Positions 1 through 64,000 of a stretch of 64,000 nt of DNA are shown piece after piece. The stretch covers positions 24,021 to 88,020 of the forward strand of contig CAZLRH010000002.1 of assembly GCA_964562015.1 (NCBI GenBank). Reading direction: 5' to 3'. The notes below the pieces were generated by a model that worked only from the letters and a program-made list of their open reading frames with translations, had not been told where the DNA came from and made no database searches. How positions within the stretch are numbered: position 1 is the first letter of the stretch; the number at the start of each line of letters is the position of its first letter. The DNA is from an uncultured Opitutales bacterium (GTDB taxonomy: Bacteria; Verrucomicrobiota; Verrucomicrobiia; Opitutales; JABDGR01). The position numbers and the translations under genes are program-made.

Positions 1-877
1 CCAAAAAGTGCGCGCATTGGGGTTGGAGGCCGCGAAGATGATTGGCCGCACTCCTTCGACCATTAACGCCGGACGAATTCTCCAGCACGGCACACCTGAG
101 TCCGTCAAGCAGTCTGCCATTTTTTTTAGAAATAGTTTGAGACCATACTGTGGACTATTGAATCTGGCACCCCGCGTCGTAGTGACAGTTGCTTCCAAAA
201 ATGAACCGGACCGGCGGGCAGTGCGAGACACCATGTATTGCGCAGGCAGCCGCGATGTATTACTTTTGGAGGCAGGCATGGCGGCCGCCATTGGTGCTGG
301 ATGGAACGTTCAGGAACCGGAATTTCGAGCCAGCTTAGTTTTCGAAAGAGACTGGTTTCAATACAGCGTGATTAGCCTGGCGGGCGTCGTGACTGGTGCG
401 CAAGAAGCCACGGGCTTTGAAAATCTGCTGGAAGATATTGCCATCTATTTGACTGAAACCCAGCAGTTCTGTCCGGCTCCAGACGTCCTTTTGAATCAAG
501 TCCGGCAATCGGGCTTTCGGCAAACGGCGGAGGGTGTGTTGGGATGGGATGCTTGGGTGGCCGATGTGTCACAAGGGCGGGCTCGTCTCGAAAACGTGGA
601 CGCAGAAAGCATGGTGCGTGGGGTCACCCCCGCCCTACGACGATTGGCGTTAAAAATTCAGCAGGCTCACCAAAGGCTAGACCGCGAAAAACAACTACTC
701 GCTGAAGCAGCCCCACTCCATATGTTTGGGGAATATGGAGAGATTCCTGGTTTGGCGGCTTTGCTGGAGCAGACCCTGAACCGCAAGGTGGTGGTCGGCC
801 CAGAACCGCGACAAGCAATGATTCGCGGCGCACTTTCGGTATTGAAAAATCTGGATTGGTGGCTCTCCAATATTTAA
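1..877 (+). CDS. MreB-like actin-family protein, 5'-truncated at window edge. ATP-binding motifs are degenerate, so it is a putative pseudo-ATPase paralog.
   Basis: The 8..877 ORF aligns along its whole length to the MreB C-terminal half: PRVVVTVASKNEPDRRAVR, LLLEAGMAAAIGAGW (MreB: IEEPMAAAIGAGL) and a C-terminal ...IRGALSVL. The phosphate-2 motif VVDIGGGTTEVAVISL is replaced by LVFERDWFQYSVISL. The adenosine motif VLTGGGALL is replaced by LHMFGEYGEIPGL. No in-window start; position 8 is an in-frame GTG. Confidence 0.7.
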   Translation, partial: QKVRALGLEAAKMIGRTPSTINAGRILQHGTPESVKQSAIFFRNSLRPYCGLLNLAPRVVVTVASKNEPDRRAVRDTMYCAGSRDVLLLEAGMAAAIGAGWNVQEPEFRASLVFERDWFQYSVISLAGVVTGAQEATGFENLLEDIAIYLTETQQFCPAPDVLLNQVRQSGFRQTAEGVLGWDAWVADVSQGRARLENVDAESMVRGVTPALRRLALKIQQAHQRLDREKQLLAEAAPLHMFGEYGEIPGLAALLEQTLNRKVVVGPEPRQAMIRGALSVLKNLDWWLSNI

Positions 878-999
878 GGCCGGTTTAATATTCAATCTTA
901 GGCCCGTCCCCACTATAAACATCGCGCCAGCGAGGCATTGACAACCCTGGGCGGGCGCGGTTGCATCGGGGATGGGCGCGTGCCGTGCCCATCTTCCCC

Positions 1000-1761
1000 A
1001 TGATTTGGTACTACGTTGACGAGGGCAAGCAAGCCGGCCCGGTGGATGACGCCCAATTGGAGGCGTTGCGCGTGAGCGGCAAGGTCGGACCGAATACCTA
1101 TGTTTTCCGCGAGGGGATGACGAATTGGCAGCCGTACCACCAGGTCGTGGGCGGTGCCGGCCTCTCGACAACGGCCGGGCCGAACGAGGGGGTGTGCGTG
1201 GAATGCGGCAAGGTTTTCCCGCAGGACCAGTTGATGCAGCACGGCCAGTACTTTGTCTGCGCCCAGTGCAAACCGGTGTTTCTGCAAAAATTGGCGGAGG
1301 GCGCCGCGGTGGGCGGCCAGCCGGTGCACTACGCCGGCTTCTGGATCCGTTTTGTGGCCGCGTTCCTGGATGGCATTTTTTTGTGGATTATCCAGATTCC
1401 CGTGCGTCTCATCGCCGGAGTCGGCATATTGGGCCTGAACGGGCCGCCCCCGACCTCCCCGCCGACGCTGGCCACTTTCGTGCCGATGCTGGGGCTCTTG
1501 GTTGTTGGTTTTTTCATTACGTTTGGCTACGAGATTTTCATGGTGGGCAAATGGGGCGCCACGCTGGGCAAGATGGCGGTCAAGATCAAGGTGGTGACGG
1601 CGGACGGCGGACGCGTGAGTTATGCGCGCGCGACGGGCCGTTGCTTTGCGCGCATCGTCAGCGCCATGATTTGCTACATCGGCTATATCATGGTGGCTTT
1701 TGACGACCAAAAGAAGGCGCTGCATGATATGATGTGCAATACGCGCGTCATCTATAAATAA
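1000..1761 (+). CDS. DUF4339 (GYF-like) + Zn-ribbon + RDD family membrane protein
   Basis: N-terminus MIWYYVDEGKQAGPVDDAQLEALRVSGKVGPNTYVFREGMTNWQPY is the DUF4339 signature. Cys4 ribbon: CVECG...CAQC. C-terminal RDD-type TM domain: YAGFWIRFVAAFLDGIF...AFDDQKKALHDMMCNTRV. ATG at 1000 within the TTG-initiated ORF 961..1761. Confidence 0.75.
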   Translation: MIWYYVDEGKQAGPVDDAQLEALRVSGKVGPNTYVFREGMTNWQPYHQVVGGAGLSTTAGPNEGVCVECGKVFPQDQLMQHGQYFVCAQCKPVFLQKLAEGAAVGGQPVHYAGFWIRFVAAFLDGIFLWIIQIPVRLIAGVGILGLNGPPPTSPPTLATFVPMLGLLVVGFFITFGYEIFMVGKWGATLGKMAVKIKVVTADGGRVSYARATGRCFARIVSAMICYIGYIMVAFDDQKKALHDMMCNTRVIYK

Positions 1762-1770
1762 CCGGCCCCC

Positions 1771-2349
1771 ATGAGCCTGTCGCCCGTCTGCTGTCCCAAG
1801 TGCCGCGCGGTGCTTGCGCCGATTGCCCTCAACCATCCCGAACCAGACCCGTGCCCGGAGTGCGGCACGGAACTCGAAGTGGCGGTGTTTCCGGCGCTGT
1901 TCCGCTCGTTCACGCCGGGCCCGACCGCGGAGCTGGTCACGATGGAAGGCGAGTCCACCTGTTTCTATCATCCGGCGAAGAAGGCGATTCGCCCCTGCGA
2001 CGGCTGCGGGCGGTTCGTGTGCGCGCTGTGCGACTGCGAACTGCACGGGGCGCATTATTGCCCGTCGTGCCTGGAGGTTGGCCGGCGGAAGGGCAAAATC
2101 AAAAGCCTGGAAAACACGCGGCTGCGGTACGACAGCATTGCGCTGGGGCTGGCGGGCTTTCCACTGCTATTCTGGCCTATTTCGGTGGTCACGGCGCCAG
2201 TGGCCCTCTACTACGTATTTCGTTTTTGGAATGCGCCTCGCAGCCTCATCCGCCGCTCACGGTTTCGTTTTCTCCTCGCCGCGCTGCTCGCCAGCCTCGA
2301 GATAGTGGGGTGGTGCAGCGTGGCCTATTTCCTGATTAACGCGCATTGA
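1771..2349 (+). CDS. Zn-ribbon/B-box-like membrane protein (hypothetical)
   Basis: CPKC...CPEC and CFYHPAKKAIRPCDGCGRFVCALCDCELHGAHYCPSC Cys/His clusters, followed by two predicted TM helices. ATG 10 bp after the upstream stop. Confidence 0.55.
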   Translation: MSLSPVCCPKCRAVLAPIALNHPEPDPCPECGTELEVAVFPALFRSFTPGPTAELVTMEGESTCFYHPAKKAIRPCDGCGRFVCALCDCELHGAHYCPSCLEVGRRKGKIKSLENTRLRYDSIALGLAGFPLLFWPISVVTAPVALYYVFRFWNAPRSLIRRSRFRFLLAALLASLEIVGWCSVAYFLINAH

Positions 2350-2359
2350 TTCACTCCCC

Positions 2360-2956
2360 ATGGATAAGGAAAACTATGTGCGGCTGACACGCCCCGCCCA
2401 GCGGACGGCGGGCGGCCTCGTGGCCGTCAGCCAAGTGTACACCAGCCTCTGGCTGGGCTCCGATCACTTGTTGAGCGTCGAGACGAACGGCTTTACGGAA
2501 AACTACAAACGCTTTTATTACCGCGACATTCAGGCCATCGTTTTGCGGAAAACCAAGCGCTGGGTGCTTTGGCTGGCGGGGTGGGCCGTCTTCCTCCTCG
2601 CGGCCGGCGTCAGCGCGTATGCGGCGGAGGAAACCATCGGCTATTTGCTAGCGGCCATTTTTGCCGCCGTCGTGGCCGGTTTTCTGGGGATTGGATACCT
2701 AATAAAAGGCACGTCGACCACGGGCTATTTGCGCACAGCGGTGCAAACGGAGGAGCTGCCCTCGCTCCGGCGGCTGAAGTCGGCCCGCAAGGCGCTGGAC
2801 CGGTTGCGCCCGCTCATCGCCGCCGCGCAAGGCACGCTGCCGCCGGAAGAATTCGCCCAGCGGCTCGCCCTCCTGCAAGGGAACGGGACCTCCGCGATTC
2901 CACTCTCCACGGCTGCTTCCAGTCCGGCCACCTCCGTGCCCCCGGGGAATGTCTGA
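2360..2956 (+). CDS. hypothetical membrane protein
   Basis: 198-aa ORF with a central hydrophobic stretch (WVLWLAGWAVFLLAAGVSAYAA...AVVAGFLGIGYLI). Tightly spaced within the operon. No recognisable domain. Confidence 0.45.
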   Translation: MDKENYVRLTRPAQRTAGGLVAVSQVYTSLWLGSDHLLSVETNGFTENYKRFYYRDIQAIVLRKTKRWVLWLAGWAVFLLAAGVSAYAAEETIGYLLAAIFAAVVAGFLGIGYLIKGTSTTGYLRTAVQTEELPSLRRLKSARKALDRLRPLIAAAQGTLPPEEFAQRLALLQGNGTSAIPLSTAASSPATSVPPGNV

Positions 2957-2980
2957 GGACTTCTGTTTGCGCGCACCGCC

Positions 2981-3292
2981 ATGCCGTCCCTCGCCCAAGT
3001 CCGCTGCTACCACCATGTCGAGCGCGAAGCCGTGGCGCGGTGTCCGGCGTGCGGTCATTGCTACTGCCGCGAATGCATCACCGAGCACGACGACCGCGTC
3101 ATTTGCGCGGCCTGCCTTGCGAAATTGACCCGCGCGGCCCCGCAAAAAAAGATGAACTGGGCCGGCTTGGTTTATCTCGTGGGCGGCGGCGCGGGCCTGG
3201 TGGTCGCGTGGCTTTTCTTTTATTTGCTGGGCCATTACCTGCTCGGATTACCCACGGCGTTCCACGACGGAACGCTGTGGACGACCCACTGA
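2981..3292 (+). CDS. small B-box/Zn-ribbon membrane protein (hypothetical)
   Basis: RCYHHVEREAVARCPACGHCYCRECITEHDDRVICAAC, followed by a TM helix (LVYLVGGGAGLVVAWLFFYLL). Resembles the Cys-rich part of the 1771..2349 product. Confidence 0.5.
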   Translation: MPSLAQVRCYHHVEREAVARCPACGHCYCRECITEHDDRVICAACLAKLTRAAPQKKMNWAGLVYLVGGGAGLVVAWLFFYLLGHYLLGLPTAFHDGTLWTTH

Positions 3293-3302
3293 ACCGCCCG
3301 CC

Positions 3303-4991
3303 ATGAATCCGGCCCACCGCCCGCGCCAAGGCAAGACCGCCCTCGAAATGCTCGAGGAGGCGACGCAACTGCTGCGCACGTGTCCGTGGTCGGTGCTGGC
3401 CAGTTACTACACCGGCACGCTGCCGTTTGCGCTCGGCTTGCTGTATTTTTGGACGGACATGGGGCGCAACCCGTTCGCTGCGCGGCATGTGGTGGAAGGA
3501 GCGCTGGGGATGGCGTTGCTCTTTGCGTGGATGAAAGGCTGGCAGGCGGTGTTCGTACAACAATTGCGCGCCCGCCTGAGCGGAGCCCGCGACGCACCGT
3601 GGGACGGGGGGCGCTGGCGGCGCGTGCTTTTAACCCAATTGCTGCTGCAACCGGCGGGCCTATTCCTCGTCCAAATCACGCGGGTTTTTCTGCTGCCCTA
3701 CCCCTGGGTGAACGCCTTTTTTGAAAACTTGCTCGTCCTCGATGACGGGCGGGAACTGCGCGTGCGCGCCCTGTGCCGGCAAGCGTGGCGCTTGGCTGGG
3801 CTGTGGCCCCGGCAAAACATCCTGGCGATTCTCCTGCTTTGGGCCTTCAATTTTTGCGTCTTCCTCAATTGGGCGTCCGTGTGCATGTTATTGCCTCACT
3901 TGGTGAAAATGCTCACCGGCCTCGAGTCCGTGTTCACCCAAAGCAGCCTGGCGATGGTGAACTCGACCACCTTCATCATCGTGCTGACCCTGACATACCT
4001 CAGCGTAGACCCCATCGCCAAGGGGCTGTACGTGCTGCGTTGCTTTTATGGGGAGTCGCTGCGTTCGGGCGACGACTTGAAGGCGGAATTGAAAAGCGCG
4101 GCCCGCCCGGCGGCAGCCCTCGCGGCCACCCTGGCCCTGGCCGTTTTGGCGTTGAGCGTGCGACCTGGGCACGCGGCCGAAACGCCGACGGCTTCGCCGC
4201 CGGTCGCGCCAGAGAGCGCCGGCAGTGCCGGGCCGCCTTCGCCCGCCGCCACTCCGCAGGCGGTTTCGCCGCCGCAATTGAATCAAGCCATTGGCGAGGT
4301 GATTCACCGGGACAAATTCGTCTGGCGGATGCCGAAGGAAAAATTTGCCGAGGGCGACGAGTCCGAAAGCTGGCTCGCACAATTCTTCCACGAGGTCTAC
4401 AATACCCTGCGGGACTGGTATGATTACCTGCGGGATTTATGGCGCCGTTTCTGGGGCGAGGACGTCGCCAAGCCGTCGGCCCGCTCGCTCAGTTATGGCT
4501 GGATCACGTCGTCGCAGGTTTTGTTAATCAGCCTGATCTGCCTCGTGGGCGCCATCCTGGGCGTGGTACTGTACCGCACGCTGCGCCAGCGGGCCCGGCG
4601 GCGGGCGGTGGTGCAAAGCCAGCCCCTGCCCGCGCAGCCGGACCTGGCCGATGAGAACGTCAGCGCCGACCAGTTGCCCGAGGACGGCTGGACCACGCTC
4701 GCGCGGGAATTGCTGGCCCGCGGGGAATTCCGGCTCGCCCTGCGGGCCTTTTATCTTTCCAGCCTCGCGCATTTGGCGGCCCGGCAACTGATCGCCCTCG
4801 CCAAATTCAAATCCAACCGGGACTACGAGCGCGAATTGCGCCGCCGCGAACACGCCATCCCCGGCCTGCCCGGGCTCTTTGGCGAAAATGTCGTCGCCTT
4901 CGACCGCAGTTGGTACGGCCGCCATGAACTGAACGACGCGCTGGTGCGTCATTTCGCCGCCAACGTGGATAAAATAAAATCTCTCGAGTGA
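3303..4991 (+). CDS. DUF4129-type membrane protein (C-terminal transglutaminase-associated DUF4129-like domain)
   Basis: Multi-TM N-terminal half. C-terminal PEDGWTTLARELLARGEFRLALRAFYLSSLAHLAARQLIALAKFKSNRDYERELRRR fits the DUF4129 pattern. Sits upstream of DUF4350-MoxR-DUF58 as in the conserved cluster. Confidence 0.6.
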   Translation: MNPAHRPRQGKTALEMLEEATQLLRTCPWSVLASYYTGTLPFALGLLYFWTDMGRNPFAARHVVEGALGMALLFAWMKGWQAVFVQQLRARLSGARDAPWDGGRWRRVLLTQLLLQPAGLFLVQITRVFLLPYPWVNAFFENLLVLDDGRELRVRALCRQAWRLAGLWPRQNILAILLLWAFNFCVFLNWASVCMLLPHLVKMLTGLESVFTQSSLAMVNSTTFIIVLTLTYLSVDPIAKGLYVLRCFYGESLRSGDDLKAELKSAARPAAALAATLALAVLALSVRPGHAAETPTASPPVAPESAGSAGPPSPAATPQAVSPPQLNQAIGEVIHRDKFVWRMPKEKFAEGDESESWLAQFFHEVYNTLRDWYDYLRDLWRRFWGEDVAKPSARSLSYGWITSSQVLLISLICLVGAILGVVLYRTLRQRARRRAVVQSQPLPAQPDLADENVSADQLPEDGWTTLARELLARGEFRLALRAFYLSSLAHLAARQLIALAKFKSNRDYERELRRREHAIPGLPGLFGENVVAFDRSWYGRHELNDALVRHFAANVDKIKSLE

Positions 4992-6355
4992 ACACGTTAT
5001 TTTCCAAACCTTGGTTGCTGGGAGCCTGCGCACTGGGGTTTGCGCTCGGGCTGGCCTGGCTGTTGGCCCAGCGCTTCGCCGGAGGCGATGTTTATCCGCC
5101 TTATTCGTCGCTGCGCGCGGATCCGCTGGGCACGATGGCTTTTTACGAGAGCCTGGAACGCCTTCCGCAACTGACGGTGTCGCGGGATTTCACGATCACC
5201 AATGAAATGCCCGCCGATCACCACACCACCTACCTCCATCTGGCGGCTTCTCCCAGCGAGACTTCCCTGCCGCCGGAGGCCTTTCGGGCAGTGGAGGCTT
5301 TTCTCCTGCACGGCGGACGGCTGGTCGTCACCTACTTCCCGGAAGAAACGGAGAGCGATTCCACCCAGCCTTCGGCAAATGATGCCTCGGCAAAAAAGCC
5401 GGCAACGCCCGCGAAATCGTCCGCCAAACCCGCAGAGCCCACCGCGCCAGCAACGACGCCCACGCCCGGTGCAAAACCCGATGAAAAAAAGGCGGTCGCC
5501 GACAAACCGGCGAAGAAGCCGGCCAAACCCAAAGCGAAGCCTGACGCTGATGAAGAAACCGAGCCCGAGATTTCCCTGACCGAGAAATGGGGTTTTCAGA
5601 CGGCGTTCGACGCTTTGCCGGAGTCGGAAACGCATTACGATTCCGTCTTGGTTTTTCGCAAATCTGAACTGGCGCTACCCGCCGCCATGTCCTGGCACAG
5701 CGCCATGACCCTGTCGGAGCTGGATCCCGCGTGGAACGTGATTTACGCCCGCGGCCAAGCACCGGTGCTCGTCGAGCGCGCCTTCGGTGCGGGGTCGGTA
5801 ATTTTAGCCACCGACTCGTATTTCCTCAGCAACGAGGCGCTGTTCAAGGAACCTCATGCCGACCTGCTGGCGTGGATTTTGGGCGACAATCCCAACGTCG
5901 TCTTTGACGAAGCGCATCTGGGCGTGACCCAGACTTCCAACATCGCCGGACTCATCCGCCAATTTCGTCTACACGGGCTGGTCGTTGGCCTGCTGGTACT
6001 GGCCCTTTTGTTCATTTGGAAAAGTGCCGCGAGCCTCGTGCCGCCGCACGCCGTGGAAGCGCCCTCGCCCTATGTGGCGGGCAAGGATGCCGCCGGCGGA
6101 TTTGTGAACTTGCTGCGCCGCCACGTGCCCGGCACTAAGGTGCTGGACTTGTGTGTCACGGAATGGAAAAAGTCCCGCGCCCGCCTGGTGCCCGCGGTCA
6201 AGTTGCAGCAGATTCAAGCCGTGCTCGAGGCCGAGAACACCCGCCCCGCCCGCCAGCGCGATGCCGTCGCGGCGTACAATCAAATTTCCGCCATCCTCCG
6301 CCAGCCCGTACTTTCCGGCGCGGAGACCGCTCCCACCCAACCCCCCGCATCATGA
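4988..6355 (+). CDS. DUF4350 domain protein with Lys/Pro/Ala-rich low-complexity linker
   Basis: GTG start overlapping the upstream stop (GTGA). Signal-like N-terminus. VVFDEAHLGV motif typical of DUF4350. Internal PAKSSAKPAEP...PAKKPAKPKAKPDADEE stretch. Confidence 0.65.
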   Translation: MNTLFSKPWLLGACALGFALGLAWLLAQRFAGGDVYPPYSSLRADPLGTMAFYESLERLPQLTVSRDFTITNEMPADHHTTYLHLAASPSETSLPPEAFRAVEAFLLHGGRLVVTYFPEETESDSTQPSANDASAKKPATPAKSSAKPAEPTAPATTPTPGAKPDEKKAVADKPAKKPAKPKAKPDADEETEPEISLTEKWGFQTAFDALPESETHYDSVLVFRKSELALPAAMSWHSAMTLSELDPAWNVIYARGQAPVLVERAFGAGSVILATDSYFLSNEALFKEPHADLLAWILGDNPNVVFDEAHLGVTQTSNIAGLIRQFRLHGLVVGLLVLALLFIWKSAASLVPPHAVEAPSPYVAGKDAAGGFVNLLRRHVPGTKVLDLCVTEWKKSRARLVPAVKLQQIQAVLEAENTRPARQRDAVAAYNQISAILRQPVLSGAETAPTQPPAS

Positions 6356-7311
6356 ACGCAGACCGTCTCAAGGAAGTCCTGGCCGAAGCCAGGGCTGAAA
6401 CCGCCAAGGTCATCATCGGCCAGCACGAGGTCGTCGACCTGGCGCTCATTGCGATTTTCACGGGCAACCACGCGCTCATCGAGGGCGTGCCCGGCGTCGC
6501 CAAAACGCTGCTCGTGCGCACGCTCGCGCATGTGCTCGGGTGCGAATTCGCGCGCATCCAATTCACGCCCGACCTGATGCCGAGCGACATCACGGGCACC
6601 ACCATTTTCAACATGCAACGCAGTGAATTCACGGTTGCCAAGGGGCCCGTGTTCACGTCGTTTCTGCTGGCGGATGAAATCAACCGCGCGCCCGCGAAAA
6701 CGCAGTCCGCCCTGCTGCAGGCCATGCAGGAACGATGCGTGACCATCGACCGCGAGACGTACCCGCTGCCACCGAATTTCACGGTGTTTGCGACCCAAAA
6801 CCCCATCGAGTACGAGGGGACGTATCCGCTGCCGGAGGCGCAGAAGGACCGCTTCATGCTGAAGATCACGATGCGCGCCCCGGCCCGCGATGAGGAATTC
6901 ATCCTTGCCCAGCGCACGATGACCAAGGAGGCGCCGGAGGCCGTCCTGGCCCAGGGGGCGGTGCGCGCCGTGGTGCAATTGCAAGATTTGGCGGAGTTAC
7001 GCGAGCAACTGGCGGCCATCACCGTGCGCGAGGAATTGCTGGGCTACGTGGTGGACCTCGTGCGGGCGACGCGCCAGCATGAGAGCATCCTCGTCGGCGC
7101 GGGACCGCGCGCCACCCAGGCGCTCATCATGGCCGCCCGCGCGTGCGCCGCGCTGGCCGGGCGGGATTTCGTCACGCCCGACGACATCAAGACCATGGCG
7201 ACACCGGTGCTCGAACACCGCCTCATCCTGCGGCCCGAATTTGAAATCGAGGGCCTTGGGCTCATCGAAGTCATTCAGCAAATCCTCCAACAAATTGCGG
7301 TGCCGCGATGA
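6352..7311 (+). CDS. MoxR-family AAA+ ATPase
   Basis: IIGQHEVVDLALIAIFTGNHALIEGVPGVAKTLLVRTLAHVLG (Walker A), FLLADEINRAPAKTQSALLQAMQE (Walker B/sensor), and a C-terminal MoxR lid. ATG at 6352 overlaps the upstream TGA (ATGA). The ORF-track extension back to 6151 is rejected. Confidence 0.9.
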   Translation: MNADRLKEVLAEARAETAKVIIGQHEVVDLALIAIFTGNHALIEGVPGVAKTLLVRTLAHVLGCEFARIQFTPDLMPSDITGTTIFNMQRSEFTVAKGPVFTSFLLADEINRAPAKTQSALLQAMQERCVTIDRETYPLPPNFTVFATQNPIEYEGTYPLPEAQKDRFMLKITMRAPARDEEFILAQRTMTKEAPEAVLAQGAVRAVVQLQDLAELREQLAAITVREELLGYVVDLVRATRQHESILVGAGPRATQALIMAARACAALAGRDFVTPDDIKTMATPVLEHRLILRPEFEIEGLGLIEVIQQILQQIAVPR

Positions 7312-8642
7312 TCGCGCCCCGCACCAGTCTGCTGTTTTGGGTGGCGCTCGTGGTCCTGCCGCTCGCGGTGGTGCTGGCCGCTTCGCCCGCGGCCGAAACG
7401 GCCGGCTGGGCGCTCGCGGGCGGCCTGGGGCTGGTGGCCCTGCTTGACGCCCTCGGCGCGCGCACGCGGCTGTCCGACCTGCGCGTGGAACTGCCGCCGA
7501 TCGCCCGCATGTCGAAGGATCGGGACGCGAAACTGGAACTGCGCGTGTACAATGCCCGCCGGCGCCCGCTGACGTTGCGTTTTGCGCTCGCCCTGCCGCG
7601 CGAATTCGACTCCGCGCAACCCGACCTCGAAGTCGCCCTGCCGGACAGCGACGAGTGGTCGCGCTTCTCCTGGGCCTGCCGCCCGCGCCGCCGCGGCCGC
7701 TTTCAAATTGATACGGCGTACTTGGAAACGGCGTCACCCCTGGGCCTGTGGAGCGTGCGCCGCGCGGTGCCCGCATCCGCAGAAATCCGGGTGTACCCGA
7801 ATTTGCGCGCGGACCGCCGGAGCCTGGCGGCGTTGTTTTTGCACCGGCCGGCGCCGGGCCTGCGCACCCAACGGCAGGTCGGCAAGGGCCATGAATTTGA
7901 AAAACTGCGCGACTACGTGGCGGGCGATGGTTTTGAAGACGTGCACTGGAAGGCCACCGCGAAGCACGGCCGGCCCATCACCAAAGTATTTCAAGTCGAG
8001 CGCACGCAGGAAGTTTACGTGGTGCTCGATGCCTCGCGCCTCTCCGCCCGGCCGCCCGTGCCCGGCGACCGTTCCGGCGCGACTTGCCTCGAACGCTACG
8101 TCACCGCCGCGCTTGTGCTCGGTCTGGCCGCGGAGCAACAAGGCGATTTATTTGGCCTGCTCACGTTTGCGGACAAGGTGCAGACCTTCGTCCGCGCCAA
8201 GAACGGGCAGGCGCACTACAATGCCTGCCGTGATGCGCTCTACACGATTCAGCCGCAGGGCGTGTCGCCGGATTTTGACGAATTGTGCACGACCATCCGC
8301 CTGCGCCTGCGCCGCCGCACGCTGCTGATTTTCCTCACCTCCCTCGATGATCCCGAGCTGGCGTCAAGCTTTGTGAAAAACATGGACCTGTTGCGCCGCC
8401 AGCATCTCGTGGTGGTGAACATGATTCAGCCGCCGGGCGTGGCCCCCGTCTTTGGCGCGCCGATCGCCTCCGCGGACGAACTTTACCAGCAGCTCGGCGG
8501 CCACCTGCGCTGGCACAACCTGCGCGAATTGGAGAAAGTATTGCAGCGGCGGGGCGTGCAATTTCAATTGCTGAAAAATGAAAACCTCAGCGCGCAGGTG
8601 GTGACGCAATACCTCCGCATCAAACAAAGGCAGTTGTTGTGA
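7308..8642 (+). CDS. DUF58 domain protein (MoxR partner, vWA-like fold)
   Basis: FEKLRDYVAGDGFEDVHWKATAKHGRPITKVFQVERTQEVYVVLDAS is the canonical DUF58 core. N-terminal TM segments. ATGA overlap with moxR. Confidence 0.85.
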   Translation: MIAPRTSLLFWVALVVLPLAVVLAASPAAETAGWALAGGLGLVALLDALGARTRLSDLRVELPPIARMSKDRDAKLELRVYNARRRPLTLRFALALPREFDSAQPDLEVALPDSDEWSRFSWACRPRRRGRFQIDTAYLETASPLGLWSVRRAVPASAEIRVYPNLRADRRSLAALFLHRPAPGLRTQRQVGKGHEFEKLRDYVAGDGFEDVHWKATAKHGRPITKVFQVERTQEVYVVLDASRLSARPPVPGDRSGATCLERYVTAALVLGLAAEQQGDLFGLLTFADKVQTFVRAKNGQAHYNACRDALYTIQPQGVSPDFDELCTTIRLRLRRRTLLIFLTSLDDPELASSFVKNMDLLRRQHLVVVNMIQPPGVAPVFGAPIASADELYQQLGGHLRWHNLRELEKVLQRRGVQFQLLKNENLSAQVVTQYLRIKQRQLL

Positions 8643-9655
8643 TCATCGACCTCCAGCGTTTTTTGCAAACCGAGCGGCCCTACTGGACGGAGCTGGAAAG
8701 CTTCCTCAACCAGTTGGAGGCCGAACCTAACCTCGTGCTTTCGCTCGAGCGTTTGCGGCACTTTCACCATCTCTACGAGCGGACCGCCGCCGACCTGGCG
8801 AAAATCACGACCTTTTCCTCCGAGCCGGAAACCCGCCGGTATTTGGAGAACCTGGTGGCGCGCGCGTATGGCGAAATCCATGAAACCCGCGTGAAAGCTC
8901 GGCGGTTTTCGCCGCTGCAATGGTTTCTCAAGGATTTGCCGCGCACGTTCCGGCGGCACCTGGGCGCGTTTGGGTTGTCCCTCGGCATCACGCTGGCCGG
9001 TTGTGCGTTCGGCACCCTGGCGCTCGCGCTCGATCCGGCGTCGAAGCAGGTGCTCATGCCGTTTGCGGGCTTGCAGGGCGACCCGACCAAGCGCGTGGCC
9101 GAAGAGGAGAAAATGAAACAGGACCGCCTGGAAGGCCACCGGCCGGATTTTTCCGCCGGCCTCATGACGCATAACACGCGGGTCTCCATTTTCACGATGG
9201 CGCTGGGCATGACGTGGGGCGTGGGCACGATTTTCATGCTCTTCTACAATGGCGTTCTGCTCGGCGCGGTCGCCTTCGACTACATCCGGGCCGGACAGAC
9301 GACGTTCCTGCTCGGCTGGCTGCTGCCGCACGGGGTCGTGGAGATTCCTTCCATCCTGATTGCGGGGCAGGCGGGTTTGGTGCTGGCGCGCGCGCTCATC
9401 GGCTGGGGCCGGCAAATACCGCTCACCGCGCGGCTGCGGGAAATCTCGCATGATTTGGTGACGCTGATTTTCGGCGTCGCGGTCCTCCTGGTCTGGGCAG
9501 GTTTTGTGGAATCATTTCTGTCCCAATACCACGAGCCGGTGGTCCCGTACTCCGCGAAAATCGCCTTCGGGTTGGTCGAGTTGTCGTTGCTGACCCTGTT
9601 CCTCGCCAAGTCCGGCACCAAAGCCACGCCGGCCACGGACGGACCGCCCGCATGA
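8639..9655 (+). CDS. SpoIIM-like / DUF95 family membrane protein
   Basis: GTG start in a GTGA overlap. Multi-TM protein. LLPHGVVEIPSILIAGQAGLVLARAL matches the stage II sporulation protein M-like family. Position matches the conserved cluster. Confidence 0.65.
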   Translation: MIIDLQRFLQTERPYWTELESFLNQLEAEPNLVLSLERLRHFHHLYERTAADLAKITTFSSEPETRRYLENLVARAYGEIHETRVKARRFSPLQWFLKDLPRTFRRHLGAFGLSLGITLAGCAFGTLALALDPASKQVLMPFAGLQGDPTKRVAEEEKMKQDRLEGHRPDFSAGLMTHNTRVSIFTMALGMTWGVGTIFMLFYNGVLLGAVAFDYIRAGQTTFLLGWLLPHGVVEIPSILIAGQAGLVLARALIGWGRQIPLTARLREISHDLVTLIFGVAVLLVWAGFVESFLSQYHEPVVPYSAKIAFGLVELSLLTLFLAKSGTKATPATDGPPA

Positions 9656-10431
9656 AAACCAGCGCGCTACTTATCCGCACGCCCGAAGGCATTGTGTTCG
9701 CGCAAGAGCTGGCCGGGCCCATTGCGCGTTTTCTGGCATGGCTGGTGGACCAGGCGTGCATTATCGCCTCAACTCAAGTGCTGGGCGTGGCCTTGCGCGC
9801 CGTCGGCCTGCTCAGTCCGTCGCTGGCGCAGACCTTTTTTATTCTCACTTATTTTATCCTCAGCCTCGGCTACGGAATGGCGTGCGAATGGTGGTGGCGC
9901 GGGCAGACGCTCGGCAAGCGGGTGCTGCGCCTGCGGGTGATGGACGCCGAGGGCCTGCGGCTGCATTTCCCCCAAATTGTCATCCGCAATCTGCTGCGGG
10001 CGGTGGATGTGCTGCCCGTCGCCTATTTTCTCGGCGGCGTGGTGTGCTGGTGCAGCGCCAAGGGCCAGCGCCTGGGCGACATCGCCGCGAACACCATCGT
10101 CGTGCGCCATCCGAAAATCATCGAACCGGACCTCGGCCAATTGCTGGCGGGCAAATACAATTCCCTGCGCCTGCACCCGCACCTGGCGGCGCGCCTGCGC
10201 CAGCGCGTTTCGCCGGGCGAGGCCTCCGTGGCGCTGCAGGCGATTTTTCGGCGCGACGAATTTGAGCCGCTGGCGCGCGTGGAACTTTTTGCCGAGCTGG
10301 CGCAACATTTCCGCGCCAAAGTCGATTTTCCCGCGGAAGTCTGCGCAGGCATCACGGACGAGCAGTACATGCGCAACGTGGTCGACGTGGTGTACCGGCA
10401 GCAGGCCCAACCGCCGATCATGCGCCATTGA
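9652..10431 (+). CDS. RDD family membrane protein
   Basis: WWWRGQTLGKRVLRLRVMDAEGLRLHFPQIVIRNLLRAVDVLP is the classic RDD core. ATGA overlap with the upstream gene. Confidence 0.8.
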   Translation: MKTSALLIRTPEGIVFAQELAGPIARFLAWLVDQACIIASTQVLGVALRAVGLLSPSLAQTFFILTYFILSLGYGMACEWWWRGQTLGKRVLRLRVMDAEGLRLHFPQIVIRNLLRAVDVLPVAYFLGGVVCWCSAKGQRLGDIAANTIVVRHPKIIEPDLGQLLAGKYNSLRLHPHLAARLRQRVSPGEASVALQAIFRRDEFEPLARVELFAELAQHFRAKVDFPAEVCAGITDEQYMRNVVDVVYRQQAQPPIMRH

Positions 10432-12417
10432 TCATTTGACCTCGGCCGGCTGCTCCTCCGCCTCCGCGGCGGCCTCCGCGAGGCCGGCGAGTTTGAAATG
10501 CTGGGCGGTGAAATCGGCGGCCTGCACCACGGCGCGAAACACGCCTTTCAAAATTTCCTGGTCGATTTTGCTCAACTCCTCGGGGCGGATGAATTGGCCG
10601 TTGTCGCCGTGACGGAAGCCCGCGAGCGCCTGATGGTAAAGCGTGGCGCGCGCGGCCTCCGCGGCGTCCTCGAGTGCGGCGCGCCCGGCGGGCAGGCGTT
10701 GCGCGGCCTGCAAAAAGCGCGCGCTCGTGCTGAGCGGGTCCGGGCCGCCTGCCTCGAGGGCGAACACGCGCGCCATGTCGGCCAGCGGTTGGAGGGCGTG
10801 CTGCCGGGTGTCGATGCAGGTCCAGAGCAGGCCCTCCTTGTCCACGACGGCGTTGCGGAAAATGGTCAGCGGCGGCAAATTGGCGAGGGAGTCGTTGGCC
10901 GCGAGCAAAATAAACTGGGCCTGCTCTGCGATGCGCGCGCGAACGTGCCCGCGCAATTGTTCGGCGAGTTCACCCGCACCGGCCACTGCGCGCAGGTCAA
11001 AAAACGGCAAACGGGAAAGGATGTTCTCCTCGACGGGGCTTTCGATCCAGGTTTGAAAAACCCCGCGCCAACTGGAGAGCGACCGGCAGCAACCCGGTTG
11101 CGCGGCGACCATGCCCTCCGGCGAAGGACGAAAACCCACCGCCGCCAGGCCCGCCGTCACCTGCTCGGCCAGCCGCAAAAACCACGCCTGCACCGCGGCT
11201 TCCCGTCCGGGCGGCGGGTCGGCAAAGACGAGCGCGGTTTCCTGGTGCGAGCGCAACAAGCGCTCGCGGCGGCCCTCGGCGCCCACGGCCAGCCAGCAAA
11301 AATTCACGCCCGGCGCGGGCTCGCCGGAGGCGGCCATTTCCGCCGCGGCCAAATCCAGCAGGCGGGCGGTGATCTGGTCGTCCACCTCGCTGATAAAATC
11401 TCCCGCCCAGCTCAAGGGCGCGCGTTCCTGCAGGGCGAACTTGAGCAAATCCTCCGCGCGTTCGCGGAAGGCGCGCAAAGCGGCGGCATCCGGGGCCGTG
11501 CGGATTTCCATGCCCAGGGCAATCGGCAAACGCCCGTACAACACCTGCGTGTCGCGCTCGCTGATCAAGCCCGCCACGGAGGTTGCCGTCGTGCCATCGA
11601 CCGTGACCACCAGATGGCGGACCTTGTGCCGCAGCATTTCCAACACAATCTCGCCGGCGGTCAGGCCCGGCCGGACCGTCCACACCGGCCGGCTCATGAT
11701 GGCTTCGACGGGCGCCAGCAACGGCACTTCGCCGGTGGCCACGCGATGCACCAAATCCGTTTCCGTGATGACGCCGAGCGGGCGGCCGCCCGTGTCCACC
11801 ACCACCAGGGCGTCGCCGCGCGTGCGCAGGCGCTGGGCGGCGTCGCGCACGCTCATGGTCGGCAGGCCCGTGAGGAGGCGCCAGCGAGCGCGCTCCGCCA
11901 GCGGCGCGGTGGCGGAGAGCCAGGTGTCCGCGGCCTCGGTGGTCGAGCCCGCGCGCGAGGGGGCCGTGCCGGCCTGCGGGTCGGGCAATTGAAAATCGGG
12001 CCGGAGGGAAAAATAGGCGGCAAGATAGCGCGATACTTTCGGATATTTGCGGGCCAGCGGCGCAAAATCATCCCACGGCAGCGCGTACAGCAGGGTGTCC
12101 GTCTCGGTGCGAGCGCTTTGCACGAAGGTCTTCTCGCTGAGGAACCAGGAGATGCCGAGCAGGTCGCCCACGCCGCGCATGTCCACGAGTTCCTCGCCGC
12201 GCGGGGTGTTTTGCACGACGCGCACGGTGCCTTGCTGGATGACGTAGAGCCACGGGCCCCGCGGCTCACCCTGGCGGAAAATATATTCTCCCTCCTCGTG
12301 GAATTTCACCCGGCCCAGCGAGGCCAGCCGCTGGACGTCGGCCGGTTCCATGTACTCAAACGGCGGGTGCTCCTTGAGAAAGTCGGCGACCCGCAGGGCG
12401 ATGCTCGAAGTCTTCAT
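10432..12417 (-). CDS. cyclic-nucleotide-binding + tandem CBS + DUF294 (putative nucleotidyltransferase) signalling protein
   Basis: cNMP-binding beta-roll at the N-terminus (GEYIFRQGEPRGPWLYVIQQGTVRV), then CBS pairs and a C-terminal DUF294-like region. Start chosen at MKTSSIAL (12417). An in-frame upstream ATG at 12501 is also possible. Confidence 0.7.
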   Translation of the reverse strand: MKTSSIALRVADFLKEHPPFEYMEPADVQRLASLGRVKFHEEGEYIFRQGEPRGPWLYVIQQGTVRVVQNTPRGEELVDMRGVGDLLGISWFLSEKTFVQSARTETDTLLYALPWDDFAPLARKYPKVSRYLAAYFSLRPDFQLPDPQAGTAPSRAGSTTEAADTWLSATAPLAERARWRLLTGLPTMSVRDAAQRLRTRGDALVVVDTGGRPLGVITETDLVHRVATGEVPLLAPVEAIMSRPVWTVRPGLTAGEIVLEMLRHKVRHLVVTVDGTTATSVAGLISERDTQVLYGRLPIALGMEIRTAPDAAALRAFRERAEDLLKFALQERAPLSWAGDFISEVDDQITARLLDLAAAEMAASGEPAPGVNFCWLAVGAEGRRERLLRSHQETALVFADPPPGREAAVQAWFLRLAEQVTAGLAAVGFRPSPEGMVAAQPGCCRSLSSWRGVFQTWIESPVEENILSRLPFFDLRAVAGAGELAEQLRGHVRARIAEQAQFILLAANDSLANLPPLTIFRNAVVDKEGLLWTCIDTRQHALQPLADMARVFALEAGGPDPLSTSARFLQAAQRLPAGRAALEDAAEAARATLYHQALAGFRHGDNGQFIRPEELSKIDQEILKGVFRAVVQAADFTAQHFKLAGLAEAAAEAEEQPAEVK

Positions 12418-12544
12418 ACCGTGCGCGGTGGGGAAGGGGCCGCGGATTGTTTCGTCAGCCTGCGAATCCCCTAGGTTACACCGGCGCGCGTCCTGCGCCA
12501 AGCAAATCCCGAAGCAAAATGGAACCCTTTGCCCCCGCCGAAAA

Positions 12545-13471
12545 TCAGCGCGGGTCCGCCACCGCCATGGCCGAGCCCATCTGTGCGTACAACTCGCGGC
12601 CCTGGCGTGTGTTTTCGACCAAATCCTCCGCGAGCCGCACGCGCCCGGGCTCGAACAGCGTCACGGTGGCCGAACCGCCAAAGGCGAAATACCCCTTTTC
12701 GTCGCCCCGCGCCACACGGCGGCCAACGGCATAGGTCTGGTGAATGCTGCCGACATTCGTGGCGCCTACTTCGAGCAATAGAACGCGGCCCGCGCGCGGA
12801 GATTCAAACTCGGTGATGCGCCGCCGGTTTTCCCACAGGTAGGCCAGCCGCCGCCGCAGAGCGATCGGGTTGACGCTCCACAACGTCCCGCGCACCAAGC
12901 GAGCCGGGCCGGGCGTGCCGTCCGTCGGAAAATGAAACCGGTGATAATCCACCGGACACAGGCGCGACAAAATGAGCGTGCCCTGCGCATACCGCCGCGC
13001 CAGTTCGGCATCCCCGAGCAGCGCGCGGAGATTCCAGCGCTGGCCCTTGATGAAGACTCCGTCCACCTTGGAGACATCCGGGAACCCAAGGTGCCGCCCG
13101 TCCGCGCCGAAGACCATCGTCTCCGGTCCGCCGGCCAACGGGCGCACTCCCGCCTTCAGGCGCCGCACGAAGAAATCGTTAAAGCTGCGAAAATTCTCCA
13201 CCGGCTCGGCAAATTCGGATTCGTCCAGCGCATAGTGCTGGAGAAAGGGACGGATGCGCAGGCGGCTGACGCTCCGGCGCATGCGCCAGCCGTACCAGTG
13301 CGCAAACCAGCCGCGCCGTGCCACCGCCCAGGCCGTCAGGCGACCCTGGCCCGATTCATAGGCCCACCGCAGAAAACTCTCGCCGTAAACCTGCTCCACC
13401 TCGACCCGGCCGGTGTGCCGGTTGAAGTACTCAACCGGCTGGCCGCGCGCGGCTTTGACGCTGTCAAACAT
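12545..13471 (-). CDS. psd: phosphatidylserine decarboxylase proenzyme
   Basis: FNDFFVRRLKAGVRP, LSRLCPVDYHRFHFP, and a FGGS-type cleavage motif near the C-terminus. Start at MFDSVK (13471). The ORF extends in frame to 13507. Confidence 0.8.
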   Translation of the reverse strand: MFDSVKAARGQPVEYFNRHTGRVEVEQVYGESFLRWAYESGQGRLTAWAVARRGWFAHWYGWRMRRSVSRLRIRPFLQHYALDESEFAEPVENFRSFNDFFVRRLKAGVRPLAGGPETMVFGADGRHLGFPDVSKVDGVFIKGQRWNLRALLGDAELARRYAQGTLILSRLCPVDYHRFHFPTDGTPGPARLVRGTLWSVNPIALRRRLAYLWENRRRITEFESPRAGRVLLLEVGATNVGSIHQTYAVGRRVARGDEKGYFAFGGSATVTLFEPGRVRLAEDLVENTRQGRELYAQMGSAMAVADPR

Positions 13472-13709
13472 ACGCCCCACACAACCGGATGCCCCCGCGC
13501 TCCTCAAGCGCGAACCGCGATGTGCTTAGACACCTGCGGACGCCCGCATCGCCTCGATGAATTGGAATTCAGTGATTCTTCCTTGGCAAAATAAAGGCAA
13601 AGCCTCATTTCCAAATCAGGCGAGACTATCTATGCTGTTGGTTAGCTTTTGCAGGACTGTCATTTTGCTTTCAGAATTTTGCATTCTACATTCTCGATTC
13701 TACCTTCTC

Positions 13710-14321
13710 ATGTTGTGGCAAATTCTCCTTTTCGACGGTTTTGACGAACTCGACGCGGTCGCGCCGTTCGAGGTGCTGCAGATGGCGGCTGCGCGCGTGC
13801 CGGAGTGGCGGGTGGAACTCGTGGCCGTGGAGGGCCCGCGTGAAATCACCGCCAACCACGGGCTGCGCTTGCACGCCACCGGCAAGCTGGGGCCGACGAG
13901 CGGACTGGGCCGCCCGGATGTCATCATCGTGCCAGGCGGCGGATGGGTGGACCGCAAGGCCCACGGCGCACGCGCCGAAGTCACGCGCGGATTAATTCCC
14001 AAAGCCCTAGGTGAGTTGAGCCGCTCGGGTACCCTCGTCTGCTCCGTCTGCACGGGGGCGATGCTCGTGGCCGCGGCGGGATTGCTGCGCAATCGGCCGG
14101 CGACGACCCATCACGCCGCGCTCGAGGATTTGCGCGCGGCCGGGGCGAAAATTATTTCGGCGCGCGTGGTGGACGCCGGCGACCTGGTGACCGCGGGCGG
14201 CGTCACCTCCGGCCTCGACCTGGCCCTGCATCTGGTGGGTCGCTTCAGTTCCCCCGCCCTCGCCCGCCAGCTCGAAGGCACGCTCGAATACGAGCAGCGC
14301 GAGGAAGCGTGGAAGGGCTAG
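13710..14321 (+). CDS. DJ-1/PfpI (ThiJ) family protein
   Basis: ILLFDGFDELDAVAPFEVL, VIIVPGGGW, nucleophile elbow CSVCTGAMLVAAAGLL. ATG at 13710 directly after a CT-rich leader. Confidence 0.8.
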   Translation: MLWQILLFDGFDELDAVAPFEVLQMAAARVPEWRVELVAVEGPREITANHGLRLHATGKLGPTSGLGRPDVIIVPGGGWVDRKAHGARAEVTRGLIPKALGELSRSGTLVCSVCTGAMLVAAAGLLRNRPATTHHAALEDLRAAGAKIISARVVDAGDLVTAGGVTSGLDLALHLVGRFSSPALARQLEGTLEYEQREEAWKG

Positions 14322-14791
14322 CCTTTGGGATGATTCGTCGCAACGATCCCCGCGCCCGCGATGCCATCCTCGGAGACCAGGCCCACTTTCGGCTCCGTTG
14401 AGTTTTCTCGGGCCTGTTTCGCGGCTTTCCGTTTGGCCGTCAAGGCCGCGGCATATGCGTCAGCTTCCTGCTCGGTAATGACGCCGTCCTTATCCGCGTC
14501 GGCCTGCGCCAGGGCGGCATTGACGAGGATAGTAGAGGAATCTCGATCCCGCTCATAATAACTGACCGGCAAAGGCACAAAGAGGGTGAGGCTGTGCTTA
14601 TATCCGTCGGCGGGAAATTTCTCCGCCAGCAACGCCTCGTAAAACGTCTGGGACGCTTTCTCCGAGGCAAAAGTTGTGCCGGCACGCGGGGCGTCATGGT
14701 AAGTGTACTTTTGCACGGACACGCAGCCGTAGAGGAGAAGCGCGGACAACGCCGCGGGAAGGAGACCAGGGAGGCGGAAGTTAAGGGTCAT
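14318..14791 (-). CDS. lipoprotein with EF-hand-like Ca-binding loop (hypothetical)
   Basis: Lipoprotein signal MTLNFRLPGLLPAALSALLLYGC. DADKDGVITEQEAD matches the 12-residue EF-hand loop (DxDxDGxIxxxE). Confidence 0.5.
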   Translation of the reverse strand: MTLNFRLPGLLPAALSALLLYGCVSVQKYTYHDAPRAGTTFASEKASQTFYEALLAEKFPADGYKHSLTLFVPLPVSYYERDRDSSTILVNAALAQADADKDGVITEQEADAYAAALTAKRKAAKQARENSTEPKVGLVSEDGIAGAGIVATNHPKG

Positions 14792-14890
14792 GCAGGCCGT
14801 AATACCTCTAACTAATAGGTATGTCAACCATTAAACTATGAGGTATTGCAGCCCCAGCGAGATCCGGCTGCGTGAAATCAAAAAAGAGAA

Positions 14891-17527
14891 CTATTTCTTC
14901 TCGGGTTTACCGGCCGCTTTTTCGCCCGCCACCACAGTCATCACCAGTTCGCCTTTTTTCTCGTCGGCGGTGAATTTCGCGGTCTGGCCCTCGCGGATTT
15001 CTCCGGCAATAAGCGCGCGGGCGAGGCGGGTTTCGACTTGTTTCTGGAGGAACCGGCGCAGGGGACGCGCGCCGAACACCGGGTCGTAGCCGCGCTCGGC
15101 GGCCCACGATTTCGCAGCGTTATCAAACTCGACGCGCACGCGGCGGTCCGCCAGACGCTTGTTCACATCGGCCAGCAGCAAGTCCACGATGTGGGTGATT
15201 TCCTCGAGCGTGAGCGGCTTGAAGAGAATGACATCGTCGATGCGGTTTAAAAATTCCGGGCGGAAGGCGCCGCGCAATTCCGTCATCACGCTTTCGCGCA
15301 CGCTCTCGGGAATTTCGTCGCCGCGCACGCCTTCGAGCAGGAAGCGCGAGCCGATGTTCGAAGTCATGATGATGACGGTGTTTTTGAAATCGACCACGCG
15401 GCCCTGGCTGTCCGTCAGGCGGCCGTCGTCAAGAATTTGCAGGAGCGTGTTGAACACGTCGGGGTGGGCTTTTTCCACTTCGTCGAACAGCACGACGCAA
15501 TACGGTTTGCGGCGCACGGCCTCGGTGAGCTGGCCGCCCTCGTCGTAGCCGACGTACCCAGGTGGCGCGCCGATGAGCCGCGCGACCGAGTGTTTTTCCA
15601 TGTATTCGCTCATGTCGAGCCGCACGATATTGTCCTCGCTGTCGAACAGCGCGGCGGCGAGCGTCTTTGCCAGCTCGGTTTTGCCGACGCCGGTGGGCCC
15701 CAAAAACAGGAACGAGCCGATGGGCCGGCGCGGGTCCTTGATGCCGGCGCGCGCGCGCAAAATCGCCTCGGTGACGAGCGTGACCGCCTCGTGCTGGCCG
15801 ATGACGCGCTCGTGCAAGACCTCCTCGAGGCGTAAAAGTTTTTCCTTCTCCCCCTCGAGCAGGCGGGTGACCGGCACGCCCGTCCAGCGGGCGACAATTT
15901 CCGCGATTTCCTCGCCCGTGACCTCCTCCTTGAAGAGCGTGTTCTTGTCCTCGGATTTTTCGAGCTTCGCCAATTCGGCCTCGAGCTTTGGAATGGTGCC
16001 GTGGCGCAGCTCGGCCATTTTTTGCAAATCGTAGGTGCGCTCGGCGGTTTCCATGGCCTGGCGCGCGGCTTCCAGTTCCTCGCGGACTTTTTGCACGCGG
16101 CCCTGCGCGGCTTTTTCCGACTCCCAGCGGGCCCGCAAAGCCCCGGCCTCGGCGCGGATACCGGTCAGCTCCTTGCGCAGGGTGTCGAGCCGTCGCTTGG
16201 AGGCCTCGTCCTTTTCATTTTTTAGCGCGGCCTCCTCAATTTCCAATTGCAGAACGCGGCGCGACAACCCGTCGAGTTCTTGCGGCATGGAATCGCGGTC
16301 GGTGCGAATCATCGCACAGGCTTCGTCCATGAGGTCGATCGCCTTGTCCGGGAGGAAGCGGTCGGCAATGTAGCGGTGGGAAAGAACGGCGGCCTCGACG
16401 AGCGCGTTGTCGGTGATGCGCACGCCGTGGTGCAATTCGAAGCGTTCCTTGAGCCCGCGCAAAATCGAAATGGTGTCCTCGACATTCGGCTGGTCCACCA
16501 TCACGGGCTGGAAGCGCCGTTCGAGCGCGGCGTCTTTCTCGATGTGCTTGCGGTATTCGTCGAGCGTGGTCGCACCAATGCAATGCAACTCGCCGCGCGC
16601 GAGCATGGGCTTGAGGAGATTGCCGGCATCCATGGCTCCCTCAGCCTTGCCCGCGCCGACGATGGTGTGCAATTCGTCGATGAATAGCACGACGCGCCCG
16701 GCGGAGTTTTTGATTTCCGCGAGGACGGCTTTGAGGCGTTCTTCGAATTCGCCGCGGTATTTCGCGCCGGCCAGGAGCGCGCCCATGTCGAGGGAGAAGA
16801 TGGTCTTGTCCTTCAGCCCCTCCGGCACATCACCGCGCACAATGCGGTGCGCCAGACCCTCGACGATGGCGGTCTTGCCGACGCCTGGCTCGCCGATGAG
16901 CACGGGGTTGTTCTTGGTCTTGCGCGACAAAATGCGGATGACGCGGCGGATTTCCTCATCGCGCCCGATGACCGGATCCAGCTTTCCCTTCTTGGCCTGC
17001 TCGACCAGATCGATGCCATATTTGCCCAGTGCGTCGTAAGTCGCCTCAGGATTCTCCGAAGTCACACGCTGGTTGCCGCGCACGGCCTTCAGGCTTTCAA
17101 GAATTTTTGCCGGCGTGATGCCGAAGCCCTGGAGAAATTTGCCGAACTCCGGCGCGCCGGGCGCTTCGACCAAGCCCAGCAGCAAGTGCTCGACCGAAAC
17201 GTAATCGTCCTTCAAGCGCTTGGCCGCGGCCTCGGCCTTGGTGACGGCGTCTTGAAACGCCTGCGTGATGTAAATTTGCGAGGCGCTGGCGGGGCCGGTC
17301 ACGCTCGGCAGGCGGTCCAATTCCTTGGCCAAACCCGTCTGGACCGCCGCGGGTGAAATCTCCAATTTTTGCAATAGGGCCGGCGCGAGGCCGCCCTCCT
17401 GCCCCAACAACGCCGCCAGCAAATGCCAGTTGTCGACCTGCTGGTGGTGCCGGCGCCGGGCCTCGGCCTGGGCCTCCATGATGGCCGCGCGCGCCTTTTC
17501 GGTAAATTTATTGAGGTCGAGATTCAT
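14891..17527 (-). CDS. clpB: ATP-dependent chaperone ClpB
   Basis: Two AAA+ modules ([15 protein letters not shown]; [15 protein letters not shown]) separated by a long coiled-coil M-domain. Clp N-domain at the N-terminus. Start MNLDLNKF. Confidence 0.97.
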
Positions 17528-17544
17528 TCCGGTTCCTTTACCAC

Positions 17545-17572
17545 AAAGTATTCCATGCGCGCCGTGGGTCAA
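17545..17572 (-). promoter_or_regulatory. candidate sigma70-like promoter for clpB (-35 TTGACC, 16-nt spacer, -10 TACTTT on minus strand)
   Basis: Reverse complement reads gggaggTTGACCcacggcgcgcatggaaTACTTTgtggtaaaggaaccggaATG. Spacing and hexamers are plausible. Coordinates approximate (+/-2). Confidence 0.3.
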
Positions 17573-17611
17573 CCTCCCGACAGTGATTTAATCGAATCTT
17601 TTGGCCGGTAA

Positions 17612-17625
17612 TAGTTTGCAAACTA
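17612..17625. promoter_or_regulatory. 14-bp perfect palindrome TAGTTTGCAAACTA upstream of clpB (candidate operator)
   Basis: Self-complementary 14-mer about 90 bp upstream of the clpB start. Nearby GGTCAAAC motifs. Confidence 0.25.
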
Positions 17626-17748
17626 CCATGGTCAAACACGTAACTCCATGGGTTTCGCATCTAGCCACGTCAATTTGTCCGTTGGGGACGCCCAGACTGC
17701 GCCAACTTGGCCTGCCTTCAGAGATTAAAATTCCCCCATTTCGCGGCT

Positions 17749-18483
17749 TTAAAAATCATACCCGCCCCGGAAATTGCGCCAGATGATTTTGAGCACGTCA
17801 CAACCGTACTTGATGGGTCGCAGGTGGGATTTCTCATCGCCGTAATGCGTGGGAATCGGCAAATCGGCGATGCGGAGTTTTTTCTTGCCGGCCATCAGCA
17901 GCATCTCGCCGTCAAAATGAAACGTGTCGCTCAGTTTTTGAAAGGGGATGCTTTCCAAGGCGCGGCGGTTGTAGAGCATGTAGCCGCTGTGGAACTCGGA
18001 GAGGTTCATGCCGTAACAAAGATTTTCCAGCTTAGTCAGGGCGATATTCGCGAGCCATTTGTACATCGGCATGCCGCCGGCAAGCGCGGACCGGGGATTT
18101 TTCATGCGCGAGCCGAGCACCACATCGGCCTCGCCGCGCATCAACGGCGCGTACAGACGCTCCATGTCTTCGGGTGCGTACTGGCCGTCGGCATGAAGGA
18201 GCACCCCGATGTCCGCACCGAGTTCCAGGGCGCGGGCAAAGCCCGTCTTCTGCGCGCCACCATAACCGCGGTTGGCGGCGTGTTCGACGACTTCGAGTTG
18301 CGGGTATTCGCGTTTTATTTCCTCGCTCACCGAGCGGCGAATCTGCGCGCCTCCGTCTTCGACCACCACAATGCGGTGCAAGCCCGCCAACACCGGGCCG
18401 GGGATGCGTCGCAAAACGCCAGGAAGAGTCTGGTCCGCCTGATAGGCGGGAATGACCACCACAATCTTTTTCCCCACGCTCAT
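17749..18483 (-). CDS. family 2 glycosyltransferase (polyprenyl-phosphate sugar transferase-like)
   Basis: KIVVVIPAYQADQTLPGVL, VVVEDGGAQ, DxD region LHADGQYAPED. ATGA overlap with the upstream epimerase gene. Confidence 0.8.
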   Translation of the reverse strand: MSVGKKIVVVIPAYQADQTLPGVLRRIPGPVLAGLHRIVVVEDGGAQIRRSVSEEIKREYPQLEVVEHAANRGYGGAQKTGFARALELGADIGVLLHADGQYAPEDMERLYAPLMRGEADVVLGSRMKNPRSALAGGMPMYKWLANIALTKLENLCYGMNLSEFHSGYMLYNRRALESIPFQKLSDTFHFDGEMLLMAGKKKLRIADLPIPTHYGDEKSHLRPIKYGCDVLKIIWRNFRGGYDF

Positions 18484-19484
18484 TGGAACAACTGCTCCGT
18501 CCAGGTCTTGGGGCAACGCGTCGACCGGATTTCCACATCGAGATGATAACGAAATTTCCGCGGTCCGCGTTCCTCAATCCAGGCGGCGAGATTTTTCACG
18601 CTGTCGCGCAGGGTGTGGCGGGTTTCGTAGCCGAGCAGGCGGCGGGATTTTTCCGCGCTGCACGAGGCCAGTTTGATTTCCCCCGGACGGGCGTCCACGA
18701 AAACGGGATCGAGTTTTTTGAAGCCGACGGTTTCCGCGATGATTTCCGCCAATTCCAAAATGCTGACAAATTCCTCATCCGGACCGACATTGATGGTTTC
18801 ATTTGTGCCGGCCGTGAGCGCCCGGACAAAGCAAGGGACGACGTCGCGGATGTCGGAAAAGCAGCGCTTCTGCTTGCCGTCGCCATAAATGATGGGTTGT
18901 TTGCCGCGCAGCATGAGGTTGATCATGATGCTGGCGACATTGCGGTAGGGGTCATCGTACTTCTGGTGCGGGCCGATGATGTTGTGCGGCACCAGGTTGA
19001 CAAATTCGAAGCCATGCACGGACGCGAGCACTTCGAGGATTTTCTCCGCAGCCACTTTCGCAATGCCGTAGGGGTCCACGGGATTGGGCGTCAGCCCTTC
19101 GTGAAAAGGCAGCACCGATTGACGGCCATAACGCGCCATGCTCGAACAATTAATCACGCGGCGGATTTTGTTGGAGGCGCAGGCGGTAAAAACCGTGGAC
19201 GAAATCTGCACCGTGTTTTGTGTGACCAAATGCGGGGAGAACATGCTCAGGCCCTCGTAAGCGGCGCAGGCGGCATGGATGACCACGTCGCAACCCGCGG
19301 TCAGCTTCTTCATCGTGTTCAGAAACTGGCAGTCCACCTGGTGAAATTCGGCGTCCTGCGGCACATTGTCCAGATACCCGCCGATGAGCGTGTCGCACCC
19401 GGCGACCTGATGGCCTTGGGCCAGCAGTTCCAACGCAACTTGGCTACCGAGAAAACCGGCGATGCCGGTGATGAAGACCTTCAT
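18480..19484 (-). CDS. NAD-dependent epimerase/dehydratase family protein
   Basis: MKVFITGIAGFLGSQVALELL Rossmann motif, catalytic YGIAKVAAEK (YxxxK). The ORF-track 5' extension to 20102 is rejected as non-coding. Confidence 0.85.
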   Translation of the reverse strand: MKVFITGIAGFLGSQVALELLAQGHQVAGCDTLIGGYLDNVPQDAEFHQVDCQFLNTMKKLTAGCDVVIHAACAAYEGLSMFSPHLVTQNTVQISSTVFTACASNKIRRVINCSSMARYGRQSVLPFHEGLTPNPVDPYGIAKVAAEKILEVLASVHGFEFVNLVPHNIIGPHQKYDDPYRNVASIMINLMLRGKQPIIYGDGKQKRCFSDIRDVVPCFVRALTAGTNETINVGPDEEFVSILELAEIIAETVGFKKLDPVFVDARPGEIKLASCSAEKSRRLLGYETRHTLRDSVKNLAAWIEERGPRKFRYHLDVEIRSTRCPKTWTEQLFQ

Positions 19485-19561
19485 GGGGCAAAAAGTGGCA
19501 TTCCCACTCGGATTGAATCTAGCAAGATTCGCCCGTAATCCAATGGTCAATTTTGGCCGGA

Positions 19562-21603
19562 TTACAATTGTTCCGCGATTTCCCGGACCTTTTCCGTTAC
19601 CGCCTGACATTGCGTGCCGACACACAATTGCATTCCAGCCGGTTGCGCAGAGTCGTTGTTCGCATTCACTAAAAATACGGGCCGATAAGGCCGGGACGCG
19701 AGGGCCGCACGCAGGGCGGTAAAATCGCACGCGCCTTTGATTTTGAGGACCGCGACCCCGAGCGCATCCCAGGTGAAGGCCGTCAGCGCATGGGACACGC
19801 CCGTGGGCGCGCGGGTGACGAGCCCGGCGTAGGCCTTTTTCAAGTCGCCGAGTTCCGCGGCGTAAGAGGCGTCGCCGGTCAGCGCGTGCAAAAAGGTGAA
19901 AACGTGGGCGAGAGCGGAATGCCCGCTGGGTTGCGCGCTGTCCCACCAGGTCTTCTTCCGCACCGCCAGCGCCTCGGCATCGACGGCAGTAAAGAAATAG
20001 CCGGCCTCCGTGGCATCGCGAAAATACGCGCGGGCGGATTCGACGAGCGCCTGCGCACGTTTGATATAGATTGTGCCAGTGCCCGCGCCAGGCGCGGCCC
20101 ATTCCGCATAGGCGGCCAGGGCCAGCAACGCTTCGGCGAAAAAGGCGTAGTCGTCCAAAAAGGCGACGGGTGGCTTTGTTTTTGCCGACGCGGTGTTTTC
20201 GCGGGCATCATAAAATACGGATTGCAACCGTGGCCGGCCCTGGGCGTCGTCGCGCCGCAAATTGTCCCAGAGCCAATCGGCGGCCCGTTGCGCGGCGGCG
20301 AACCAATCCGGACGGTTCAGCGCCCAGGCCGCCTCGGCCAGCCCGCGAATGGCGAGGGCGTTCCAGGCCAGCACGATCTTTTTGTCCTTGGCCGGTTGCG
20401 GACGCAGCTCGCGCGCGGCGAGCAATTTCGCGCGGGCGGGCGCCAAGGCGGTCCGCTTCGCGAAATCATCCTCGACCAGCGCAGGGTTGGTGAAATTGTC
20501 CTCAAAATTGCCGCGCTCCGAAATGCCGTAGGCCGCGCAGACCGCCTGCGCCTCCGCGGCGCCCAAGACTTCGCGCACCTGTTCGGGCCGCCAGACGTAG
20601 GTGCCGCCCTCATGGCCCTCGGTGTCGGCGTCGAGCGCCGCATAAAACGACCCTGCGGGATGGCGCATTTCGCGAAACAGCCAGCCCACAATTTCCTCGG
20701 CGACGGCACCGTACAACGGTTTTTCAAAACGCCGGTGGGCCTTGGCGTAAAGGTCGAGCAGCAGCCCGTTGTCGTAGAGCATTTTTTCGAAATGCGGAAT
20801 CAGCCATTTCTCATCCACGCTGTACCGGCAAAAGCCGCCGCCAAACTGGTCGAACATGCCGCCGTGGGCCATTGCGCGCGTGGTGGTGTTGATGACCTCA
20901 TCCAGCCGCGCGGCCAGCCCTCGGGTGCGTTCCGCCGCGGCGGTGGCGCGCACGGCGAGCAGAAAATCCAGCGTCATGGCCGGCGGAAATTTCGGCGCCT
21001 GGCCAAAACCGCCCCAGGTGTCGTCGTGCAACGTCGTGATGGCGTGCGCGGCCTGCACCAGCGCGCGATTTTCCAGCGGCTGCCCGGTCGCGCCCATCGC
21101 CGCATTCGAATGGGCGAGATTTTTTACGATGTTCTCCGCGTTTTCGTTCAACTCCTTTTGGTTGCGCGTGTAAAAATCCGCCACCCGCATGAGCAACTGC
21201 GGCCACGGGATGATGCCCTGGCCGGAATCCGACGGCGGAAAATAAGTGCCGCCGAAAAACGGGCGCTGGTCCGGCAGGCAAAAGGCGTTCAGCGGCCAGC
21301 CGCCGTGCTGGGTGAGCATTTGCACCGCTTCCATGTAAACCTGGTCCACATCGGGCCGTTCCTCGCGATCGACTTTGATGCAAATGAAGTGCCGGTTCAT
21401 CAAATCCGCGATATAAGCGTCTTCAAAACACTGGTGCGCCATGACGTGGCACCAATGACAGGCCGAGTAGCCGACGGACACCAACACCGGTTTGTTCTCA
21501 ACGCGGGCGCGGGCCCAGGCCTCGTCGCCCCAGGGGTACCAGTCCACGGGGTTTTCAGCATGTTGCCGGAGGTAAAGACTCTGTTCGTGCGCAAGGCGGT
21601 TCA
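19562..21603 (-). CDS. thioredoxin-domain protein, YyaL/DUF255 family (Trx-like + six-hairpin glycosidase-like)
   Basis: [45 protein letters not shown] is the hallmark N-terminus of DUF255. Start MNRLAHEQ, preceded by a (TTCCTCC)n leader. Confidence 0.85.
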
Positions 21604-21744
21604 TGGAAAAGGAGGAAGGATGAAGGAGGAAGGAGGAAGGGTGCCAACTTAAAAGCACCCAATCTGAAATTCCTCTCCCAGCCCCGCTCGCTGTCACAAA
21701 AATGAGATTTGCGGTAATACCGTATTTCTGCAATTCTGCTCGTC

Positions 21745-22068
21745 ATGAAAAATACCACCTTGCGGATAAGCCCGCGCGGCACCGTCACACTCCCTAAACT
21801 CTTACGCCAGCAATACGCGTTGGACACCCATGATCTATTGCTGGCCGAGTCCACGGCCGAGGGCATCCTGCTGCGCCCCGCCATCGCCACCCCCATCGAG
21901 CTCTACACCGATGAACGCCTGGCCGAGTTCGCCCAAGAGGAACGCAAACTGGAAGCGCGTTTGCAACGCGAACCGCGCCTGCGCAAATGGGTGGAGGAGG
22001 GCTCGCGCAAATTAGCGATTGAAACCAAGCAGCGCCTCCAACGCCGTGCCACCGCCTCCACGCGTTGA
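21745..22068 (+). CDS. AbrB/MazE/SpoVT-fold antitoxin-like protein
   Basis: LRISPRGTVTLPKLLRQQYAL... is typical of SpoVT/AbrB swapped-hairpin antitoxins (VapB-type). Followed 13 bp later by a PIN gene. Confidence 0.6.
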   Translation: MKNTTLRISPRGTVTLPKLLRQQYALDTHDLLLAESTAEGILLRPAIATPIELYTDERLAEFAQEERKLEARLQREPRLRKWVEEGSRKLAIETKQRLQRRATASTR

Positions 22069-22089
22069 CCTTCTTCGCCAGTGCCGCCC

Positions 22090-22482
22090 ATGAGTTCCGC
22101 GAGAGTTTTTGTGGCTGCCAATATCTTGTTCTCGGCCTGCCGACCGGGTCCAGCCTTGGGCGGCCTGCTCTTCCGCCTGGGCCAAGAGGAACGCCTGGTG
22201 ACCTGTGCCTTGGCGATCGAAGAAGCCGCGCGTAATCTGGAAAAGAAGCGGCCACAGTGGTTCCCACGACTCGCGCTCTTTATCCCCACCATCCAGCGCG
22301 TGCCACTAGGTGAATGCCCGGATGACATCTCCCTGCCCGCCAATGACGGCATGCTCTTGGGCGCAGCCATTGCCGCAGGCTGTGCGATTTTTCTGACGGG
22401 CGACTGCGGAGACTTTGGCCACCTTTATGGGCGGGTCATCGTCGGCGTGCGCGTCTTGCCGCCCAGCGAATTTAATCCTTAG
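22090..22482 (+). CDS. PIN-domain protein (VapC-like toxin homolog; first catalytic Asp replaced by Ala)
   Basis: ARVFVAANILFSA (PIN beta1, normally vxvDtNvl), EEAARNL, PANDGMLLGAAIAAGCAIFLTGDCGDF (conserved C-terminal LVTgD-type motif). ATG at 22090 inside the GTG-initiated ORF 22081. Confidence 0.55.
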   Translation: MSSARVFVAANILFSACRPGPALGGLLFRLGQEERLVTCALAIEEAARNLEKKRPQWFPRLALFIPTIQRVPLGECPDDISLPANDGMLLGAAIAAGCAIFLTGDCGDFGHLYGRVIVGVRVLPPSEFNP

Positions 22483-22604
22483 GTGCTCTCTGGTGACCGC
22501 AGCGAAAGGCCGCCAAGAAGGGAGATGAGTTGCTGTTCAAACCGCCGGCCCCCCTTTCTTTTTATTCTACATTCCACCTTCTCCCTTCTACATTCTCTTC
22601 CCCA

Positions 22605-24473
22605 ATGCCCCGCATCCACATCCTGCCCGACCGCGTGGCCAACCAGATTGCCGCCGGCGAAGTCGTCGAGCGGCCCGCCGCCGTCGTCAAGGAACTGCTG
22701 GAAAACGCCCTCGATGCCGGGGCGCTGCATGTGGAAATCGAATTTCGCCACGGCGGCAAATCCTACCTCCGGGTCGAAGACGATGGTCATGGGATGGCGC
22801 CCGACGAGGCGATGCTCTCACTCGAGCGCCACGCCACGTCCAAGATTCGGGAGGCGGCGGACTTGCTGGCGGTGCGGACCTTTGGTTTTCGCGGCGAGGC
22901 GTTGCCGTCCATTGCCAGCGTGTCGCGTTTTCAATTGATGACCCGCGCACGCGAGGCGGCGGAAGGCACCGAAATCCTCGTCAATGGCGGCAAGCTGCTG
23001 CACCAGCGCGCGTGCGGCTGCCCCGTCGGCACGCGCATCGAGGTTGCCCATTTGTTTAATTCGGTGCCCGCGCGCCGCAAGTTTCTCAAGACGGATGCCA
23101 CCGAATCAGCGCATATCGCGCGCCTCGCCCGGCTCTATGCCATCGCGCACCCGCAGGTTGCGTTCACGCTGCTCGAGGACGGGCGCGTGATTTTCCGCTC
23201 GCCGCCCTGCCCGTCGCTGCGCGACCGCGTGGCGGAAATCTGGGGCCGGCGCGCCGCTGACGAGTTGGTGGAATTGCCCGAGACCAGGAACCAGGCCGCC
23301 GGCTTGCGCCTGTACGGGCTGCTGGGGCGACCGGGAGTGGGCCGGCCGACGCGCGACGGGCTCATCACTTTGGTCAACCGCCGGCCGGTGGATTCGCGCA
23401 CGCTGTCCTACGCGATTCTCGAAGCCTACCATACTTACGTGCCCAAGGGCCGCTACCCGCCGGCCATTCTGCTGCTCGAGATAGATCCCGCAGCCGTGGA
23501 TGTGAATGTGCATCCCGCGAAACGCGAAGTGCGCTTTCGCGACGAGGCCGGCGTGCGCCAATTCGTGCTTTCCGCCGTGCTGGCACAATTGCGCACACCG
23601 ACGGGCGAAGGGGCGAAGCCCGAAATTTCAACCTTCAGCGTTCAACCTTCAACATCCAACCCGCAACGCCCACCACCCCAACTCCCCACCCCTGCACCTA
23701 TCATGCAGACGCCGGTCCTCGTGGCGCCCCAACCTTGGCCTCGGCAAGAAAAGCAGAAAGAATCAACCATTCAGCATACGTCTACTCCCGCGGCGTTGTC
23801 TGCCAACCCAAGAACACCTGCGCCAGGCAGTCGCCCTTCATTGGAGGTTGAACGTTCAACGTTGAATGTTGAACGTTCGCTGCCCGTCCGCCTCACGTGG
23901 CGGCTGATCGGGCGCTGGCGCGGGCACCTTTACCTCTTCGAATCGGGCTCGGGGCTGATTCTCTTTAATTCCCGGGCGGCGCACGAACGCGTCTGGTTTG
24001 AGGAATTGCGGGCGCGCTTTGCCGGGGCGAATGCGCCGTCGCAGCAACTCCTCTTTCCCCTGCCGCTCGAACTCGAACCGCTGCCGGCGGCGGCGCTGGA
24101 GGAATTGCGCCCCTGGCTCAATGGCCATGGTTTTGCCCTGGAGCCCTTTGGCCGCAACTTTTTCCGCCTCGAAGCCACGCCCGACTGGCTCGACCCCGCG
24201 CACGCCGAGACCTTTCTGCGCGACCTGGCCGACCTCGCCCGCGAACGGGGCCCAGCGACCGAACTGCCCAACGACGACATCGCGCGCCTCGCCGCCACGC
24301 GCGCCCTGCGTCTCGGTGATCAACCCTCGGAACAGGAGATTCGCTCGTTGGCCCAACGGCTGCTCGGCACCAGCCAGCCGCTCACCTGCCCGCGCGGGCG
24401 CTCGACCTTCATCGAACTCTCCGCGACCGACCTCGCCCGCCGTTTCGGCGGCGACGCGGAGGTGCTTGATTAA
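22605..24473 (+). CDS. mutL: DNA mismatch repair protein MutL
   Basis: RIHILPDRVANQIAAGEVVERPAAVVKELLENALDAGA (GHKL ATPase motif I), ...GFRGEALPSIASVS. C-terminal dimerisation domain present. Start MPRIH. Confidence 0.95.
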   Translation: MPRIHILPDRVANQIAAGEVVERPAAVVKELLENALDAGALHVEIEFRHGGKSYLRVEDDGHGMAPDEAMLSLERHATSKIREAADLLAVRTFGFRGEALPSIASVSRFQLMTRAREAAEGTEILVNGGKLLHQRACGCPVGTRIEVAHLFNSVPARRKFLKTDATESAHIARLARLYAIAHPQVAFTLLEDGRVIFRSPPCPSLRDRVAEIWGRRAADELVELPETRNQAAGLRLYGLLGRPGVGRPTRDGLITLVNRRPVDSRTLSYAILEAYHTYVPKGRYPPAILLLEIDPAAVDVNVHPAKREVRFRDEAGVRQFVLSAVLAQLRTPTGEGAKPEISTFSVQPSTSNPQRPPPQLPTPAPIMQTPVLVAPQPWPRQEKQKESTIQHTSTPAALSANPRTPAPGSRPSLEVERSTLNVERSLPVRLTWRLIGRWRGHLYLFESGSGLILFNSRAAHERVWFEELRARFAGANAPSQQLLFPLPLELEPLPAAALEELRPWLNGHGFALEPFGRNFFRLEATPDWLDPAHAETFLRDLADLARERGPATELPNDDIARLAATRALRLGDQPSEQEIRSLAQRLLGTSQPLTCPRGRSTFIELSATDLARRFGGDAEVLD

Positions 24474-24512
24474 TTCAGATTCGCAAAAATCATTTCTCGC
24501 GGAGTGCTTCGG

Positions 24513-26174
24513 CTACTTTTCCGCCAAGCTCACGGCACCCTGCTGACGCATCGATTGCAAGAGGCCACTGCGCAGATTCGGTGGAAGATTGGCGGTCTGC
24601 GCCCACTGCAACGCTCCCGCGAAATCCTTGCCCATCCAGACGGTCAATACGCGTTTGAGGTTGTCGTCACGCAGTGCGGTGTCCGTAAGCGTCGTCGCCC
24701 AATTGAGCGCTCCGATCGGGTCCTTCCCGGCTTGCGCAGCGACCAGTTCAACCACGGCGGTATTGCGCTGAGCCCCCGGGGCCAAATCATTTATCCAGGC
24801 GGAGGCGGCTGACGGATCCTGCCGCAACCAAGTGGAGACCACCGCCTGGGTTGACGCCTCGAGCAACGGGCCGGCGGGAATCTGCGCGAGCAACGTCGCC
24901 GCCTGGGCTGGATCGCGTTTGGCCTGAGTGCCCATCAGGCTGGCGAGGGCGCCGTCTTGGCCCGGCCCTGGCGGCAGGGCTCCGGCCAGGTTCCACGCCG
25001 ACGAGAAATCGCTGGCGGACATTTGCACCAGCACGTTGCTCAAGGCCAGATCGCGCGACGAGCCCCCAGGCAGGTTTTGCACAAAGGCCAGGGCCGCGTC
25101 GGGACTGGACTTGGCTAAATTCGAGGCGAGGACGGGTGCATCCACCGCATAGATACTTGGATCCGCGGAAGCATTGACGAAGGCCAGCGCCGCGGCGGGA
25201 TCGTTTTTGGCCCAGACTAAAACGATCGACTGCAAGGCCCCAGTCCGGGCCATTGCATCCGCGTCGGGCAATTTCTGGGCCCAAGCCAGCGCGCCTCCGA
25301 GGTCAGTCTTGGTCCAACCGTTCGCCATGCTGGCAATGGCGGTCGCGCGCAGCGCCGGGTCCGTCACTTTGTCCAATAAGGCGACGGCACTGTCAAGGTC
25401 GGGCTTGTAAAACGAAAAAGTACTTCGAATCACGCCGCCGGGCAGCGTGGTGGCCTCCACTGGTGGTTTCGTTAAACTGGTGAAAATGAAGGCGAGCGTT
25501 TTTTGCAAATCCTCAGCGGAAGCAAATTGCGTCAGCAGTTCCAACGCGCCCTCCGAATTGCCCGCCCGGGTCATCCTCATCGCCACCGCCGAGGCCGCTT
25601 TGCTGCGGTCCCCGGGATTCTCCAACAAGCTCAGATAGCCCGCCGCCACCTCCGGCGCAGCCAGGTCTCCAAACGCACCGGGCGAAACCCCGAGGAGGCC
25701 TTTGAGCAGAGTTTGAGCGTCGGTTTCGGGGAGGCTGGCAGCCCAGGCGAGCGTAGTGTTCTCGTCTTCGCGTGTCCACCGCAGGGCGACACTGCGCAGG
25801 GCCGCAGTGCGCAGCTCGCCCGGCGGGAAATTGGCCGCGGCGGCCGCGGCGGCGAAGATCGGCATGTTTTTCAATACGTCTAACACGGCGGCGGTCGCGT
25901 CCTTGGCCCCCTCCGGTAATTCCCCCGCCAGGATTTTGGCAATTTGCGCGTTGCCCTGCGCCACAGTATAAAGAGCGACCGCCGGACCGCGTCGAGCCGG
26001 AGGCCCGTTCGAACGCTGAAGTCTTTGGCCCGCCGACGGCCTGGAGGTGGATGCCCCTGGCGTGCTCCCGCTGCTTGAGTCGAGCCAAGGACGGCGCCCC
26101 AAGAGAAAGCTCGTGCCGACAGCGGCCAAAACAAAGGCCCCTTGAAAAACCAGGCGTGGTGAGGGCTTTTTCAT
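24513..26174 (-). CDS. repeat-containing secreted/anchored protein, paralog B (about 45-aa W..DP..A..W...LP repeats)
   Basis: N-terminal anchor MKKPSPRLVFQGAFVLAAVGTSFLL. Repeats such as WTKTDLGGALAWAQKLPDADAMARTGAL / WAKNDPAAALAFVNASADPS / WLRQDPSAASAWINDLAPGAQRNTAVV. An alternative GTG start at 26219 is possible. Confidence 0.6.
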   Translation of the reverse strand: MKKPSPRLVFQGAFVLAAVGTSFLLGRRPWLDSSSGSTPGASTSRPSAGQRLQRSNGPPARRGPAVALYTVAQGNAQIAKILAGELPEGAKDATAAVLDVLKNMPIFAAAAAAANFPPGELRTAALRSVALRWTREDENTTLAWAASLPETDAQTLLKGLLGVSPGAFGDLAAPEVAAGYLSLLENPGDRSKAASAVAMRMTRAGNSEGALELLTQFASAEDLQKTLAFIFTSLTKPPVEATTLPGGVIRSTFSFYKPDLDSAVALLDKVTDPALRATAIASMANGWTKTDLGGALAWAQKLPDADAMARTGALQSIVLVWAKNDPAAALAFVNASADPSIYAVDAPVLASNLAKSSPDAALAFVQNLPGGSSRDLALSNVLVQMSASDFSSAWNLAGALPPGPGQDGALASLMGTQAKRDPAQAATLLAQIPAGPLLEASTQAVVSTWLRQDPSAASAWINDLAPGAQRNTAVVELVAAQAGKDPIGALNWATTLTDTALRDDNLKRVLTVWMGKDFAGALQWAQTANLPPNLRSGLLQSMRQQGAVSLAEK

Positions 26175-26215
26175 TGGCGGTGGGAAAAATAATAAACGGA
26201 ATGGCCCAGTCCCCT

Positions 26216-27928
26216 TCACTTCGCAGGGGAAGACGCCTGGGCAAGATTAACGCGCAGCAACGCGCGCTGGGCGGCGGAAAGATTGGCCGACGCCACCGCG
26301 CTCACGGCGGTATCGGGGTCACTTTTCGCCCACGCCGAAACGACGTTCTTAATCTGCGTAAAGCGATCATTGGCATTGCCAATGGAATTGGCGAAGGCCA
26401 GCGCCGCCGCCGGGTCTTTAATGGCAGTCACCGTCACCAGCTTGACCGTGGCGGCATCGCGCTGATCGCCCAGCGGCAACGTTTCGATCCACGCGGCGGC
26501 GGCGGTCGGATCCGTTTTGGCCCAATTGGCGGCCACCGCCACGATGGCGCTTTCGCCGGGAACGCCCGTGTCGTATTTTTCCAGAAAATCAGCGGCTTGG
26601 GCGGGGTCATGTTTGCTCAAGGCCGCCACGAGGCTGTCCATGGCGCCATCATGACCGACCCCGGCGGGCAAGGCCGCGGCCTGAGTCCAGGCGGCGGAAA
26701 AGTCGCTCGCCGCCATCGCCACTAATACGGTGCTTACGGCTTGGTCTTTTTCCAGGCCGCCGGGCAGATTTGCCACCCAGTCCAGCGCGGCTGGCGGATC
26801 CATCTTGGCCATGGCCTGGGCCAGCACAGGCGCAACACTAAGCAACGCCGGCGGATTGGACAGGCCTTGGACATAGGCCAGCGCGGCCGGAAGGTCCTGC
26901 CCCGCCAGGCCGGCCACCGCGGACCGCAAGGCCGCCGTGCGCACGACCCCGTCGGCCTCCGGCAGGGCTTGGGCCCACGCCAGTGCCGCCACCGGGTCCT
27001 TCGCGGACCATTGGTCGGCCAACTGCGCAATGACCGCCTCGCGGTCGAGCGGATCACTCAATTTGACCAGCAAATCCGCGCCGCCGGCCGGATCGTTTTC
27101 AGCCAGATCGGAGAAAATGGATTTTACAGCTTTATCATAAGTTGTACCATTGGCCACCTGATTCAGCCAATCCAGGGCCGCCGCCGGATCGGTGTTGGTG
27201 CGGTCGCGCCAATAACCCATGCTCCAGGAATCAGCGATTTCCGCGATGACTTGGTTGCGCGCGGAGGCATCCGTGAGGTTGGCCACGTATTGGGCCGCGA
27301 GCGCGGGCTGGTGATTGCCGGCGGCGATCAGGGCGTCGGTCAACACCGCCGAATCCGTGGGTGGCAGCGCCACCGCCCAGTCTAACAACGCCCCGGCATC
27401 CCGCCGGGCCCAGCTGTCCGCGGCCCCCACCAAGGCGGCGGTTCGCTCCGGCCCGGGCGGCAGCGCGAGGGCGGCGCCCGCCGCTTTGGTGGCGTTCGCC
27501 GGATTTCCGCCGGCCCACGCGCTGAATGCACTGCGATAGGCCGCCTCGGTCAGTTCCCCATGCGGGAGCCGGGCCAATTCGCCCAACGCGCGCTCGGGCT
27601 GCATCAGCATCATCCGCGACACGCTGAGGCCATCAATATAGTACTGGCCCATCTGATCCACGCTGACCCTTACCCCACCCACTTGATGATCGATCAACGT
27701 CGAATGCGGATAGGGTCGCAGAAAATTATCCCGCGACACCTGCAGCGCCAGCTGGAGGCCAGGAGCGGCCACCGCCGCCGGCCGCGACGAGGTTTCACCC
27801 TTGTCCTCCAGCAGCCATCGCTCCGGAGGCGGCGGCCGCCGCAGCGCGGCTCCGCCCAAAAATGCAGCCACCATGGTCGCCGCCAGGCCTACGACGCGAA
27901 TAGACCGGTGGCGAAATAACCGCGTCAT
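26216..27928 (-). CDS. repeat-containing secreted/anchored protein, paralog A (same repeat family)
   Basis: N-terminal hydrophobic anchor VVGLAATMVAAFLGGAAL. Repeats WSAKDPVAALAWAQALPEADGVVRTAAL / WAKTDPTAAAAWIETLPLGDQRDAATV / WAKSDPDTAVSAV. Similar in length and repeat architecture to 24513..26174. Confidence 0.6.
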   Translation of the reverse strand: MTRLFRHRSIRVVGLAATMVAAFLGGAALRRPPPPERWLLEDKGETSSRPAAVAAPGLQLALQVSRDNFLRPYPHSTLIDHQVGGVRVSVDQMGQYYIDGLSVSRMMLMQPERALGELARLPHGELTEAAYRSAFSAWAGGNPANATKAAGAALALPPGPERTAALVGAADSWARRDAGALLDWAVALPPTDSAVLTDALIAAGNHQPALAAQYVANLTDASARNQVIAEIADSWSMGYWRDRTNTDPAAALDWLNQVANGTTYDKAVKSIFSDLAENDPAGGADLLVKLSDPLDREAVIAQLADQWSAKDPVAALAWAQALPEADGVVRTAALRSAVAGLAGQDLPAALAYVQGLSNPPALLSVAPVLAQAMAKMDPPAALDWVANLPGGLEKDQAVSTVLVAMAASDFSAAWTQAAALPAGVGHDGAMDSLVAALSKHDPAQAADFLEKYDTGVPGESAIVAVAANWAKTDPTAAAAWIETLPLGDQRDAATVKLVTVTAIKDPAAALAFANSIGNANDRFTQIKNVVSAWAKSDPDTAVSAVASANLSAAQRALLRVNLAQASSPAK

Positions 27929-28124
27929 GGGAAATTATATTAATTGGTTCCTGGAAGCCGACAAGCCAGGAAAATCCATGGCTCCGACTTTGACCACCGC
28001 CCGAGGTGGTCTCAGCCCTGCCGTCATTCACGTTGGCACATCCCCTGCTCCCAGGCCGTCGTCACCCAACTTTCACCCATTTCCCGCTTCCTCAATCGCC
28101 GGCTCTTGTTAGTCTGCTCTTGTC

Positions 28125-30734
<2,610 letters not shown>

Positions 30735-31071
30735 GTAACGCCCTGACTCAGGCAAACTGACCGGAGTCGGTTTTCAGCTAACGGCCTCAAACGTGAACAA
30801 GATAAGCCGCATCCCTTTGCGGCCGCGCTTTGGAGCCGCCCTTTCGCTCTTGCCGGGCCACCCTGTATGATCTTTACTGGGACGTGACCGTTTTAGGGCG
30901 TGAATTAATCCGGCGAAAAGCCTGTCGCCGGGGCGATTGTTGTTTTCGCCCTTCCGGAAAGCGTACGGGCGGATACCCTAGAAATAGTACGATTTACTAG
31001 CGGGAAGACCGGGGCGGTTTTCCGTTGAGCCGGGGGCGCAGGGGTCAACGATAGGGGTTGTCACTCAAAAA

Positions 31072-31076
31072 AGGAG
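31072..31076 (+). promoter_or_regulatory. Shine-Dalgarno AGGAG for the flotillin gene
   Basis: aaaaAGGAGatcccTATG, spacer 6 nt to the ATG at 31083. Confidence 0.5.
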
Positions 31077-31082
31077 ATCCCT

Positions 31083-32918
31083 ATGAACTTCTCGACCTTA
31101 ACCAGCTACTGGTGGGTGCTGCTGCTCGCGGTGCTCATCGTCTGCTATAAACTCGTGCTGCGCGTCCTCGGCGTGGTGATCATACCCGAGGATCGCGTGG
31201 GCATCGTGAACAAGAAATTTGTGCTCTTCGGCGCCCACCGCACCCTGCCGGACGGCGCCATCATCGCCCTCCAGGGGGAGGCCGGCTTTCAGGTGGACAC
31301 GCTCGCCCCGGGCCTACACTTCTGGCTCTGGCCGTGGCAGTTTCAAGTCGCCCGCGAACCGTTTGTGACGGTGCCCGAGGGGTCCATCGGCGTGGTGGAG
31401 TCCCGCGACGGCCGCCCGCTGACCGACGGCCACGTGCTGGGCCGCCGGGTGGAGTGCGACTCGTTCCAAAACGCCCGGCAATTCCTGGCCAACGGCGGAG
31501 AGCGCGGCCTGCAGATCACCATCATCCCGCCGGGCACGTACCGCATCAATTCGGCCTTGTTCACCGTGGAAACCGAGCCGGTGCTTGAAATCCCGCAAAA
31601 TAAGGTGGGCATCATCACCGTCAAGGAGGGCCGGCCGCTACCGACCGGCGATATCGCCGGCATGGAGGTGGCGGGCCACAATGCCTACCAGGATGCGCAA
31701 AGCTTCGTGGACGCGGGTGGTTTTAAGGGACTGCAGGAGCAAGTGCTTCTGTCCGGGCGCTACTTCCTCAACCCGCGGTTTGCCATCGTCGAAACGGTGG
31801 AGATGACCGAGGTGCCCATCGCGCACGTCGGCGTTGTCATCGCGTACGTGGGCAAGGCGGGCAAGGACTTGACCGGCGACACGTTCCGGCACGGCAACCT
31901 CGTCGGCAAAGGCGAGCGCGGCGTGTGGATTGAACCGCTGGACCCGGGCAAGTATCCCATCAACCCACGCACGCACCGGGTCGAACTCGTGCCGACGGCG
32001 AATGTCGTGCTGAATTGGGCCACCGGCAAAACCGAGGCCCACAAGCTCGACGCCAACTTGTGCACCATCACGGTGCGCTCGTCCGACGGCTTCAAGTTCA
32101 ACCTCGACGTCAGCCAGATCATCCACATTCCGCGCACCGATGCGCCGAAGGTCATCGCGCGCTTTGGCTCGATGCTGAGCCTCGTCACCCAGGTGCTCGA
32201 GCCGACCATCGGGAACTACTTCCGCAATGCCGCGCAGGGGTCCGATGTCATCGACTTCCTCAAGCAGCGCGCCCAGCGGCAGCAGGACGCGCGGGCGAAA
32301 ATCTCCGCGGCGCTCGACGAGTACAACGTGGGCGCGGTGGACACGCTCATCGGCGACATCGTGCCGCCGGATGAATTGATGAAGACGCTCACCGACCGCA
32401 AAATCGCCGAGCAGGAGCGCGTCACCTATCAGACGCAACGCGAAGCCGAGCAAATCCGCATGGAGTTCGAGCAGGCGAAGGCGCTGGCGAATACCCAGGC
32501 GCGCGTGGTGGACTCGGAACGAAGCGTGAAAATCGCGGAGTTTGCCGCCCAAGCCGCCATCAAGACGGCCGAGGGCAGCGCGCAATCCAAGACCATCAAC
32601 GCGCAGGCCGATGCCAACGTGCTCACCACCGTGGGCACCGCCGAGGCGAAGAAGGTCGAAGCCGTCGGCAGCGCCGAAGCCGCGGTCATCAAATTGAAAA
32701 TCAATTCGATGGAGTCGGGCAATTATGCCGGCATCGAGATTGCCAAGGCGCTGTCGAACAGCGGCTACAAACTGGTGCCGGACGTGATGGTTTCCGGCGG
32801 CACCGGCACGGGTGGCGGCTCGCTGGTGGAAGTGCTGCTCGCGAACCTCATTCGCGACCAGTTGCCGAAACCCGCGGCCAGCCCTGCTCGTCCGCTCACG
32901 GCGGCGGGCAAGGCCTAG
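31083..32918 (+). CDS. flotillin-like SPFH/band-7 domain protein
   Basis: N-terminal TM anchor and SPFH domain. Extended Ala/Glu/Gln-rich coiled coil (EAEQIRMEFEQAKALANTQARVV...), as in flotillin/YqiK-type proteins. 611 aa. Confidence 0.8.
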   Translation: MNFSTLTSYWWVLLLAVLIVCYKLVLRVLGVVIIPEDRVGIVNKKFVLFGAHRTLPDGAIIALQGEAGFQVDTLAPGLHFWLWPWQFQVAREPFVTVPEGSIGVVESRDGRPLTDGHVLGRRVECDSFQNARQFLANGGERGLQITIIPPGTYRINSALFTVETEPVLEIPQNKVGIITVKEGRPLPTGDIAGMEVAGHNAYQDAQSFVDAGGFKGLQEQVLLSGRYFLNPRFAIVETVEMTEVPIAHVGVVIAYVGKAGKDLTGDTFRHGNLVGKGERGVWIEPLDPGKYPINPRTHRVELVPTANVVLNWATGKTEAHKLDANLCTITVRSSDGFKFNLDVSQIIHIPRTDAPKVIARFGSMLSLVTQVLEPTIGNYFRNAAQGSDVIDFLKQRAQRQQDARAKISAALDEYNVGAVDTLIGDIVPPDELMKTLTDRKIAEQERVTYQTQREAEQIRMEFEQAKALANTQARVVDSERSVKIAEFAAQAAIKTAEGSAQSKTINAQADANVLTTVGTAEAKKVEAVGSAEAAVIKLKINSMESGNYAGIEIAKALSNSGYKLVPDVMVSGGTGTGGGSLVEVLLANLIRDQLPKPAASPARPLTAAGKA

Positions 32919-33074
32919 CGTTAGCCGTTCGGTGACTTCGGAGCGCGTTCCGCGGGGTGCGGAACGCGCTCTTTTTTTATTTAGGGCGGCCACCCGCAGC
33001 CTTCTCTAAGCAGCTTGACCCGGTGCACCCGGCGGCAACAATGCCTTTCCCCCACCCCAAACCCGAGGCCTTGT

Positions 33075-34370
33075 ATGCGTCTTTTCCCCTGCTCCAGGTA
33101 TTTATCAAATAACGTCAAATTTCATTATTTTTCGGGTTTAGCCTGCCTCAGTTTGGCTGCGCTCGCCGGCCTGGCCGGCTGTGCCGGCGCGAACGGCACC
33201 GCCGCCAGGGACCAGCCGGCCCCCGCCGGTTCGGCGGACCGCTGGGTGGATGCCTGGGGCGCCAGTTTTCTGCCGACGACGATCAACGGCAACCTTTCGG
33301 CGGGCGTGCCGACGTTCGATAATCAAACGGTGCGTTTCAATATTTACGCGGAAGTGGGCGGCACACGTGCGCGGGTGAAATTTACCAACAAATTTGGCAG
33401 CGAACTGCTCACGATCGGCGAAGCCCGCCTCGCCCTGCGCGACCATGATTCCGCCATCATGCCCGGCACCGACCGGGCGCTTACCTTTGCCGGCGCGCCG
33501 GGGGTGACGCTCCCGCCAGGCGCGGAAATCTGGAGCGACCCGGCCGACCTCGCGATCCCGCAACACTCGGATGTCGCCATTAGCGTTTTCATTCCGGGGA
33601 AAATCAAGCCCACCGGTTTTCATCCCACAGGCTTGAAAACGATGTACCTTTCCGCGCCCGGAAATTTTGTGAGCGCCCCCACCCTGCCGCGCGCCACGAG
33701 CAATCCCGCCACCATCACGTCGCTGTTCTTTCTCTCCGATCTCCAAGTCCTGGCCTCGGCGCGCACCATCGTCGTGGTCGGTTTCGGTGATTCCATTACC
33801 GACGGCGCGAACTCGAATGTCGACACCAACACGTCCTGGCCCGCCTTGCTATCCCAGCGCCTTCCCGCGAAGGCCGACGGCACACCCGTTTCCGTGATTA
33901 ACATGGGCATCGGCTCCAACCGCATTGTGTCCGCCGACGCCGCCGGGCCCGCCGGAGTCAAGCGTTTCGACGACGATGTGCTGGCCCGCCCCAACGTCAA
34001 ATATGTCATCGTGCTCGAAGGCATCAATGACATCAGTTATGAATCCGCGTCGGCCGACCAACTCATCGCGGCGTACCGGCAACTCATTGCCCAAGCCCAC
34101 GCCCACGGCCTGAAAATTTACGGCGCCACACTGCTGCCCATTTTAAACTCGCGGAAATACACGGTGCCCAATGAGGCCACCCGCGCCGCCGTGAACCAAT
34201 GGCTGCGCACCGCGCATGAATTCGACGCCGTGATTGATTTCGAGGCCGCCGTGCGCGATCCCGCCAACCCGCTGAGCATCCGCGCCGACCTCACCCGCGA
34301 TTATGTGCACCCGAACTCGGCCGGCTACAAGCTAATGGCCGAGGCCATTCCGGTCGAACTCATCCAGTGA
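33075..34370 (+). CDS. SGNH/GDSL-family hydrolase (lipoprotein)
   Basis: Lipobox LAGLAGC. GDSL block IVVVGFGDSITDGANS. C-terminal catalytic region ...DYVHPNSAGYKLMAEAI (DxxH). ATG at 33075 within the TTG-initiated ORF 33015. Confidence 0.8.
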   Translation: MRLFPCSRYLSNNVKFHYFSGLACLSLAALAGLAGCAGANGTAARDQPAPAGSADRWVDAWGASFLPTTINGNLSAGVPTFDNQTVRFNIYAEVGGTRARVKFTNKFGSELLTIGEARLALRDHDSAIMPGTDRALTFAGAPGVTLPPGAEIWSDPADLAIPQHSDVAISVFIPGKIKPTGFHPTGLKTMYLSAPGNFVSAPTLPRATSNPATITSLFFLSDLQVLASARTIVVVGFGDSITDGANSNVDTNTSWPALLSQRLPAKADGTPVSVINMGIGSNRIVSADAAGPAGVKRFDDDVLARPNVKYVIVLEGINDISYESASADQLIAAYRQLIAQAHAHGLKIYGATLLPILNSRKYTVPNEATRAAVNQWLRTAHEFDAVIDFEAAVRDPANPLSIRADLTRDYVHPNSAGYKLMAEAIPVELIQ

Positions 34371-34383
34371 TTTTATCCCTTTT

Positions 34384-35697
34384 ATGCGATTCACCTCCCG
34401 TCGTTGTTTATGGCTTTCGCTGACTGCCCTGGCCTTGGGGCTGGCCACGGTGTTTTCCGGCGCGGCCGTGTCCGGTGCCCCGGCCGCTTCGCCACTGCCC
34501 CATTTTCTGATCACCGACCATGGCGCGGTGGGCGACGGCACGACGCTGAACACCGCGGCGATTCAGCAAACCATCGATGCCGCCGCCGCCGCGGGCGGGG
34601 GTGTGGTCGAAATTCCCGCGGGCAAATTTCTCAGCGGTTCTCTCTTTTTGAAAAACGGCGTGGAGTTGTACCTGGATACCGATGCCGTGTTGCTCGGTTC
34701 GCAAAACATTGAGGATTACCCGAAGCGTCCGACCCGCGTGGAGGGCCATTTTCCGGAGTGGCGCATGGCGCTTGTGAACGCGCAAAACATGAGCCGCGTG
34801 CGCATCGGCGGCACGGGCCAGCTCAACGGCAATGGCGCGCCGTTTTGGGCGCTGTTTTATGCCCAGCGGCGCGCCAACCCGAAAACCACCAACCTGGATG
34901 TCGAGCGCCCGCGCCTGGTGTTCATCGACCGCTGTCAGGACGTGCGCGTGGAAAATGTTTCCTTCCAGGACTCCGGTTTTTGGAACCTGCATATGTACAA
35001 TTGCCATAATGTGCTGATCGAGGGCTTGCACATCAACGCACCGCCGATGACCCCAAGCACCGACGGCATGGACATCGACAGTTGCCAGAACGTCACCATC
35101 CGCCACTGCCAAATTTCGTGCAACGACGACAACATTGCGCTCAAGGGCAGCAAGGGTCCGCTCGCCGACGTGTACGTCACCGACGGCCCGCCGGTGGAAA
35201 ACATTTTGATTGAGGATTGCGAATTCGGCAACGGCAACGGTGTCATCACCTGCGGCAGCGAGGCCACCATCATCCGCAACGTCACCGTGCACAATTGCAC
35301 CATCACCGGCCGCGCCAACCTGCTCACCCTCAAGTTGCGCCCCGACACGTCCCAGCACTACTCGAACATCACCGTGGATGGCGTCAAGTCCACCGGCACT
35401 GCGGGCAGCTTTTTCAACGTCGCGCCGTGGACGCAGTTTTACGATTTGGCCGACCAGCCCGCGCCGCCGCCGCGCGAAATCGCGCACGTCACCGTCCGCA
35501 ATATCACGGGCAATTTCGCCCAACTCGGCTCCCTGCGCGGTAATCCCGACGATACTCTGCGCGACATCACCATTGAAGACGTGGATATCAACACCGGCGG
35601 CCGCCCCCTCCTGCTCGGTGACGTGGAAAAGCTCACGTTCAAAAACGTGCTCGTCAATGGCGAGGCGTATGATCCGACGAAGCCGACAGAGCCGTAA
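34384..35697 (+). CDS. glycoside hydrolase family 28 (polygalacturonase-like, parallel beta-helix)
   Basis: Signal peptide. NTDGMDIDSCQNVTIRHCQIS, CNDDNIALKG, GNGNGVITCGS are the GH28 signature blocks (NTDG / G-DD / G-HG analogues). Confidence 0.85.
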   Translation: MRFTSRRCLWLSLTALALGLATVFSGAAVSGAPAASPLPHFLITDHGAVGDGTTLNTAAIQQTIDAAAAAGGGVVEIPAGKFLSGSLFLKNGVELYLDTDAVLLGSQNIEDYPKRPTRVEGHFPEWRMALVNAQNMSRVRIGGTGQLNGNGAPFWALFYAQRRANPKTTNLDVERPRLVFIDRCQDVRVENVSFQDSGFWNLHMYNCHNVLIEGLHINAPPMTPSTDGMDIDSCQNVTIRHCQISCNDDNIALKGSKGPLADVYVTDGPPVENILIEDCEFGNGNGVITCGSEATIIRNVTVHNCTITGRANLLTLKLRPDTSQHYSNITVDGVKSTGTAGSFFNVAPWTQFYDLADQPAPPPREIAHVTVRNITGNFAQLGSLRGNPDDTLRDITIEDVDINTGGRPLLLGDVEKLTFKNVLVNGEAYDPTKPTEP

Positions 35698-35823
35698 TGA
35701 AGAAACCGGCCATGCCGGAAAAGTTACAATAGATAGTTTAAGGTGAACTGGGCGGAACCCGCCCGGCCCTTGCGCTTTCTTATGGTTATTTTCCGGGTTC
35801 TGGTTAAACTTATCACCCTGCCC

Positions 35824-36900
35824 ATGAAGATACCTTTTTTCTCCCGCCCGGCCACGAGCCTCGTGACTTTGCTCGCCACCGGCTTGGCCCATGGCCAAGC
35901 CACCCCCGCCCCGTTGTATCCGCCGCCGGCCGCGACCTCGTCGGTGCCCGCCTCCACGGTCCCGTCGGCCCCTGCGCCCGCCCCGGTCGCTCCGGCCCCG
36001 GCCACCGTTATTCCCACGGTGCCCCCGGCCACAGCCGCCGCCACTGCGACGGCGGACGCCGCCGCGCCGACCCCGCAACGTGATACCCTCGGTGTGAGCG
36101 ACATCAAAGTACTCCCGGCCTTGCTCACGGAAGCCCGGCGCAACGGCACCTCCAGCGCCCTCGAGCGCGTCGCCCAGTCGCTGGACAGCCAGCTCATCGC
36201 CGCCCTCGGCTCCACCCGCAAATTCCAATTGGTGGGCCGCAGCGACCTCGACGTCATTCTCAAGGAGCAATCGCTCTCGAATTCCGGCACGGTGGACGAC
36301 GCCTCCGCCGTGAAGATGTTCAAGCTCGCGGGCGCGACCTACATCCTGACCGTCAGCATCGACAATTTCCAGGACCGCACTGAAACCGCGACCTTCTCCG
36401 CCCTCGGCGAGCAGGCCCAGCGCCGGAAGGTCACACTTTCCTGCATTGCCAAAATCTATTCGGCACAATCCGGCAAGCTCCTCGAATCCGCCAACATCCA
36501 GCTCGACCAGACGGACGCCCGCAACGACCCGAATTACATCGCTTCCGCCGGCTCCAATTGGGCCGACAAACTGCTCGTGGATCTCGCGCGCACGGCCTCG
36601 GAAAAAATCGCCCAGAGCGTCACCGACTCGCTTTATCCCGCCAAGGTGGTCGCCAAAACGGACAAGCAAATCACCCTCAATCGCGGCGAGGGCACCGGCA
36701 TCGCCGTCGGCCAGACGTGGATCATTTATAACGTGGGCAAGGAGCTCATCGATCCCGACACCGGCCTGAGCCTCGGCCGCGAGGAAGTCGCCATCGGCAA
36801 GGCCAAAATCACCTCCGTCACGCCGCGTACCGCCCTCGCAGAATTGACTGAGGACCGCGGCGTCGCGCCCTTGAACACCGCCCGGCAAACGGATCAGTAA
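35824..36900 (+). CDS. periplasmic CsgG/LPP20-like (TolB-N-like fold) protein with Pro/Ala-rich N-terminal linker
   Basis: Signal peptide MKIPFFSRPATSLVTLLATGLAHG. Core KFQLVGRSDLDVILKEQSLSNSGTVDDASAVKMFKLAGATYILTVSIDNF resembles the CsgG/LPP20/LpoB-N family pattern. Family assignment tentative. Confidence 0.45.
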   Translation: MKIPFFSRPATSLVTLLATGLAHGQATPAPLYPPPAATSSVPASTVPSAPAPAPVAPAPATVIPTVPPATAAATATADAAAPTPQRDTLGVSDIKVLPALLTEARRNGTSSALERVAQSLDSQLIAALGSTRKFQLVGRSDLDVILKEQSLSNSGTVDDASAVKMFKLAGATYILTVSIDNFQDRTETATFSALGEQAQRRKVTLSCIAKIYSAQSGKLLESANIQLDQTDARNDPNYIASAGSNWADKLLVDLARTASEKIAQSVTDSLYPAKVVAKTDKQITLNRGEGTGIAVGQTWIIYNVGKELIDPDTGLSLGREEVAIGKAKITSVTPRTALAELTEDRGVAPLNTARQTDQ

Positions 36901-36953
36901 ATTCCCCGCCTGACCGCTCGGGACTCTTTCGGAAATCTTCCGCGCCCAGCCCG

Positions 36954-38408
36954 ATGAAACCTTTTAGCGTGCTCGGCGGAGCGATTTTGGCCCTCCTGTT
37001 GGGCGGCTGCGCGACGTATAAAGATGACACGGAAGGGCTGCGCACCGCGTGGGCCGCCGGCAATGTGAAACAGGCCGCGCAAATCGCGGGCTCAAACGCC
37101 GAGCAAAAGAAGGGCTCCGGCACGGCGCTGCTGTGGTATCTGGAGGACGGCGCAACCACGCGGGCCGACGCCCAATTCGACCGCAGTCTGGCCGCCTTCA
37201 ACCAGGCGGACGCGAAAATCGATTATTGGGACAGCCAGCCCGCGGTGTCCGTCTCCGCCGAGGCCGCGGCCATCATGGTCAACCAGACGGTGCTTTCCTA
37301 CCGCGGCACCTCCTATGATAAAATCATGGAGAGTACTTATCAAGCGCTGAACTATCTCCAGTTGGGCCAGCCCGACCAGGCCCGCGTCGAGCTGAACCGC
37401 GCCCGTGAGCGCCAGCGCGCCGCGGTGGAGGCCAATGCCGCCCGCATCGCCTCGGCCCAGGAAGCCGCCGCCGCCGCCTCCAACGGCACCTTGAACGCGA
37501 ATTCCGCGGCCGCGAACAAGACCGCACCCGAGGATTCTTATGACGTGCAGCGCGCGCAAAATGATCCCGGATTCAAGGCCAATCTCCAAAACGCCTACGG
37601 CTCGCTCGACGGGCTCCACTACTACACGCCGTACGTGAATCCCTTCAGCGTTTTTCTCGAGGGGATTTACTTTCTGGCGCGCGGCGACACCGGCGCGGAC
37701 CTCGAACGCGGGCGCGTGGCGCTCAACCAGGTGCGCAGCCTGACCGGTGACAATCCCTTCATCAACGCCGATTGCGACCTTGCGGACAAGATGGCGAACG
37801 GCGCGCCCCTGCCGGAGACTACCTATGTCATCTATGAAACGGGCATGGCGCCGATTCGCGATGAAGTGCGGATCGACATTCCGCTTTTCATTGTTAGCCG
37901 GTCGGTGCCGTACGTCGGGGTGGCGTTTCCGCAACTGCGGTTCAACAGCCAGTACAACCCCGGCCTGATCGTGCAGGCGGGCAAGGGTGAACCTCTGCGC
38001 ACCGTGTTGCTGTGCGACATGGATCTCGTGATTGCCCAGGAATTTCGGAACGAATTGCCGGTCATCATTGTCAAAACCCTTATCTCCGCCGGTGCCAAGG
38101 CGGCGGCCCAGTACGGCCTCTACGCCGCCACCAAGGGCAACAACGCCCTTTCCCTGTTCGCGGAAATCGGCGGCACCCTCTACCAATTCGCCACCAACCG
38201 CGCCGACTTGCGCACGTGGGTCACCCTGCCCAAGCAGTTCGTGTATTGCCGCCTGCCCACCCCCGCCGACCGGAAACTCCAACTCACCAACCAAGGGACC
38301 GGCCTGACGCAGACTGTTGACCTCCCGCCGGGCGTCGTTACCATTGTGTACGTCAAAAGCAACACCTTCGCTGACCGCCTCCTCGTCAATACCTTTACCC
38401 TTCGTTGA
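36954..38408 (+). CDS. hypothetical lipoprotein (484 aa)
   Basis: Lipobox ALLLGGC. No confidently recognised domain. Tightly linked (4-bp gap) to the YcfL-like gene. Confidence 0.5.
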   Translation: MKPFSVLGGAILALLLGGCATYKDDTEGLRTAWAAGNVKQAAQIAGSNAEQKKGSGTALLWYLEDGATTRADAQFDRSLAAFNQADAKIDYWDSQPAVSVSAEAAAIMVNQTVLSYRGTSYDKIMESTYQALNYLQLGQPDQARVELNRARERQRAAVEANAARIASAQEAAAAASNGTLNANSAAANKTAPEDSYDVQRAQNDPGFKANLQNAYGSLDGLHYYTPYVNPFSVFLEGIYFLARGDTGADLERGRVALNQVRSLTGDNPFINADCDLADKMANGAPLPETTYVIYETGMAPIRDEVRIDIPLFIVSRSVPYVGVAFPQLRFNSQYNPGLIVQAGKGEPLRTVLLCDMDLVIAQEFRNELPVIIVKTLISAGAKAAAQYGLYAATKGNNALSLFAEIGGTLYQFATNRADLRTWVTLPKQFVYCRLPTPADRKLQLTNQGTGLTQTVDLPPGVVTIVYVKSNTFADRLLVNTFTLR

Positions 38409-38411
38409 CCC

Positions 38412-38840
38412 ATGAAAAAATCCGCCCTTCGCATTTTCGCCGCCGCCACGCTGGGCCTTGCGTTGCTCGCCGGTTGCTCGACCGTCAATACCGTCGAGCC
38501 CGCCAATCCGCAGGCCCGCCCCAACCGCGTGGACGACAAGCGCATCATCACCGACTCCGACCTCAACGACATCGCCTACGTGCAAAATGTTTATGAGACC
38601 ACCGTCAGCGGCAATCTCAAGCGCGTGCAGGTGACGATCCGGAATCTCACTTCCACGGTAAAAAACGTGAATTACAAATTCACCTGGTTTGACGGCCAGG
38701 GCATCGTGGTGGATTCGCCGATGAGCCTTTACCAGTCCGTGTCCATCGAAGGCGGGGCTTCCTTGCCGCTGACCTCGACCGCGCCGAATCCAAAGGCCGT
38801 GGACTTCAAACTCGAACTGCTCGGCTCCGTCCGCCGCTAA
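38412..38840 (+). CDS. YcfL-like (DUF1425) lipoprotein
   Basis: Lipobox LLAGC. Size (142 aa) and the pattern NLKRVQVTIRNLTSTVKNVNYKFTWFDGQGIVV...SIEGGASLPL fit the YcfL family. Confidence 0.5.
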   Translation: MKKSALRIFAAATLGLALLAGCSTVNTVEPANPQARPNRVDDKRIITDSDLNDIAYVQNVYETTVSGNLKRVQVTIRNLTSTVKNVNYKFTWFDGQGIVVDSPMSLYQSVSIEGGASLPLTSTAPNPKAVDFKLELLGSVRR

Positions 38841-38855
38841 CTTTCTCCCTTCTCC

Positions 38856-39458
38856 ATGAAAACCTCCCCTCTTTTTCTCGCTGTACTCCCTGCGCTGCTG
38901 CTGGCCGGTTGCGGCTCGCCGCCGAACTCGGCCCAATACGTGGACCCGAACGGCCCGCGCACCATCGTGTCGCTGAACCAAATCGACATCCAGGATTTCA
39001 ACGGCGCCGCCGCGACGATGACCCAGTCGCTCCTCAACAGCGGGGTGCTCGAAAAAGCGCCGACGCAACCGGCGGTGATGGCCATTTCGCGCATCACCAA
39101 CGACACCGGCCAGCAATTTGACACGGACTACCTGATCAAGAACATCCGCGTGGCGCTGAACAACAGCGGCAAAGTCGTCACCACCACGACCACCGGCCTC
39201 GGCGGCAAGGCGGAAGACCCGCTGGCCCGCGACGCCGGCAACATGCAGGCGTTCATGCAGGGCCAGCCGGCGCCCTCACGCATTCCCTATTACAGTTTGT
39301 CAGGCAAGATTCTCGCCAGTACCGCCAAGGCCGACGACATCTACCAACGCACGTACACATTTCAACTGAGCCTGACGGAAATTGCCTCGGGCAATGCCGT
39401 TTGGGAGGATCAAAAGCAAATCACCAAGCAAGGCAAACAGCCGGCGGTCGGGTTTTGA
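38856..39458 (+). CDS. LpoB-like lipoprotein (penicillin-binding-protein activator LpoB family, COG3417-like)
   Basis: Lipobox LLAGCGS. PTQPAVMAISRITNDTGQQFDTDYLIKNIRVALNNSGKVVTTT resembles the LpoB globular domain. Adjacent to a ycfL-like gene as in E. coli ycfL-lpoB. Confidence 0.5.
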   Translation: MKTSPLFLAVLPALLLAGCGSPPNSAQYVDPNGPRTIVSLNQIDIQDFNGAAATMTQSLLNSGVLEKAPTQPAVMAISRITNDTGQQFDTDYLIKNIRVALNNSGKVVTTTTTGLGGKAEDPLARDAGNMQAFMQGQPAPSRIPYYSLSGKILASTAKADDIYQRTYTFQLSLTEIASGNAVWEDQKQITKQGKQPAVGF

Positions 39459-39582
39459 AAGGGAACTGAAACCGCAGATTACGCCGATGAGCGCAGATAG
39501 TCCGGGGGTAGCGCCAGATGGTCCCTGCTGCTGCACGATTGAAATCGCTTGAGCTTTGAAACGCCCGCTTCTTTGCTTTGTC

Positions 39583-39609
39583 CCTTAGTCCCTTTGCTCC
39601 TTAGTCCCT
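39583..39609 (+). repeat. direct repeat 2 x CCTTAGTCCCT immediately upstream of purN
   Basis: tgtCCCTTAGTCCCTttgctCCTTAGTCCCTatttccgcatctGTG. Coordinates approximate. Confidence 0.3.
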
Positions 39610-39621
39610 ATTTCCGCATCT

Positions 39622-40224
39622 GTGAAATCTGTGGATTCCCCCTTTAAAATCGTTCTGCTCGGTTCTGGTCGCGGCTCCAATGCCGAAGCGGTGCTCGTGG
39701 CCGAACGCGCCGGAAAGTTGGGCCGCGCCAAGGTCGTGGGTATTCTCTGCGATCAGCCCGGCGCGCGCATCCTCGAACTCGGCCCGCGTTTTGGCGTGCC
39801 CGCGCTCTATCTCGATCCCGCACCGTTTAAGACGAAACTCGAGGGCGATGCCGAACAACACTACCTGGCACAAATTCGCGCCTGGCAAGCCGACCTCGTC
39901 GTGCTCGCCGGCTTCATGCGCGTCATCAAGAGGGCGTTTCTCGAGGCCTTCGCCGGGCGCATCATCAATCTGCACCCCAGTCTACTGCCCGCTTTTCCCG
40001 GGCTCGAATCGATCAAGCAAGCCTTCGATGCGCGCGTGCCCGTCACCGGCTGCACGGTGCATTACGTCAATGCGCAGGTGGATGCCGGCAACATTATCCG
40101 GCAAGCCACGGTCCCCATTCTCCCCGGCGATACGCTCGATGCCCTGGAAACGCGCGTCCACGCCGCGGAACACCAGTTGCTGCCGGCGGTGGTTGCGGAA
40201 TTGAGTAATGGAAAGTTGAAGTGA
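39622..40224 (+). CDS. purN: phosphoribosylglycinamide formyltransferase
   Basis: KIVLLGSGRGSNAEAVL, LVVLAGFMRVI, INLHPSLLPAFPG, HYVNAQVDAGNII are PurN blocks. GTG start. Confidence 0.9.
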   Translation: MKSVDSPFKIVLLGSGRGSNAEAVLVAERAGKLGRAKVVGILCDQPGARILELGPRFGVPALYLDPAPFKTKLEGDAEQHYLAQIRAWQADLVVLAGFMRVIKRAFLEAFAGRIINLHPSLLPAFPGLESIKQAFDARVPVTGCTVHYVNAQVDAGNIIRQATVPILPGDTLDALETRVHAAEHQLLPAVVAELSNGKLK

Positions 40225-40225
40225 C

Positions 40226-40747
40226 TTATCGTTTTGGCGCTGTCCATAAAATCACATCCGGACTCTCTGCGGCGGAGGCCAGCCGGGCGCGGGCCTCGGC
40301 CCAAATCGGGCGCTGAAAACGCCGCGACCGTTCGATCAATTCCCGCAGAGGCACGGTGACAAAGGCGCGATCCCACATGCGCGGGTGCGGCAGGATCAAC
40401 TCTGGACCATTGCTAGTCACGCCTTCGTATAACAGCAAATCAAGATCCAGTGTGCGCGGGCCCCAGCGGATTTCCTCTGCGCGCCGACGGCCTGCCGCGC
40501 GTTCGAGTTGATGCAGCACCGGCAAAAGCTCGGCCGGCTCCAGCGTTGTTTCCAGTCCCGCCACCAAGTTGAGAAACAACGGCTGCTCCGTGAGGCCCAC
40601 GGGAGCGGTTTCATAAATCGCCGAGGGTTCGACTAAGGTTATTCCGGGAGTCTTCCGCAAAGCGTCCAGTGCGGCGCGCAGCGTGGCCCCGCGGTCGCCG
40701 AGATTGGCGCCGAGGCCCACAAAGGCTTGTCGCGCGGCGGCGGGCAT
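40226..40747 (-). CDS. folK: 2-amino-4-hydroxy-6-hydroxymethyldihydropteridine diphosphokinase (HPPK)
   Basis: AFVGLGANLGDR, EPSAIYETAPVG, RWGPRTLDLDLLLY, PHPRMWDRAFV. Confidence 0.9.
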   Translation of the reverse strand: MPAAARQAFVGLGANLGDRGATLRAALDALRKTPGITLVEPSAIYETAPVGLTEQPLFLNLVAGLETTLEPAELLPVLHQLERAAGRRRAEEIRWGPRTLDLDLLLYEGVTSNGPELILPHPRMWDRAFVTVPLRELIERSRRFQRPIWAEARARLASAAESPDVILWTAPKR

Positions 40748-40750
40748 GGC

Positions 40751-41125
40751 TCAGGCGCCGACGCGCGTGCGCCGAATCTTTGCGCTGAAGCCGGCGAAGG
40801 CAAATTCCACCGGCGGCGCGGGCTTCGTGACTTCCACCTCGACCGCCTGCACCGTCGAAAAGGCCTGGAGCAATTCGGCCGCGATGGCTTCGGCCAGCGA
40901 CTCAGCCAATTGCCGCGACGGGCCCTCCATGACAGCCCGCACGGTTTCAAAAATGGCCCGGTAATCAATCGCCCGCGCGAGGTCGTCCGCGCGGCCAGCC
41001 TCAGCCAGCGGCACTTCCAGCCGCACCGTGACTTCAAAAACCTGGCCGTGAGTTTTTTCCTGCGGAAAAACCCCGTGCCGGGCGAAAAAGCGCAGGCGCG
41101 TGAGCGTGAGAGAATCGGAGGTCAT
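40751..41125 (-). CDS. folB: dihydroneopterin aldolase
   Basis: LRFFARHGVFPQEKTHGQVFEVTVRLEVPL, ...DYRAIFETV. Start MTSDSL overlaps the folP stop (ATGA). Confidence 0.85.
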   Translation of the reverse strand: MTSDSLTLTRLRFFARHGVFPQEKTHGQVFEVTVRLEVPLAEAGRADDLARAIDYRAIFETVRAVMEGPSRQLAESLAEAIAAELLQAFSTVQAVEVEVTKPAPPVEFAFAGFSAKIRRTRVGA

Positions 41126-42048
41126 GGTGTCCAGGCGAGACCGGCGCGGAGCGCGTCGGCCATTTTGACAAAACGGCGCATCGGCGCGACATCGTGCACG
41201 CGCACCATCTGGCAGCCTTGCTGAATGCCCCAAACGAGGGTCGCCCCGGTGGCATCCAGACGGTCCTCCACCGGGGCATCGAGCACGCGGCCGAGCGTGG
41301 ACTTGCGCGACGTGCCGAGCAAGACCGGAAAACCCAGTTCCACCACGCGCGCAAGGTGCCTGAGTACTTCAAGATTTTGCGCCGGTTCCTTGGCAAAACC
41401 AAAACCCGGATCCAGCCACAACTGGTGGTGAGCGATGCCCGCGGAGCGCGCGACCAAAACACTCAGGCGCAAATCATCGAGCACCTCGGGCCAGAAATCC
41501 TTATAATCCCGATCGGGCCGGTTGTGCATAAGAATAAGCGGGCAGCCGAGGTCCGCCACCACCGCCGCCAGAGGAGATTCATCCACGGCCAGTTGGGTGG
41601 AGGCCGTGGGATGATGCAACGACGCAATCAATTCGCGCCGCCGGGCTGCGCTGAAGCCGTGCAGGCCGCCCCACACGTCGTTCACCACGTCGGCTCCCGC
41701 GGCCACGGCAGCCCGGGCGACCTCCGCTTTGTAGGTATCAATGGATAGCGGCGCGGAGGAAAAAGCCTCACGCACCGCCTTAATTGCCGGCAACACGCGC
41801 TCCATTTCCTCGGCGGCGGAAATCGGCGCGGCCTCGGGGCGCGTGGATTCACCACCGAGATCGAGGATATCGGCCCCTGCCACGAGCATGGCGCCTGCCC
41901 GGTCCACAACCGCCTGCAACGAGGGCAATTCCCCGCCGTCGGAAAAAGAATCCGGCGTGAGGTTGAGGACCCCCATCAACAAAGTGCGCCCGCCCGGCGT
42001 CGGCAAGGCGCGGCCATGCGGACTCTGCCAGTACGAGGGAGAAGTCAT
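41122..42048 (-). CDS. folP: dihydropteroate synthase
   Basis: MGVLNLTPDSFSDGG, DILDLGGESTRP, VVNDVWGG, and a pterin-binding TIM barrel throughout. The true start could instead be the internal MGVLN. Confidence 0.9.
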   Translation of the reverse strand: MTSPSYWQSPHGRALPTPGGRTLLMGVLNLTPDSFSDGGELPSLQAVVDRAGAMLVAGADILDLGGESTRPEAAPISAAEEMERVLPAIKAVREAFSSAPLSIDTYKAEVARAAVAAGADVVNDVWGGLHGFSAARRRELIASLHHPTASTQLAVDESPLAAVVADLGCPLILMHNRPDRDYKDFWPEVLDDLRLSVLVARSAGIAHHQLWLDPGFGFAKEPAQNLEVLRHLARVVELGFPVLLGTSRKSTLGRVLDAPVEDRLDATGATLVWGIQQGCQMVRVHDVAPMRRFVKMADALRAGLAWTP

Positions 42049-42122
42049 GCGGAAAAACCGTCGCTATGATTCGCAAACTCCGGCGCACTGGCAAGCTTCA
42101 CTCGCGCTGCCTACGCGCTCGC

Positions 42123-44006
42123 TCATGCCGTGGCCTCGGTCGGCGTCGGGGCTGGCGGCGTCTCAGCCGCGGCTTTGGCCGCCGTTTCCTGGCGCAGGCG
42201 CCGGTAATCGTCGAGCTTGCGTTTGCGCAAGTCGTCCGCCTGGGATTTGACTTCAGCCTCGATGGCGAATTCCTCGCGCACGACTTCCATGTCCTCGATG
42301 TCGGGCGGCACGGTGCCGATGGCTTCCTCGAGGGTGGAAAAACCCGCGCGCACTTTTTTCATGCTGTCCTGGTGCAGGGTGGACATGCCGTTCATCATCG
42401 CGATGCGCTTGATCATGGCCGTCTCGGCCTCCTTGTTGATGGCTTCGACGAGGGCTTCGCTCGTGCCCATCAATTCATGGATGCCCACGCGGCCCTTGTA
42501 GCCGGTGCGGTTGCAGGCCGGGCAGCCCTCCGGGTTCGCGCGGAAAATCTGGCCGCGCCATTGAATCGCCTTGAGCAGAATCTCCGCTTCGCGGCCCACC
42601 GGTTCGAAAGGCTGCTTGCAGGCCTTGCACACGCGCCGCATGAGGCGCTGCGCGCACACACACACAAGGGAGGCCGATACCATGAACGGCTCGACTTCCA
42701 TCTCCGTGAGGCGCGCGACCGTCGAAGGCGCATCATTGGTGTGCAGGGTGGAAAAAAGCATGTGGCCGGTGAGCGCAGCCTCGACCGCGATGCCCGCAGT
42801 TTCCTTGTCGCGAATTTCGCCGACGAGGATGATGTCCGGATCCTGGCGCAAAAAAGCGCGCAGCGCGGTCGCAAAAGTCAGGCCGATCTTGCGGTGCATC
42901 TGCATCTGGCACAGGCCCGGGAGCGTGTATTCAATTGGGTCCTCGGCGGTGCGGATGACCAGGTCCGGCGAATTGATTTCATTCAACGCCGAATAAAGCG
43001 TCATGGACTTGCCGGAGCCGGTCGGGCCGCAGTGCAGCAACATGCCGAACGGCCGCTGGAGCAATTCGCGATAAAGCATCAAATTCTCGGGCTCAAACCC
43101 CAGCGCGGGCAGCGGCAAGGTGGATTTCTGCTTGTCCAGAATACGCATGACGACGCCTTCGCCGTGATTCAACGGGGCCGTGGAGATGCGCAGATCGATG
43201 TCGAGATTCTTGCGCGTGTGCTGCTTGAAAACAATACGGCCGTCCTGCGGCAGGCGCTTTTCCGCAATGTCGAGATTCGCCATGACTTTCAGGCGGGCAA
43301 TGAGCGCGCCGGAGACCTTGGCCGGAATCGTCAACTTTTCCTGGCAATTGCCATCGATGCGGACCCGCACCCGGGTGGATTTCTCGAACGGCTCGATGTG
43401 AATGTCGCTGCCGCCCGAGTAATAGGCGTCCTCGATGATGCGGTTGGCCAGTTGGATGATGGGCGCGGAATCCTCGCTCTCCATGCCATTCTCGATGTCT
43501 TCCTCCGTGGTGGCCTCGTCCATGCCGAGCGCCTCAACGACATCGCCAAAGCCCTCGGAATGGGTCGGCTCCTTTTTCTCGTCCAACAATTCCGCCAGCT
43601 CGGATTCCACCGCAAGCAGGAGGGCCACTTTCTGGCGGGTGAGTTCCTGAATCTTGTGGGTGACCTGGAGATTGAACGGGTTGGCCAGCGCCACGATGAG
43701 AAAGCTGCCGGCCTGACCCACGGGCAGCACTTTATTTTCGCAGCAGAAATCACGATCCAGTTTTTGGAAAGTCAATTCGTCCACCTGGAAATTGCGCGCA
43801 AAAAACGGGCTGAGGCCGAAGGCGCGGCTGCGGGCGATGTGCAGGGCGGGATCCGATATCTTGTACTCCGTCTGCAAAAGTTTGCCGAGCCCCTCGCCGG
43901 ACATGTCGGCCGAGGAATTGATCAAGGCGGTGGCCTGCTCCTCCGTCAATTTGCGGAGGGACTTCAAGTGGTTGACGATGGAGGCTTGGATGCGCGCAAG
44001 TGCCAT
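42123..44006 (-). CDS. GspE/PilB-family secretion ATPase (type II secretion / type IV pilus assembly ATPase-like) with charged C-terminal extension
   Basis: GSPII_E N-domain. Walker [13 protein letters not shown]. Asp box. Walker [13 protein letters not shown]. His box [12 protein letters not shown]. Tetracysteine CKACKQ...[12 protein letters not shown]. An extra acidic/Lys-rich tail of about 60 aa (...[25 protein letters not shown]...PTEATA). Confidence 0.85.
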
Positions 44007-44181
44007 GGGAGACGGCGGAAACCCAGCCCGCCCGAACCCCCAGCATAGCGGGAGAACGGCAAAAAGATAGAGCAGAACTTCGGGTCGACCGCGCTTTGAC
44101 AGATTTTTTATGGCGCGACTAAACTAATCTAAACAACGCTAGAAAAACCTGCCCCCACGACCGGCCGGAAGGGTGGCGGCC

Positions 44182-45516
44182 TCAGGCGCCCGGAATCAAT
44201 TCGGGATAAATCAGCGAAAGGTCGTCGAGGTTGCCGATGCTGCCGAGCAAGGCGGGATCGATTTTGAAATTCTTCAGGAGGGCCACCGGCTCGACACCGG
44301 CCCGGCGCGCGGATTCGGCGATAAATTCCCGTTGCTTGGCAATCAAATAAGATTCCATCCTATCCGGCACCACGCTTTCGTCGGTCGCGAGGAGTTTGGC
44401 GGCGTCGGCGCCGGCCAGCGGCGGCACATGCTCGGTGGCGACCACGCGGCGCGCGACGTCCACCACCTCCAGATAGTTACCGGGCCAGGCGTAACCGAGG
44501 AGCGTCGAAACGGCCTCGGGCGACAATTGCGCGCGCTCGGCGTCGCCTTCGCGGCGGGAAAACAAGTCCAGGTGCAGCTTGAGGTAGGTGGCCAGGTCCG
44601 CCAGGCGCTCGCGCAACGGCGGCAGGACGATGAGGTGGTTCTTCACCACGTCGAACATCTCCGGGCTGCTTTCCGGAAGCATCTGCGGGTAGCGCGTGAT
44701 ATCGAGGAAGAAAACCCAGGAAACCTCGCGGCCGTTGGGCAGGAATTTCGGGTCCGCCGCGAGCAGCTTTTGCACGAGCTCGATTTGGCCGCGCGTGGCC
44801 TCGCCAAAATCCGTGATGGCCACGAGCTTGCTCACCGCGGTCTGGCCCGGCAGTTCGCGAATGGCCTGCAAGACTTCCAGCGATTCAATCTGCGCGATGG
44901 AAAATTGATGAATGGGCAGCCCCGCAAAGCCGTACCAGCCGGACAGTTCGCAAGTGATCAACTCGATTTCTGCGCCGGGCGGCAGGCCCACAAATTGATA
45001 ATTACCCGAACGCGAGGCGTCCCACAATTGCTGGGCAAAATGCTGCGAGCCCTCGGTCGCGTCGGCCAAATGCACCAATTCGGGATAAGTCCGAACCCAG
45101 GCATCTGACGTGCCCTCGGGCTTGGGCTGGGCCGCGGCGCGCTCCTCTTCGGACATGGGCTGCACGAACCGGCGCACGTGGTTGAGGAACGCTTTAATAT
45201 CGAGGGGCTTTTCCAGGACAAGCGTCACATCCATGTTGGCCACTTTGACCAGCTCGGGGGTGTTCATCAGCCCGGACACCATGATGATTGGAAGATTCGG
45301 CAAACGGGCGCGGGCGCGCTCCATGAAATCCGCGCCGTCCATCACCGGCATTTTGTAGTCGGCGATGACGAGATCGAATTCCTCGGCATCGAGCGCCTTC
45401 AAGGCATCGTGGGGCCGGGTCACCATTTCTGTGCGGAAGCCCTCCTGCACGAGCAAGTCGCGCAGCATTTCCGCATAGTTTTCCTCGTCGTCGAGGACTA
45501 GAATTTTACCAGACAT
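44182..45516 (-). CDS. response regulator: receiver domain + degenerate sigma54-activator-like AAA+ domain (predicted ATPase-dead)
   Basis: REC: ILVLDDEENYAEML...DLVIADYKMPVMDG...IIMVSG. Central domain aligns to NtrC-type AAA+ but Walker A is GLPPGAEIE (not GESGTGKE). Walker B is FFLDI (not FLDE). GAFTGA is WYGFAGL. LPPLRERLADL and YAWPGNYLEVVDVARRVV are retained. Confidence 0.65.
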   Translation of the reverse strand: MSGKILVLDDEENYAEMLRDLLVQEGFRTEMVTRPHDALKALDAEEFDLVIADYKMPVMDGADFMERARARLPNLPIIMVSGLMNTPELVKVANMDVTLVLEKPLDIKAFLNHVRRFVQPMSEEERAAAQPKPEGTSDAWVRTYPELVHLADATEGSQHFAQQLWDASRSGNYQFVGLPPGAEIELITCELSGWYGFAGLPIHQFSIAQIESLEVLQAIRELPGQTAVSKLVAITDFGEATRGQIELVQKLLAADPKFLPNGREVSWVFFLDITRYPQMLPESSPEMFDVVKNHLIVLPPLRERLADLATYLKLHLDLFSRREGDAERAQLSPEAVSTLLGYAWPGNYLEVVDVARRVVATEHVPPLAGADAAKLLATDESVVPDRMESYLIAKQREFIAESARRAGVEPVALLKNFKIDPALLGSIGNLDDLSLIYPELIPGA

Positions 45517-45729
45517 GAGTTTAAAAGGCCTCAGCAGCCCTAATTGCTTACACTAAAGCCACCCCCTTTAGCAACTCTCCGCTCGGAAAATCTTTTGCGG
45601 CCCGCCTCGTCTCCGGGGTGAAAATTGCCGAGTGCCCTGGGAAAGCCCCCAGTTTAAACGCGTGTTTGACTACCTGACTGCCTATCCGCTTGCGTGGCAG
45701 GGCCACTTGGAGGATGATGCGGCCCACTG

Positions 45730-47076
45730 ATGTTAGGGACTTTCCTGACCCGAATTATTCCAACGGCTGGAGTTTTTTGCCTGCTCGCGCCGGGAGCCGG
45801 CCACGCGGATGAAACGCCGGCACCCCCTTCCTCTGTCTCCGCGACTCGACCTGCGGATTGGGGGCGGCTTGACCCCTGGAAAAAAACGCTGACGGCCGAA
45901 GAGTGGCGCGAGGCGTTGAACCAGCGCTATGCACCTCATGACACCGCCGATGGGTTGATCGATGTGGGTGGTGACGCGCTTTACACCCGCCTCCAAACCA
46001 ACGACTCAATCCACTATTACGCGTTGGTCCTTCGCGACCCGGCGCAGCCGCGCCCCACCGCCCCGCCGGGCGCGCGCTACTGGCGCACGCGGGCCGAGCT
46101 TCCGCCGATTTCAGACGGCCTGCCGCTGGCGGGTTTGCGGATCGCGCTCGATCCCGGCCATTTGGGCGGCCCTTGGGCGGACATGGAAGAGCGTTCGTTT
46201 TCCGTAAAAGGCGAACCCCCGGTCCACGAAGGCGATTTGACACTGCAGGTCGCCCTGTTGCTCAAACCCCGCCTCGAAGCGCTGGGCGCGACAGTGCTGC
46301 TGGTGCGGGACCGCACGGAACCCGTTACCACCGACACGCCCGCCTCGCTCCGGCCCACTGCGACGACCGCGTATCTCGCGCGGTTTACGCCCGACCACCC
46401 CGCCCCGCCGCCCGGCGACGCCGCCCGCGAACACGACATTACCAAATTGGCGGAATTGCTGTTTTACCGCACCAGCGAAATTCTGGCCCGTGCGCGGCGC
46501 GTGAATGACACGCTTCATCCCGACCTCGTGGTATGCCTTCACTTTAACGGCACGGATTTGCCCGATCCGCAGAATCCCACGCTCGTGCCACAGCAGCATT
46601 TTCACGTCATGGTCAACGGCGCGTATGCGCGCACGGAATTGGAAAACGACGACGAGCGCCTCGAGATGCTCGAACGCATCGCCGACGGCGCGGGCGAGGA
46701 AGAACTGGCGGCGGCACGGGAGATGACCGAAGCGGCGGTGCCAATTTTCGACCTGCCTCCCTTCACTTACAATGGCACGAACGCGGTGGCGCTCGGGGCC
46801 CACGGCTACCTATGGGGCCGCAACCTGCTGGCCAATCGTCTCTATCGCTGTCCGGTGGTTTATTTCGAGCCCTACGTGATGAACAGCGCTGAAGGTTATG
46901 CGCGCATTCAGGCCGGTGACTATGCCGGCACCCGCGAGTTCAACGGACACGAGCGGCAGAACATCTTTGCCGAATACGTGGAAGCCGTGACCGCGGGACT
47001 GGTGAATTATTATGGCGGCCGGCCGGTGGCGCCGACCGAACCGGTGCAAAATATTCCCAACGCACGCCCGCGGTAG
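45730..47076 (+). CDS. N-acetylmuramoyl-L-alanine amidase (Amidase_3 family), secreted
   Basis: Signal peptide. RIALDPGHLGG...EGDLTLQVALLLKPRLEALGATVLLVRDRTEP matches the Amidase_3 pattern (DpGHGG...E...l.la..l...L...G..V.ltR). Pro-rich N-terminal region. Confidence 0.65.
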   Translation: MLGTFLTRIIPTAGVFCLLAPGAGHADETPAPPSSVSATRPADWGRLDPWKKTLTAEEWREALNQRYAPHDTADGLIDVGGDALYTRLQTNDSIHYYALVLRDPAQPRPTAPPGARYWRTRAELPPISDGLPLAGLRIALDPGHLGGPWADMEERSFSVKGEPPVHEGDLTLQVALLLKPRLEALGATVLLVRDRTEPVTTDTPASLRPTATTAYLARFTPDHPAPPPGDAAREHDITKLAELLFYRTSEILARARRVNDTLHPDLVVCLHFNGTDLPDPQNPTLVPQQHFHVMVNGAYARTELENDDERLEMLERIADGAGEEELAAAREMTEAAVPIFDLPPFTYNGTNAVALGAHGYLWGRNLLANRLYRCPVVYFEPYVMNSAEGYARIQAGDYAGTREFNGHERQNIFAEYVEAVTAGLVNYYGGRPVAPTEPVQNIPNARPR

Positions 47077-47213
47077 GCCGGAAGCTCGGCCCGCCGGAGT
47101 CCGTTTCCCATAATAACAAAGCGCCCACGGAGGGCCTGCTCCACCAAGCCGCGCCGTTTGCGCCCGCATCGCCGCTTGACTCACGGGTGCAAATTCGGTT
47201 ACCCCATTGCATC

Positions 47214-47657
47214 ATGTTTACACTTTCGCGGTCACGTCTGGCGGGCTCCTTTTTAATGGCGGCGGTCTTGGCCGCCGGCTGCGCCACCCAGGTGGCGGTC
47301 GGCCCGGCCAACAACCAGGTGGCCACTTACCATTGGGGCACGCTCACGGGCCTGATGCAGGGCGACCCCGATTCACTGTTTCGCGCGACCAACCACGCGC
47401 TCGACGATCTGAAATATTTTCGCGTCTACCAGGAAGTCAGCAAGGACAAGAAGGACATTCTCGTCGTCGCGCGCGGAGTGCTCGACCAGAAAGTGACCGT
47501 GCACATCACACCCGCCAAGGACGAGGGCATGAACACCGTGGCCATCTCCGTCGGCGATGGCGACCTGCCCAAATCGCAGGCCCTGTTCTCCGCCATTGAG
47601 CGCAATATCGGCGGCGGCGGCTCCAGTTCCGGCCTGAATTCACCGTCGCGGCCGTAA
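47214..47657 (+). CDS. DUF3568-like lipoprotein (hypothetical)
   Basis: Lipobox AAVLAAGC. Small (147 aa) conserved-looking periplasmic protein ending in a GGGGSSSGL tail. Confidence 0.45.
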   Translation: MFTLSRSRLAGSFLMAAVLAAGCATQVAVGPANNQVATYHWGTLTGLMQGDPDSLFRATNHALDDLKYFRVYQEVSKDKKDILVVARGVLDQKVTVHITPAKDEGMNTVAISVGDGDLPKSQALFSAIERNIGGGGSSSGLNSPSRP

Positions 47658-47699
47658 CTGATTTAAGCGCGAACTTTCGCGCTGTTTTATAAAAGAGCG

Positions 47700-48803
47700 C
47701 TAGGACCGGGTCACACACCGTCCCAGTGATTCGAGGCAGCGGGCATTTTGGGCGGTGGTGCCGACCGTCACGCGCACATGCGCGGGCAATCCGTAGCCCG
47801 CCAGCGGGCGAACGATCACCCCCTGCGCCTGCATTTCGCGGAAAACCCGCGTGCCGTCGCCGACGCGCACCATGATAAAATTCCCCGCGCTGGGGGTATG
47901 GGCGAGACCAAGCGCGGTAAAGCCGGCGGCCAATTGCTGGAGGCCCGCATTATTAATCGCCAGGGTGCGCGCCAGGTGCTGCACGTCGTCGAGCGCGGCG
48001 AGCGCGGCGGCCTGAGCGATGGAATTTACGTTAAAAGGCTGGCGGGCGCGGTTCAGCAAATCCATCAGCACCCGCGGGCCGTAGCCGTAGCCGACGCGCA
48101 GACCCGCCAGGCCGTAAATTTTGGAGAAAGTGCGGCAGGCCAGGATTTTACGCCCTTCGGCGAGGAGGGGCCGCACATCGGGCACCTCGGCGGTCGGGAG
48201 AAAATCGGCGTAAGCCTCGTCGAGGCAGAGGATGACGTGCTCCGGCAGCGCGCGGGCAAAGTCCAATACGTCGGCGGCGGAATTGGCCGGGCCGGTGGGA
48301 TTGTTCGGCGTCGGCAGGTAAACGATTTTGGTGCGCGGGGTGACAGCCGCGAGCATGGCGTCGAGGTCGTGCGCGTAACCGGGCATTTCCACTTCGACGG
48401 GTTGGCCGCCGTTGAAGAGCGTCACGTATTTGAAAACGATAAAGGCGTGCCGGCCCATCACGACCTCGTCGCCCGGCGAAATGAAAGCCTCCGCCAGCAA
48501 CTGCATGATCTCGTTCGAGCCGTTGCCGGGCAAAATCTGCGCGGGGTCGAGCCCCAGGCGGGTGCCCAACTTCGCGCGCAAGGCGATGGTGCCGCCGTCG
48601 GGATACAAATGAATTTCCTCCAGGGCGCGCTTGGCCGCCGCGAGGCCCAGCGGCGAGGGGCCCAGCGGATTTTCATTCGACGCCAGCTTGATGACCTCCG
48701 CCGGGTCGAGCCCGTGCTCACGCGCCACGTCGGCGATGGGCCGGCCGGGTTCATAAACGGGTTGCGTGAGTACACCGGGCTTGACGAGTTTTTCAAAGCT
48801 CAT
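47700..48803 (-). CDS. hisC: histidinol-phosphate aminotransferase
   Basis: IKLASNENPLGPSP, class-II aminotransferase PLP-lysine region (..YSKIYGLAGLRVGY), 367 aa. Confidence 0.9.
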   Translation of the reverse strand: MSFEKLVKPGVLTQPVYEPGRPIADVAREHGLDPAEVIKLASNENPLGPSPLGLAAAKRALEEIHLYPDGGTIALRAKLGTRLGLDPAQILPGNGSNEIMQLLAEAFISPGDEVVMGRHAFIVFKYVTLFNGGQPVEVEMPGYAHDLDAMLAAVTPRTKIVYLPTPNNPTGPANSAADVLDFARALPEHVILCLDEAYADFLPTAEVPDVRPLLAEGRKILACRTFSKIYGLAGLRVGYGYGPRVLMDLLNRARQPFNVNSIAQAAALAALDDVQHLARTLAINNAGLQQLAAGFTALGLAHTPSAGNFIMVRVGDGTRVFREMQAQGVIVRPLAGYGLPAHVRVTVGTTAQNARCLESLGRCVTRS

Positions 48804-48874
48804 GGAAAACCGGTCATAGTAAACAGAATTTGGGGGTTGGAAAATGGAAAATGAAGGCGTTATTGCTGTTACTG

Positions 48875-49864
48875 ATGAAAGTCCTTCTGACGGGTGCCTC
48901 GGGATTGGTGGGCCATGCGGCCATGCATTCTGCGCTCGCGCGCGGGCACGAGGTGTTCGCGCTCGGGCACGGGCGCATGCCGCCGCTGCCGGTCGAGGCT
49001 GTGGCCCAGGGCCGCGCCCGGGCCTTGCAGGTCGACCTCACCAACGAGCACGCCATCGAGCGGCTGATTTTTGATTACTACCCCGACGCCATCATCAACG
49101 CCGCGGCCCTTTCCAACAACGCTACCGTGGAGGCCGCGCCGGCGCTGGGGGAAAAACTCAATATTGCCCTGCCGCGCCGGCTCGCGCAACTGTCCCATCA
49201 TTTGAGCGCGCGGTTTCTGCATCTTTCCACCGACGCGGTGTTCGACGGCGAGGGCGGCCCGTACCGCTCGACCGACATGCCCGCCCCGCGCACGCTCTAC
49301 GGCCAGCAGAAACTGGAGGCAGAAAAGGAGGTGCTCCGCGTGGGCGGGGGCAATCTGGTCGTGCTGCGCATCACCATCGTAAACGGCAACAGCCCCTCGG
49401 GCCGCCGAAGCATTCACGAAAAACTTTTCCACGCCTGGGCCAAGGGCGAGGTCACGCCGTTGCACACGGACGAATTGCGCCAGCCGGTGTCGGCGGACAA
49501 CGTCGGGGATGTGCTCACGGAATTGCTCGAACGTCCGAATTTGCACGGCCTGTTTCACTGGGCCGGCCCGGATTCGCTCACGCGTTTCGAAATCGGCCAG
49601 CAGATACTGAAACACTTCCACCTGCCGGAGAATTTTATCCGCCCCATCCGGCGCGCCGACCTGCCCAGCGGCGAGAAACACCCGCGCGCCCTGGAGTTCA
49701 TCCTGCCGCCGTTGCTCGGCAAGGTCGCGGCCAAGCCCACGCCGTTTGCCCAGCAAGTGGAAGAACTACAAGTGCCCGCCGAGCTGCAGGAATGGTATCG
49801 GAAGACACGGCTCTCCGGCGGGGAGGCGCCCGCGCGGCGGCTCGTACAGGGGCGCGATTTCTGA
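48875..49864 (+). CDS. NAD(P)-dependent sugar-nucleotide reductase (RmlD/dTDP-4-dehydrorhamnose reductase-like)
   Basis: MKVLLTGASGLVGHA, HLSTDAVFDG, YGQQKLEAEK (YxxxK). In-frame upstream ATGs at 48830/48851 are also possible. Confidence 0.75.
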   Translation: MKVLLTGASGLVGHAAMHSALARGHEVFALGHGRMPPLPVEAVAQGRARALQVDLTNEHAIERLIFDYYPDAIINAAALSNNATVEAAPALGEKLNIALPRRLAQLSHHLSARFLHLSTDAVFDGEGGPYRSTDMPAPRTLYGQQKLEAEKEVLRVGGGNLVVLRITIVNGNSPSGRRSIHEKLFHAWAKGEVTPLHTDELRQPVSADNVGDVLTELLERPNLHGLFHWAGPDSLTRFEIGQQILKHFHLPENFIRPIRRADLPSGEKHPRALEFILPPLLGKVAAKPTPFAQQVEELQVPAELQEWYRKTRLSGGEAPARRLVQGRDF

Positions 49865-50679
49865 TGGAAACGCTCCTCGTGCTTCCGCACCGCGTGGCCG
49901 ACGCCGCCGAAAACATGGCGCGCGATTGGCTCCTGCTTGATTCGTTTGCTGGATCGGATTTCCCGCGCCTGCGCACTTATGGCTGGAGCAAACCGGCGTG
50001 GACATTTGGCTATAGCCAGCGCTGGCAGCAAGTTCGCGAAACCGTTGGCGCCGATGTAGAGTTGGTGCGCCGCTCGACCGGCGGCGGCGTGGTGGACCAT
50101 CGCGCGGATTGGACGTATGCGCTCGTGTTGCCCGCGACGCATCCCTGGGCCCGAGCAAAAGCGGCGGAAAGTTATCGCGCCGTTCATCAAGCACTGGCCG
50201 AGGCGCTGAAAATTTTCGGCGTACCGGTTTCATTAATGGCTTCAGCGCAAAAGGTAGGGACGCCTCTCCGAGGCGTCCGTTCCGATGGCCTTCAGCTTGT
50301 ACCAGACGGACGCCTCGGAGAGGCGTCCCTACCCCGAAACGAAGCCGGAAAATTTTCCCTCCAACATCCTTCCACTGCTTCCTCCGTTTGTTTCACCCAA
50401 CCCGAACTCCACGACGTGGTGCGGATGGACAATGGAAATAAAATCGCGGGGGCGGCGCAAAAACGCACGCGGAAAGGACTGTTGCTGCAAGGCTCCATCA
50501 GCCGCGCCGCGGCGCCTGAGGTACGAGATTGGGACGCGGTCGCTTCGGTATTCGCAAACACACTGAGTCACTTGCTCAAGGACAAACCGCAGCCCTGGTC
50601 CGGCGAAAGTGTTAATCCGTCGCTGCTCGTGGAGGCCCAAGCGCGTTTTGCGTCCACTGCGTGGAACGAGCGGCGATGA
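49864..50679 (+). CDS. lipoate/biotin protein ligase (BPL/LplA/LipB) family protein containing an in-frame 27-codon palindromic insertion
   Basis: ...RSTGGGVVDH, KIAGAAQKRTRKGLLLQGSI (catalytic Lys region). The 81-bp perfect palindrome at about 50253-50333 is translated as VGTPLRGVRSDGLQLVPDGRLGEASLP. Confidence 0.7.
   Translation: METLLVLPHRVADAAENMARDWLLLDSFAGSDFPRLRTYGWSKPAWTFGYSQRWQQVRETVGADVELVRRSTGGGVVDHRADWTYALVLPATHPWARAKAAESYRAVHQALAEALKIFGVPVSLMASAQKVGTPLRGVRSDGLQLVPDGRLGEASLPRNEAGKFSLQHPSTASSVCFTQPELHDVVRMDNGNKIAGAAQKRTRKGLLLQGSISRAAAPEVRDWDAVASVFANTLSHLLKDKPQPWSGESVNPSLLVEAQARFASTAWNERR
50253..50333. repeat. 81-bp perfect inverted-repeat element (27-nt arms, 27-nt spacer) embedded in frame in a CDS
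   Basis: GGTAGGGACGCCTCTCCGAGGCGTCCG ...27 nt... CGGACGCCTCGGAGAGGCGTCCCTACC. Arms are exact reverse complements. Each arm also contains the internal palindrome GACGCCTC/GAGGCGTC. Confidence 0.8.
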
Positions 50680-50740
50680 CCTAAGAGCGGCCGGTCCTGA
50701 TTTCGAATTGTAATTCTGGCCAGCCGGCCAGCGCCCATTC

Positions 50741-52441
50741 CTAGCGTTTTCGCTTACGCAGCAAAACCAGTCCGCTGGCGCCCAGCGCCATGACCAAGGC
50801 GACCGTGGATGGCTCGGGCGCGGGGGTGTAAGTGAAATTGCCCGGGTTGAGCGTGATTTCGACATACATGTTGTCCAACGCGGAGGAGGAGTTGAGCGGA
50901 TTGTAAAACACATCCGGGTTGAGGCCGCCTTGGATGCGGTCGGAAAAAGCGAAGGTGTAGGCATCGGTTTGCGTGGCAAACGCGCCGGAGTAGGAATTGT
51001 AGAACTCGGGGTTGATCTGAATACTGCTGCCCACCCACTTGGCGATGTCGGTATTATTCCCCTGCAAGGAAAGGAGATAGAAGAACTGACCGGAGGACAG
51101 GTTGCCGATGGTCAAATTGGCCGAGGCGTTGCCCGAGGCAAAGATGGAATTATTAAGGTTGGTCGTGGTGCTTGTGTTCCCCGCATGGCCCAAAACGGTT
51201 TCCCCATTGGTGGCCAGGCCGAAATTGAGATCCGCCATGAGGTCGCCCACCACCCGGTCCATGAGATTGTTGGAATTCACCGTGCTGACCGCGGTGCCAT
51301 TCCAATAGGCGACGTAGCTGGGGTTGGCGCCATAGATGCCGTTGATGTTGTCGAGTTGGGAATCCGTGACGAAAACATCGAAGCTCCCGACACTTCCGCC
51401 CGAGCCACTGATGATGACTCCGGAGCTGCTGCCCGTGATACCCTGGCCGCTGAGCGCAGCTATCTCGGTGCCGCTCAGCCCAGCCGTGAGGTTGGACTTA
51501 AAAGTGGCGTTCATGTTGTAGCTTTGATTTTGCAGAAAAAGATTGCCGGTGTCCGCCGGAAAGGGGGTGGTGCCCTGTCCCGCCTGGGTGCCGGCGTAAC
51601 CGAAAATCGTGCCCGCCAGCCGTTGTCCGCCCGGGGGCGTAAAGCTCGAGATGTTTAGCGAAATATTATTGCTTCTCATCCACGGGATGAGGGCAGTATT
51701 GCCGACGTTGCCGGTCGCGGGCGCGAGCCAGCTGTGATAATCAGCAATCGGAGGGACGCCGACGATGCGGGCCGTGCCGCTCAAATTACCCAGCGTGGCG
51801 CCGCTGGAATTGACCACGGCGTAGTTGGCGGCGATACGGGCATCGAGCGGCGTGACCACGGTACTGGCGGTCAGGAGATTAAAAATGGTCGGACCGGGCG
51901 TGGTGTTGATCTCGTTCGCCTGTCCGGGGAGCGTGACGAGGCTGCCATCGGCGCGCGATTTGATGGCAAAGTCCGCCGGCATGCTGACGAAGTTCACATA
52001 CGAGGTGTCCACGTTGTTTTGCGTGCTCCCCGCATTGATGTAGGTTTCGAAACGCGCGGACACCAAGGGGTCGGTGGACCCCGGAGTGTTGCCGCCAATC
52101 TGCGTGCCCGCCGTGAAATCAATAAAGCTGTTATAGAAAGTTCCGATATTGACCGTGGAAACAATCCCCGTGGGCCCGCCGGCCCCGGCGCCGGAGACTG
52201 TGCCATACAAGTCCGCGAGGCTGTAAGAAGTGGACAGTGCACCAGCACTGCCATTGCCGAGAGTCACGTTGCCAAACACCGTTGCGCCGCCGCCGACAAA
52301 GGTCAGGTACAGGGCATCATCCGGGATGCCGGTGTTGTTGACGATGACCAGTTGGGTCGTGTTGTTTTGAGCAAAAGCGGCCGGACCAAGCAATCCAGCG
52401 CCCAGCGCGAGCGAAACGGACACAAATAAACGCAGCTTCAT
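50741..52441 (-). CDS. PEP-CTERM-anchored secreted protein, Asn/Gly/Thr/Ser-rich (beta-helix-like)
   Basis: Signal peptide MKLRLFVSVSLALGAGLLGPAAFA. C-terminus PAPEPSTVALVMALGASGLVLLRKRKR is a canonical PEP-CTERM sorting motif (PEP, TM helix, basic tail). Confidence 0.8.
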   Translation of the reverse strand: MKLRLFVSVSLALGAGLLGPAAFAQNNTTQLVIVNNTGIPDDALYLTFVGGGATVFGNVTLGNGSAGALSTSYSLADLYGTVSGAGAGGPTGIVSTVNIGTFYNSFIDFTAGTQIGGNTPGSTDPLVSARFETYINAGSTQNNVDTSYVNFVSMPADFAIKSRADGSLVTLPGQANEINTTPGPTIFNLLTASTVVTPLDARIAANYAVVNSSGATLGNLSGTARIVGVPPIADYHSWLAPATGNVGNTALIPWMRSNNISLNISSFTPPGGQRLAGTIFGYAGTQAGQGTTPFPADTGNLFLQNQSYNMNATFKSNLTAGLSGTEIAALSGQGITGSSSGVIISGSGGSVGSFDVFVTDSQLDNINGIYGANPSYVAYWNGTAVSTVNSNNLMDRVVGDLMADLNFGLATNGETVLGHAGNTSTTTNLNNSIFASGNASANLTIGNLSSGQFFYLLSLQGNNTDIAKWVGSSIQINPEFYNSYSGAFATQTDAYTFAFSDRIQGGLNPDVFYNPLNSSSALDNMYVEITLNPGNFTYTPAPEPSTVALVMALGASGLVLLRKRKR

Positions 52442-52641
52442 AGTGGCAATGTGGGTAGCTAATTCGACTAAATGGGTCAACGCGCAAAACATGGCTCAAA
52501 GCAACCCTTTGTCATACTCGTCGCCAGGCCCGACCTGCTGGATTTCGATTGGATGATGTACGGCATCGCTTAGTTTGACTCGACGACGCAGAGCTTGCGG
52601 CGGTAACAATCTAGTCCCGCTCCTTAATTCTATTTTACTTC

Positions 52642-53334
52642 ATGACCCCAGTCACCACCAGACCCCGCCCCGACAAGGTCAAATTTCGGTGGGACATCGT
52701 GCTCTTTTTCGCCTACGTCTTCGCCACCATGCGGCGCTCGACGGGTCTGCCCTGGCATGAATGGCTCGGCGTGGTGTTTATCCCGGTGCTTTCAATCCAC
52801 CTCTGGCTCAATTGGAACTGGATTGCCGACTATATCCGGCGGTCCACCCGCGTAGCATCGGGACTGACCCGTTTCAATCGCTGGTGGAATACCCTTCAGC
52901 TTCTCGTCGCAGTCGTGACACTTGCCTCGGGCCTCCTAATCTCCAGGACCTTCCTACCCGCAGTGGGCCTTACTGGCCTTCGCAGCAACTTCCTGGGGGA
53001 CGTGCATGCCGCCTCCGCCACCGTCCTCACCGTGATGATTGGCGTCCATCTGGGCCTGCATGGTCATTGGATATGGTCCAGGCTTCGCGGCGCTTCGCGT
53101 CCCACAGTGACCTCAGACACGAAACAAATCCGAAGGCAACTGTTGCTAGCTTCAGCGATAGTCGTAGCTGTCTTGGCGGCGGTATTATTGATCCCCAACT
53201 CGAACTTCTACCACCAACACTTCCCGCTCCTTCGACGAGTCCGGGATGATTTTATCCAAGTCATCATTTCCATGTCTATTCCGGGAACAATTGCTTTTGG
53301 AGCCCTCGTCTTCTTTCAAGGACGGCGAAGCTGA
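52642..53334 (+). CDS. DUF4405-like membrane protein (hypothetical)
   Basis: Four predicted TM helices with conserved His residues (HEWLGVVFIPVLSIHLWLNW; MIGVHLGLHGHW). Confidence 0.5.
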   Translation: MTPVTTRPRPDKVKFRWDIVLFFAYVFATMRRSTGLPWHEWLGVVFIPVLSIHLWLNWNWIADYIRRSTRVASGLTRFNRWWNTLQLLVAVVTLASGLLISRTFLPAVGLTGLRSNFLGDVHAASATVLTVMIGVHLGLHGHWIWSRLRGASRPTVTSDTKQIRRQLLLASAIVVAVLAAVLLIPNSNFYHQHFPLLRRVRDDFIQVIISMSIPGTIAFGALVFFQGRRS

Positions 53335-53384
53335 AGTTTGTGACCAAGCCATCGGTATCTTTCAGGAGCGTGGCTACTCCAAGC

Positions 53385-53410
53385 CAAAGGCCAGCAAGGG
53401 CCTTTTTTAG
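53385..53410 (+). terminator. Rho-independent terminator candidate
   Basis: AAGGCC-agcaag-GGCCTT hairpin followed by TTTTTT, about 50 bp after the 52642..53334 stop. Confidence 0.5.
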
Positions 53411-53486
53411 CCTTGCGTCGAGTCGGTCAAAAGGGTTTTGTCCACCTTTGCGCACTTCCCGCTTTATCCTTTAACATCGCATCACC

Positions 53487-53717
53487 ATGGCACGCATCTG
53501 TTTCGTCACGGGCAAAGGCCCGACCAAAGGCAACGTCACCTTCCGCCGGGGCGTCGCCAAAAAAGCCGGCGGCATCGGCACGCACGTGACCAAGCGGACG
53601 CGCCGGCAGTTCCGGCCCAACCTGCAGCGGGTGCGCGTCAAGCTGGCCAGCGGCCAGGTCAAGCGCGTGTGGGTGCGGGTCAAGGCCCTCAAGGCCGGCC
53701 TCATCAGCAAGGCTTAA
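53487..53717 (+). CDS. rpmB: 50S ribosomal protein L28
   Basis: MARICFVTGKGPTKGNVTFRRGVAKKAGG...RRQFRPNLQRVRV is the L28 signature. 76 aa. Confidence 0.9.
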   Translation: MARICFVTGKGPTKGNVTFRRGVAKKAGGIGTHVTKRTRRQFRPNLQRVRVKLASGQVKRVWVRVKALKAGLISKA

Positions 53718-53763
53718 GCCGCCGGGCTGCCTGACATTCCTGGGTCGCGTGCTGGTGGTTTTT

Positions 53764-53777
53764 CAAACGCGCGTTTG
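53764..53777. promoter_or_regulatory. 14-bp perfect palindrome CAAACGCGCGTTTG upstream of the RND efflux operon (candidate operator)
   Basis: Self-complementary 14-mer about 95 bp upstream of the MFP gene start. No cognate regulator gene adjacent. Confidence 0.2.
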
Positions 53778-53872
53778 ACCCAGTATTATTTTCCACCCGG
53801 ACTCCCGGGGGTCGGTTGAGAGTCAGATTTGACGAACCGACAGTTATGGGTAGATGTAGTCCCACACCATTC

Positions 53873-55090
53873 ATGAACGCTCGTGCGCAAATTCTGCCGC
53901 TCCGTGCGGTTACTGCGGCCTGGACCCTCGCCGGGCTGGCCTTGCTGGCTGGCTGCGGAAAGTCCAATCAGGCGGCCCCCGCCGGCATGCCGCCCTCGCT
54001 GGTGACGGCCGCCACGGCCACCGCCCAGGATGTGCCCAAATACCTGGACACCATCGGCCAGACCACGGCGTACGAGGCGGTCAATATCGTTTCCCAAGTG
54101 GAGGGCCAGATCATCGAAATGCCCTTCCAGCAAGGCTCCCTGGTGAAAAAAGGCGACGTGCTGGCCGTGATTTTCCAGCCGCCGTTTGTCGCCGCCGTGG
54201 AGCGGTCCTCCGGGGTGGTCGCCTCTGACGAGGCCAACCTCGCCATCGCCAAGTTGCAGGTGGAACGCAGCCAACCGCTGACGGCCGACAACCTCGTTTC
54301 GAAACAGCAGTACGACACCTGGCAGTCGCAGGTCAAAGCCCTCGAGGGCCAGTTGGCCGTGGACAAGGCCAACCTCGACCTCGCGAACATCAATCTCGGC
54401 TACTCCACCATTCGCGCGCCGGTCGACGGCATGGTGGGCGTGTACAAGATCAACATCGGCAATGTCGTCAAAATCAACGATGCGCCAATCACCACCATCC
54501 AGCGCATGGACCCGATTTACGCGGACTTCGTGGTGTCGGTGACGGATTTTCCCGCGATGAAAAAATATTTCGCCGACAACGGTGGAAAACTCGGCGTGCA
54601 CGTCGAAAGCCTCTCGGACGCCACGCAGGCCAAGGACGGTAATTTGACGATTCTCGGCAACGCCATCTCCGCCTCCACGGGCACGGTCTCGGTGCGCTGC
54701 ACGATGCCGAATGACGATTTGCTCTTCTGGCCCAACGAACCGGTGCACGCCCGCATTTTGCTGACGACCCTCAAGGACGCCGTGCTGATTCCCAAGGAAG
54801 CGGTGCAGTTGAACCAGCAGGGCCGCTTCGTGTTTGCCATCAAACCGCCCGCCAAAGCCGGGGACCCGGAAACCGTCGAACAGCGCCCGGTGGAAATTGG
54901 CCAGCCGCAGGAAGGCGGCCTGATTGTCGTCAACTCGGGCGTCAAGGTTGGCGAAAAAGTCGTCGTGCGCAACCCGCTCTTTTTGCAGGACGGCGGCCCG
55001 GTCATGGTGGCGGAATTGGACGGCAAATCCCTCCTGCCGCCGCCCGATGCCGGCCGCCGCGGCGGCCCGCCGCCCGCGGACAAGAAGTAA
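53873..55090 (+). CDS. efflux RND transporter periplasmic adaptor subunit (MFP) 1
   Basis: Lipobox LAGC. IGQTTAYEAVNIVSQVEGQIIEMPFQQGSLVKKGDVLAVI (lipoyl/beta-barrel MFP core). About 70% identical over the core to the 58591..59814 product. Confidence 0.9.
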   Translation: MNARAQILPLRAVTAAWTLAGLALLAGCGKSNQAAPAGMPPSLVTAATATAQDVPKYLDTIGQTTAYEAVNIVSQVEGQIIEMPFQQGSLVKKGDVLAVIFQPPFVAAVERSSGVVASDEANLAIAKLQVERSQPLTADNLVSKQQYDTWQSQVKALEGQLAVDKANLDLANINLGYSTIRAPVDGMVGVYKINIGNVVKINDAPITTIQRMDPIYADFVVSVTDFPAMKKYFADNGGKLGVHVESLSDATQAKDGNLTILGNAISASTGTVSVRCTMPNDDLLFWPNEPVHARILLTTLKDAVLIPKEAVQLNQQGRFVFAIKPPAKAGDPETVEQRPVEIGQPQEGGLIVVNSGVKVGEKVVVRNPLFLQDGGPVMVAELDGKSLLPPPDAGRRGGPPPADKK

Positions 55091-55165
55091 ACCGCCCGTC
55101 GCTGCCACCGACGGTGGCAATCCCTCCCGCCTTTTCACCCTCTCCTTGCCGCGCCTGCACCGCCG

Positions 55166-58100
55166 ATGAACAGTATTTCCGACCCGTTTATCAAGCGCCC
55201 GGTGATGACCATGCTGGTGTACCTCGGGGTGCTGGCCTTTGGCGCGTACGCATTTATATTACTCCCGGTCAGCGACCTGCCGACCGTGGACTACCCGGTC
55301 ATCCAAGTCACCGCCTCCTATCCCGGCGCGAGCCCGGACACCGTGGCCGCGAATGTGGCCTCGCCGCTCGAGCAGCAGTTCCTGAAAGTGCCGGGCATTG
55401 AAATCGTCACCTCATCGAGTTCGCAGGGCAATGCGCAGCTCGTCCTGCAATTCCACCTCGACAAATCCATCGACGCGGCGGCGAGCGACGTGCAGGCGGC
55501 CATCAACCAGGCGCAGGGCAACCTGCCGGCGGATCTCCCCTCCCCGCCCACGTTCCGCAAAACCAATCCGAACGAGCAGCCGATGATGTATATCGGCGCC
55601 ATCTCGTATTCGATGACGGCGACGCAGCTTTATGATTTCGCCTACACGGAACTGGTGCAGCGGATGCAAGTGGTGCCGGGCGTCTCGAACGTGCAGGTGT
55701 ACGGCTCACCCCGCGCGGTGCGCGTGCAGGTGGACCCCGAGAAACTTTATTCACTCGGCCTGAGTTTCAACGACGTGAACCAGGCGGTGCAGCAAGGCAC
55801 CAATCTGGTCGGCGCGGGGCAATTGAAGAGCAACACCTACCAATTCACGCTCCAGCCGAGCACCCAGTTGGAAATGGCGGACGACTACGCCAAGCTCATC
55901 ATCGCCTACAAGGACGGCGCCCCGATTTACCTGCGCGATGTGGCCAGCGTCATCGATACGACGCAGTTTGAGGACTTGAAGATGGACTTCTGGTCCAAGC
56001 GCATTCCCAAACCCGGCGCGGTCGGCATCGTGCTGGCCGTGACCAAGGCGGACGGCGCCAACGCCGTGGAAGTTTCCAAGGGCCTGCGCGCGTTGCTCCC
56101 GCAACTCCAGCAAATCATCCCGAAGTCCATTACGCTGGTGCCCATTTATGATCGGGCGAACAGCATCATCGCCTCCGTGCACGACGTGGAGGAAACGCTC
56201 GGCATCGCGTTTGTGCTGGTGGTGCTGGTCGTGTTCTTCTTCCTCGGGCGCGTGGCGGACACCGTGATCCCCGCGGTGGCGCTGCCGATGTCCCTGCTGA
56301 TGACGTTCATCGTCATGCGGCTGTGCAATTACACCCTGGACAACCTTTCGCTGATGGCGCTGACGCTCTCCATCGGCTTCCTGATTGATGACGCCATCGT
56401 GTTTTTGGAAAACATGGTGCGGCGCATGGAAGCTGGCGAATCCGTGCGCGAAGCCACCTTCAAGGGCGCGAAGGAAATCAGCTTCACCATTTTGGCGATG
56501 ACCCTTTCCCTCGCGGTGGTGTTTCTCCCGCTGGTCGGCATGAGCGGCTTGATCGGGCGGATTTTCCGTGAACTCGGGGTGACGATCGTCGTCGCGGTGC
56601 TGGCCTCCGGCATTGTCTCGCTGACGCTGACGCCTATGATGTGCTCGCGCATCATCCAGGATCGCGGGCGCGACACGAAGACGCTGGTCGAGCGGTTCGC
56701 CCACTGGATTGAGGGCCGGTGCATCGCGTTCTACAGTCCGACGCTGACCTATGCCCTGAAACACTGGTATTTGTCCGTCATTGCGATGGTGCTGTGCTTC
56801 GTAGGCATCGGCGTCTTCGGTTACCTCGTGCCCAAATCGCTGCTGCCCACGGGCGACAGCGGCTTCATTTCCGGCGTGTTCATCGCCGCGCCCAGCACGT
56901 CCCCCACGCTCATGCACGAATATCAGAGCAAGGTGGACGACAGCCTGCGCACCAATCCTTATGTGGACAGCTACGTGTCGGTGTCGGGTTTCGGGCAATT
57001 CCTGAATTCCAACTTTGGCATCGTGTTCGTGCTCCTGGATGAGGCCGGCCAAAAGCTGGCCGACGGCAAGCCCCGTCCGAAGATTGACGCCGTCAACGGC
57101 ATGTTGATGGGCCAGATTTTTCAAATCCCCGGCCTGATTGCGGGCATTCGCCCGATGCCGGTGCTGCAAATCAGCGCCGGCGCCTCGGCTTCGAACTCCG
57201 GCAAGTACCAGTACGTGCTTTACGGCTTGGATAAGGCCAAAGTGCAATTGGCGGGCTTTGCGCTCATGGGGGCCATGTCACAATATCCGAATGTGTTCGG
57301 CCAGGTGACTCCCGATCTTTTCCCGATGAACCCGGTGTTGGATGTGAAGTTGAACCGGCAGCAGGCTTCGCAGTACGGCGTGACGGCGACCAACTTTGCC
57401 CAACTGATGTCCACCGCCTACGCCCAGAACTTCTCCTACCTGATCAAGAGCGACTACCTCCAATACTGGGTGGTGGTCGAGGCCAAGCCCAAGTACCGCG
57501 CCAATGTCGGCGACCTCGACTGGCTCTATTTCAATTCCCTGACAAACCAGAGCACGCTGTACAACACCGGCAGCGCGTTTGACGTGAGCAACAACCTCGT
57601 GCCCTTCCGTGCCATCGGCACCACGTCGCCGAAAATCGGCCCGATCGCGGTCAATCACTTCAACGGCTTTTCGTCCGTGACGCTGTCGTTCGATTTGCAA
57701 CCCGGCATCCCCCTCGGCGTGGCGACGAATGCCATTGAACAAATGGCGGCGTCGATGACGCCCCAATACATTGCCCCCGACATCACGCGCACGTTCCAAG
57801 GCGAAGCGCTGTTGTTCAACGAGGCCCAGGTCAGCCTGCTGCTGGGCATGTTGGTGGCCTTCTTTGTGATGTATATCATCCTGGGAATTTTGTACGAAAG
57901 CTATGTCCACCCCTTCACCGTGCTGCTCTCCATCCCGCTGGCGTTCGCGGGCGGTTTGGGCACGCTGTGGCTGTTTGGGCGGGAACTCTCCCTTTATTCC
58001 GGCATCGGGATGTTCATGCTCGCCGGCATCGTGAAAAAGAACGGCATCATGATGATCGACTTCGCCATCATGCGGCAGGAGGAGGGGCGCAGCCCGAGCG

Positions 58101-58417
58101 ACGCCGTGCACGAGGCCAGCATGGAGCGATTCCGCCCGATCATCATGACCACGCTCGCGGCCTTTTTTGGCGCGGTGCCGCTGGCCATCGGCCTCGGGGC
58201 GGACGCCGAATCGCGCATCCCCTTGGGGCTCACCATCTGCGGCGGCTTGCTGGTGTCCCAACTCATCACGCTTTACGTCACTCCGGTCACCTATCTTGGT
58301 TTTGAGTGGCTGCAAACCCGCGTCCTGGATCGCATCGGTTTCTTTGCGCGCGGGGAAAAGGATTTGGACCGGCCCGCCACCCCGACCGCCCCGCCGGTGG
58401 CCACTCCGGGCGCCTAG
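55166..58417 (+). CDS. efflux RND transporter permease (HAE1 family, MdtB/MdtC/AcrB-like) 1
   Basis: FIKRPVMTMLVYLGVLAFG start, 12-TM architecture, 1083 aa, AcrB family blocks throughout. Confidence 0.95.
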   Translation: MNSISDPFIKRPVMTMLVYLGVLAFGAYAFILLPVSDLPTVDYPVIQVTASYPGASPDTVAANVASPLEQQFLKVPGIEIVTSSSSQGNAQLVLQFHLDKSIDAAASDVQAAINQAQGNLPADLPSPPTFRKTNPNEQPMMYIGAISYSMTATQLYDFAYTELVQRMQVVPGVSNVQVYGSPRAVRVQVDPEKLYSLGLSFNDVNQAVQQGTNLVGAGQLKSNTYQFTLQPSTQLEMADDYAKLIIAYKDGAPIYLRDVASVIDTTQFEDLKMDFWSKRIPKPGAVGIVLAVTKADGANAVEVSKGLRALLPQLQQIIPKSITLVPIYDRANSIIASVHDVEETLGIAFVLVVLVVFFFLGRVADTVIPAVALPMSLLMTFIVMRLCNYTLDNLSLMALTLSIGFLIDDAIVFLENMVRRMEAGESVREATFKGAKEISFTILAMTLSLAVVFLPLVGMSGLIGRIFRELGVTIVVAVLASGIVSLTLTPMMCSRIIQDRGRDTKTLVERFAHWIEGRCIAFYSPTLTYALKHWYLSVIAMVLCFVGIGVFGYLVPKSLLPTGDSGFISGVFIAAPSTSPTLMHEYQSKVDDSLRTNPYVDSYVSVSGFGQFLNSNFGIVFVLLDEAGQKLADGKPRPKIDAVNGMLMGQIFQIPGLIAGIRPMPVLQISAGASASNSGKYQYVLYGLDKAKVQLAGFALMGAMSQYPNVFGQVTPDLFPMNPVLDVKLNRQQASQYGVTATNFAQLMSTAYAQNFSYLIKSDYLQYWVVVEAKPKYRANVGDLDWLYFNSLTNQSTLYNTGSAFDVSNNLVPFRAIGTTSPKIGPIAVNHFNGFSSVTLSFDLQPGIPLGVATNAIEQMAASMTPQYIAPDITRTFQGEALLFNEAQVSLLLGMLVAFFVMYIILGILYESYVHPFTVLLSIPLAFAGGLGTLWLFGRELSLYSGIGMFMLAGIVKKNGIMMIDFAIMRQEEGRSPSDAVHEASMERFRPIIMTTLAAFFGAVPLAIGLGADAESRIPLGLTICGGLLVSQLITLYVTPVTYLGFEWLQTRVLDRIGFFARGEKDLDRPATPTAPPVATPGA

Positions 58418-58590
58418 GTTAAAGAAGGCGGGCAACTTTTGGCTTTCGCCACGGTCGGAGGTTCGTCACACTCTTTCGTTTCCCAGCCCAAGTCTAACGC
58501 TGGGCCGGTTAAGCCCCTGGATTAAATTTCAAACAACTGTTTGATTTTTTGCCCGAGCTGGATCATATTCGGCCTACTTTCTCCCACGTT

Positions 58591-59814
58591 ATGTACCCGT
58601 CCGCGAGTTCCCCCCTCACCCCGTCTGCCCGCGCCGCCTGGACTTTGCTGGCGGCCTGCGGCCTGGCCGGCTGCGCGGCCAAATCGGCGCCGCCGGCCGA
58701 AGCGCCGCCCCGCACCGTCTCGGCGGCCACCGTCGTCACCCGCGATGTCCCGCGTTACCTCGACGCCCTGGGCCAGATGACGGCCTATGAATCAGTGAAC
58801 ATTGTCTCCCAAGTGGATGGCCAAATCGTGGAGATGCCGTTCCAGCAAGGCTCGCTAGTCAAGAAAGGCGACAAATTGGCCGTCGTTTACCAGGCGCCGT
58901 TTGCCGCCGTCCTGCAGGAAGCCAAGGGCCTCCTCGATGTGGACAAAGCCGGCCTCAAACTGGCCCAATCCCAGCTCGAACGCAGCCGGCCGCTCCTCAG
59001 CGGCAATCTCGTTTCACAGCAGCAATTTGACACCTACTCCTCGACGGTCGACCAGTTGATGGGGAAAATCGATGTCGATGAGGCCCACGTCAAGACCGCG
59101 CAAATCAATTACGACTACACCACCATTCTCGCCCCGATTGACGGCATGGTCGGCACGTACAAAATCAGCGTTGGCAACGTGGTCAAGGGCCAGGATCAAA
59201 TCCTCACCACCATCCAGCGGATGGACCCGATTTACGCCGATTTTGTGGTTTCCGTGGACGACTTCCCCCGCTTGCGCGACTACTTCGACAAGAATGGCGG
59301 CACGCTGCGCATCGTCGCCGCGGACATGTCCGACCCCACGCGGATGCGCGAAGGCAACCTCACCATTTTGGCCAACGCGATTGCCGGCTTGACGGGCACC
59401 GCGGCCTTGCGTGCGACCATGCCCAATTCCGACCGCCTGTTCTGGCCCAATGAGCCCGTGCGCGTGCGCGTGTTCTTGGACACCTTGCAGGGTGCGATGC
59501 TGGTGCCGGAATCCGCGGTGCAATTGAGCCAGCAGGGCTCATTCGTCTTTGTCATTAATCCGGCCGCCAAAGCCGGTGCCGCAGCCACGGTCGAAAAGCG
59601 CATCGTGCAAGCCGGCCAGACGCAGGACGATGGGTTGACCGTCATCAATTCCGGGCTGAAGGCTGGTGAAATGGTCGTGGTGCACGGTCAGGTGTTTTTG
59701 CAGCCGAATGCAGTCGTCAAAGTCATGGAACTGGACGGCCATGCCCCTGATGCCGCTCCGGCAGCCTCCACCGTAACCGCCACCACTCCCGCCCCCGCCC
59801 AGCCTAAATCCTAA
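58591..59814 (+). CDS. efflux RND transporter periplasmic adaptor subunit (MFP) 2
   Basis: Lipobox LAGC. LGQMTAYESVNIVSQVDGQIVEMPFQQGSLVKKGDKLAVV. Paralogous to MFP 1. Confidence 0.9.
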   Translation: MYPSASSPLTPSARAAWTLLAACGLAGCAAKSAPPAEAPPRTVSAATVVTRDVPRYLDALGQMTAYESVNIVSQVDGQIVEMPFQQGSLVKKGDKLAVVYQAPFAAVLQEAKGLLDVDKAGLKLAQSQLERSRPLLSGNLVSQQQFDTYSSTVDQLMGKIDVDEAHVKTAQINYDYTTILAPIDGMVGTYKISVGNVVKGQDQILTTIQRMDPIYADFVVSVDDFPRLRDYFDKNGGTLRIVAADMSDPTRMREGNLTILANAIAGLTGTAALRATMPNSDRLFWPNEPVRVRVFLDTLQGAMLVPESAVQLSQQGSFVFVINPAAKAGAAATVEKRIVQAGQTQDDGLTVINSGLKAGEMVVVHGQVFLQPNAVVKVMELDGHAPDAAPAASTVTATTPAPAQPKS

Positions 59815-59861
59815 GCTGCGGATTTTCACCATTTGCACCACCCTCCTGCTTTGTCTTTGCG

Positions 59862-62800
59862 ATGAACAGCCTGTCCGACCCCTTCATCAAGCGCCCCGTG
59901 ATGACCATGCTGGTCTACCTCACGGTTTCGGCCTTTGGCATCTATTCTTATATAATGATGCCCGTGAGCGATCTCCCGACGGTGGATTACCCCGTCATTC
60001 AGGTCACCGCGAGCTATCCCGGCGCGAATCCCGAAGTGATGGCCTCCAACGTGGCGGCGCCCCTGGAGCAACAATTCCTGCAAATTCCGGGCATCGACAT
60101 CGTCACGTCGAATAATTCGCAGGGCAATTCGAAGATGGTGTTGCAGTTCCAACTCGACAAATCCATCGACGGCGCGGCCTCGGACGTGCAAGCCGCCATT
60201 AACCGGGCGCAGGGCAGCCTGCCCGCGGACCTGCCCTCCCCGCCCACGTTCCAGAAGTCTAACCCGAACGACTTTCCCGTCATCTTCCTCGGGGTGATTT
60301 CCTACTCGATGACGGCCGGCCAGCTTTACGATTACGCGTTCACTGAAATCGCCCAGCGCCTGCAAACGGTCCCCGGCGTCGCCAGCGTCAACACCTACGG
60401 TTCACCGCGCGCCGTGCGCATCCGCGTGGACCCGCACAAACTGTATTCGCGGGGGCTGACCTTTGACGACATTACTGGGGCGATCCGGGGCGGCACGTCC
60501 CTGCAAAGCGCCGGCCAGATCAAGGGAAATTCCATCCAGATGACCGTCAAGCCGCGGACGCAGCTCGAACACTCCGACGACTATTCCAAACTCATCATCG
60601 CCGACAAGGACGGCGCCCCGGTTTTCCTGCGGGACGTGGCGGAAGTGGTGGATTCGCTCCAGTCCGAAGACATGCGCATGCAGTACTGGTCCAAGACCAT
60701 TCCGGCCGGGTCCGTGGGCGTGGTGCTGTCCGTCACCAAGGCGAGCGGCGCCAATTCCGTGGAAGTGGCGCAAGGCGTGCAAGCGATGATCCCCAAGCTG
60801 CGTCAAATCATTCCGCAGTCCATGCAAATACTGCCCATCTACGACCGCTCCGTCAGCATCCGGAATTCCATCGAGGACGTGGATGTGACGCTGCTCATTG
60901 CCTTTGTGCTGGTGGTGCTGGTCGTATTCTTGTTCCTCGGACGGGTGGCGGACACCATCATCCCCGCCGTGGCCTTGCCGATGTCCCTGTTACTGACGTT
61001 CATCGTCATGCACCTGTGCGGCTTTTCCCTGGACAATCTCTCGCTGATGGCGCTGACCCTTTCCGTGGGCTTCCTCATCGATGATGCCATTGTGTTTCTG
61101 GAGAACATGGTGCGCCGCATGGAAGCCGGCGAACACGTCTGGACGGCGGCCTTCAATGGCGCCAAGGAAATCAGCTTCACCATTTTGGCGATGACGCTGT
61201 CCCTGGCCTCGGTGTTCATTCCCCTGGTGGGCATGAGTGGGTTGATGGGCCGGGTGTTTCGCGAGTTGGGCGTGACCATCATTGTGGCGGTGGTGGCCTC
61301 GGGCGTGGTCTCGCTGACTCTGACGCCGATGATGTGCTCCCGTCTGCTCACTGCCCATGAGCCGCACAAGCGTTCCCTGCTGGAGCGCAGCGCGCATTTC
61401 ATTGAGGAACGGTTGCTGGCCATTTACAGCCCGATGCTGACCTTTGCGCTGCGGCACTGGTATCTTTCTGTCGCTGCTTATGCCTTGTGCGGTTTCGGGG
61501 TGTACTGGTTTGCCCTCAATGTGCAAAAGACCTTCCTACCCGAAGGCGACAGCGGCTTTGTGTCGGGGGCTTGGATTGTGGACACGGACACCTCGCCCCA
61601 GCAGATGAAGCAATACCAGGACAGAATCATCGAGGCCGTGAGCAAGGTGGACCACGTCCTGGGCTTCGTCACTGTCTCGGGCTTCACGCAGCGCAACAAT
61701 TCGAATTCGGGGTCGATGTTCATCGCGTTGGACGACCCCAAAAACCGCCCGCCCATCAAGGATGTCACGAATCAGATCAAGGCCGTGATGGCCCAAATTC
61801 CCGGCGTCGTACCCTCCTTGCGCCCGCGCCCGGTGTTGAACATCAGTGCCGGCGCCACCAACAACAACCAAGGCAAGTACGCCTATACCATCTCCGGCCT
61901 CGACAAGGACAAGGTATACGCCAGCGGCTACGCCCTGATGGACCGGATGCTTAAGAGCAAGCTGTTCAGCATCGTCAACCCGGACTACTTCCCGGACAAC
62001 CGCCAACTGGAAATCTCCCTCGACCGCGACCAGGCCTCGAACTACGGCGTCGGGGCCGCCGGCCTGGCCCAGACCATTTCGAACGCCTATTCGCAAAACT
62101 ATTCCTATCTGATCAAAAATGATTTTCAGCAGTACTGGGTCATCGTTGAGGCCGCGCCTGAATACCGCGCCCGCCCCGGCAATCTGGACCAGATCTTCTT
62201 CAATTCACAAACCAATCAGGGCTCCCTCTATTCCGCAACCGCCGGCGGCGAGGACCTCAGCCGCCTCGTGCCGTTCCGCACCGCGGCCAAAACCAACGTC
62301 ACCCTCGGCCCGCTGGCGGTGAACCATATCAACGGCTTCACCTCGTTCACCCTCTCCTACGACCTCGCCCCCGGCGTGGGCATCGGCACGGCCACTGATT
62401 TCATCGCTCAAGCGGCGGCGGAAATTGTCCCGCCCGAACTGACCCGCGGCTTCCAGGGCGATGCGCTCATCTTCCGCCAGACGGTGGTAAGCATGGGCGT
62501 GATGTTCCTCGTGGCCATCTTTGTGATGTATGTCATCCTCGGCATTCTCTACGAAAGCTACATTCATCCCATCACGGTGCTTTCGTCCCTGCCGGTGGCC
62601 ATCGTCGGCGGCTTGGGCACCCTCTGGTTGTTCGATTCGGAATTGTCCCTTTATGCCTGGATTGGCGTCTTCATGCTCGCCGGCTTGGTGAAGAAGAATG
62701 GCATCATGATGATCGACTTTGCCATTGCCCGCCAATCGGAAGGCCGCACGCCTTACGAAGCCGTCCATGAAGCCTGCCTCGAGCGTTTCCGGCCCATCAT

Positions 62801-63080
62801 GATGACGACCCTCGCCGCCTTTTTCGGCACCCTGCCGCTGGCCATCGGCCTGGGCGCGGACGCCGCCTCCCGCCAGCCGCTCGGGTTGACGATTTGCGGG
62901 GGCCTCGTGGTCTCGCAACTGGTCACGCTCTTCGTCACCCCCGTAACCTTCCTCGGGCTCGAGTGGGTGCAAGTGCGAATTCTCGACCGCATTCCGTTTT
63001 TTGCCCGGCGCCACCACCTGCATTCGGACGCCCCGCCGCTGCCCGGATTGGACCAAAAAATCCCGACGCCGGCGGTCTGA
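59862..63080 (+). CDS. efflux RND transporter permease (HAE1 family) 2
   Basis: 1072 aa, collinear paralog of 55166..58417 (FIKRPVMTMLVYLTVSAFG...). Confidence 0.95.
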   Translation: MNSLSDPFIKRPVMTMLVYLTVSAFGIYSYIMMPVSDLPTVDYPVIQVTASYPGANPEVMASNVAAPLEQQFLQIPGIDIVTSNNSQGNSKMVLQFQLDKSIDGAASDVQAAINRAQGSLPADLPSPPTFQKSNPNDFPVIFLGVISYSMTAGQLYDYAFTEIAQRLQTVPGVASVNTYGSPRAVRIRVDPHKLYSRGLTFDDITGAIRGGTSLQSAGQIKGNSIQMTVKPRTQLEHSDDYSKLIIADKDGAPVFLRDVAEVVDSLQSEDMRMQYWSKTIPAGSVGVVLSVTKASGANSVEVAQGVQAMIPKLRQIIPQSMQILPIYDRSVSIRNSIEDVDVTLLIAFVLVVLVVFLFLGRVADTIIPAVALPMSLLLTFIVMHLCGFSLDNLSLMALTLSVGFLIDDAIVFLENMVRRMEAGEHVWTAAFNGAKEISFTILAMTLSLASVFIPLVGMSGLMGRVFRELGVTIIVAVVASGVVSLTLTPMMCSRLLTAHEPHKRSLLERSAHFIEERLLAIYSPMLTFALRHWYLSVAAYALCGFGVYWFALNVQKTFLPEGDSGFVSGAWIVDTDTSPQQMKQYQDRIIEAVSKVDHVLGFVTVSGFTQRNNSNSGSMFIALDDPKNRPPIKDVTNQIKAVMAQIPGVVPSLRPRPVLNISAGATNNNQGKYAYTISGLDKDKVYASGYALMDRMLKSKLFSIVNPDYFPDNRQLEISLDRDQASNYGVGAAGLAQTISNAYSQNYSYLIKNDFQQYWVIVEAAPEYRARPGNLDQIFFNSQTNQGSLYSATAGGEDLSRLVPFRTAAKTNVTLGPLAVNHINGFTSFTLSYDLAPGVGIGTATDFIAQAAAEIVPPELTRGFQGDALIFRQTVVSMGVMFLVAIFVMYVILGILYESYIHPITVLSSLPVAIVGGLGTLWLFDSELSLYAWIGVFMLAGLVKKNGIMMIDFAIARQSEGRTPYEAVHEACLERFRPIMMTTLAAFFGTLPLAIGLGADAASRQPLGLTICGGLVVSQLVTLFVTPVTFLGLEWVQVRILDRIPFFARRHHLHSDAPPLPGLDQKIPTPAV

Positions 63081-63149
63081 AGATAATCCACCTTCCGCTT
63101 TGCATTTCGTGGATGATTCTGCCTTGATGCGCCCTACCTTTTCGCACCC

Positions 63150-64000
63150 ATGAATTTCTTGCGCCCTGTTTTGCTGGCCACGCTGCTGACCGCGCCGTTC
63201 GCGGGTTGTGTCAACGTGGACAAAGAAACCGCGAACACTCCGCGGGAATACTGGAAACCGCCCGCCCAGGCCCAGCCCAAAGAAGAGCTGTCGCTGCCTG
63301 CGCCGCAACCAGCTTCCCGCGGCACCCAGCCCGACCAGGGCAAGCTGGATTTGCCAACCTTGGTGGACATCGCCCTGTCCAACAACCCGCAGACGCGCCA
63401 GGCCTGGTACAGCGCGAAGACCGCCGCCGCCACCGTCGGCCAGGTTAATAGCCAGTACTATCCGCAAATCACCGTGGGCGCGGGGATCACCCGCAGCAAG
63501 GTCCGCGGCGTCGCCTTCAACGGCGGCAGCAACGGCGCGGGCACAACCTACAGCACTTCCTACGGGCCTTCCGCCGAAATCAATTACCTGCTCTGGAATT
63601 GGGGCAAAAATTACGCGCAAACCGAGGCCGCCCGCCAGGCCCTTTACGCCGCCAATTACCAGTACAATCAAGTCATCCAGGACGTGATTTTGTCCACCGA
63701 GCTGGCCTATTTTAATTTCAACGCCGGCCTCGGTTTTGTCGATGCCGCCACGGCCACCCTCACTGACGCCCAGACCAACTACAAGGCCGCCGACCAGAAA
63801 CTCACCACCGGCTTGGGCAACAAGCAGGATGACCTCCAGGCCCTGGCGCAAGTGAAGAATGCGGAGTTTCAACTCGAGCAGGCGCAGACGCAGGTGGAAA
63901 CCGCGCGTTCGCAACTGGCCCGCGCCCTCGGCATTTCCGTCAACTCCAACCTCGACATCGTGCGCGACCAGACCGCCGTGGAATTGCCGCTGGTGGACAA
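63150..64000 (+). CDS. efflux transporter outer membrane factor (TolC/NodT family lipoprotein), 3'-truncated by window end
   Basis: Lipobox PFAGC. LDLPTLVDIALSNNPQTRQAWYSAKTAAATVGQVNSQYYPQITVGAG is the OMF N-terminal repeat. Open reading frame continues to the window edge with no stop. Confidence 0.85.
   Translation, partial: MNFLRPVLLATLLTAPFAGCVNVDKETANTPREYWKPPAQAQPKEELSLPAPQPASRGTQPDQGKLDLPTLVDIALSNNPQTRQAWYSAKTAAATVGQVNSQYYPQITVGAGITRSKVRGVAFNGGSNGAGTTYSTSYGPSAEINYLLWNWGKNYAQTEAARQALYAANYQYNQVIQDVILSTELAYFNFNAGLGFVDAATATLTDAQTNYKAADQKLTTGLGNKQDDLQALAQVKNAEFQLEQAQTQVETARSQLARALGISVNSNLDIVRDQTAVELPLVD

Follow-up and report, generated by a model that had tools for sequence, protein, structure and literature searches.

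Results

The window, a stretch of 64,000 nucleotides from an uncultured Opitutales bacterium, opens with eleven open reading frames (g1-g11, positions 2-10431), the first of which is truncated by the window start (Table 1). Their coordinates, all on the + strand, bear out the eleven co-directional genes of the original prediction, and its domain labels hold as well, with Pfam scores above the gathering thresholds for MreB_Mbl, GYF_2 with RDD, DUF4350, AAA_3 and AAA_lid_2 (MoxR), DUF58, SpoIIM and RDD. The DUF4129 match of g6 lies below the Pfam cutoff in the window (20.7 vs 24.8 bits); 18 of 19 orthologs do match. For g3, g4 and g5 no family was found in Pfam or NCBIfam. According to a crude hydropathy scan, from which all membrane topologies given here are derived, nine of the ten products of g2-g11 contain hydrophobic transmembrane segments.

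The junctions differ in part from what had been described. Five 4-nt ATGA/GTGA overlaps are counted instead of six, from g6/g7 through g10/g11, and g5/g6 is a 10-nt gap without overlap. The gaps also exceed the 0-85 bp claimed, since g1 and g2 are separated by 122 nt with the ATG start of g2 at 1000, which is the start in the public gene call and agrees with the conserved M-x-WYY N-terminus; a gap of 83 nt is obtained only with a TTG start at 961. This is the sole sizeable gap in the array. At the other end the stop of g11 abuts the stop of a convergent cNMP-CBS-DUF294 gene (10432-12501).

Table 1. Features of the array, with positions in the window.
Feature	Position	Strand	Product or motif	Remarks
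g1	2-877 (feature 1..877)	+	Degenerate MreB paralog	3' 291 codons in window; adjoining gene, outside conserved system
Candidate promoter	938..966	+	TTGACA-N17-TTGCAT	In g1-g2 gap; loose variant of TTGC-N17-TGGCA
g2	1000..1761	+	GYF_2, CxxC...CxxC zinc ribbon and RDD membrane domain	Opens conserved array
g3	1771..2349	+	Zinc ribbon at N-terminus, Cys/His cluster resembling a B-box, transmembrane helices at C-terminus	No Pfam family
g4	2360..2956	+	PH-like beta-sandwich split by transmembrane hairpin	No Pfam family; marker gene of array
g5	2981..3292	+	B-box/RING-like Cys/His zinc module and transmembrane segment	Sub-threshold RING/B-box matches
g6	3303..4991	+	Polytopic N-terminal membrane domain, variable Pro-rich linker, transmembrane helix, cytoplasmic DUF4129	
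g7	4988..6355	+	DUF4350 between N- and C-terminal transmembrane helices, basic cytoplasmic tail	Pfam 51 bits
g8	6352..7311	+	MoxR-type AAA+ ATPase, predicted active	AAA_3 212 bits, AAA_lid_2 84 bits
g9	7308..8642	+	DUF58: N-terminal transmembrane hairpin and cytoplasmic vWA-like domain	Pfam 64 bits
g10	8639..9655	+	SpoIIM-family polytopic membrane protein, soluble N-terminal domain of ~110 aa	Pfam 126 bits
g11	9652..10431	+	RDD membrane protein, C-terminal domain of ~110 aa without known family	Pfam 64 bits; closes array

The array was compared with 80 loci fetched through homologs of g4. The complete order g2-g3-g4-g5-g6-g7-g8-g9-g10-g11 is present in 52 of them, and in about 20 more a contig end or masked stretch cuts it off. 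Genuine breaks occur in at least three; in L034, L047 and L082 the array stops after g7 or g8 with unrelated genes beyond, so the two halves of the array are separable. The loci belong to at least five phyla (Verrucomicrobiota, Acidobacteriota, Nitrospirota, Desulfobacterota and Myxococcota) and carry all genes of the conserved array on one strand. From g5/g6 through g10/g11 the commonest spacing is an overlap of 4 nt, and at the remaining junctions it is at most 10 nt. With order and tight junctions repeated in 52 complete arrays elsewhere, the arrangement of g2-g11 is far beyond chance. The proposed upstream extension of the MoxR module is true for g2, g3, g4 and g5, which accompany g6-g11 in unchanged order and on one strand in all fetched loci with enough flank; because this order is conserved across loci, the four small genes belong with the module. 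Upstream of g2 no conserved gene family was found, the biggest cluster covering 5 of 66 loci.

The MreB-like gene matched nothing in the 80 loci, in none of which an MreB-like ORF lies within 10 kb, so the predicted co-occurrence of upstream genes with the module stands for g2-g5 and fails for g1. The full ORF of g1 encodes 335 amino acids and begins 131 nt before the window (L001 1803-2810). Like canonical MreB it shows full-length actin-fold homology (MreB_Mbl 87 bits, covering profile positions 38-323 of 327), and its C-terminus is nearly identical to that of P0002, a verrucomicrobial-type MreB. Unlike canonical MreB, it has lost all three nucleotide-binding motifs (alignment A2), with phosphate-1 changed from DLGTANT to ALGSDHV, phosphate-2 from DIGGGTT to FERDWFQ and the adenosine motif from GGGA to GEYGE, and it has no mreC, mreD or PBP2 neighbours. 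No ortholog was found among 5.8 billion proteins, nor any homolog above 32% identity, and its codon composition is atypical (GC3 of 0.545 vs 0.72-0.83 for the neighbour genes).

An eleven-gene system, in which the pseudo-MreB, the zinc-ribbon membrane anchors and the MoxR module work jointly and the first of them provides a cytoskeletal scaffold, is therefore highly improbable and, as a conserved system, largely refuted. The position of g1 directly upstream of g2 on the same strand speaks in its favour, and the ORF has stayed intact over 335 codons despite a divergence of ~70% from real MreBs, which argues for continued selection on g1. Against it stand the missing orthologs, the compositional outlier status, the lack of anything conserved upstream of g2, the location of its closest relative P0002 in an ordinary mreB-mreC-PBP2 operon, and the 122-nt gap, which holds a possible promoter. 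A bipartite motif TTGC-N17-TGGCA occurs ~62 nt before the g2 ATG in 28 of 58 loci, compared with 0.9% of control windows; the window copy is a weak match, unflagged by the promoter scan. Transcription may read through from g1 into g2-g11. Thus the conserved unit comprises ten genes (g2-g11), not eleven, and g1 is an unrelated, lineage-specific neighbour. Of the uncharacterised membrane-associated system originally predicted, the conserved membrane-associated part remains as g2-g11 and the cytoskeletal component does not.

Of the four upstream genes, g2, g3 and g5 carry putative zinc ligands. In g2 (GYF_2 57 bits, RDD 99 bits) the Cys pairs and the RDD Arg/Asp are near-invariant among 77 sequences. 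The alignment of g3 (785 homologs; A4, 68% column identity) contains (near-)invariant C8, C11, C28, C31, C64, H67, C76, C79, C84, C87, C89, H95, C97 and C100, with a weak zf-B_box match (E 0.019). g3 and g5 are paralogs with reciprocal matches; g5 was found in every fetched locus with enough flank, and its C-terminal part contains a conserved motif that reads SFHEGTLW among orthologs and AFHDGTLW here. In g4 the PH-like part is followed by a conserved helix and a Pro-containing tail.

Taken together, the invariant ligands of g2, g3 and g5 are predicted to form about five Zn sites. MoxR/vWA pairs often mature metal sites (NorQD, CoxDEF, CbbQO, BchID), and the array might by this token be a chaperone that inserts a metal centre or cofactor into a membrane enzyme, NorQ/NorD- or CoxD/E/F-like, with the zinc-binding proteins as metal donors or clients. 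The chance of this is slim: no client enzyme lies in or beside the operon, the flanks are not conserved, and the Cys/His clusters resemble structural zinc ribbons or B-box-like fingers. PH-like, GYF and B-box modules are also typical adaptors and the RDD polar residues are invariant, which would suit a complex whose two RDD domains bind, on the cytoplasmic side of the membrane, a leaflet lipid or a precursor linked to one, with GYF, B-box and PH-like domains as relay and MoxR/DUF58 resetting the complex. Burroughs et al. (2025, PMC12419801) describe RDD domains as frequently fused to VanZ and to signalling domains and as containing a conserved site for binding within the membrane, oriented towards the cytoplasm; for this they cite work in preparation. 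Among the products of the operon there is no kinase, no cyclase, no transcription factor and nothing else that can be recognised as an output domain, and we regard membrane sensing as quite unlikely; it overlaps the MoxR-remodelling explanation instead of excluding it.

For g6 (alignment A3, 48% column identity) no relative with a solved structure was found, and its N-terminal membrane domain belongs to no known family. In g7 (hydrophobic segments 9-27 and 326-344) alignment A5 shows an invariant D-E-x-H motif. Its DUF4350 domain is the sole large predicted periplasmic domain of the array, and the DUF4350 family is described as an anchored extracytoplasmic GldG-like domain (Makarova 2015, PMC5898192). 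Archaeal neighbourhoods of arCOG01314 (DUF4350) with MoxR/GvpN and vWA likewise encode DUF4350 together with an ATPase of the MoxR type (COG0714) and a vWA-type protein, a predicted secretion or membrane-remodelling complex, and SpoIIM homologs have been noted as neighbours of a COG0714 ATPase and a vWA protein (PMC5898192). The archaeal neighbourhoods differ from the window in that they encode Ig-like or S-layer proteins, that secretion is predicted for their vWA protein, and that SpoIIM, RDD, DUF4129 and g2-g5 are missing. The large g7 domain between two transmembrane helices and the nine membrane proteins out of ten would fit the reading proposed for those archaea (Makarova et al. (2015), PMC5898192), an apparatus in which DUF4350 is an extracytoplasmic platform and the ATPase energises export or assembly of a surface component. 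We consider it unlikely here, as the operon contains no candidate cargo, outer-membrane component, S-layer or Ig-domain protein, DUF58 sits behind an N-terminal transmembrane hairpin and is predicted cytoplasmic rather than secreted, and the protein mass is mostly on the cytoplasmic side.

In g8, whose closest solved chain is 2r44, both Walker motifs (A, GxPGxAKT; B, DE) are kept in 62-63 of 63 orthologs. Pfam bpMoxR also matches g8 (49 bits), and Kaur and colleagues reportedly described in 2020 ternary conflict systems of the MoxR-vWA type. An anti-phage role is nevertheless disfavoured and extremely improbable: PADLOC matched none of the ten proteins, no beta-propeller or effector domain is present, and the gene order is rigid across phyla with flanks free of mobile-element signs, unlike defence islands. 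In g9 (hydrophobic segments 7-25 and 32-50) conservation extends to D241-x-S243-x-x-S246, T286 and D347/D348; since the MIDAS-like motif reads DxSxxS and not the canonical DxSxS, metal-dependent ligand binding is uncertain. The N-terminus of g10 is recorded as DUF8413, and in g11 R26, D33, D119 and D143 are invariant.

Discussion

The four-gene core MoxR-DUF58-SpoIIM-RDD, already noted in the literature, also occurs without g2-g5 on Paracoccus and Rhizobium plasmids (Alphaproteobacteria) and in Nocardia (Actinobacteria). The original prediction spoke of a six-gene module recurring in many phyla; this holds for the core in both lineages, whereas DUF4129 and DUF4350 were found in Actinobacteria only, and in Paracoccus the products encoded at the corresponding places show no detectable homology to g6 or g7. 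The alphaproteobacterial plasmid cluster DUF805-hyp-hyp-MoxR-DUF58-SpoIIM-RDD (Paracoccus aminovorans, Rhizobium spp.) shares with the window the 3' core, its order, the overlapping junctions and two membrane-protein genes at the g6 and g7 positions, but a DUF805 membrane protein leads instead of g2-g5, and the two proteins upstream of MoxR gave no match to Pfam DUF4129 and DUF4350 or to g6 and g7 profiles. The mycobacterial moxR2 region (Rv3689-Rv3695) resembles the window in encoding DUF4350 (Rv3691), MoxR (Rv3692), DUF58 (Rv3693), a SpoIIM-like protein (Rv3694c) and RDD (Rv3695); the M. chelonae orthologs of Rv3689 and Rv3691-Rv3695 are co-regulated (PMC8191103, also the source of the annotation), and purification of Rv0954, a divisome protein, brings down Rv3694c and Rv3695 as well (PMC8093794). 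Nocardia likewise has DUF4129, MoxR, DUF58, RDD and SpoIIM, with no g2-g5 counterparts seen in the locus examined. Within the actinobacterial RDD/SpoIIM pair one gene is inverted, Rv3694c in Mtb and the RDD gene in Nocardia, in contrast to the co-directional array described here.

Bat (Bacteroides aerotolerance) operons and Borrelia BB0170-BB0176 also open with MoxR followed by DUF58 and encode inner-membrane proteins, but Bat operons continue with BatA/BatB (vWA), BatC (TPR) and BatD, none of which is in the window locus. An unrelated Bat-like set was seen in locus L002 only. SpoIIM of the Bacillus subtilis SpoIID-SpoIIM-SpoIIP engulfment complex, a membrane scaffold recruiting cell-wall hydrolases (PMC5898192), belongs to the same Pfam family as g10; however, the present host is a non-sporulating diderm, g10 has an extra N-terminal domain, and none of the scanned genes matched the SpoIID or the SpoIIP family.

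With moderate confidence, we propose that 1000-10431 is a ten-gene operon for an inner-membrane complex around the MoxR AAA+ ATPase g8 and its membrane-anchored, vWA-like DUF58 partner g9. ATPase motifs, the MIDAS-like motif, RDD residues and Cys/His ligands are all strongly conserved. By analogy with other MoxR/vWA pairs (RavA-ViaA, CbbQ-CbbO, NorQ-NorD, magnesium chelatase), on which the inferred mechanism is modelled, a cytoplasmic MoxR hexamer would act via DUF58 and spend ATP in assembling or reshaping the co-encoded membrane proteins, namely g6 (DUF4129), g7 (DUF4350), g10 (SpoIIM-like) and the RDD proteins g2 and g11. In this remodelling complex g2-g5 would contribute modules for protein-protein interaction in the cytoplasm (GYF, zinc ribbon, a split PH-like domain and two B-box-like fingers). 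The simplest reading is that they are clade-specific subunits with an adaptor or regulatory role, which may substitute for, e.g., the DUF805 protein that occupies this position in Alphaproteobacteria. The soluble domains are nearly all predicted cytoplasmic, the exceptions on the periplasmic side being the DUF4350 domain and the linker of g6; the complex therefore probably exerts its output on the cell envelope.

Results

Organisation of the locus

Eleven open reading frames, all on the + strand, are found within positions 1-10431 of the window, in agreement with the original prediction, and the domain labels given to them there are borne out by the Pfam matches (see table). The first, g1, is MreB-like, and the ten that follow, g2 to g11, surround a MoxR ATPase encoded by g8. 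Pfam and NCBIfam searches found no family for g3, g4 or g5, NCBIfam gave nothing on the array proteins beyond generic AAA+ matches for g8, and Rfam had no matches in the entire window. The DUF4129 match, though sub-threshold for the g6 of this genome, is obtained with 18 of 19 g6 orthologs.

Coordinates, assignments and spacing of the genes at the locus (scores and cutoffs in bits, Pfam; L001 is the public contig that contains the window)
Gene	Position	Strand	Assignment	Spacing to next gene
g1	2-877	+	MreB_Mbl, only 87.3 (cutoff 27); full ORF L001 1803-2810	122 nt
g2	1000-1761	+	GYF_2 57.3 (cutoff 25.8) and RDD 99.1, with a CxxC...CxxC ribbon between	9 nt
g3		+		10 nt
g4		+		24 nt
g5		+		10 nt
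g6	3303-4991	+	DUF4129 20.7 (under cutoff of 24.8)	4-nt ATGA/GTGA overlap
g7	4988-6355	+	DUF4350 51.4	4-nt ATGA/GTGA overlap
g8	6352-7311	+	AAA_3 211.7 (cutoff 27) and AAA_lid_2 84.2 (cutoff 22.7), MoxR	4-nt ATGA/GTGA overlap
g9	7308-8642	+	DUF58 64.3 (cutoff 23.4)	4-nt ATGA/GTGA overlap
g10	8639-9655	+	SpoIIM 126 (cutoff 26.9)	4-nt ATGA/GTGA overlap
g11	9652-10431	+	RDD 63.8 (above cutoff)	
Convergent gene	10432-12501	-	689 aa; cNMP-binding, two CBS and DUF294 nucleotidyltransferase domains	

Two details of the junctions had been given differently: five overlaps of four nucleotides are counted instead of six, g5 and g6 being separated by a gap, and the largest gap is the one between g1 and g2 rather than one of 85 nt. 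At the 3' end the stop codons of g11 and of the convergent gene abut, leaving no room for a terminator between them. A promoter and terminator scan, which was uninformative, placed a terminator at no junction and consensus matches only within genes. Beyond the convergent gene (12545-14321) there are a phosphatidylserine decarboxylase gene on the - strand and a DJ-1/PfpI family gene on the + strand, both housekeeping-looking. C-rich tracts (cccc/cgcc ATG) precede the start codons of g2 to g5, and no Shine-Dalgarno-like sequence is evident by eye before any of the ten starts from g2 to g11.

A ten-gene array conserved across several phyla

Homologs of g4 numbered more than 500 in a word-indexed search, and an exhaustive profile search gave 2,770 representatives of the family at 50% identity. 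By using an alignment of g4 (A1), 80 loci were fetched from species-representative genomes, and their six-frame ORFs were searched with the proteins of the window and then with profiles built from the first matches. The complete order g2-g3-g4-g5-g6-g7-g8-g9-g10-g11 on a single strand is present in 52 of the 80 loci, and about 20 further loci are cut by contig ends or masked stretches. In three others the array ends after g7 or g8 (L034 after 14351, L047 after 13957 and L082 after 9204) and is followed by unrelated genes, encoding a xylose-isomerase-like TIM barrel, an AbiEii toxin, RNase D and AraA; these breaks may be either real operon splits or misassemblies of metagenome-assembled genomes. 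The loci belong mostly to Verrucomicrobiota and also to Acidobacteriota, Nitrospirota, Desulfobacterota and Myxococcota, as labelled by contig titles, which look implausible for a few short contigs. The commonest spacing across the loci is a 4-nt overlap at every junction from g5/g6 through g10/g11 and 10 nt or less at the first three junctions. Two paralogous pairs are contained in the array, g3 and g5 with a common Cys/His module, and g2 and g11 with a common RDD domain.

The proposal that the MoxR module is extended upstream therefore holds for g2 to g5, on the strength of the 52 complete arrays, and fails for g1, since an MreB-like ORF occurs within 10 kb in none of the 80 related loci.

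Variations at the edges of the array were also seen. An extra g2-like (GYF/RDD) paralog lies directly 5' of g2 in six loci (L006, L015, L019, L035, L039 and L077). Just 3' of g11, 17 of the 52 loci, L057 (18108-20585, - strand) among them, carry a convergent gene that is absent from the window. Its product of about 800 aa has GYF_2 at the N-terminus and a DUF1080-like (3-keto-disaccharide hydrolase) domain at the C-terminus, with a transmembrane segment in between.

The MreB-like gene is a neighbour of the array

The full g1 ORF encodes 335 aa and begins 106 nt past a GH78 alpha-L-rhamnosidase gene; the part lying in the window matches MreB_Mbl over profile positions 38-323. The alignment with real MreBs (A2) demonstrates the loss of all three nucleotide-binding motifs of the actin fold, the phosphate-1 motif DLGTANT being replaced by ALGSDHV, phosphate-2 DIGGGTT by FERDWFQ and the adenosine motif GGGA by GEYGE, while the other MreB blocks and a nearly identical C-terminus, VLKNLDWWLSNI, are retained. 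Thus, the label "pseudo-MreB" is a fair description of the protein. No transmembrane segment was found in g1 by the hydropathy scan.

A search of 5.8 billion proteins for g1 homologs returned just g1 itself and ordinary MreBs of at most 32% identity, the best of which (P0002, of verrucomicrobial type) is encoded in a normal operon of mreB, mreC, an unannotated 177-aa ORF and PBP2. The mreC, mreD and PBP2 neighbourhood is absent at g1, which is flanked by the GH78 rhamnosidase gene and g2. No conserved gene family is found 5' of g2, the largest cluster comprising 5 of 66 loci. The GC content of g1 is 0.546 and its GC3 0.545, that is, with no third-position bias, against a GC3 of 0.72-0.83 in the rhamnosidase gene and g2 to g11 (0.72-0.84 over all neighbouring genes); this composition may reflect either a recent acquisition or evolution under very different constraints. 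An intact ORF of this length indicates that g1 probably remains a gene, and we consider it a lineage-specific orphan adjoining the operon and no component of it. Its membership of the system was rejected on the lack of an ortholog, the empty count in the related loci, the outlying GC3 and the missing upstream family, and the link to the cytoskeleton was dropped given that g1 matches only ordinary MreBs, the closest of them in a normal mre operon.

A recurrent motif upstream of g2

In 28 of 58 loci a bipartite motif, TTGC-N17-TGGCA, stands about 62 nt 5' of the start codon of g2, whereas 200-nt windows drawn at random from these loci contain it in just 0.9% of cases; its recurrence there identifies g2 as the first gene of the unit. 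The motif ranges from about 60 to 90 nt upstream of g2 (L003-L082), and a T-rich run usually lies 5' of it. Some loci have a sigma-54-like -24/-12 element (TGGCAT-N5-CTGCAT) as the second box, a reading that fits only about 10 of the 28 instances. The window has only a loose, degenerate variant in the g1-g2 gap (TTGACA-N17-TTGCAT, 938-966), so that a separate promoter for g2 in this genome is plausible as a candidate.

Conserved features of the encoded proteins

In the MoxR protein g8 the Walker A (EGVPGVAKT) and Walker B (LLADE) motifs are kept in 62-63 of 63 orthologs, and among solved chains 2r44 is the closest (E 8e-81). Its gene adjoins and overlaps by four nucleotides that of its DUF58 partner g9, in which the motif D241-A-S243-R-L-S246 (DxSxxS) is near-invariant among 57 orthologs, with conservation also of T286 and D347/D348. 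This pattern differs from the canonical MIDAS DxSxS...T...D and is best described as MIDAS-like with non-canonical spacing. Profile searches of PDB sequences with g6, g7 and g9 found no solved relatives.

The RDD residues R26, D33, D119 and D143 of g11 are invariant, and R117, D124 and D243 of g2 near-invariant; the ribbon cysteines of g2 are kept in 76 of 77 sequences. In g3 the column identity reaches 68%, C8, C11, C28 and C31 are invariant or nearly so, and ten Cys/His positions after C31 are invariant. For g3 and g5 the zf-B_box profile gave 15.6 bits (cutoff 24.1), with RING and ANCHR B-box also sub-threshold. The AF2 model of g3 (pLDDT 59.5) was too poor for a fold test, so the B-box call is a putative one, by sequence pattern.

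The g4 protein conforms to a PH-like fold, with a seven-stranded beta-sandwich and a C-terminal helix cap, and its tail ends in a conserved C-terminal PPx-hydrophobic motif (A1). In a long form of about 340-370 aa, present in Desulfobacterota, Nitrospirota and Haliangiales (L024, L025, L067 and L072), four extra transmembrane helices replace the Pro-containing tail; among the 150 top family representatives, about half fall into this length class. Binding of the g4 tail by the GYF domain of g2 was considered: the long form has no such tail, yet at least one locus with it (L072) appears, from a match to the start motif, to keep a GYF-bearing g2, which leaves the interaction as no more than a lineage-specific speculation.

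Transmembrane segments were detected in nine of the ten array products by a simple hydropathy scan; the single weak segment of g8 (residues 20-38) was not taken as a membrane helix. In g6 a polytopic N-terminal domain, conserved and belonging to no known family, is joined through a variable Pro-rich linker to a transmembrane helix and then DUF4129; in g7 two transmembrane helices flank the DUF4350 domain. The positive-inside rule suggests a periplasmic position for the DUF4350 domain and the linker of g6 alone, with the DUF4129 domain of g6 facing the cytoplasm.

Discussion

The array represents an uncharacterised variant, well defined and widespread, of a MoxR/DUF58 neighbourhood that is known but unexplained. 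Its last four genes are the adjacent families MoxR-DUF58-SpoIIM-RDD, preceded by the DUF4129 and DUF4350 genes. Plasmids of Paracoccus and Rhizobium carry this four-gene core with the order and the overlapping junctions kept, 3' of a DUF805 gene and two genes for unannotated membrane proteins. The core is also found in Nocardia, together with a DUF4129 protein. When the g6 and g7 profiles were compared by hhalign with the proteins encoded at the corresponding sites in Paracoccus and Nocardia, no significant match resulted, so the six-gene form is not established in Alphaproteobacteria. A divergent RDD/SpoIIM pair stands alone on a Bernardetia plasmid (L085, 8061-10839), without MoxR or DUF58, which suggests that RDD-SpoIIM is the older unit; the SpoIIM protein of this pair has 617 aa and is fused to something. 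In the Bat operon MoxR-DUF58 is followed by the vWA-transmembrane proteins BatA and BatB, the TPR protein BatC, and BatD, whereas Pfam detects no VWA_2, TPR or BatD in g2 to g11; lacking BatA-D, the array is not a Bat operon. No SpoIID or SpoIIP family is present among the genes scanned.

The mycobacterial genes Rv3691-Rv3695 are annotated with the same families, and the orthologs in M. chelonae group together by expression (PMC8191103); co-purification with Rv0954, a divisome protein, is reported for Rv3694c and Rv3695 (PMC8093794). The literature searched contains no description of the ten-gene form or of the g3, g4 and g5 families. The gene content, conservation and motifs of the array are direct observations, and its best-supported reading, by analogy, is that of an inner-membrane MoxR/DUF58 remodelling complex. 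A MoxR hexamer would act via the membrane-anchored DUF58 adaptor to assemble or remodel the co-encoded membrane proteins, g2 to g5 may serve as clade-specific adaptors or regulatory subunits in the cytoplasm, and the envelope would be the probable site of the effect. Both the likeness to other MoxR/vWA pairs and the mycobacterial co-purification underlie the proposals of ATP-driven remodelling, of the topology and of an envelope target.

A secretion apparatus is a rival reading; Makarova et al. (2015) predicted DUF4350, MoxR and vWA proteins to form a secretion or membrane-remodelling complex, and noted SpoIIM homologs beside a vWA protein and a COG0714 ATPase (PMC5898192). A lipid-sensing signalling module and a metal-insertion chaperone are further rivals; for RDD, Burroughs et al. 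(2025) described a binding site within the membrane, facing the cytoplasm (PMC12419801). The array might also be read as a defence system, against which stand the lack of any match of the ten proteins to the defence-system models of PADLOC and of a beta-propeller partner, the bpMoxR match of g8 being only secondary.

In a more novel proposal, g2 to g11 would be a hitherto unrecognised ten-subunit envelope machine, widespread in the five phyla (Verrucomicrobiota, Acidobacteriota, Nitrospirota, Desulfobacterota and Myxococcota), with a cytoplasmic-face MoxR/DUF58 motor driving a SpoIIM-RDD-DUF4129-DUF4350 assembly on cell-wall or lipid-linked envelope precursors, with g3, g4 and g5 as dedicated adaptors of new families, and with TTGC-N17-TGGCA as a dedicated alternative-sigma or sigma-54-type promoter. 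Taken jointly, these propositions are rather unlikely all to be correct.

The observation behind the original prediction was thus largely right, and its interpretation right on the upstream extension and wrong on the MreB paralog, so that a misleading link to the cytoskeleton is removed. Among the bacterial ATPase systems that lack clear functions to date, MoxR/vWA modules are some of the most widespread, and the SpoIIM-RDD-DUF58-MoxR neighbourhood extends into Mycobacterium tuberculosis. In the present study a rigid ten-gene version has been defined, including three unannotated and abundant families (g3, g4 and g5), of which g4 alone accounts for about 2,800 clusters at 50% identity. Genetic work in culturable Verrucomicrobia and Acidobacteria thereby gains a marker gene and a precise list of parts. 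If the array acts on the envelope, a role would be assigned at once to a set of domains that have long lacked a known function, namely DUF58, DUF4129, DUF4350, RDD and the non-sporulation SpoIIM proteins.

Follow-up and report, generated by a model that had tools for sequence, protein, structure and literature searches.

The first 877 nt of the window, as we call the whole 64,000-nt stretch of DNA analyzed here, carry on the plus strand the 3′ part of a gene for an MreB-like protein (876 nt, comprising codons 45 to 335 and a TAA stop codon at positions 875-877), which was recognized by the Pfam MreB_Mbl profile, AF2 modeling, and Foldseek. Translation of positions 2-877 yields 291 amino acids and then the TAA, with no stop codon in between. 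The 5′ end of the gene is present in a public contig with identical DNA (L001), in which window position 1 corresponds to position 1934, and not a single mismatch was found across 10,877 nt. To the left of the window, the MreB-like frame stays open and the homology to MreB goes on; the ATG is located 134 nt outside the window, at position 1803 of L001, and the whole open reading frame (ORF) comprises 335 codons. The N terminus of the 335-aa product reads MGLLPSGFGKSVAIALGSDHVWLASRD..., and from residue 2 through the last residue the protein can be aligned colinearly with canonical MreB, interrupted by a single one-codon gap. When canonical MreB was searched against the locus by tblastn, a single frame was matched, with no match in any other frame and no frameshift in the gene, a result that also disposes of a frameshifted pseudogene carrying compensating shifts. 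The first-pass annotation had described the product as colinear with the C-terminal ca. 290 aa of MreB and the ORF as intact. Both descriptions hold, since the MreB_Mbl profile and the alignments with 1jce and 4cze agree on the colinearity, and the missing 5′ part, in which a frameshift or stop codon was looked for, proved to be open in the same single frame. The motif strings quoted in that annotation are likewise all present in the translation of positions 2-877, including PRVVVTV (nt 170-190), DRRAVRD (209-229), LLEAGMAAAIGAGW (from 263), LVFERDWFQY (335-364), and LHMFGEYGEIPGL (716-754).

In the public gene call P0001 (279 aa), translation starts from an internal ATG at positions 38-40 (plus strand). 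This ATG is preceded by a GGAGG at positions 24-28, but the latter sits within L-E-A codons, and the N termini of the family members described below align with the upstream ATG instead. Thus, the ATG at 38-40 is probably not the true start, and the database protein P0001 is probably truncated at its N terminus; a start 56 codons upstream is backed by the ORF and the family alignment. Close to this site, positions 20-64 (plus strand) encode the subdomain IB segment GLEAAKMIGRTPSTI, which is conserved with canonical MreB in the alignments.

The MreB-like gene is flanked by an alpha-L-rhamnosidase gene on one side and, on the other, by a ten-gene cluster on the same strand (positions 1000-10431, plus strand). 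The cluster encodes a protein with GYF_2 and RDD domains, three small Cys-rich/membrane ORFs, a DUF4129-like protein, a DUF4350 protein, a MoxR AAA+ ATPase, a DUF58 protein, a SpoIIM-like protein, and an RDD protein, and it is a MoxR/DUF58-type module. The three small ORFs gave no Pfam matches, and two of them contain CxxC-rich, B-box-like segments. A 122-nt spacer (positions 878-999) precedes the GYF_2/RDD gene, and a scan of this spacer for terminator-like or promoter-like sites found nothing above the shuffled background. The MreB-like gene had initially been placed at the head of a long operon, a claim that was not supported. Apart from the 122-nt gap, the GC content at third codon positions (GC3) of the gene is 0.54 versus 0.72 to 0.83 in all nine flanking genes (window positions 1000-10431 and L001 positions 2-1696), and this neighborhood was found with no other member of the family. 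Neither mreC nor mreD, pbp2, or rodA is linked to the MreB-like gene, and no canonical mreB is present within the 64-kb window. The first-pass designation "paralog" presupposes such a gene elsewhere in the same genome and is to be taken as provisional.

The relationship of the product to MreB was evident from profile and fold comparisons. The 291-aa part matched the Pfam MreB_Mbl model (PF06723) with 87.3 bits (E value of 1e-24; gathering cutoff, 27 bits), covering profile positions 38-323 of 327, and it showed no match up to an E value of 10 to the other actin-fold models of Pfam (Hsp70, FtsA, PilM, ParM, and Actin); MreB_Mbl is its sole Pfam match. The same holds for 25 members of its family, which matched MreB_Mbl only and none of the other actin-fold models at an E value of ≤0.001, whereas canonical MreBs match the HSP70, FtsA, Actin, and PilM_2 models as well as MreB_Mbl. 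The NCBIfam models of canonical MreB, TIGR00904 and NF010539, were not reached (79.1 bits versus a cutoff of 293 and 68.4 bits versus 365.75, respectively). In a phmmer search against PDB sequences, the protein was colinear with the MreBs of Thermotoga maritima, Caulobacter crescentus, and Geobacillus (solved chains 1jce and 4cze). AF2 modeled the 291 residues of the window with a pLDDT of 91.7 and a pTM of 0.87, using an alignment of the family together with five canonical sequences, and the full-length top relative P0123 with a pLDDT of 93.9 and a pTM of 0.91, using family sequences only. For both models, the best 25 PDB matches in Foldseek were MreB (TM scores of 0.79 to 0.86; E values of 1e-17 to 1e-29), followed by Hsp70, MamK, and actin at TM scores of ∼0.6 to 0.7. 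The middle third of the protein, which has diverged to ∼10% identity with MreB, was modeled with the same confidence as the rest. The predicted structure is a four-subdomain actin fold that lies nearest to the solved MreB structures.

While the fold is that of MreB, the nucleotide-binding and catalytic motifs are not. Phosphate-1, encoded upstream of the window and out of sight of the first-pass annotation, is lost too, with DLGT changed to ALGS (IGIDLGTANT to VAIALGSDHV). The other motifs are encoded on the plus strand of the window. Positions 263-301 encode LLEAGMAAAIGAG, in which the core MAAAIG helix has survived but Ala has taken the place of the catalytic Glu in EEP; this Glu, E140 in C. 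crescentus MreB (CcMreB), is the water-activating residue (PMC9597168), and it is kept in 0 of 25 members. The catalytic motif E...T-x-[D/E] (E140, T167, and E169 in CcMreB) reads A...W-F-Q in the window protein. At positions 335-364, the phosphate-2 hairpin is changed from VDIGGGTTEV to LVFERDWFQY, with FERDW at nt 341-355, and it bears the x-x-D-W signature of the family in the motif tables. The helices that carry GGDxxD and the ribose-binding GERTAEEIK in MreB are encoded by positions 410-514 and read TGFENLLEDIAIY ... CPAPDVLLNQVRQSG here, with the canonical residues kept in none of the 25 and G-x3-L-x-E-D-I as the consensus of the family. Positions 542-580 specify GWDAWVADVSQGR, a family-specific motif with the consensus GWEAW-x6-GR; judged by the family alignment and the AF2 secondary structure, it is located at the beta-hairpin of subdomain IIB, for which strands 176-183 and 194-199 were predicted in the model of the window protein. 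Finally, the adenosine loop (positions 716-754) has been changed from IVMAGGGSLIRNL to LHMFGEYGEIPGL, such that GGG is replaced by GEYGEIPG; the family pattern is G-x5-P-G, and GGG occurs in 0/25 and PG in 21/25 members.

These assignments, two of which (phosphate-2 and the adenosine loop) had been proposed from the window alone, turned out to be correct. In pairwise and multiple alignments FERDW falls on DIGGG and FGEYGEIPGL on AGGGSLIRNL, and misassignment was looked for in HMM, pairwise, multiple, and structure-based alignments, all of which place the same residues on the motifs. Apart from a generally low sequence identity (∼31%), nothing suggests that the protein is a canonical MreB or belongs to another actin-fold family (ParM/Alp, FtsA, PilM, or Hsp70) and that its motifs were misread, and the consistent alignments, the scores far under the NCBIfam cutoffs (68 to 79 bits versus 293 to 366), and the exclusive match to MreB_Mbl in Pfam refute this reading, to which we assign a negligible probability.

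The replacements are not peculiar to the window protein. An exhaustive HMMER scan of 1.84 billion representative sequences yielded full-length relatives with the same losses, which form about 32 to 40 clusters at 50% identity. P0123, a 332-aa protein with 40% identity to the window protein, was the top relative at 228 bits, and it was followed by ∼30 further representatives, all of which outscored the canonical MreBs. The family is visible by exhaustive search only. A word-indexed homology search found nothing between 100% and 32% identity to the window protein, word-indexed searches with the family profile were either flooded by canonical MreBs or returned just 5 members, and a scan of the contigs of GTDB representative genomes gave canonical verrucomicrobial MreBs only. 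Among the top 150 sequences, those of at least 300 aa comprised 32 with x-x-D-W versus 62 canonical-like proteins with DxGxG. DxGT, the second Glu of EEP, DxGGGT, GERTAEEIK, and GGG are each kept in 0 of the 25 aligned members, whereas the family has conserved features of its own: the [ESD]-x-D-W hairpin (D in 100% and W in 94% of the 32 full-length members, D-W in 23 of the 25 aligned ones), an acidic residue on the first (phosphate-1) hairpin, G-x3-L-x-E-D-I, GWEAW-x6-GR, and G-x5-P-G. A short hydrophobic N-terminal segment, resembling the membrane-targeting helix of Gram-negative MreBs, is present in most members.

In neighbor-joining (NJ) trees, the family is monophyletic with 100% bootstrap support for the N-terminal as well as the C-terminal half, and the window protein is the sister of P0123 (98% in the C-terminal half). 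When tested against a leave-one-out profile of the remaining 24 members, the window protein scored 349.6 bits, the 6th of the 25, compared with 194 to 206 bits for canonical MreBs, and it is thus a typical rather than a degenerate member. In full-text literature searches, no account of an MreB lineage without a binding site turned up. The MreB-derived group has yet to be annotated as a family. Pfam-based pipelines currently label its members "MreB/Mbl" or "rod shape-determining protein," and this label is misleading.

Among four metagenome orthologues (L032 to L035), dN/dS values ranged from 0.085 to 0.13, indicating that purifying selection acts on the family. Comparison of the window gene with the P0123 gene gave identities of 0.49, 0.63, and 0.29 at the first, second, and third codon positions (0.28, 0.26, and 0.26 expected), indicating saturation at the third position and conservation at the first two. 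The GC contents at first and second codon positions of the gene (0.64 and 0.45, respectively) are still coding-like. It had been argued from the intact ORF that the protein is maintained and not a decaying pseudogene, and this claim gains support from the losses in all 25 relatives together with the new conserved motifs and the low dN/dS. A decaying mreB pseudogene that is still open by chance might be suspected from the GC3 of 0.54 in a genome near 0.8, the lack of a close orthologue above 40% identity, and the truncated public gene call. It is nevertheless a very improbable explanation: the 335 codons are free of stops, compared with none of 100,000 nucleotide shuffles of the gene (the other five frames hold 5 to 17 stops), the gene aligns with MreB with only one codon-sized indel, its derived motifs are those of a family evolving at a dN/dS of ∼0.1, its codon-position pattern against the sister gene is that described above, and its leave-one-out profile score is typical of the family.

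Elsewhere, a member 55% identical to P0349 (L037, MTKZ01006654.1, positions 7983-8992) is spread over two ORFs that overlap (7983-8744 and 8651-8992), as the result of either a sequencing error or a frameshift in a decaying copy; since it looks frameshifted, individual copies of the family can decay.

The nearest canonical MreBs come from metagenome-assembled genomes of Opitutales, Puniceicoccales, and Verrucomicrobiia, which makes a verrucomicrobial host probable. The best canonical match, P0002, shares 31% identity with the window protein and is encoded within an mreB-mreC-x-pbp2 operon, on a contig that has the same G+C content and GC3 as the window. The two proteins have their C-terminal tail in common. 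In the window gene the tail NLDWWLSNI is encoded by positions 848-874 (plus strand), and its first eight residues, NLDWWLSN (848-871), are found exactly in P0002 (L002, about positions 10987-11010), whereas they are absent from P0003, a relative 90% identical to P0002, and from P0123. The codons of the two tails differ at synonymous sites (e.g., TCC versus AGC for Ser), and the longest stretch of identical DNA that the window gene shares with the P0002 gene measures 11 nt, so recent gene conversion is unlikely. A half-chimera or a recent conversion with a canonical mreB was rejected at the scale tested, since both halves of the protein group within the family and the longest DNA match is 11 nt. 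A DNA-pattern scan of JGI metagenome contigs for the shared tail gave no match. A common constraint or a common partner is a possible reason for the shared tail.

The genomic contexts of the family are diverse, and no neighbor that would point to a partner or pathway is shared across seven different contexts. In addition to the location in the window, members are encoded after a pair of genes for a nucleotidyltransferase and PDC-M05B, between def and fmt, before a gene for an ankyrin/TonB_C protein, after two unassigned ORFs, between flavodoxin and DUF218 genes, and beside a peptidase S15 gene. A deviating GC3 was also found for the members in L003 and L027. The GC3 mismatch suggests horizontal movement or foreign origin, or else a relaxed codon bias, and the window copy may be expressed at a low level or not at all. 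The pair of genes encoded directly 5′ of P0123 (L003, positions 175-1171) consists of a Polbeta/NTP_transf_2 gene overlapping a gene for a 147-aa protein, and the product matches the PADLOC candidate PDC-M05B with an E value of 1e-41. The two genes, whose GC3 matches the low value of the P0123 gene, look like a candidate toxin-antitoxin or defense pair.

These features may be read as those of a horizontally moving accessory gene whose role is unrelated to MreB or cell shape, e.g., one for an actin-fold scaffold of an island-borne or envelope-stress system. The context that differs at every locus, the GC3 that departs from that of the neighbors in the window, L003, and L027, and the candidate defense or toxin-antitoxin pair next to P0123 all fit such a reading. 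We nevertheless regard it as unlikely, because PADLOC gave no match for the MreB-like protein itself, both the IA/IB core and the hydrophobic segment at the N terminus have kept their likeness to MreB, and the eight-residue tail is identical to that of a canonical verrucomicrobial MreB despite the different codons, suggesting a shared constraint or partner.

On the basis of these results, the gene in the window likely encodes a maintained member of an MreB-derived family that has lost canonical nucleotide binding. The designation "pseudo-ATPase," introduced in the first-pass annotation, is a prediction from sequence. Canonical nucleotide binding in the family appears very unlikely, given the loss of all three glycine loops together with the catalytic Glu and the contacts to the ribose. 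The cleft between domains I and II would then no longer hold ATP and would probably be filled and stapled by conserved side chains of the new hairpins (acidic, basic, and Trp), which would fix the protein in one conformation. Such a protein may act via protein-protein contacts at the membrane, without a nucleotide cycle, either by forming a static polymer with itself or by serving canonical MreB filaments as a partner or cap; the choice of one of these cellular roles is much less certain than the loss itself. The retained IA/IB core and the hydrophobic N-terminal segment suggest that membrane association and MreB-type contacts survive, while the rewritten IIB hairpin GWEAW...GR suggests an altered longitudinal interface. 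It is from the motif loss, the putatively stapled cleft, the kept core, and the new IIB hairpin that we favor a nucleotide-independent structural or regulatory subunit.

There is a different way to read the same replacements. The pocket could have been remodeled, such that D, W, E, R, and PG, the residues newly conserved in the family, still bind a nucleotide or some other ligand, phosphorylated or small, and a ligand-controlled conformational switch is kept. The replacements are themselves conserved, as in a functional site (D in 100% and W in 94%, with the new acidic residue on the phosphate-1 hairpin), and there is a precedent in Spiroplasma MreB3 (7E1G). The catalytic E...T-x-[D/E] is conserved in 95.8% of MreBs but is missing from MreB3, which releases Pi very slowly and still binds ATP or AMPPNP and polymerizes upon nucleotide binding (PMC9597168). 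MreB3 is the nearest precedent for the family in having lost the catalytic motif, but it keeps the glycine loops, whereas the family has lost the binding loops too, and there is no specific relationship between the two. Since all three ASKHA glycine-rich phosphate/adenosine loops and the ribose-contacting Glu and Lys are gone, and since the members, unlike canonical MreBs, no longer match the HSP70, FtsA, Actin, and PilM_2 models, we consider a remodeled pocket improbable and prefer the loss of nucleotide binding.

Relative to canonical MreB, Mbl, and MreBH (PF06723; 1JCE, 4CZJ, and 7ZPT), the family has the same fold and length and is colinear (TM scores of 0.80 to 0.86). It shares with them the IA/IB core (GxEAxxMxGRxPxxI, PRVV, AGAxxVxLxE..MAAAIG, and VISLAG) and the short hydrophobic N terminus. 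It differs in that the nucleotide and catalytic motifs are all replaced, the IIB subdomain bears GWEAW...GR, no mreCD, pbp2, or rodA genes are located beside it, and the scores fall far under the NCBIfam cutoffs. ParM/Alps, MamK, FtsA, PilM, and FcmB have the same actin fold, some of them with new cellular roles, but they keep the nucleotide-binding motifs, and the family matches none of their Pfam models; MamK and Hsp70 are structurally further from it than MreB is (TM scores of ∼0.6 to 0.7). FcmB, which was described recently as a fifth family of bacterial actins, is derived from ParM (PMC12645912) and is unrelated to the family reported here.

A working analogy for a noncatalytic MreB-like subunit is offered by TsaB/YeaZ and by the eukaryotic actin-related proteins with degenerate ATP sites, which are ASKHA-fold paralogues that have lost catalysis and take on a structural role alongside an active relative. 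These proteins fall into other branches of the superfamily and have the fold alone in common with the family. As a tentative and rather speculative extension, the family could correspond, in bacteria, to the eukaryotic actin-related proteins, with a cleft permanently occupied by Trp, Asp, and Arg side chains of the protein itself, and in Verrucomicrobia-like bacteria it could coassemble with canonical MreB filaments at the membrane, cap them, or serve as their template. If true, this would be the first natural bacterial actin-fold cytoskeletal protein that works without ATP. To our knowledge, all characterized bacterial actins (MreB, ParM, MamK, FtsA, and others) control their assembly by the bound nucleotide. 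If the binding site has truly been discarded under purifying selection, the family would provide a natural test of the actin fold without a nucleotide switch, and it would also point to an unrecognized regulator or structural partner of the cell shape machinery in poorly studied PVC-type bacteria.

Further observations were made on individual members of the family. P0125, P0126, and P0131 have charged, low-complexity N-terminal extensions of 60 to 130 residues before the hydrophobic segment and the actin fold. P0145 was found with identical sequence on 21 contigs from many samples (among them L028 to L031, positions 9205-11023). An unannotated ORF of 264 aa ends 2 nt before its start codon, suggesting that P0145 is translationally coupled with the product of this ORF in its lineage.

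Follow-up and report, generated by a model that had tools for sequence, protein, structure and literature searches.

The locus analysed here raises the question of what two adjacent minus-strand genes, whose products consist largely of a repeat absent from the domain databases, contribute to their host, and why there are two of them. Within the window (the whole analysed stretch of 64 kb), gene 1 encodes B570, hereafter type 1 (26216..27928, minus strand; 570 aa from an ATG at 27928), whose N-terminus, 'MTRLFRHRSIR' followed by a transmembrane (TM) helix, aligns with those of its orthologues. Gene 2 encodes A568, type 2 (24513..26219, minus strand), which has 568 aa if read from a GTG at 26219; an ATG at 26174, giving 553 aa, is the more likely start, because the starts of aligned homologues (such as 'MKAKFF...' of L002) are equivalent and lie just ahead of the TM helix. 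The open reading frames overlap by 4 bp with the GTG start and are separated by 41 nt with the ATG. Their products are paralogous, sharing 38% of residues across 430 aa (E=2e-67), and additional off-register alignments between them (E=1e-8 and 1e-3) indicate internal repetition. Both genes are intact and have conserved orthologues, so that neither is a pseudogene. They are best explained as a two-gene operon encoding a differentiated protein pair, for which the 196-bp divergent intergenic region common to B570 and glgP (27929..28124) is, from the layout of the reading frames and the sequence, the presumed promoter region; a sigma-70 consensus scan returned no site in it, and a promoter and terminator scan gave nothing beyond shuffle expectation.

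The first-pass annotation had described a tandem minus-strand pair of anchored paralogues with repeats of about 45 aa. The genes, their paralogy, the anchors and a repetition beyond chance were all recovered, but the repeat proved shorter: motif spacing, HMM domains and helix-pair spacing in the structural models converge on a period of 31–34 aa (mean ~32), with the consensus WAksDPaAAlaWaaaLPdGalRDaAlasva. Each unit is a helix-turn-helix formed by a short helix, 'DPxAALxW', and a long one, 'RDxAxxxLxxxWA'. Per protein, ~9 clear and 3–4 degenerate units were counted, and 12–13 units were detected by the repeat HMM at i-E<0.01; the clear ones occupy the C-terminal 270–335 residues (A 274–542; B 208–542), with the degenerate ones upstream. 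The four repeat strings quoted previously were all located, at A336, B307, B469 and A464. With a repeat HMM built from the window proteins alone, seven homologues scored 23–131 bits, whereas 20 shuffled versions of each reached no more than 5.7 bits, indicating that the repeats exceed chance.

AlphaFold2 (AF2) models of both proteins are alpha-solenoids (pLDDT 90.7 and 85.6), as had been proposed from the sequence, and about 450–490 residues of each protein are confidently predicted to form a superhelical alpha-solenoid of ~13 repeat copies. In B570, the solenoid spans residues 121–565 (26234..27568, minus strand) with ~13 helix-pair repeats of ~32 aa, the clear units lying at 26303-27307; it is preceded by an N-terminal cap (27569..27742, minus strand), in which AF2 places a small beta-hairpin or sheet (strands 79–83, 86–90 and 96–98) together with the first helices, and which carries the motif 'SVDQMGxYYIDG', conserved among type-1 orthologues. 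In A568, the repeat HMM and AF2 delimit the solenoid to 24519..25985 (minus strand), with the clear 32-aa units at 24594-25400 and a predicted beta-hairpin insertion at 25416-25460 (minus strand). Both solenoids are acidic (net charge -3 to -14), and the full-length proteins differ in pI (5.1 against 8.9) owing to the basic N-terminal region of A.

Each protein begins with one hydrophobic helix, which bears out the N-terminal anchoring proposed earlier. In B570, it covers residues 8–28 (27845..27907, minus strand; hydropathy peak 1.78, AF2 helix 8–28) behind an Arg-rich tail of ~7–10 residues, and in A568 residues 21–41 of the 568-aa numbering (26097..26159, minus strand; hydropathy peak 1.86, AF2 helix 6–26 of the 553-aa form). 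A disordered linker follows in both cases, rich in Pro, Ala and Ser in B570 (residues 29–62; 27743..27844, minus strand; pLDDT <50 for residues 34–62) and in Ser, Gly and Pro in A568 (25986..26090, minus strand; pLDDT <50 for residues 29–63 of the 553-aa form). A single N-terminal TM helix was also found in 150 of 240 family members, and the basic tail and TM helix are kept in the orthologues. The charges flanking the B570 helix, read from the sequence, are +4 on the N-side and +1 on the C-side, which suggests an N-in orientation. By the positive-inside rule and the homology to sigma fusion proteins described below, the solenoids of both proteins would thus lie in the periplasm.

We define the family by several tandem units of 31–34 residues after an N-terminal TM helix, an arrangement present in both window proteins. 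It is large, comprising at least 8,596 clusters (50% identity) at E<=1e-30 and 29,729 at E<=1e-3, and it has neither a Pfam or NCBIfam model nor a solved relative. Neither window protein gave anything above noise against Pfam and NCBIfam at E<=10, nor against the PDB by sequence and by profile, in keeping with the first-pass view that the family could not be placed, and in the literature searched, neither this repeat nor any sigma-solenoid fusion from Verrucomicrobia was described. Among 51 aligned members, Pfam returned only sub-threshold matches to ELYS, Katanin_con80 and HEAT_2, in addition to sigma domains. The ELYS (PF13934) matches are weak sums of 21–33 bits in 15 of the 51, mostly below the 28.8-bit cut-off and including no individually significant stretch; we regard them as repeat-driven noise and reject ELYS membership, the window proteins showing no match even at E<=10. 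The named sources of family members, on which any statement about taxa rests since the large libraries carry no taxonomy, are almost all Verrucomicrobiota (Opitutales, Verrucomicrobiae, Luteolibacter, Rariglobus and Opitutus). Distant members are present in Luteolibacter yonseiensis and Opitutus sp. ER46.

Stacked helix pairs are common to the window proteins and to HEAT, ARM, TPR and Sel1 proteins. HEAT repeats, however, have ~37–47 residues and ARM repeats ~42, as against 32 here; the Pfam models HEAT, HEAT_2, HEAT_PBS and Arm matched neither protein at E<=10, and HEAT_2 matched only three of the 51 relatives weakly (best E=3e-4). Membership of the HEAT/ARM/PBS-lyase group is therefore rejected on both profile and repeat length. 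Structural neighbours in the PDB were generic solenoids only, with PPR-type proteins on top; in a Foldseek search against the PDB, importins, PP2A-A and SF3B1 were the top matches, with TM-scores of 0.2–0.3.

In 15 of 19 loci (the window, L002-L012, L014, L015 and L018), two or more members of the family lie next to each other on the same strand, the largest array holding five, and the remaining four loci have a lone member, sigma-fused in two of them. Several paralogous loci may be present in one genome, with five in the metagenome-assembled genome MFD04780.bin.1.113 and four in binchicken_co54_450. Three other genomes (L002-L004) retain the order type 1 then type 2 (B then A), their orthologue clades having 78–79% bootstrap support, and in six of seven further loci the gene in position 1 scores more B-like than that in position 2. 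The full type-1/type-2 split has weak bootstrap values of 17–29%, and all these values are approximate, because the fast distance measure raised a numeric warning on the most divergent pairs. The earlier proposal that the two proteins work as a pair thus gains support from other genomes, and the two paralogues may form a heteromer; against this, the acidic solenoids show no charge complementarity between the pair members.

The pair is also the only conserved unit at these loci. In the window it is flanked by mutL and by the divergent glgP (28125-30734; Pfam Phosphorylase, 1089 bits), but both genes are absent beside the pair in all the other loci examined, where the flanking genes differ and, in L002-L006, are mutually unrelated, although some of the reading frames called there were antisense artefacts. 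The glgP adjacency noted at first is therefore real, but its significance is not sustained. Both mutL and glgP are housekeeping genes.

A functional hint comes from relatives in which the same module is joined to a sigma factor. Nineteen of 266 members (~7%) are fusions of an ECF sigma factor with Sigma70_r2 and r4_2 / TIGR02937 domains, a TM helix and a solenoid. In these, only ~35–45 Ala/Gly-rich residues link sigma region 4 to the TM helix, and no FecR or zinc-finger anti-sigma domain was recognisable; the stretch directly ahead of the helix is itself Ala/Gly-rich and hydrophobic, so the count of helices in the fusions is uncertain. The junction 'AAPxGLA...MTTKTK-TM' is conserved whereas the solenoids behind it have diverged to a median of 31% identity, which argues for an old and maintained fusion. 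An unfused member is adjacent in five of seven sigma-fused loci. The window pair itself has no Sigma70_r2 or Sigma70_r4 domain by Pfam and NCBIfam, and no ECF sigma factor was found in the 64-kb window, either with an HMM of the fusion-type sigma (nothing at E<1) or by a domain check of ten candidate-size open reading frames, none of which had Sigma70 domains. A connection to ECF sigma signalling, as raised in the first-pass annotation, thus exists through the fusion proteins of relatives, but not through a linked sigma gene.

These fusions make it probable that the family has an extracytoplasmic target, which it senses or binds. For the window pair, our leading interpretation, whose chances we put at about even, is that the two proteins form a heteromeric module in the periplasm that acts in binding or sensing and is akin to the input domain of ECF sigma factors tethered to the membrane. 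The solenoids, preceded by the short basic cytoplasmic tail, the TM helix and the flexible linker, would then be anchored at the periplasmic side of the inner membrane, and the two paralogues would jointly offer a hetero-oligomeric surface for a ligand or a partner protein. Membrane-tethered ECF sigma factors that are released by regulated proteolysis are known from IutY and ECF52 (PMC8999054). IutY of Pseudomonas putida (ECF243) and SCO4117 of Streptomyces coelicolor (ECF52) share with the fused relatives the layout of an N-terminal ECF sigma factor, a TM helix and a large extracytoplasmic domain; by contrast, the window proteins have no sigma domain, and the extracytoplasmic part of the fusions is a solenoid of the new repeat, usually accompanied by an unfused paralogous partner. 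Modelled on these hybrid sigma/anti-sigma proteins, the TM and solenoid module in ~7% of relatives would keep the sigma factor membrane-bound and govern its proteolytic release, and an unfused partner beside such a fusion could modulate that release.

In the sigma-E system, the gene of the periplasmic partner RseB directly follows that of the membrane tether RseA, whose proteolytic release it modulates. A similar order is seen in L006 and L010, where an unfused paralogue comes directly after the sigma-fused one, although neither sequence nor fold relates these proteins to RseA-RseB, and the unfused partner, besides having its own membrane anchor, is paralogous to the sensor domain. In a more specific and clearly more tentative version, which we think possible but doubtful, the window pair would be the sigma-less form of an undescribed signalling system seen mainly in Verrucomicrobiota, in which a heterodimeric periplasmic solenoid of type 1 plus type 2 senses a ligand, the fused versions gate proteolytic ECF sigma release and the unfused paralogue acts in an RseB-like manner. 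Since the window pair carries no sigma domain, its output would pass through an unlinked partner, for which a sigma-fused paralogue at another locus of the genome is one candidate; otherwise the pair may only bind or scaffold.

The last option leads to a different account, in which the pair is a structural scaffold or adaptor of the periplasm or envelope, engaging peptidoglycan, polysaccharide or envelope proteins as other superhelices of the periplasm do, with no part in signalling, and in which the sigma fusions represent an offshoot. We consider this rather unlikely, while giving it serious weight: ~93% of members are unfused, neither a sigma factor nor a regulator was found linked to the pair within the window, and C-terminal extensions of ECF sigma factors in Planctomycetes can arise through fortuitous insertion (PMC7671368), so that a fusion alone is weak functional evidence. 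A scaffold sits less well with the age of the sigma fusion and its conserved junction, with variable neighbours that show no tie to envelope biogenesis, and with the many paralogous pairs per genome and arrays of up to five, which would be more typical of sensory families than of single-copy scaffolds.

Two further possibilities bear on topology. Canonical membrane-bound anti-sigma factors, which would sequester a cytoplasmic ECF sigma factor and whose class I likewise combines a single membrane pass with a large extracytoplasmic domain, had been raised in the first-pass annotation, and the homologous domains in sigma fusion proteins are in line with such a role. An anti-sigma domain, however, needs roughly 80–90 cytoplasmic residues, and the tails of ~7–20 residues leave no room for it, the TM helix of B570 starting at residue 8 and that of A at residue 6 (553-aa form) or 21 (568-aa form); far-upstream starts are impossible because in-frame stops bound both reading frames. 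There is also no anti-sigma match in Pfam or NCBIfam, and the adjacent genes are mutL and glgP rather than an ECF sigma gene. Since the proteins lack a cytoplasmic domain and no sigma factor was found in the window, a pair of this kind is most improbable. Equally far-fetched, in our view, are cytoplasmic solenoids that bind nucleic acids in the manner of PPR proteins, N-out/C-in or unanchored, as might be read from public gene calls without the TM helix and from the 35-residue helix-pair geometry of PPR solenoids, which the window proteins share. No PPR profile in Pfam matched, identity to PPR neighbours such as maize PPR10 (PDB 4m57) is ~10%, and the repeat signature, W..DP..A..W...LP.G..RD, differs. 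Whereas PPR proteins bind RNA in organelles, these are bacterial, membrane-anchored and probably periplasmic proteins with a conserved basic tail and TM helix, their acidity is unfavourable for RNA binding, and in the fusions the TM helix separates the sigma domain from the solenoid.

ECF sigma factors are a major mechanism of bacterial signalling (PMC7826278). The repeat family described here occurs as conserved gene pairs and also supplies a number of membrane-tethered ECF sigma factors with their extracytoplasmic portion, and if the signalling interpretation is true, its thousands of clusters would represent a major class of sensory input domains that has gone unrecognised. To our knowledge, the inputs of most ECF sigma factors in the PVC phyla are unknown, and a heteromeric sensor, if this is what the pair is, would offer a testable way into environmental sensing by Verrucomicrobia.

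The practical gain for the window alone is modest, whereas a family model would replace thousands of 'hypothetical protein' labels, prevent spurious 'ELYS/nuclear pore' matches and mend start sites that cut away the membrane anchor. In the public gene calls, B570 (P0001, 552 aa) starts 18 residues later with its TM helix truncated, and A568 (P0022, 483 aa) lacks the helix. The 41 nt that separate the stop codon of gene 1 from the probable ATG start of gene 2 (26175..26215, minus strand) are AT-rich, and the ATG of gene 1 is also preceded by a similar AT-rich leader.

Two adjacent minus-strand genes of the window encode the paralogous proteins B570 (26216-27928, a 570-aa ORF with an ATG start) and A568 (24513-26219, a 568-aa ORF from GTG), which are both alanine-rich (19-22%), contain no cysteine and share 38% identity over 430 residues (BLAST, E=2e-67); additional off-register alignments between them (E=1e-8 and 1e-3) point to internal repeats. 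As the first-pass annotation had described, glgP (Pfam Phosphorylase, 1089 bits) lies divergently at one flank of the pair, and mutL is convergent at the other, so the two genes form an isolated operon. The GTG start of A568 produces a 4-bp overlap with the B570 gene; starting instead at the following in-frame ATG (26174) shortens the protein to 553 aa and leaves an AT-rich spacer of 41 nt. Judging from the alignments we prefer this ATG, because second genes in homologous pairs start at the equivalent 'MK...', immediately before the membrane helix. The N-terminus of B570 ('MTRLFRHRSIR' and the helix) could be aligned with eleven orthologues. The public calls of B570 (P0001, 552 aa) and A568 (P0022, 483 aa) start later and lose the hydrophobic N-terminus or membrane helix, and family members may be mis-started systematically in MAG annotations.

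On the ENA contig L001, both solenoid genes and mutL are present as identical copies; the glgP fragment at its end (3-872) is just 78.6% identical to the glgP of the window (28236-29105), a difference that points to strain variation or to a chimeric end of the assembly. Between a DsbH-like thioredoxin gene and mutL, two small adjoining plus-strand ORFs of 107 and 133 aa (21745-22482) had no Pfam match; the N-terminus of the first, 'RISPRGTVTLPK', resembles AbrB/SpoVT, and the two may be a putative toxin-antitoxin pair.

The motif W..DP..A..W...LP.G..RD recurs in B570 and A568 with a spacing of 31-34 residues, rather than the roughly 45 residues first assigned to it, and the repeat consensus is WAKSDPAAALAWAAALPDGALRDAALASVAA. 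A repeat HMM, seeded with 14 units and then iterated, found about nine clear units per protein (B 208-542; A 274-542) and a further three to four degenerate units N-terminal of them. The un-iterated seed HMM scored 23-131 bits on seven homologues excluded from its building and at most 5.7 bits on their shuffles (20 per homologue), so the repeat is not a composition artefact. Structure prediction gave mean pLDDT/pTM values of 90.7/0.78 for B570 and 85.6/0.72 for the 553-aa form of A. Both models consist of a membrane helix (B570 8-28; A 6-26), a disordered linker (34-62; 29-63) and a solenoid, which in B570 follows strands between residues 79 and 98 and runs as helix pairs to residue 565, and in A spans 64-552 with an inserted hairpin at 239-253. 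The B570 helices alternate between short (~9 aa) and long (~17 aa), with 29-35 residues between successive long-helix starts, so the proposed alpha-solenoid is correct; its likeness to HEAT/ARM repeats was not upheld, as the modelled geometry is closer to PPR/TPR and the predicted fold is PPR-like.

The family could not be placed from the sequence alone, and searches left it so: Pfam and NCBIfam returned only noise for both window proteins at E<=10, and sequence and profile searches of the PDB gave zero matches. Among 51 aligned members, Pfam gave recurrent signals only for ECF sigma domains (5/51) and ELYS (PF13934); membership of the latter was rejected as repeat noise, its matches being fragmentary and sub-threshold. 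ELYS, a nuclear-pore assembly domain, reaches sub-threshold or borderline summed scores on P0002, P0015, P0032, P0048, P0113, P0114 and P0120, and such matches on bacterial repeats already stand in precomputed annotations, where they are a likely source of spurious annotation. Literature searches found no description of the repeat in the library covered. A word-indexed search yielded 107 relatives, each unnamed or labelled 'hypothetical', and when 1.84 billion cluster representatives were scanned in full with a profile, 29,729 passed E<=1e-3 and 8,596 the stricter E<=1e-30, which reveals a very large, uncharacterised family. Organism-named members belong to Opitutales, Verrucomicrobiae, Verrucomicrobiales, Luteolibacter, Rariglobus and Opitutus, plus one MAG labelled Gammaproteobacteria; the nearest relatives of the window proteins (~48% identity) are from uncultured Opitutales MAGs, and multiple loci occur within single genomes (five in MAG MFD04780.bin.1.113, four in binchicken_co54_450). 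We regard the architecture and the new repeat family as very probably right; beyond the new repeats, the proteins vary two known themes, the alpha-solenoid and the input domain of ECF sigma factors tethered to the membrane.

At least two adjacent members were found in 15 of 19 loci, the window counted. All eleven of L002-L012 carry two or three members side by side on the same strand, with gaps that range from a few bases to some tens; L014, L015 and L018 (five in tandem) do likewise, and L013, L016, L017 and L019 are single-member loci. The flanks are unrelated from locus to locus, with mutL and glgP not kept as neighbours, and no third copy of the solenoid gene was found in the window. In L002, L003 and L004, gene 1 is a clear orthologue of B570 (447, 362 and 353 bits) and gene 2 of A568 (305, 304 and 280 bits). 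A neighbour-joining tree grouped position-1 against position-2 genes, with bootstrap values of 78-79% for the two orthologue clades and just 17-29% for the complete type-1/type-2 split, and orthologue-group HMMs gave the position-1 gene a more B-like score than its partner in six of seven further loci. These comparisons show the duplication and the conserved pairing to be old, with a maintained order of type 1 then type 2, as would be expected of two subunits working together. The earlier suggestion that the duplicated genes work as a pair thus gains comparative support, and B570 and A568 probably form a functional pair.

Three genomes share a secreted EF-hand (calcium-binding) protein, encoded some hundreds of bases downstream of their orthologous B-then-A pair (L002 about 12454-12957; L003 about 12335-12838; L004 8010-8702); it is missing in the window, where mutL occupies the place after the pair. 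One member of L011 (7572-10005) is apparently split by a frameshift, and in L010 (6828-10130) a sigma-fused gene whose solenoid ends after its initial portion (~4 repeats) precedes a 440-aa member with an anchor of its own; gene fission or errors of assembly could explain these cases.

Nineteen of the 266 members examined (7%) carry an N-terminal ECF sigma factor (identified by the Pfam domains Sigma70_r2 and Sigma70_r4_2 and by above-cut-off scores for NCBIfam TIGR02937). In these, sigma region 4 leads into an Ala/Gly-rich segment of ~35-45 residues that includes a conserved 'AAPxGLA'; then come a 'MTTKTK' stretch rich in Lys and Thr, the membrane helix and the solenoid. This junction is conserved despite median identities of 31% between solenoid parts and 49% between sigma parts, so the fusion is old and maintained, and it does not resemble the recent fortuitous insertions described in ECF sigma factors of Planctomycetes (PMC7671368). 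An unfused member adjoins the sigma-fused one in five of seven loci (L006, L010, L012, L015, L018; not in L017 or L019). The window yielded no sigma gene, so the ECF link suspected earlier holds through fusion in relatives and not through linkage here.

Sequence comparison shows the window solenoids, which follow a membrane helix and linker, to be homologous to the extracytoplasmic region that tethered sigma factors carry. The solenoid is probably periplasmic, because the N-terminal flank of the membrane helix is more positive than the C-terminal one and because the sigma factor of the fusions, which a membrane helix parts from the solenoid, must be cytoplasmic. The anti-sigma role once suggested is excluded in its canonical form by the cytoplasmic tails of just ~7-20 residues; the proteins are not anti-sigma factors. 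Membrane-tethered hybrid sigma/anti-sigma proteins freed by regulated proteolysis are known (IutY, ECF52 SCO4117; PMC8999054). In the sigma-fused relatives, freeing of the sigma factor would be under the control of the solenoid module, a step that the unfused partner may modulate in the way that RseB acts on RseA. A sigma domain is absent from the window pair; its paralogues would form a hetero-oligomeric binding surface. A sigma-fused paralogue encoded elsewhere in the genome may be its target or its partner, or the pair may simply bind or scaffold. We give even chances to a paired periplasmic solenoid binding or sensor module overall, and hold a signalling role more tentatively. The original observation is real once the repeat length is corrected, and its interpretation was largely borne out.

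In L016 (12230-15313, Luteolibacter yonseiensis), an ECF sigma gene and then a Ser/Thr kinase gene lie ~2 kb from the singleton member; a 758-aa protein that comes next matched neither Pfam nor the family HMM. Of the five consecutive members in L018 (3829-14411), the second is sigma-fused. This locus shares synteny with L015, both having arginine decarboxylase upstream, and comes from a sample in the ENA accession series to which the source of the window also belongs. Candidate regulon members are encoded directly 3' of the sigma-fused member in L015 (10485-12360): a pair of NHL-repeat paralogues that bear PEP-CTERM sorting signals.

Follow-up and report, generated by a model that had tools for sequence, protein, structure and literature searches.

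A widely conserved COG3014-YcfL-LpoB envelope lipoprotein operon in an uncultured Opitutales bacterium

The four co-directional genes found at 35824-39458 of the window (the whole 64-kb stretch of DNA that was analysed) are one more member of a widely conserved, poorly understood family of envelope lipoprotein operons, and not an enterobacterial system that has strayed from its place. We give a probability of about 0.6 to the reading that their products, p1 to p4, come from an ancient, self-contained operon and form a periplasmic complex that maintains the cell envelope. The core of the operon is a trio made of a TPR lipoprotein of COG3014, an Ig-like lipoprotein of the YcfL family, and a lipoprotein with the LpoB fold; here the trio is preceded by p1, a secreted FlgT/TsaP-like protein that shares the TolB-N/LpoB/CsgG fold. 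The idea of a broader, uncharacterised envelope complex, put forward in the original prediction from the same DNA, stands.

Organization of the locus

In the window sequence the four open reading frames follow one another on the + strand, in the compact arrangement claimed for them, with gaps of 53, 3 and 15 nt between p1 and p2, p2 and p3, and p3 and p4, respectively (Table 1). Export signals, taken straight from the sequence, show all four products to be exported and three of them (p2, p3 and p4) to be lipidated; the lipobox cysteine is invariant in 50 aligned orthologues of p2, 32 of p3 and 35 of p4. The start of p1 has alternatives, in that the longest reading frame begins with an in-frame GTG, at 35743, and gene callers on identical contigs place the start upstream, giving a 372-aa product.

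Table 1. Genes of the cluster and sequence features of their products.
Feature	Position	Strand	Description
p1	35824-36900	+	secreted, non-lipidated periplasmic protein with CsgG/LpoB fold
p1 signal peptide	aa 1-24		type I; MKIPFFSRPATSLVTLLATGLAHG followed by Q (ends AHG, then Q)
p1 linker	aa ~25-85		Pro/Ala/Thr-rich, about 60 residues
p1 central domain	aa ~86-270		TolB-N/LpoB/CsgG fold with long polar beta-hairpin
p1 C-terminal domain	aa ~271-358		FlgT_C/TsaP-like beta-barrel
p2	36954-38408	+	COG3014-family lipoprotein, 484 aa
p2 lipobox	Cys19		LLGGC
p2 N-terminal half	aa ~20-285		TPR-like helical domain (AF2 model)
p2 C-terminal domain	aa ~286-484		helical hairpin of moderate hydrophobicity (aa 356-414) with beta-strands around it
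p3	38412-38840	+	YcfL/DUF1425-family lipoprotein, 142 aa
p3 lipobox	Cys22		LLAGC
p4	38856-39458	+	LpoB-family lipoprotein, 200 aa
p4 lipobox	Cys19		LLAGC
p4 globular domain	aa ~41-190		LpoB fold
p4 C-terminal tail	39426-39455	+	conserved, KQGKQPAVGF

Pfam profile searches upheld the families assigned earlier to the first, third and fourth genes (CsgG-like, YcfL/DUF1425 and LpoB-like). Across the cluster there were matches to CsgG, LpoB and DUF1425, none to LPP20 at E <= 1, sub-threshold ones to FlgT domains, and no Pfam match for p2.

The lipoprotein trio

The second gene had been described as encoding a lipoprotein of unknown family, and p2 indeed has no match in Pfam or NCBIfam. Its homologues at 40-50% identity, in Cerasicoccus, Rariglobus and Puniceicoccales, are named "COG3014 family protein" at NCBI, and hhalign relates p2 to the protein encoded beside YcfL/LpoB in Azospirillum (probability 100, E 1e-50) and to the one encoded beside ycfL-lpoB in Aeromonas (probability 99.9, E 5e-33). 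By these comparisons p2 is a COG3014 family member, with homology over its full length. The AF2 model of p2 (pLDDT 89.9, pTM 0.90) resolves two domains, the second of which has no counterpart among solved structures; sequence profile searches found no relatives of p2 in PDB.

The DUF1425 profile matches p3 at 2.7e-19, with 69.3 bits against a gathering cutoff of 28.3, and the motif Y-[RK]-F-x-W-[FY]-D-x-x-G is common to p3 (YKFTWFDGQG) and E. coli YcfL. A profile of p3 orthologues matches PDB entries 3o0l (1e-11) and 4gio (2e-6), the latter being the structure of C. jejuni Cj0090 (PMC7857515); p3 is a small Ig-like beta-sandwich. The Pfam LpoB profile (PF13036) is matched by p4 from end to end (profile 1-147 of 147; 1e-23, 84.3 bits, cutoff 22.3).

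The trio is complete in 70 of the 71 related loci that have enough flanking sequence, which come from Verrucomicrobiota, Planctomycetota and a few other phyla, and p1 adjoins it on the upstream side in 53 of 74; no gene from outside the module recurs as a neighbour across the related loci. Since the arrangement is found again in dozens of independent genomes, it is beyond chance. As p1 is not directly upstream in 21 of 74 loci, it may be an optional addition to the trio and not an obligate subunit. On an Azospirillum plasmid the order is COG3014-YcfL-LpoB-DUF6844-p1 homologue, and in Aeromonas caviae it is hinT-COG3014-ycfL-lpoB-thiK (the last gene being thiK-like), so that synteny of the trio extends beyond Verrucomicrobiota and Planctomycetota into Alpha- and Gammaproteobacteria. 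COG3014 counts 5,556 representatives at 50% identity (E <= 1e-3), and two peptide patterns alone were enough to confirm relatives at 461 places across the collection of species genomes. Judged by such profile and pattern matches, the Pfam LpoB and DUF1425 families and their COG3014 partner are widespread, and the original view that the LpoB- and YcfL-like members lie outside their usual taxonomic context does not hold; the supposed restriction of LpoB to enterobacteria goes back to an orthologue cutoff of 100 bits (Typas 2010, PMC3060616).

Relation to E. coli LpoB

In the E. coli hinT-ycfL-lpoB-thiK operon, as in our locus, a YcfL (DUF1425) gene lies directly 5' of an LpoB-family gene, and both products have lipoboxes. 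In contrast to our locus, hinT abuts ycfL there, and the locus has neither a COG3014 gene nor a counterpart of p1. Synteny through the Aeromonas hinT-COG3014-ycfL-lpoB-thiK stretch ties the E. coli operon to the p2-p4 trio: it is the same locus minus COG3014, and the ycfL-lpoB adjacency that had been likened to the E. coli arrangement is real. When the Aeromonas stretch was compared at the DNA level with all 5,426 E. coli genomes, only its hinT part matched.

The best-surviving alternative to a distinct maintenance complex is that p4 is a functional LpoB, i.e., an outer-membrane lipoprotein that spans the peptidoglycan to activate one of the organism's own class A PBPs, with YcfL and COG3014 in accessory roles. 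Besides the synteny with the genuine lpoB locus, it draws on the full-length Pfam match, as family membership still allows a PBP-activating role; on the closest solved structure by profile, which is E. coli/Salmonella LpoB, even if the p4 orthologue profile reaches only E 0.01 with E. coli LpoB 2mii; and on names given by NCBI, which calls the Azospirillum orthologue LpoB and the anammox (Brocadiaceae) orthologues "penicillin-binding protein activator LpoB". We nevertheless consider it improbable, if well ahead of the other alternatives. The NCBIfam LpoB equivalog TIGR02722 gives p4 90.7 bits, under the cutoff of 110.55, and its PVC orthologues 93-106, against 145 for Azospirillum and 218 for E. 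coli. In p4, about 22 residues link the lipobox cysteine to the globular domain (median 23 in 119 homologues), and an alignment with the E. coli, Aeromonas and Azospirillum proteins shows that p4 is missing the Pro-rich stretch, about 45 residues long, that is inserted in the linker of E. coli LpoB; in the proposed model of E. coli, LpoB bound to the outer membrane stretches through peptidoglycan pores to reach the UB2H domain (PMC3060616). That domain is reported to be strongly conserved only in enterobacteria (PMC3060616). Residues S157, A164, Y178, S180 and E201 of E. coli LpoB are important for PBP1b binding (PMC12279963); the aligned residues of p4 are M, S, S, A and N, and the position of E201 is Leu in 30 of 35 PVC orthologues, although the loop alignment is unreliable at the identity of ~25%. 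A tblastn search with E. coli MrcB found no PBP gene in the window, and none recurs near the module in related loci. Because of the short linker, the apparently divergent interface residues and the score under the equivalog cutoff, the PBP1B regulation suggested by the earlier comparison with E. coli is disfavoured, and p4, which also ends in a G-[F/W] tail missing from E. coli LpoB, is unlikely to be an activator of that type.

Relatives in Campylobacterota

The C. jejuni operon cj0089-cj0090-cj0091 looks like the same trio: its three lipoprotein genes follow one another as they do here, and their products, of 453, 122 and 207 aa, are close in size to p2-p4. Cj0091 and H. pylori HP1457 have been described as LpoB/COG3417 homologues, like p4, and Cj0089 and HP0018 as TPR lipoproteins, like p2. 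The latter two are the presumed COG3014 relatives that have been studied experimentally (PMC3100323, PMC11394524), and their homology to p2 is suggested by operon position, size, lipobox, TPR motif and COG name. Unlike our locus, the C. jejuni operon has no reported p1-like gene, and the H. pylori counterparts are dispersed. Mutation of HP0018 leads to hypervesiculation and loss of cell shape, and HP0018 co-immunoprecipitates with MltD and AmiA, partners that its authors regard as unconfirmed (PMC11394524). In C. jejuni, fractionation places Cj0089 at the inner and Cj0091 at the outer membrane (PMC3100323).

Mutation of cj0091 weakens attachment to INT 407 cells and the early stages of chick colonisation (PMC3100323), and a role as surface adhesin has been proposed for this LpoB-like lipoprotein. 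We give this proposal little credence for p4: the module is kept in free-living soil, freshwater and anammox bacteria, for which adhesion to a host is irrelevant, the LpoB/TolB-N fold family is periplasmic, and the adhesion defect could be an indirect result of envelope damage, its authors not having established that Cj0091 is exposed at the surface. The adhesion, vesiculation and cell-shape phenotypes were all recorded in Campylobacterota that live in association with hosts.

The secreted protein upstream of the trio

Pfam CsgG matches p1 at 6.5e-12 and Pfam LpoB does so at 3.4e-5; the LPP20 likeness that had also been suspected found no Pfam match at E <= 1. None of the FlgT_N, FlgT_M and FlgT_C domains is above its Pfam cutoff, and FlgT_C has a weak match (0.057; 0.0024 in one orthologue) in the C-terminal part. 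A profile of 30 p1 orthologues matches the C-terminal region of TsaP (6ve2_O, 3e-7; 3jc8, 1e-4). In the AF2 model (pLDDT 79.6), the fold of p1 resembles that of ring-forming periplasmic proteins, namely the FlgT-like chain 8z5n_5, TsaP, PelC, CsgG and TolB-N. Like Vibrio FlgT and TsaP, p1 appears to pair a TolB-N-like domain with a beta-barrel of FlgT_C/TsaP type; TsaP, however, has a LysM domain that p1 does not. Lacking a lipobox and having a polar hairpin, p1 is not a channel of the CsgG kind; it is closer to ring proteins of the FlgT/TsaP type.

Given this likeness, the module might serve a flagellar motor or a type IV pilus/secretin machine as an accessory ring or scaffold, comparable to FlgT/FlgP/FlgO or TsaP, and a gene for an MshEN/T2SSE-type ATPase does lie 2.7 kb downstream of the cluster, on the opposite strand (42123-44006). 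Its proximity is not conserved, as no pilus or secretin gene, and no flagellar gene either, recurs next to the module in 80 related loci; the FlgT matches are all sub-threshold, the window has no flagellar genes near the cluster, and the module occurs in Akkermansia, which is non-motile. Such a role is very improbable.

Least probable of all is that p1 is an outer-membrane secretion channel of the CsgG/HfaB type and the operon serves to export a polysaccharide or a fibre resembling curli or holdfast. The alpha/beta core fold is shared, the Pfam CsgG match exceeds its gathering score (45.6 bits against 20.8), and database names for p1 orthologues include "CsgG/HfaB family" and "curli ... secretion channel CsgG". 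Against this, the match is partial (profile 26-143 of 210), no Cys or lipobox follows the signal peptide and no Cys is invariant in alignments of 30 or 52 orthologues, the long hairpin (aa 173-213, DNFQDRTETATFSALGEQAQRRKVTLS), judged from sequence and the AF2 monomer model, is polar and rich in D, E, R, K, Q and T instead of amphipathic as a membrane-spanning hairpin would be, and no curlin, CsgE/F or Hfa-like gene recurs beside the module in 80 related loci.

A proposed model for a periplasmic complex

Returning to the preferred reading of an envelope-maintenance complex, p1-p4 would assemble at the inner face of the outer membrane as one periplasmic complex, which possibly bridges to the inner membrane. 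The TPR domain of COG3014 would be its scaffold, in which the LpoB-like subunit may be docked by its invariant C-terminal G-[F/W] tail, and the FlgT/TsaP-like p1 may form oligomers by way of the beta-hairpin and beta-barrel. Such a complex would serve envelope upkeep by placing or tuning the enzymes that remodel peptidoglycan and the distance from there to the outer membrane, and would not activate a UB2H-bearing PBP1B in the manner of E. coli LpoB. The enterobacterial PBP1B function would then be a later specialisation, with a long linker, and with the tail and COG3014 lost.

A more far-reaching version, which we offer tentatively and hold to be somewhat less probable than its opposite, is that the trio is an ancient, multi-phylum periplasmic machine of Gram-negative-type bacteria, held together by docking of the tail to the TPR domain and extended in PVC bacteria by a FlgT/TsaP-like protein, a protein with a PEGA domain and a small Gly-rich lipoprotein, and that the LpoB of enterobacteria is a recent derivative that lost the tail and COG3014 and gained the long linker. 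If true, LpoB, the textbook activator of PBP1B, would have an older ancestry and would not "recently evolve" out of nothing.

The C-terminal residue is F or W in 120 of the 120 closest homologues of p4. E. coli LpoB, in a genome where COG3014 is missing, has no G-[F/W] tail, and this one lineage without both is the basis of the association between tail and COG3014; the LpoB proteins of Aeromonas and Azospirillum, where COG3014 is present, have the tail.

Composition of the cluster

ORF calling found four co-directional genes on the + strand, where the original prediction had placed them, separated by 53, 3 and 15 nt (see table). By signal peptide and lipobox reading all four products are exported and three are lipidated: p1, a secreted CsgG/LpoB-fold protein, and the lipoproteins p2 (COG3014 family), p3 (YcfL) and p4 (LpoB). 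Pfam searches agreed with the predicted families for three of the four, namely p1 (CsgG, 6.5e-12; LpoB, 3.4e-5), p3 (DUF1425, 2.7e-19) and p4 (LpoB, 1e-23, entire profile covered). The start of p1 has alternatives: an in-frame GTG at 35743 gives the longest ORF, and gene callers use an upstream start, with a product of 372 aa, on identical contigs. Two long antisense ORFs overlap the cluster. Homologues of their own were not found, and they look like the shadow ORFs usual at ~62% G+C, which group across related loci because they are mirror images of conserved genes. Promoter and terminator scans gave nothing informative.

Coordinates of the cluster, of its surroundings in the window, and of genes in related loci from other genomes (prefixed L; L084, Azospirillum sp. 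TSH100 plasmid p1; L085, Aeromonas caviae record NZ_AP026896.1)
Feature	Coordinates	Strand	Remarks
p1 gene	35824-36900	+	ORF call
p2 gene	36954-38408	+	ORF call; 484 aa
p3 gene	38412-38840	+	ORF call; 142 aa
p4 gene	38856-39458	+	ORF call; 200 aa
C-terminal tail of p4	39426-39455		
Antisense ORF	34408-36888	-	826 aa; overlaps cluster
Antisense ORF	37092-39116	-	674 aa; overlaps cluster
purN	within 39622-44006	+	context, downstream
folK-folB-folP	within 39622-44006	-	context, after purN
Secretion/pilus ATPase	42123-44006	-	context; MshEN + T2SSE-type
Response regulator	44182-45516	-	context
Amidase_3-like gene	45730-47076	+	448 aa; sub-threshold match, E 5.8e-5, 23.6 bits vs cutoff 27
PEP-CTERM protein gene	50741-52492	-	583 aa; C-terminus …TPAPEPSTVALVMALGASGLVLLRKRKR
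p1 tandem copies	L003:3685-4734, L003:4921-5940		
PEGA gene, examples	L041:3582-4967, L030:3792-5021, L003:2420-3637		
Small lipoprotein gene, examples	L041:3153-3557, L069:3321-3761, L072:5438-5839		
DUF6844 protein gene	L084:7376-8722		between lpoB and p1 homologue
Aeromonas COG3014 gene	start ~4917 in L085		

The original prediction described p2 as a lipoprotein of unknown family. It indeed has no Pfam match, the whole protein and its halves yielding just sub-threshold TPR and YfdX noise against Pfam and NCBIfam, but its homologues at 40-50% identity carry the NCBI name "COG3014 family protein"; the closest relatives (62-64% identity) are in Opitutales MAGs. Metagenome contigs carry an identical set of proteins, and the window is thus assigned to a member of the Opitutales (Verrucomicrobiota). 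COG3014 is a large family: out of 1.84 billion 50%-identity representatives, a profile built from 50 homologues retrieved 5,556 at E <= 1e-3, of which 1,127 pass E <= 1e-30. The lipobox of p2 is LLGGC, with the Cys invariant in the orthologue alignment. Its AF2 model (pLDDT 89.9, pTM 0.90) consists of helical repeats to about residue 285, followed by β-strands packed around a long, moderately hydrophobic helical hairpin (aa 356-414); this C-terminal domain had no match among the listed structures. The lipobox of p3, LLAGC, likewise has an invariant Cys in orthologues, and the p3 profile matches the crystal structure of Campylobacter jejuni Cj0090 (4gio; PMC7857515) at 2e-6.

The sequence of p1 begins with a type I signal peptide (…LATGLAHG, cleavage before Q) and about 60 Pro/Ala/Thr-rich residues, and alignments of its orthologues lack a conserved Cys. 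The Pro/Ala-rich linker appears to be specific to this Opitutales subclade, since it is missing in more distant orthologues such as that of L041. The AF2 model, with the disordered linker left out (pLDDT 79.6), has an α/β domain with three very long strands, leading through a long helix into a small β-barrel, and by sequence profile this barrel resembles TsaP of type IV pilus machines (6ve2_O, 3e-7). Many structural relatives of p1 form periplasmic rings. One related chain, of the LPHT-ring (8z5n_5), is probably FlgT, judging by its length and by the weak FlgT_C and FlgT_M Pfam matches of p1 orthologues. Close paralogy of p1 and p4 was considered and rejected: hhalign gave no significant match, and the two have the fold alone in common.

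Distribution and conserved neighbours

A one-genome-per-species scan with two peptide patterns typical of the proteins from Verrucomicrobiota and Planctomycetota (the PVC type) gave at least 461 confirmed p2 relatives, a lower bound because only these two patterns were used. In the best 80 loci, ORFs were called and searched with jackhmmer, each of the four proteins of the window having served to seed a profile. The genes for p2, p3 and p4 (the trio) lie side by side and in one orientation in 70 of the 71 loci that have enough downstream sequence, and p1 lies immediately 5' of them in 53/74. These loci come from Opitutales, Puniceicoccales, Verrucomicrobiales, Limisphaerales/Pedosphaera and Akkermansia on the Verrucomicrobiota side, from anammox Brocadiaceae (Brocadia, Jettenia, Kuenenia, Loosdrechtia) and Phycisphaeraceae among Planctomycetota, and from one Methylomirabilota and one Acidobacteriota MAG. 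The module, i.e., the trio with p1 where present, is not, as had been proposed, outside its usual taxonomic context: it is widespread, and its parts already have database names (CsgG/HfaB family, COG3014 family, YcfL family, LpoB). The locus in the window is a typical and well-conserved representative of a family that is known but little understood.

All-against-all clustering of the flanking ORFs revealed two recurrent neighbours and no others. The first, 5' of p1 in 43/66 loci, encodes a secreted protein of 400-470 aa, whose N-terminal domain is a distant relative of p1, whose C-terminal helical region is conserved, and which also has a PEGA domain (Pfam 6e-10); PDB contains no relative of it. 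The second, present beside the module in 22 loci and often directly 5' of the PEGA gene, encodes a small lipoprotein (~115-170 aa) with a Gly-rich, glycine-zipper-like segment and the conserved motif HMVRYWRTETTADGRTIQVPYDILVDQYGRP, and has no Pfam match. By tblastn, neither is in the window; GH28 and SGNH-hydrolase genes stand upstream of p1 there, in place of the PEGA gene. PBP, Tol-Pal, flagellar, pilus and curli genes do not recur in the flanks of related loci. As only the PEGA and Gly-rich lipoprotein genes recur, the module is self-contained.

In L003, which among the relatives with long contigs is the closest, p1 is in tandem duplicate, both copies with similar Pro/Ala-rich linkers. Two "uncultured Bifidobacteriaceae" MAGs (L054, L065) have all five genes of the PVC-type module, which belongs to a diderm envelope, and the bins are probably contaminated or wrongly labelled.

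Relationship to the enterobacterial ycfL-lpoB locus

A tblastn search of a plasmid collection with p2 found two records, from Azospirillum and Aeromonas; an LpoB search of the same collection returned the query alone. On plasmid p1 of Azospirillum sp. TSH100 the gene order is p2 homologue, ycfL, lpoB, DUF6844, p1 homologue. The p2 homologue is full-length (hhalign probability 100, E 1e-50), the second gene is annotated "YcfL family protein", the third product is a "penicillin-binding protein activator LpoB" (Pfam 1.8e-39), and the last matches p1 with its C-terminal barrel included (hhalign probability 97.8, E 9e-13). With the trio and a p1 homologue in one operon, the association of the two spans phyla. 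The DUF6844 protein is unrelated to p1 by hhalign; its identity with the PEGA protein was also considered, and the comparison was negative. A DUF6844 protein, FTL_0572, is among listed Francisella antigens (PMC13649117).

The second record, from Aeromonas caviae, is clearly a chromosome, with its 4.9 Mb, but is almost unannotated and filed as "plasmid pKAM479_3". At 3086680-3097063 it has the order hinT-COG3014-ycfL-lpoB-thiK-like, with HinT 79% identical to that of E. coli, a COG3014 lipoprotein (hhalign probability 99.9, E 5e-33), DUF1425 (3e-27) and LpoB (3e-52) matches, and, last, an APH-family, ThiK-like kinase. In E. coli K-12 the order is hinT-ycfL-lpoB-thiK-nagZ, and ycfL abuts hinT; when the Aeromonas hinT and COG3014 stretch was compared with 5,426 complete E. 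coli genomes, the hinT part alone matched, in all of them. The Aeromonas locus corresponds to the E. coli operon but has kept COG3014. The ycfL-lpoB adjacency, noticed in the original prediction as mirroring E. coli, therefore reflects true locus homology, and the module is a deeply conserved operon, orthologous as a locus to ycfL-lpoB. On gene content, the enterobacterial operon is the trio minus COG3014, and the lpoB locus appears as a pared-down form of a far older operon, with three to six genes, which occurs in Verrucomicrobiota, Planctomycetota (anammox bacteria among them), Alpha- and Gammaproteobacteria and, going by the literature, probably Campylobacterota.

Literature on COG3014, DUF1425, DUF6844, COG3417, COG5633 and the YcfL family contained no description of the whole module that we could find, nor of its extended PVC form (p1, PEGA protein and small lipoprotein), nor a statement that enterobacterial ycfL-lpoB is a reduced form of an older operon.

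Differences between p4 and enterobacterial LpoB

LpoB, usually presented as an innovation of enterobacteria, belongs to the small number of cell-wall synthesis regulators that are known to act from the outer membrane. Judged by its sequence, p4 clearly belongs to the LpoB family; its lipobox is LLAGC, with the Cys invariant in orthologues. On TIGR02722, the NCBI equivalog model, p4 scores 90.7 bits, under the cutoff of 110.55, compared with 93-106 for PVC orthologues, 145 for Azospirillum and 218 for E. coli, and the p4 orthologue profile matches E. coli LpoB structures with E 0.01 at best. When p4 was aligned by MAFFT with LpoB from E. coli, Aeromonas and Azospirillum, a Pro-rich linker insertion of ~45 residues was present in the E. 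coli protein alone. The lipid anchor of p4 is separated from the fold by ~22 residues (median 23 over 119 homologues), a length that matters because, in the proposed model, outer membrane-bound LpoB extends via peptidoglycan pores to UB2H, the docking domain of PBP1B (PMC3060616). The E. coli interface positions S157, A164, Y178, S180 and E201, where E201R abolishes PBP1b binding (PMC12279963), align to M, S, S, A and N of p4, and E201 is opposite Leu in 30/35 PVC orthologues, the loop alignment being uncertain at such distance. The C-terminal tail …KQGKxxxVG[F/W]-COOH is shared by p4, PVC orthologues and the Aeromonas and Azospirillum proteins, with F or W as the final residue in 120/120 closest p4 homologues, whereas E. 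coli LpoB lacks it. The confinement of LpoB and UB2H to enterobacteria at stringent cutoffs (Typas et al., PMC3060616) is consistent with enterobacterial LpoB being a specialised derivative. That p4 is itself a true activator of class A PBPs is suggested by its family membership but is unlikely, given the sub-cutoff score, the short linker and a search of the 64-kb window that found no class A PBP gene.

Possible function of the module

COG3417 is the COG of the LpoB family. In C. jejuni, the cj0089-cj0090-cj0091 operon encodes lipoproteins of 453, 122 and 207 aa, the last with a COG3417 domain, then called the "SpaP" adhesin domain (PMC3100323); its H. pylori orthologue, HP1457, has been termed an LpoB homologue (PMC3100323, PMC11394524). 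Cj0089 is a TPR lipoprotein, as is HP0018, its homologue in H. pylori (PMC3100323, PMC11394524), and we infer that p2 is homologous to both. On fractionation, Cj0089 goes with the inner membrane and Cj0091 with the outer, and a cj0091 mutant is reduced in adhesion and colonisation (PMC3100323). An HP0018 mutant of H. pylori has a less helical shape and releases outer-membrane vesicles in chains, and HP0018 co-immunoprecipitates with MltD and AmiA, partners which the authors regard as unconfirmed (PMC11394524). Phenotypes for the older operon come only from these two genera: hypervesiculation and shape in Helicobacter, adhesion and colonisation in Campylobacter. Of the original interpretation, then, the family calls and the ycfL-lpoB parallel stand and the taxonomic misplacement does not, the module being widespread and its homologous operon already studied in Campylobacter and Helicobacter.

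The four proteins would form one periplasmic complex, with the TPR domain of COG3014 as the putative scaffold. The p4-type tail may dock into this domain, as suggested by its presence wherever COG3014 is seen and its absence in E. coli, the sole examined lineage without COG3014, a co-occurrence with very few independent contrasts behind it. Analogy with its structural relatives suggests that p1 may oligomerise. Most plausibly, the module would help to maintain the envelope: it would modulate peptidoglycan synthases or hydrolases and link the outer membrane to peptidoglycan, as the LpoB relationship and the Helicobacter phenotype suggest. The identity of the module we hold with high confidence and this functional reading tentatively, at somewhat less than even odds; for the two combined, we estimate a probability of about 0.6. 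Aeromonas, which has a bona fide lpoB locus together with COG3014, can separate a role of COG3014 and YcfL as cofactors of class A PBP activation from another role in the envelope.

A flagellar or pilus accessory, to which the TsaP-like barrel of p1 might point, is very improbable for a module beside which flagellar and pilus genes do not recur. We give equally little credence to the LpoB-like protein being an adhesin, as the defects of the cj0091 mutant might suggest. Least probable of all is a CsgG-type membrane channel, which the CsgG match of p1 could bring to mind and which is disfavoured by its charged long hairpin (…DNFQDRTETATFSALGEQAQRRKVTLS…), missing lipobox and partial coverage of the CsgG profile, with no recurrent curli genes.

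Surroundings in the window

None of the purN, folK-folB-folP, ATPase and response regulator genes downstream of the cluster is kept beside the module in other genomes. The Amidase_3-like (N-acetylmuramoyl-L-alanine amidase) gene, 6 kb downstream of the cluster, is of note only for the co-immunoprecipitation of HP0018 with AmiA in H. pylori, and its nearness is not kept in relatives. The description of the organism as PEP-CTERM-bearing holds, as one protein with a classic PEP-CTERM sorting signal is encoded in the window.
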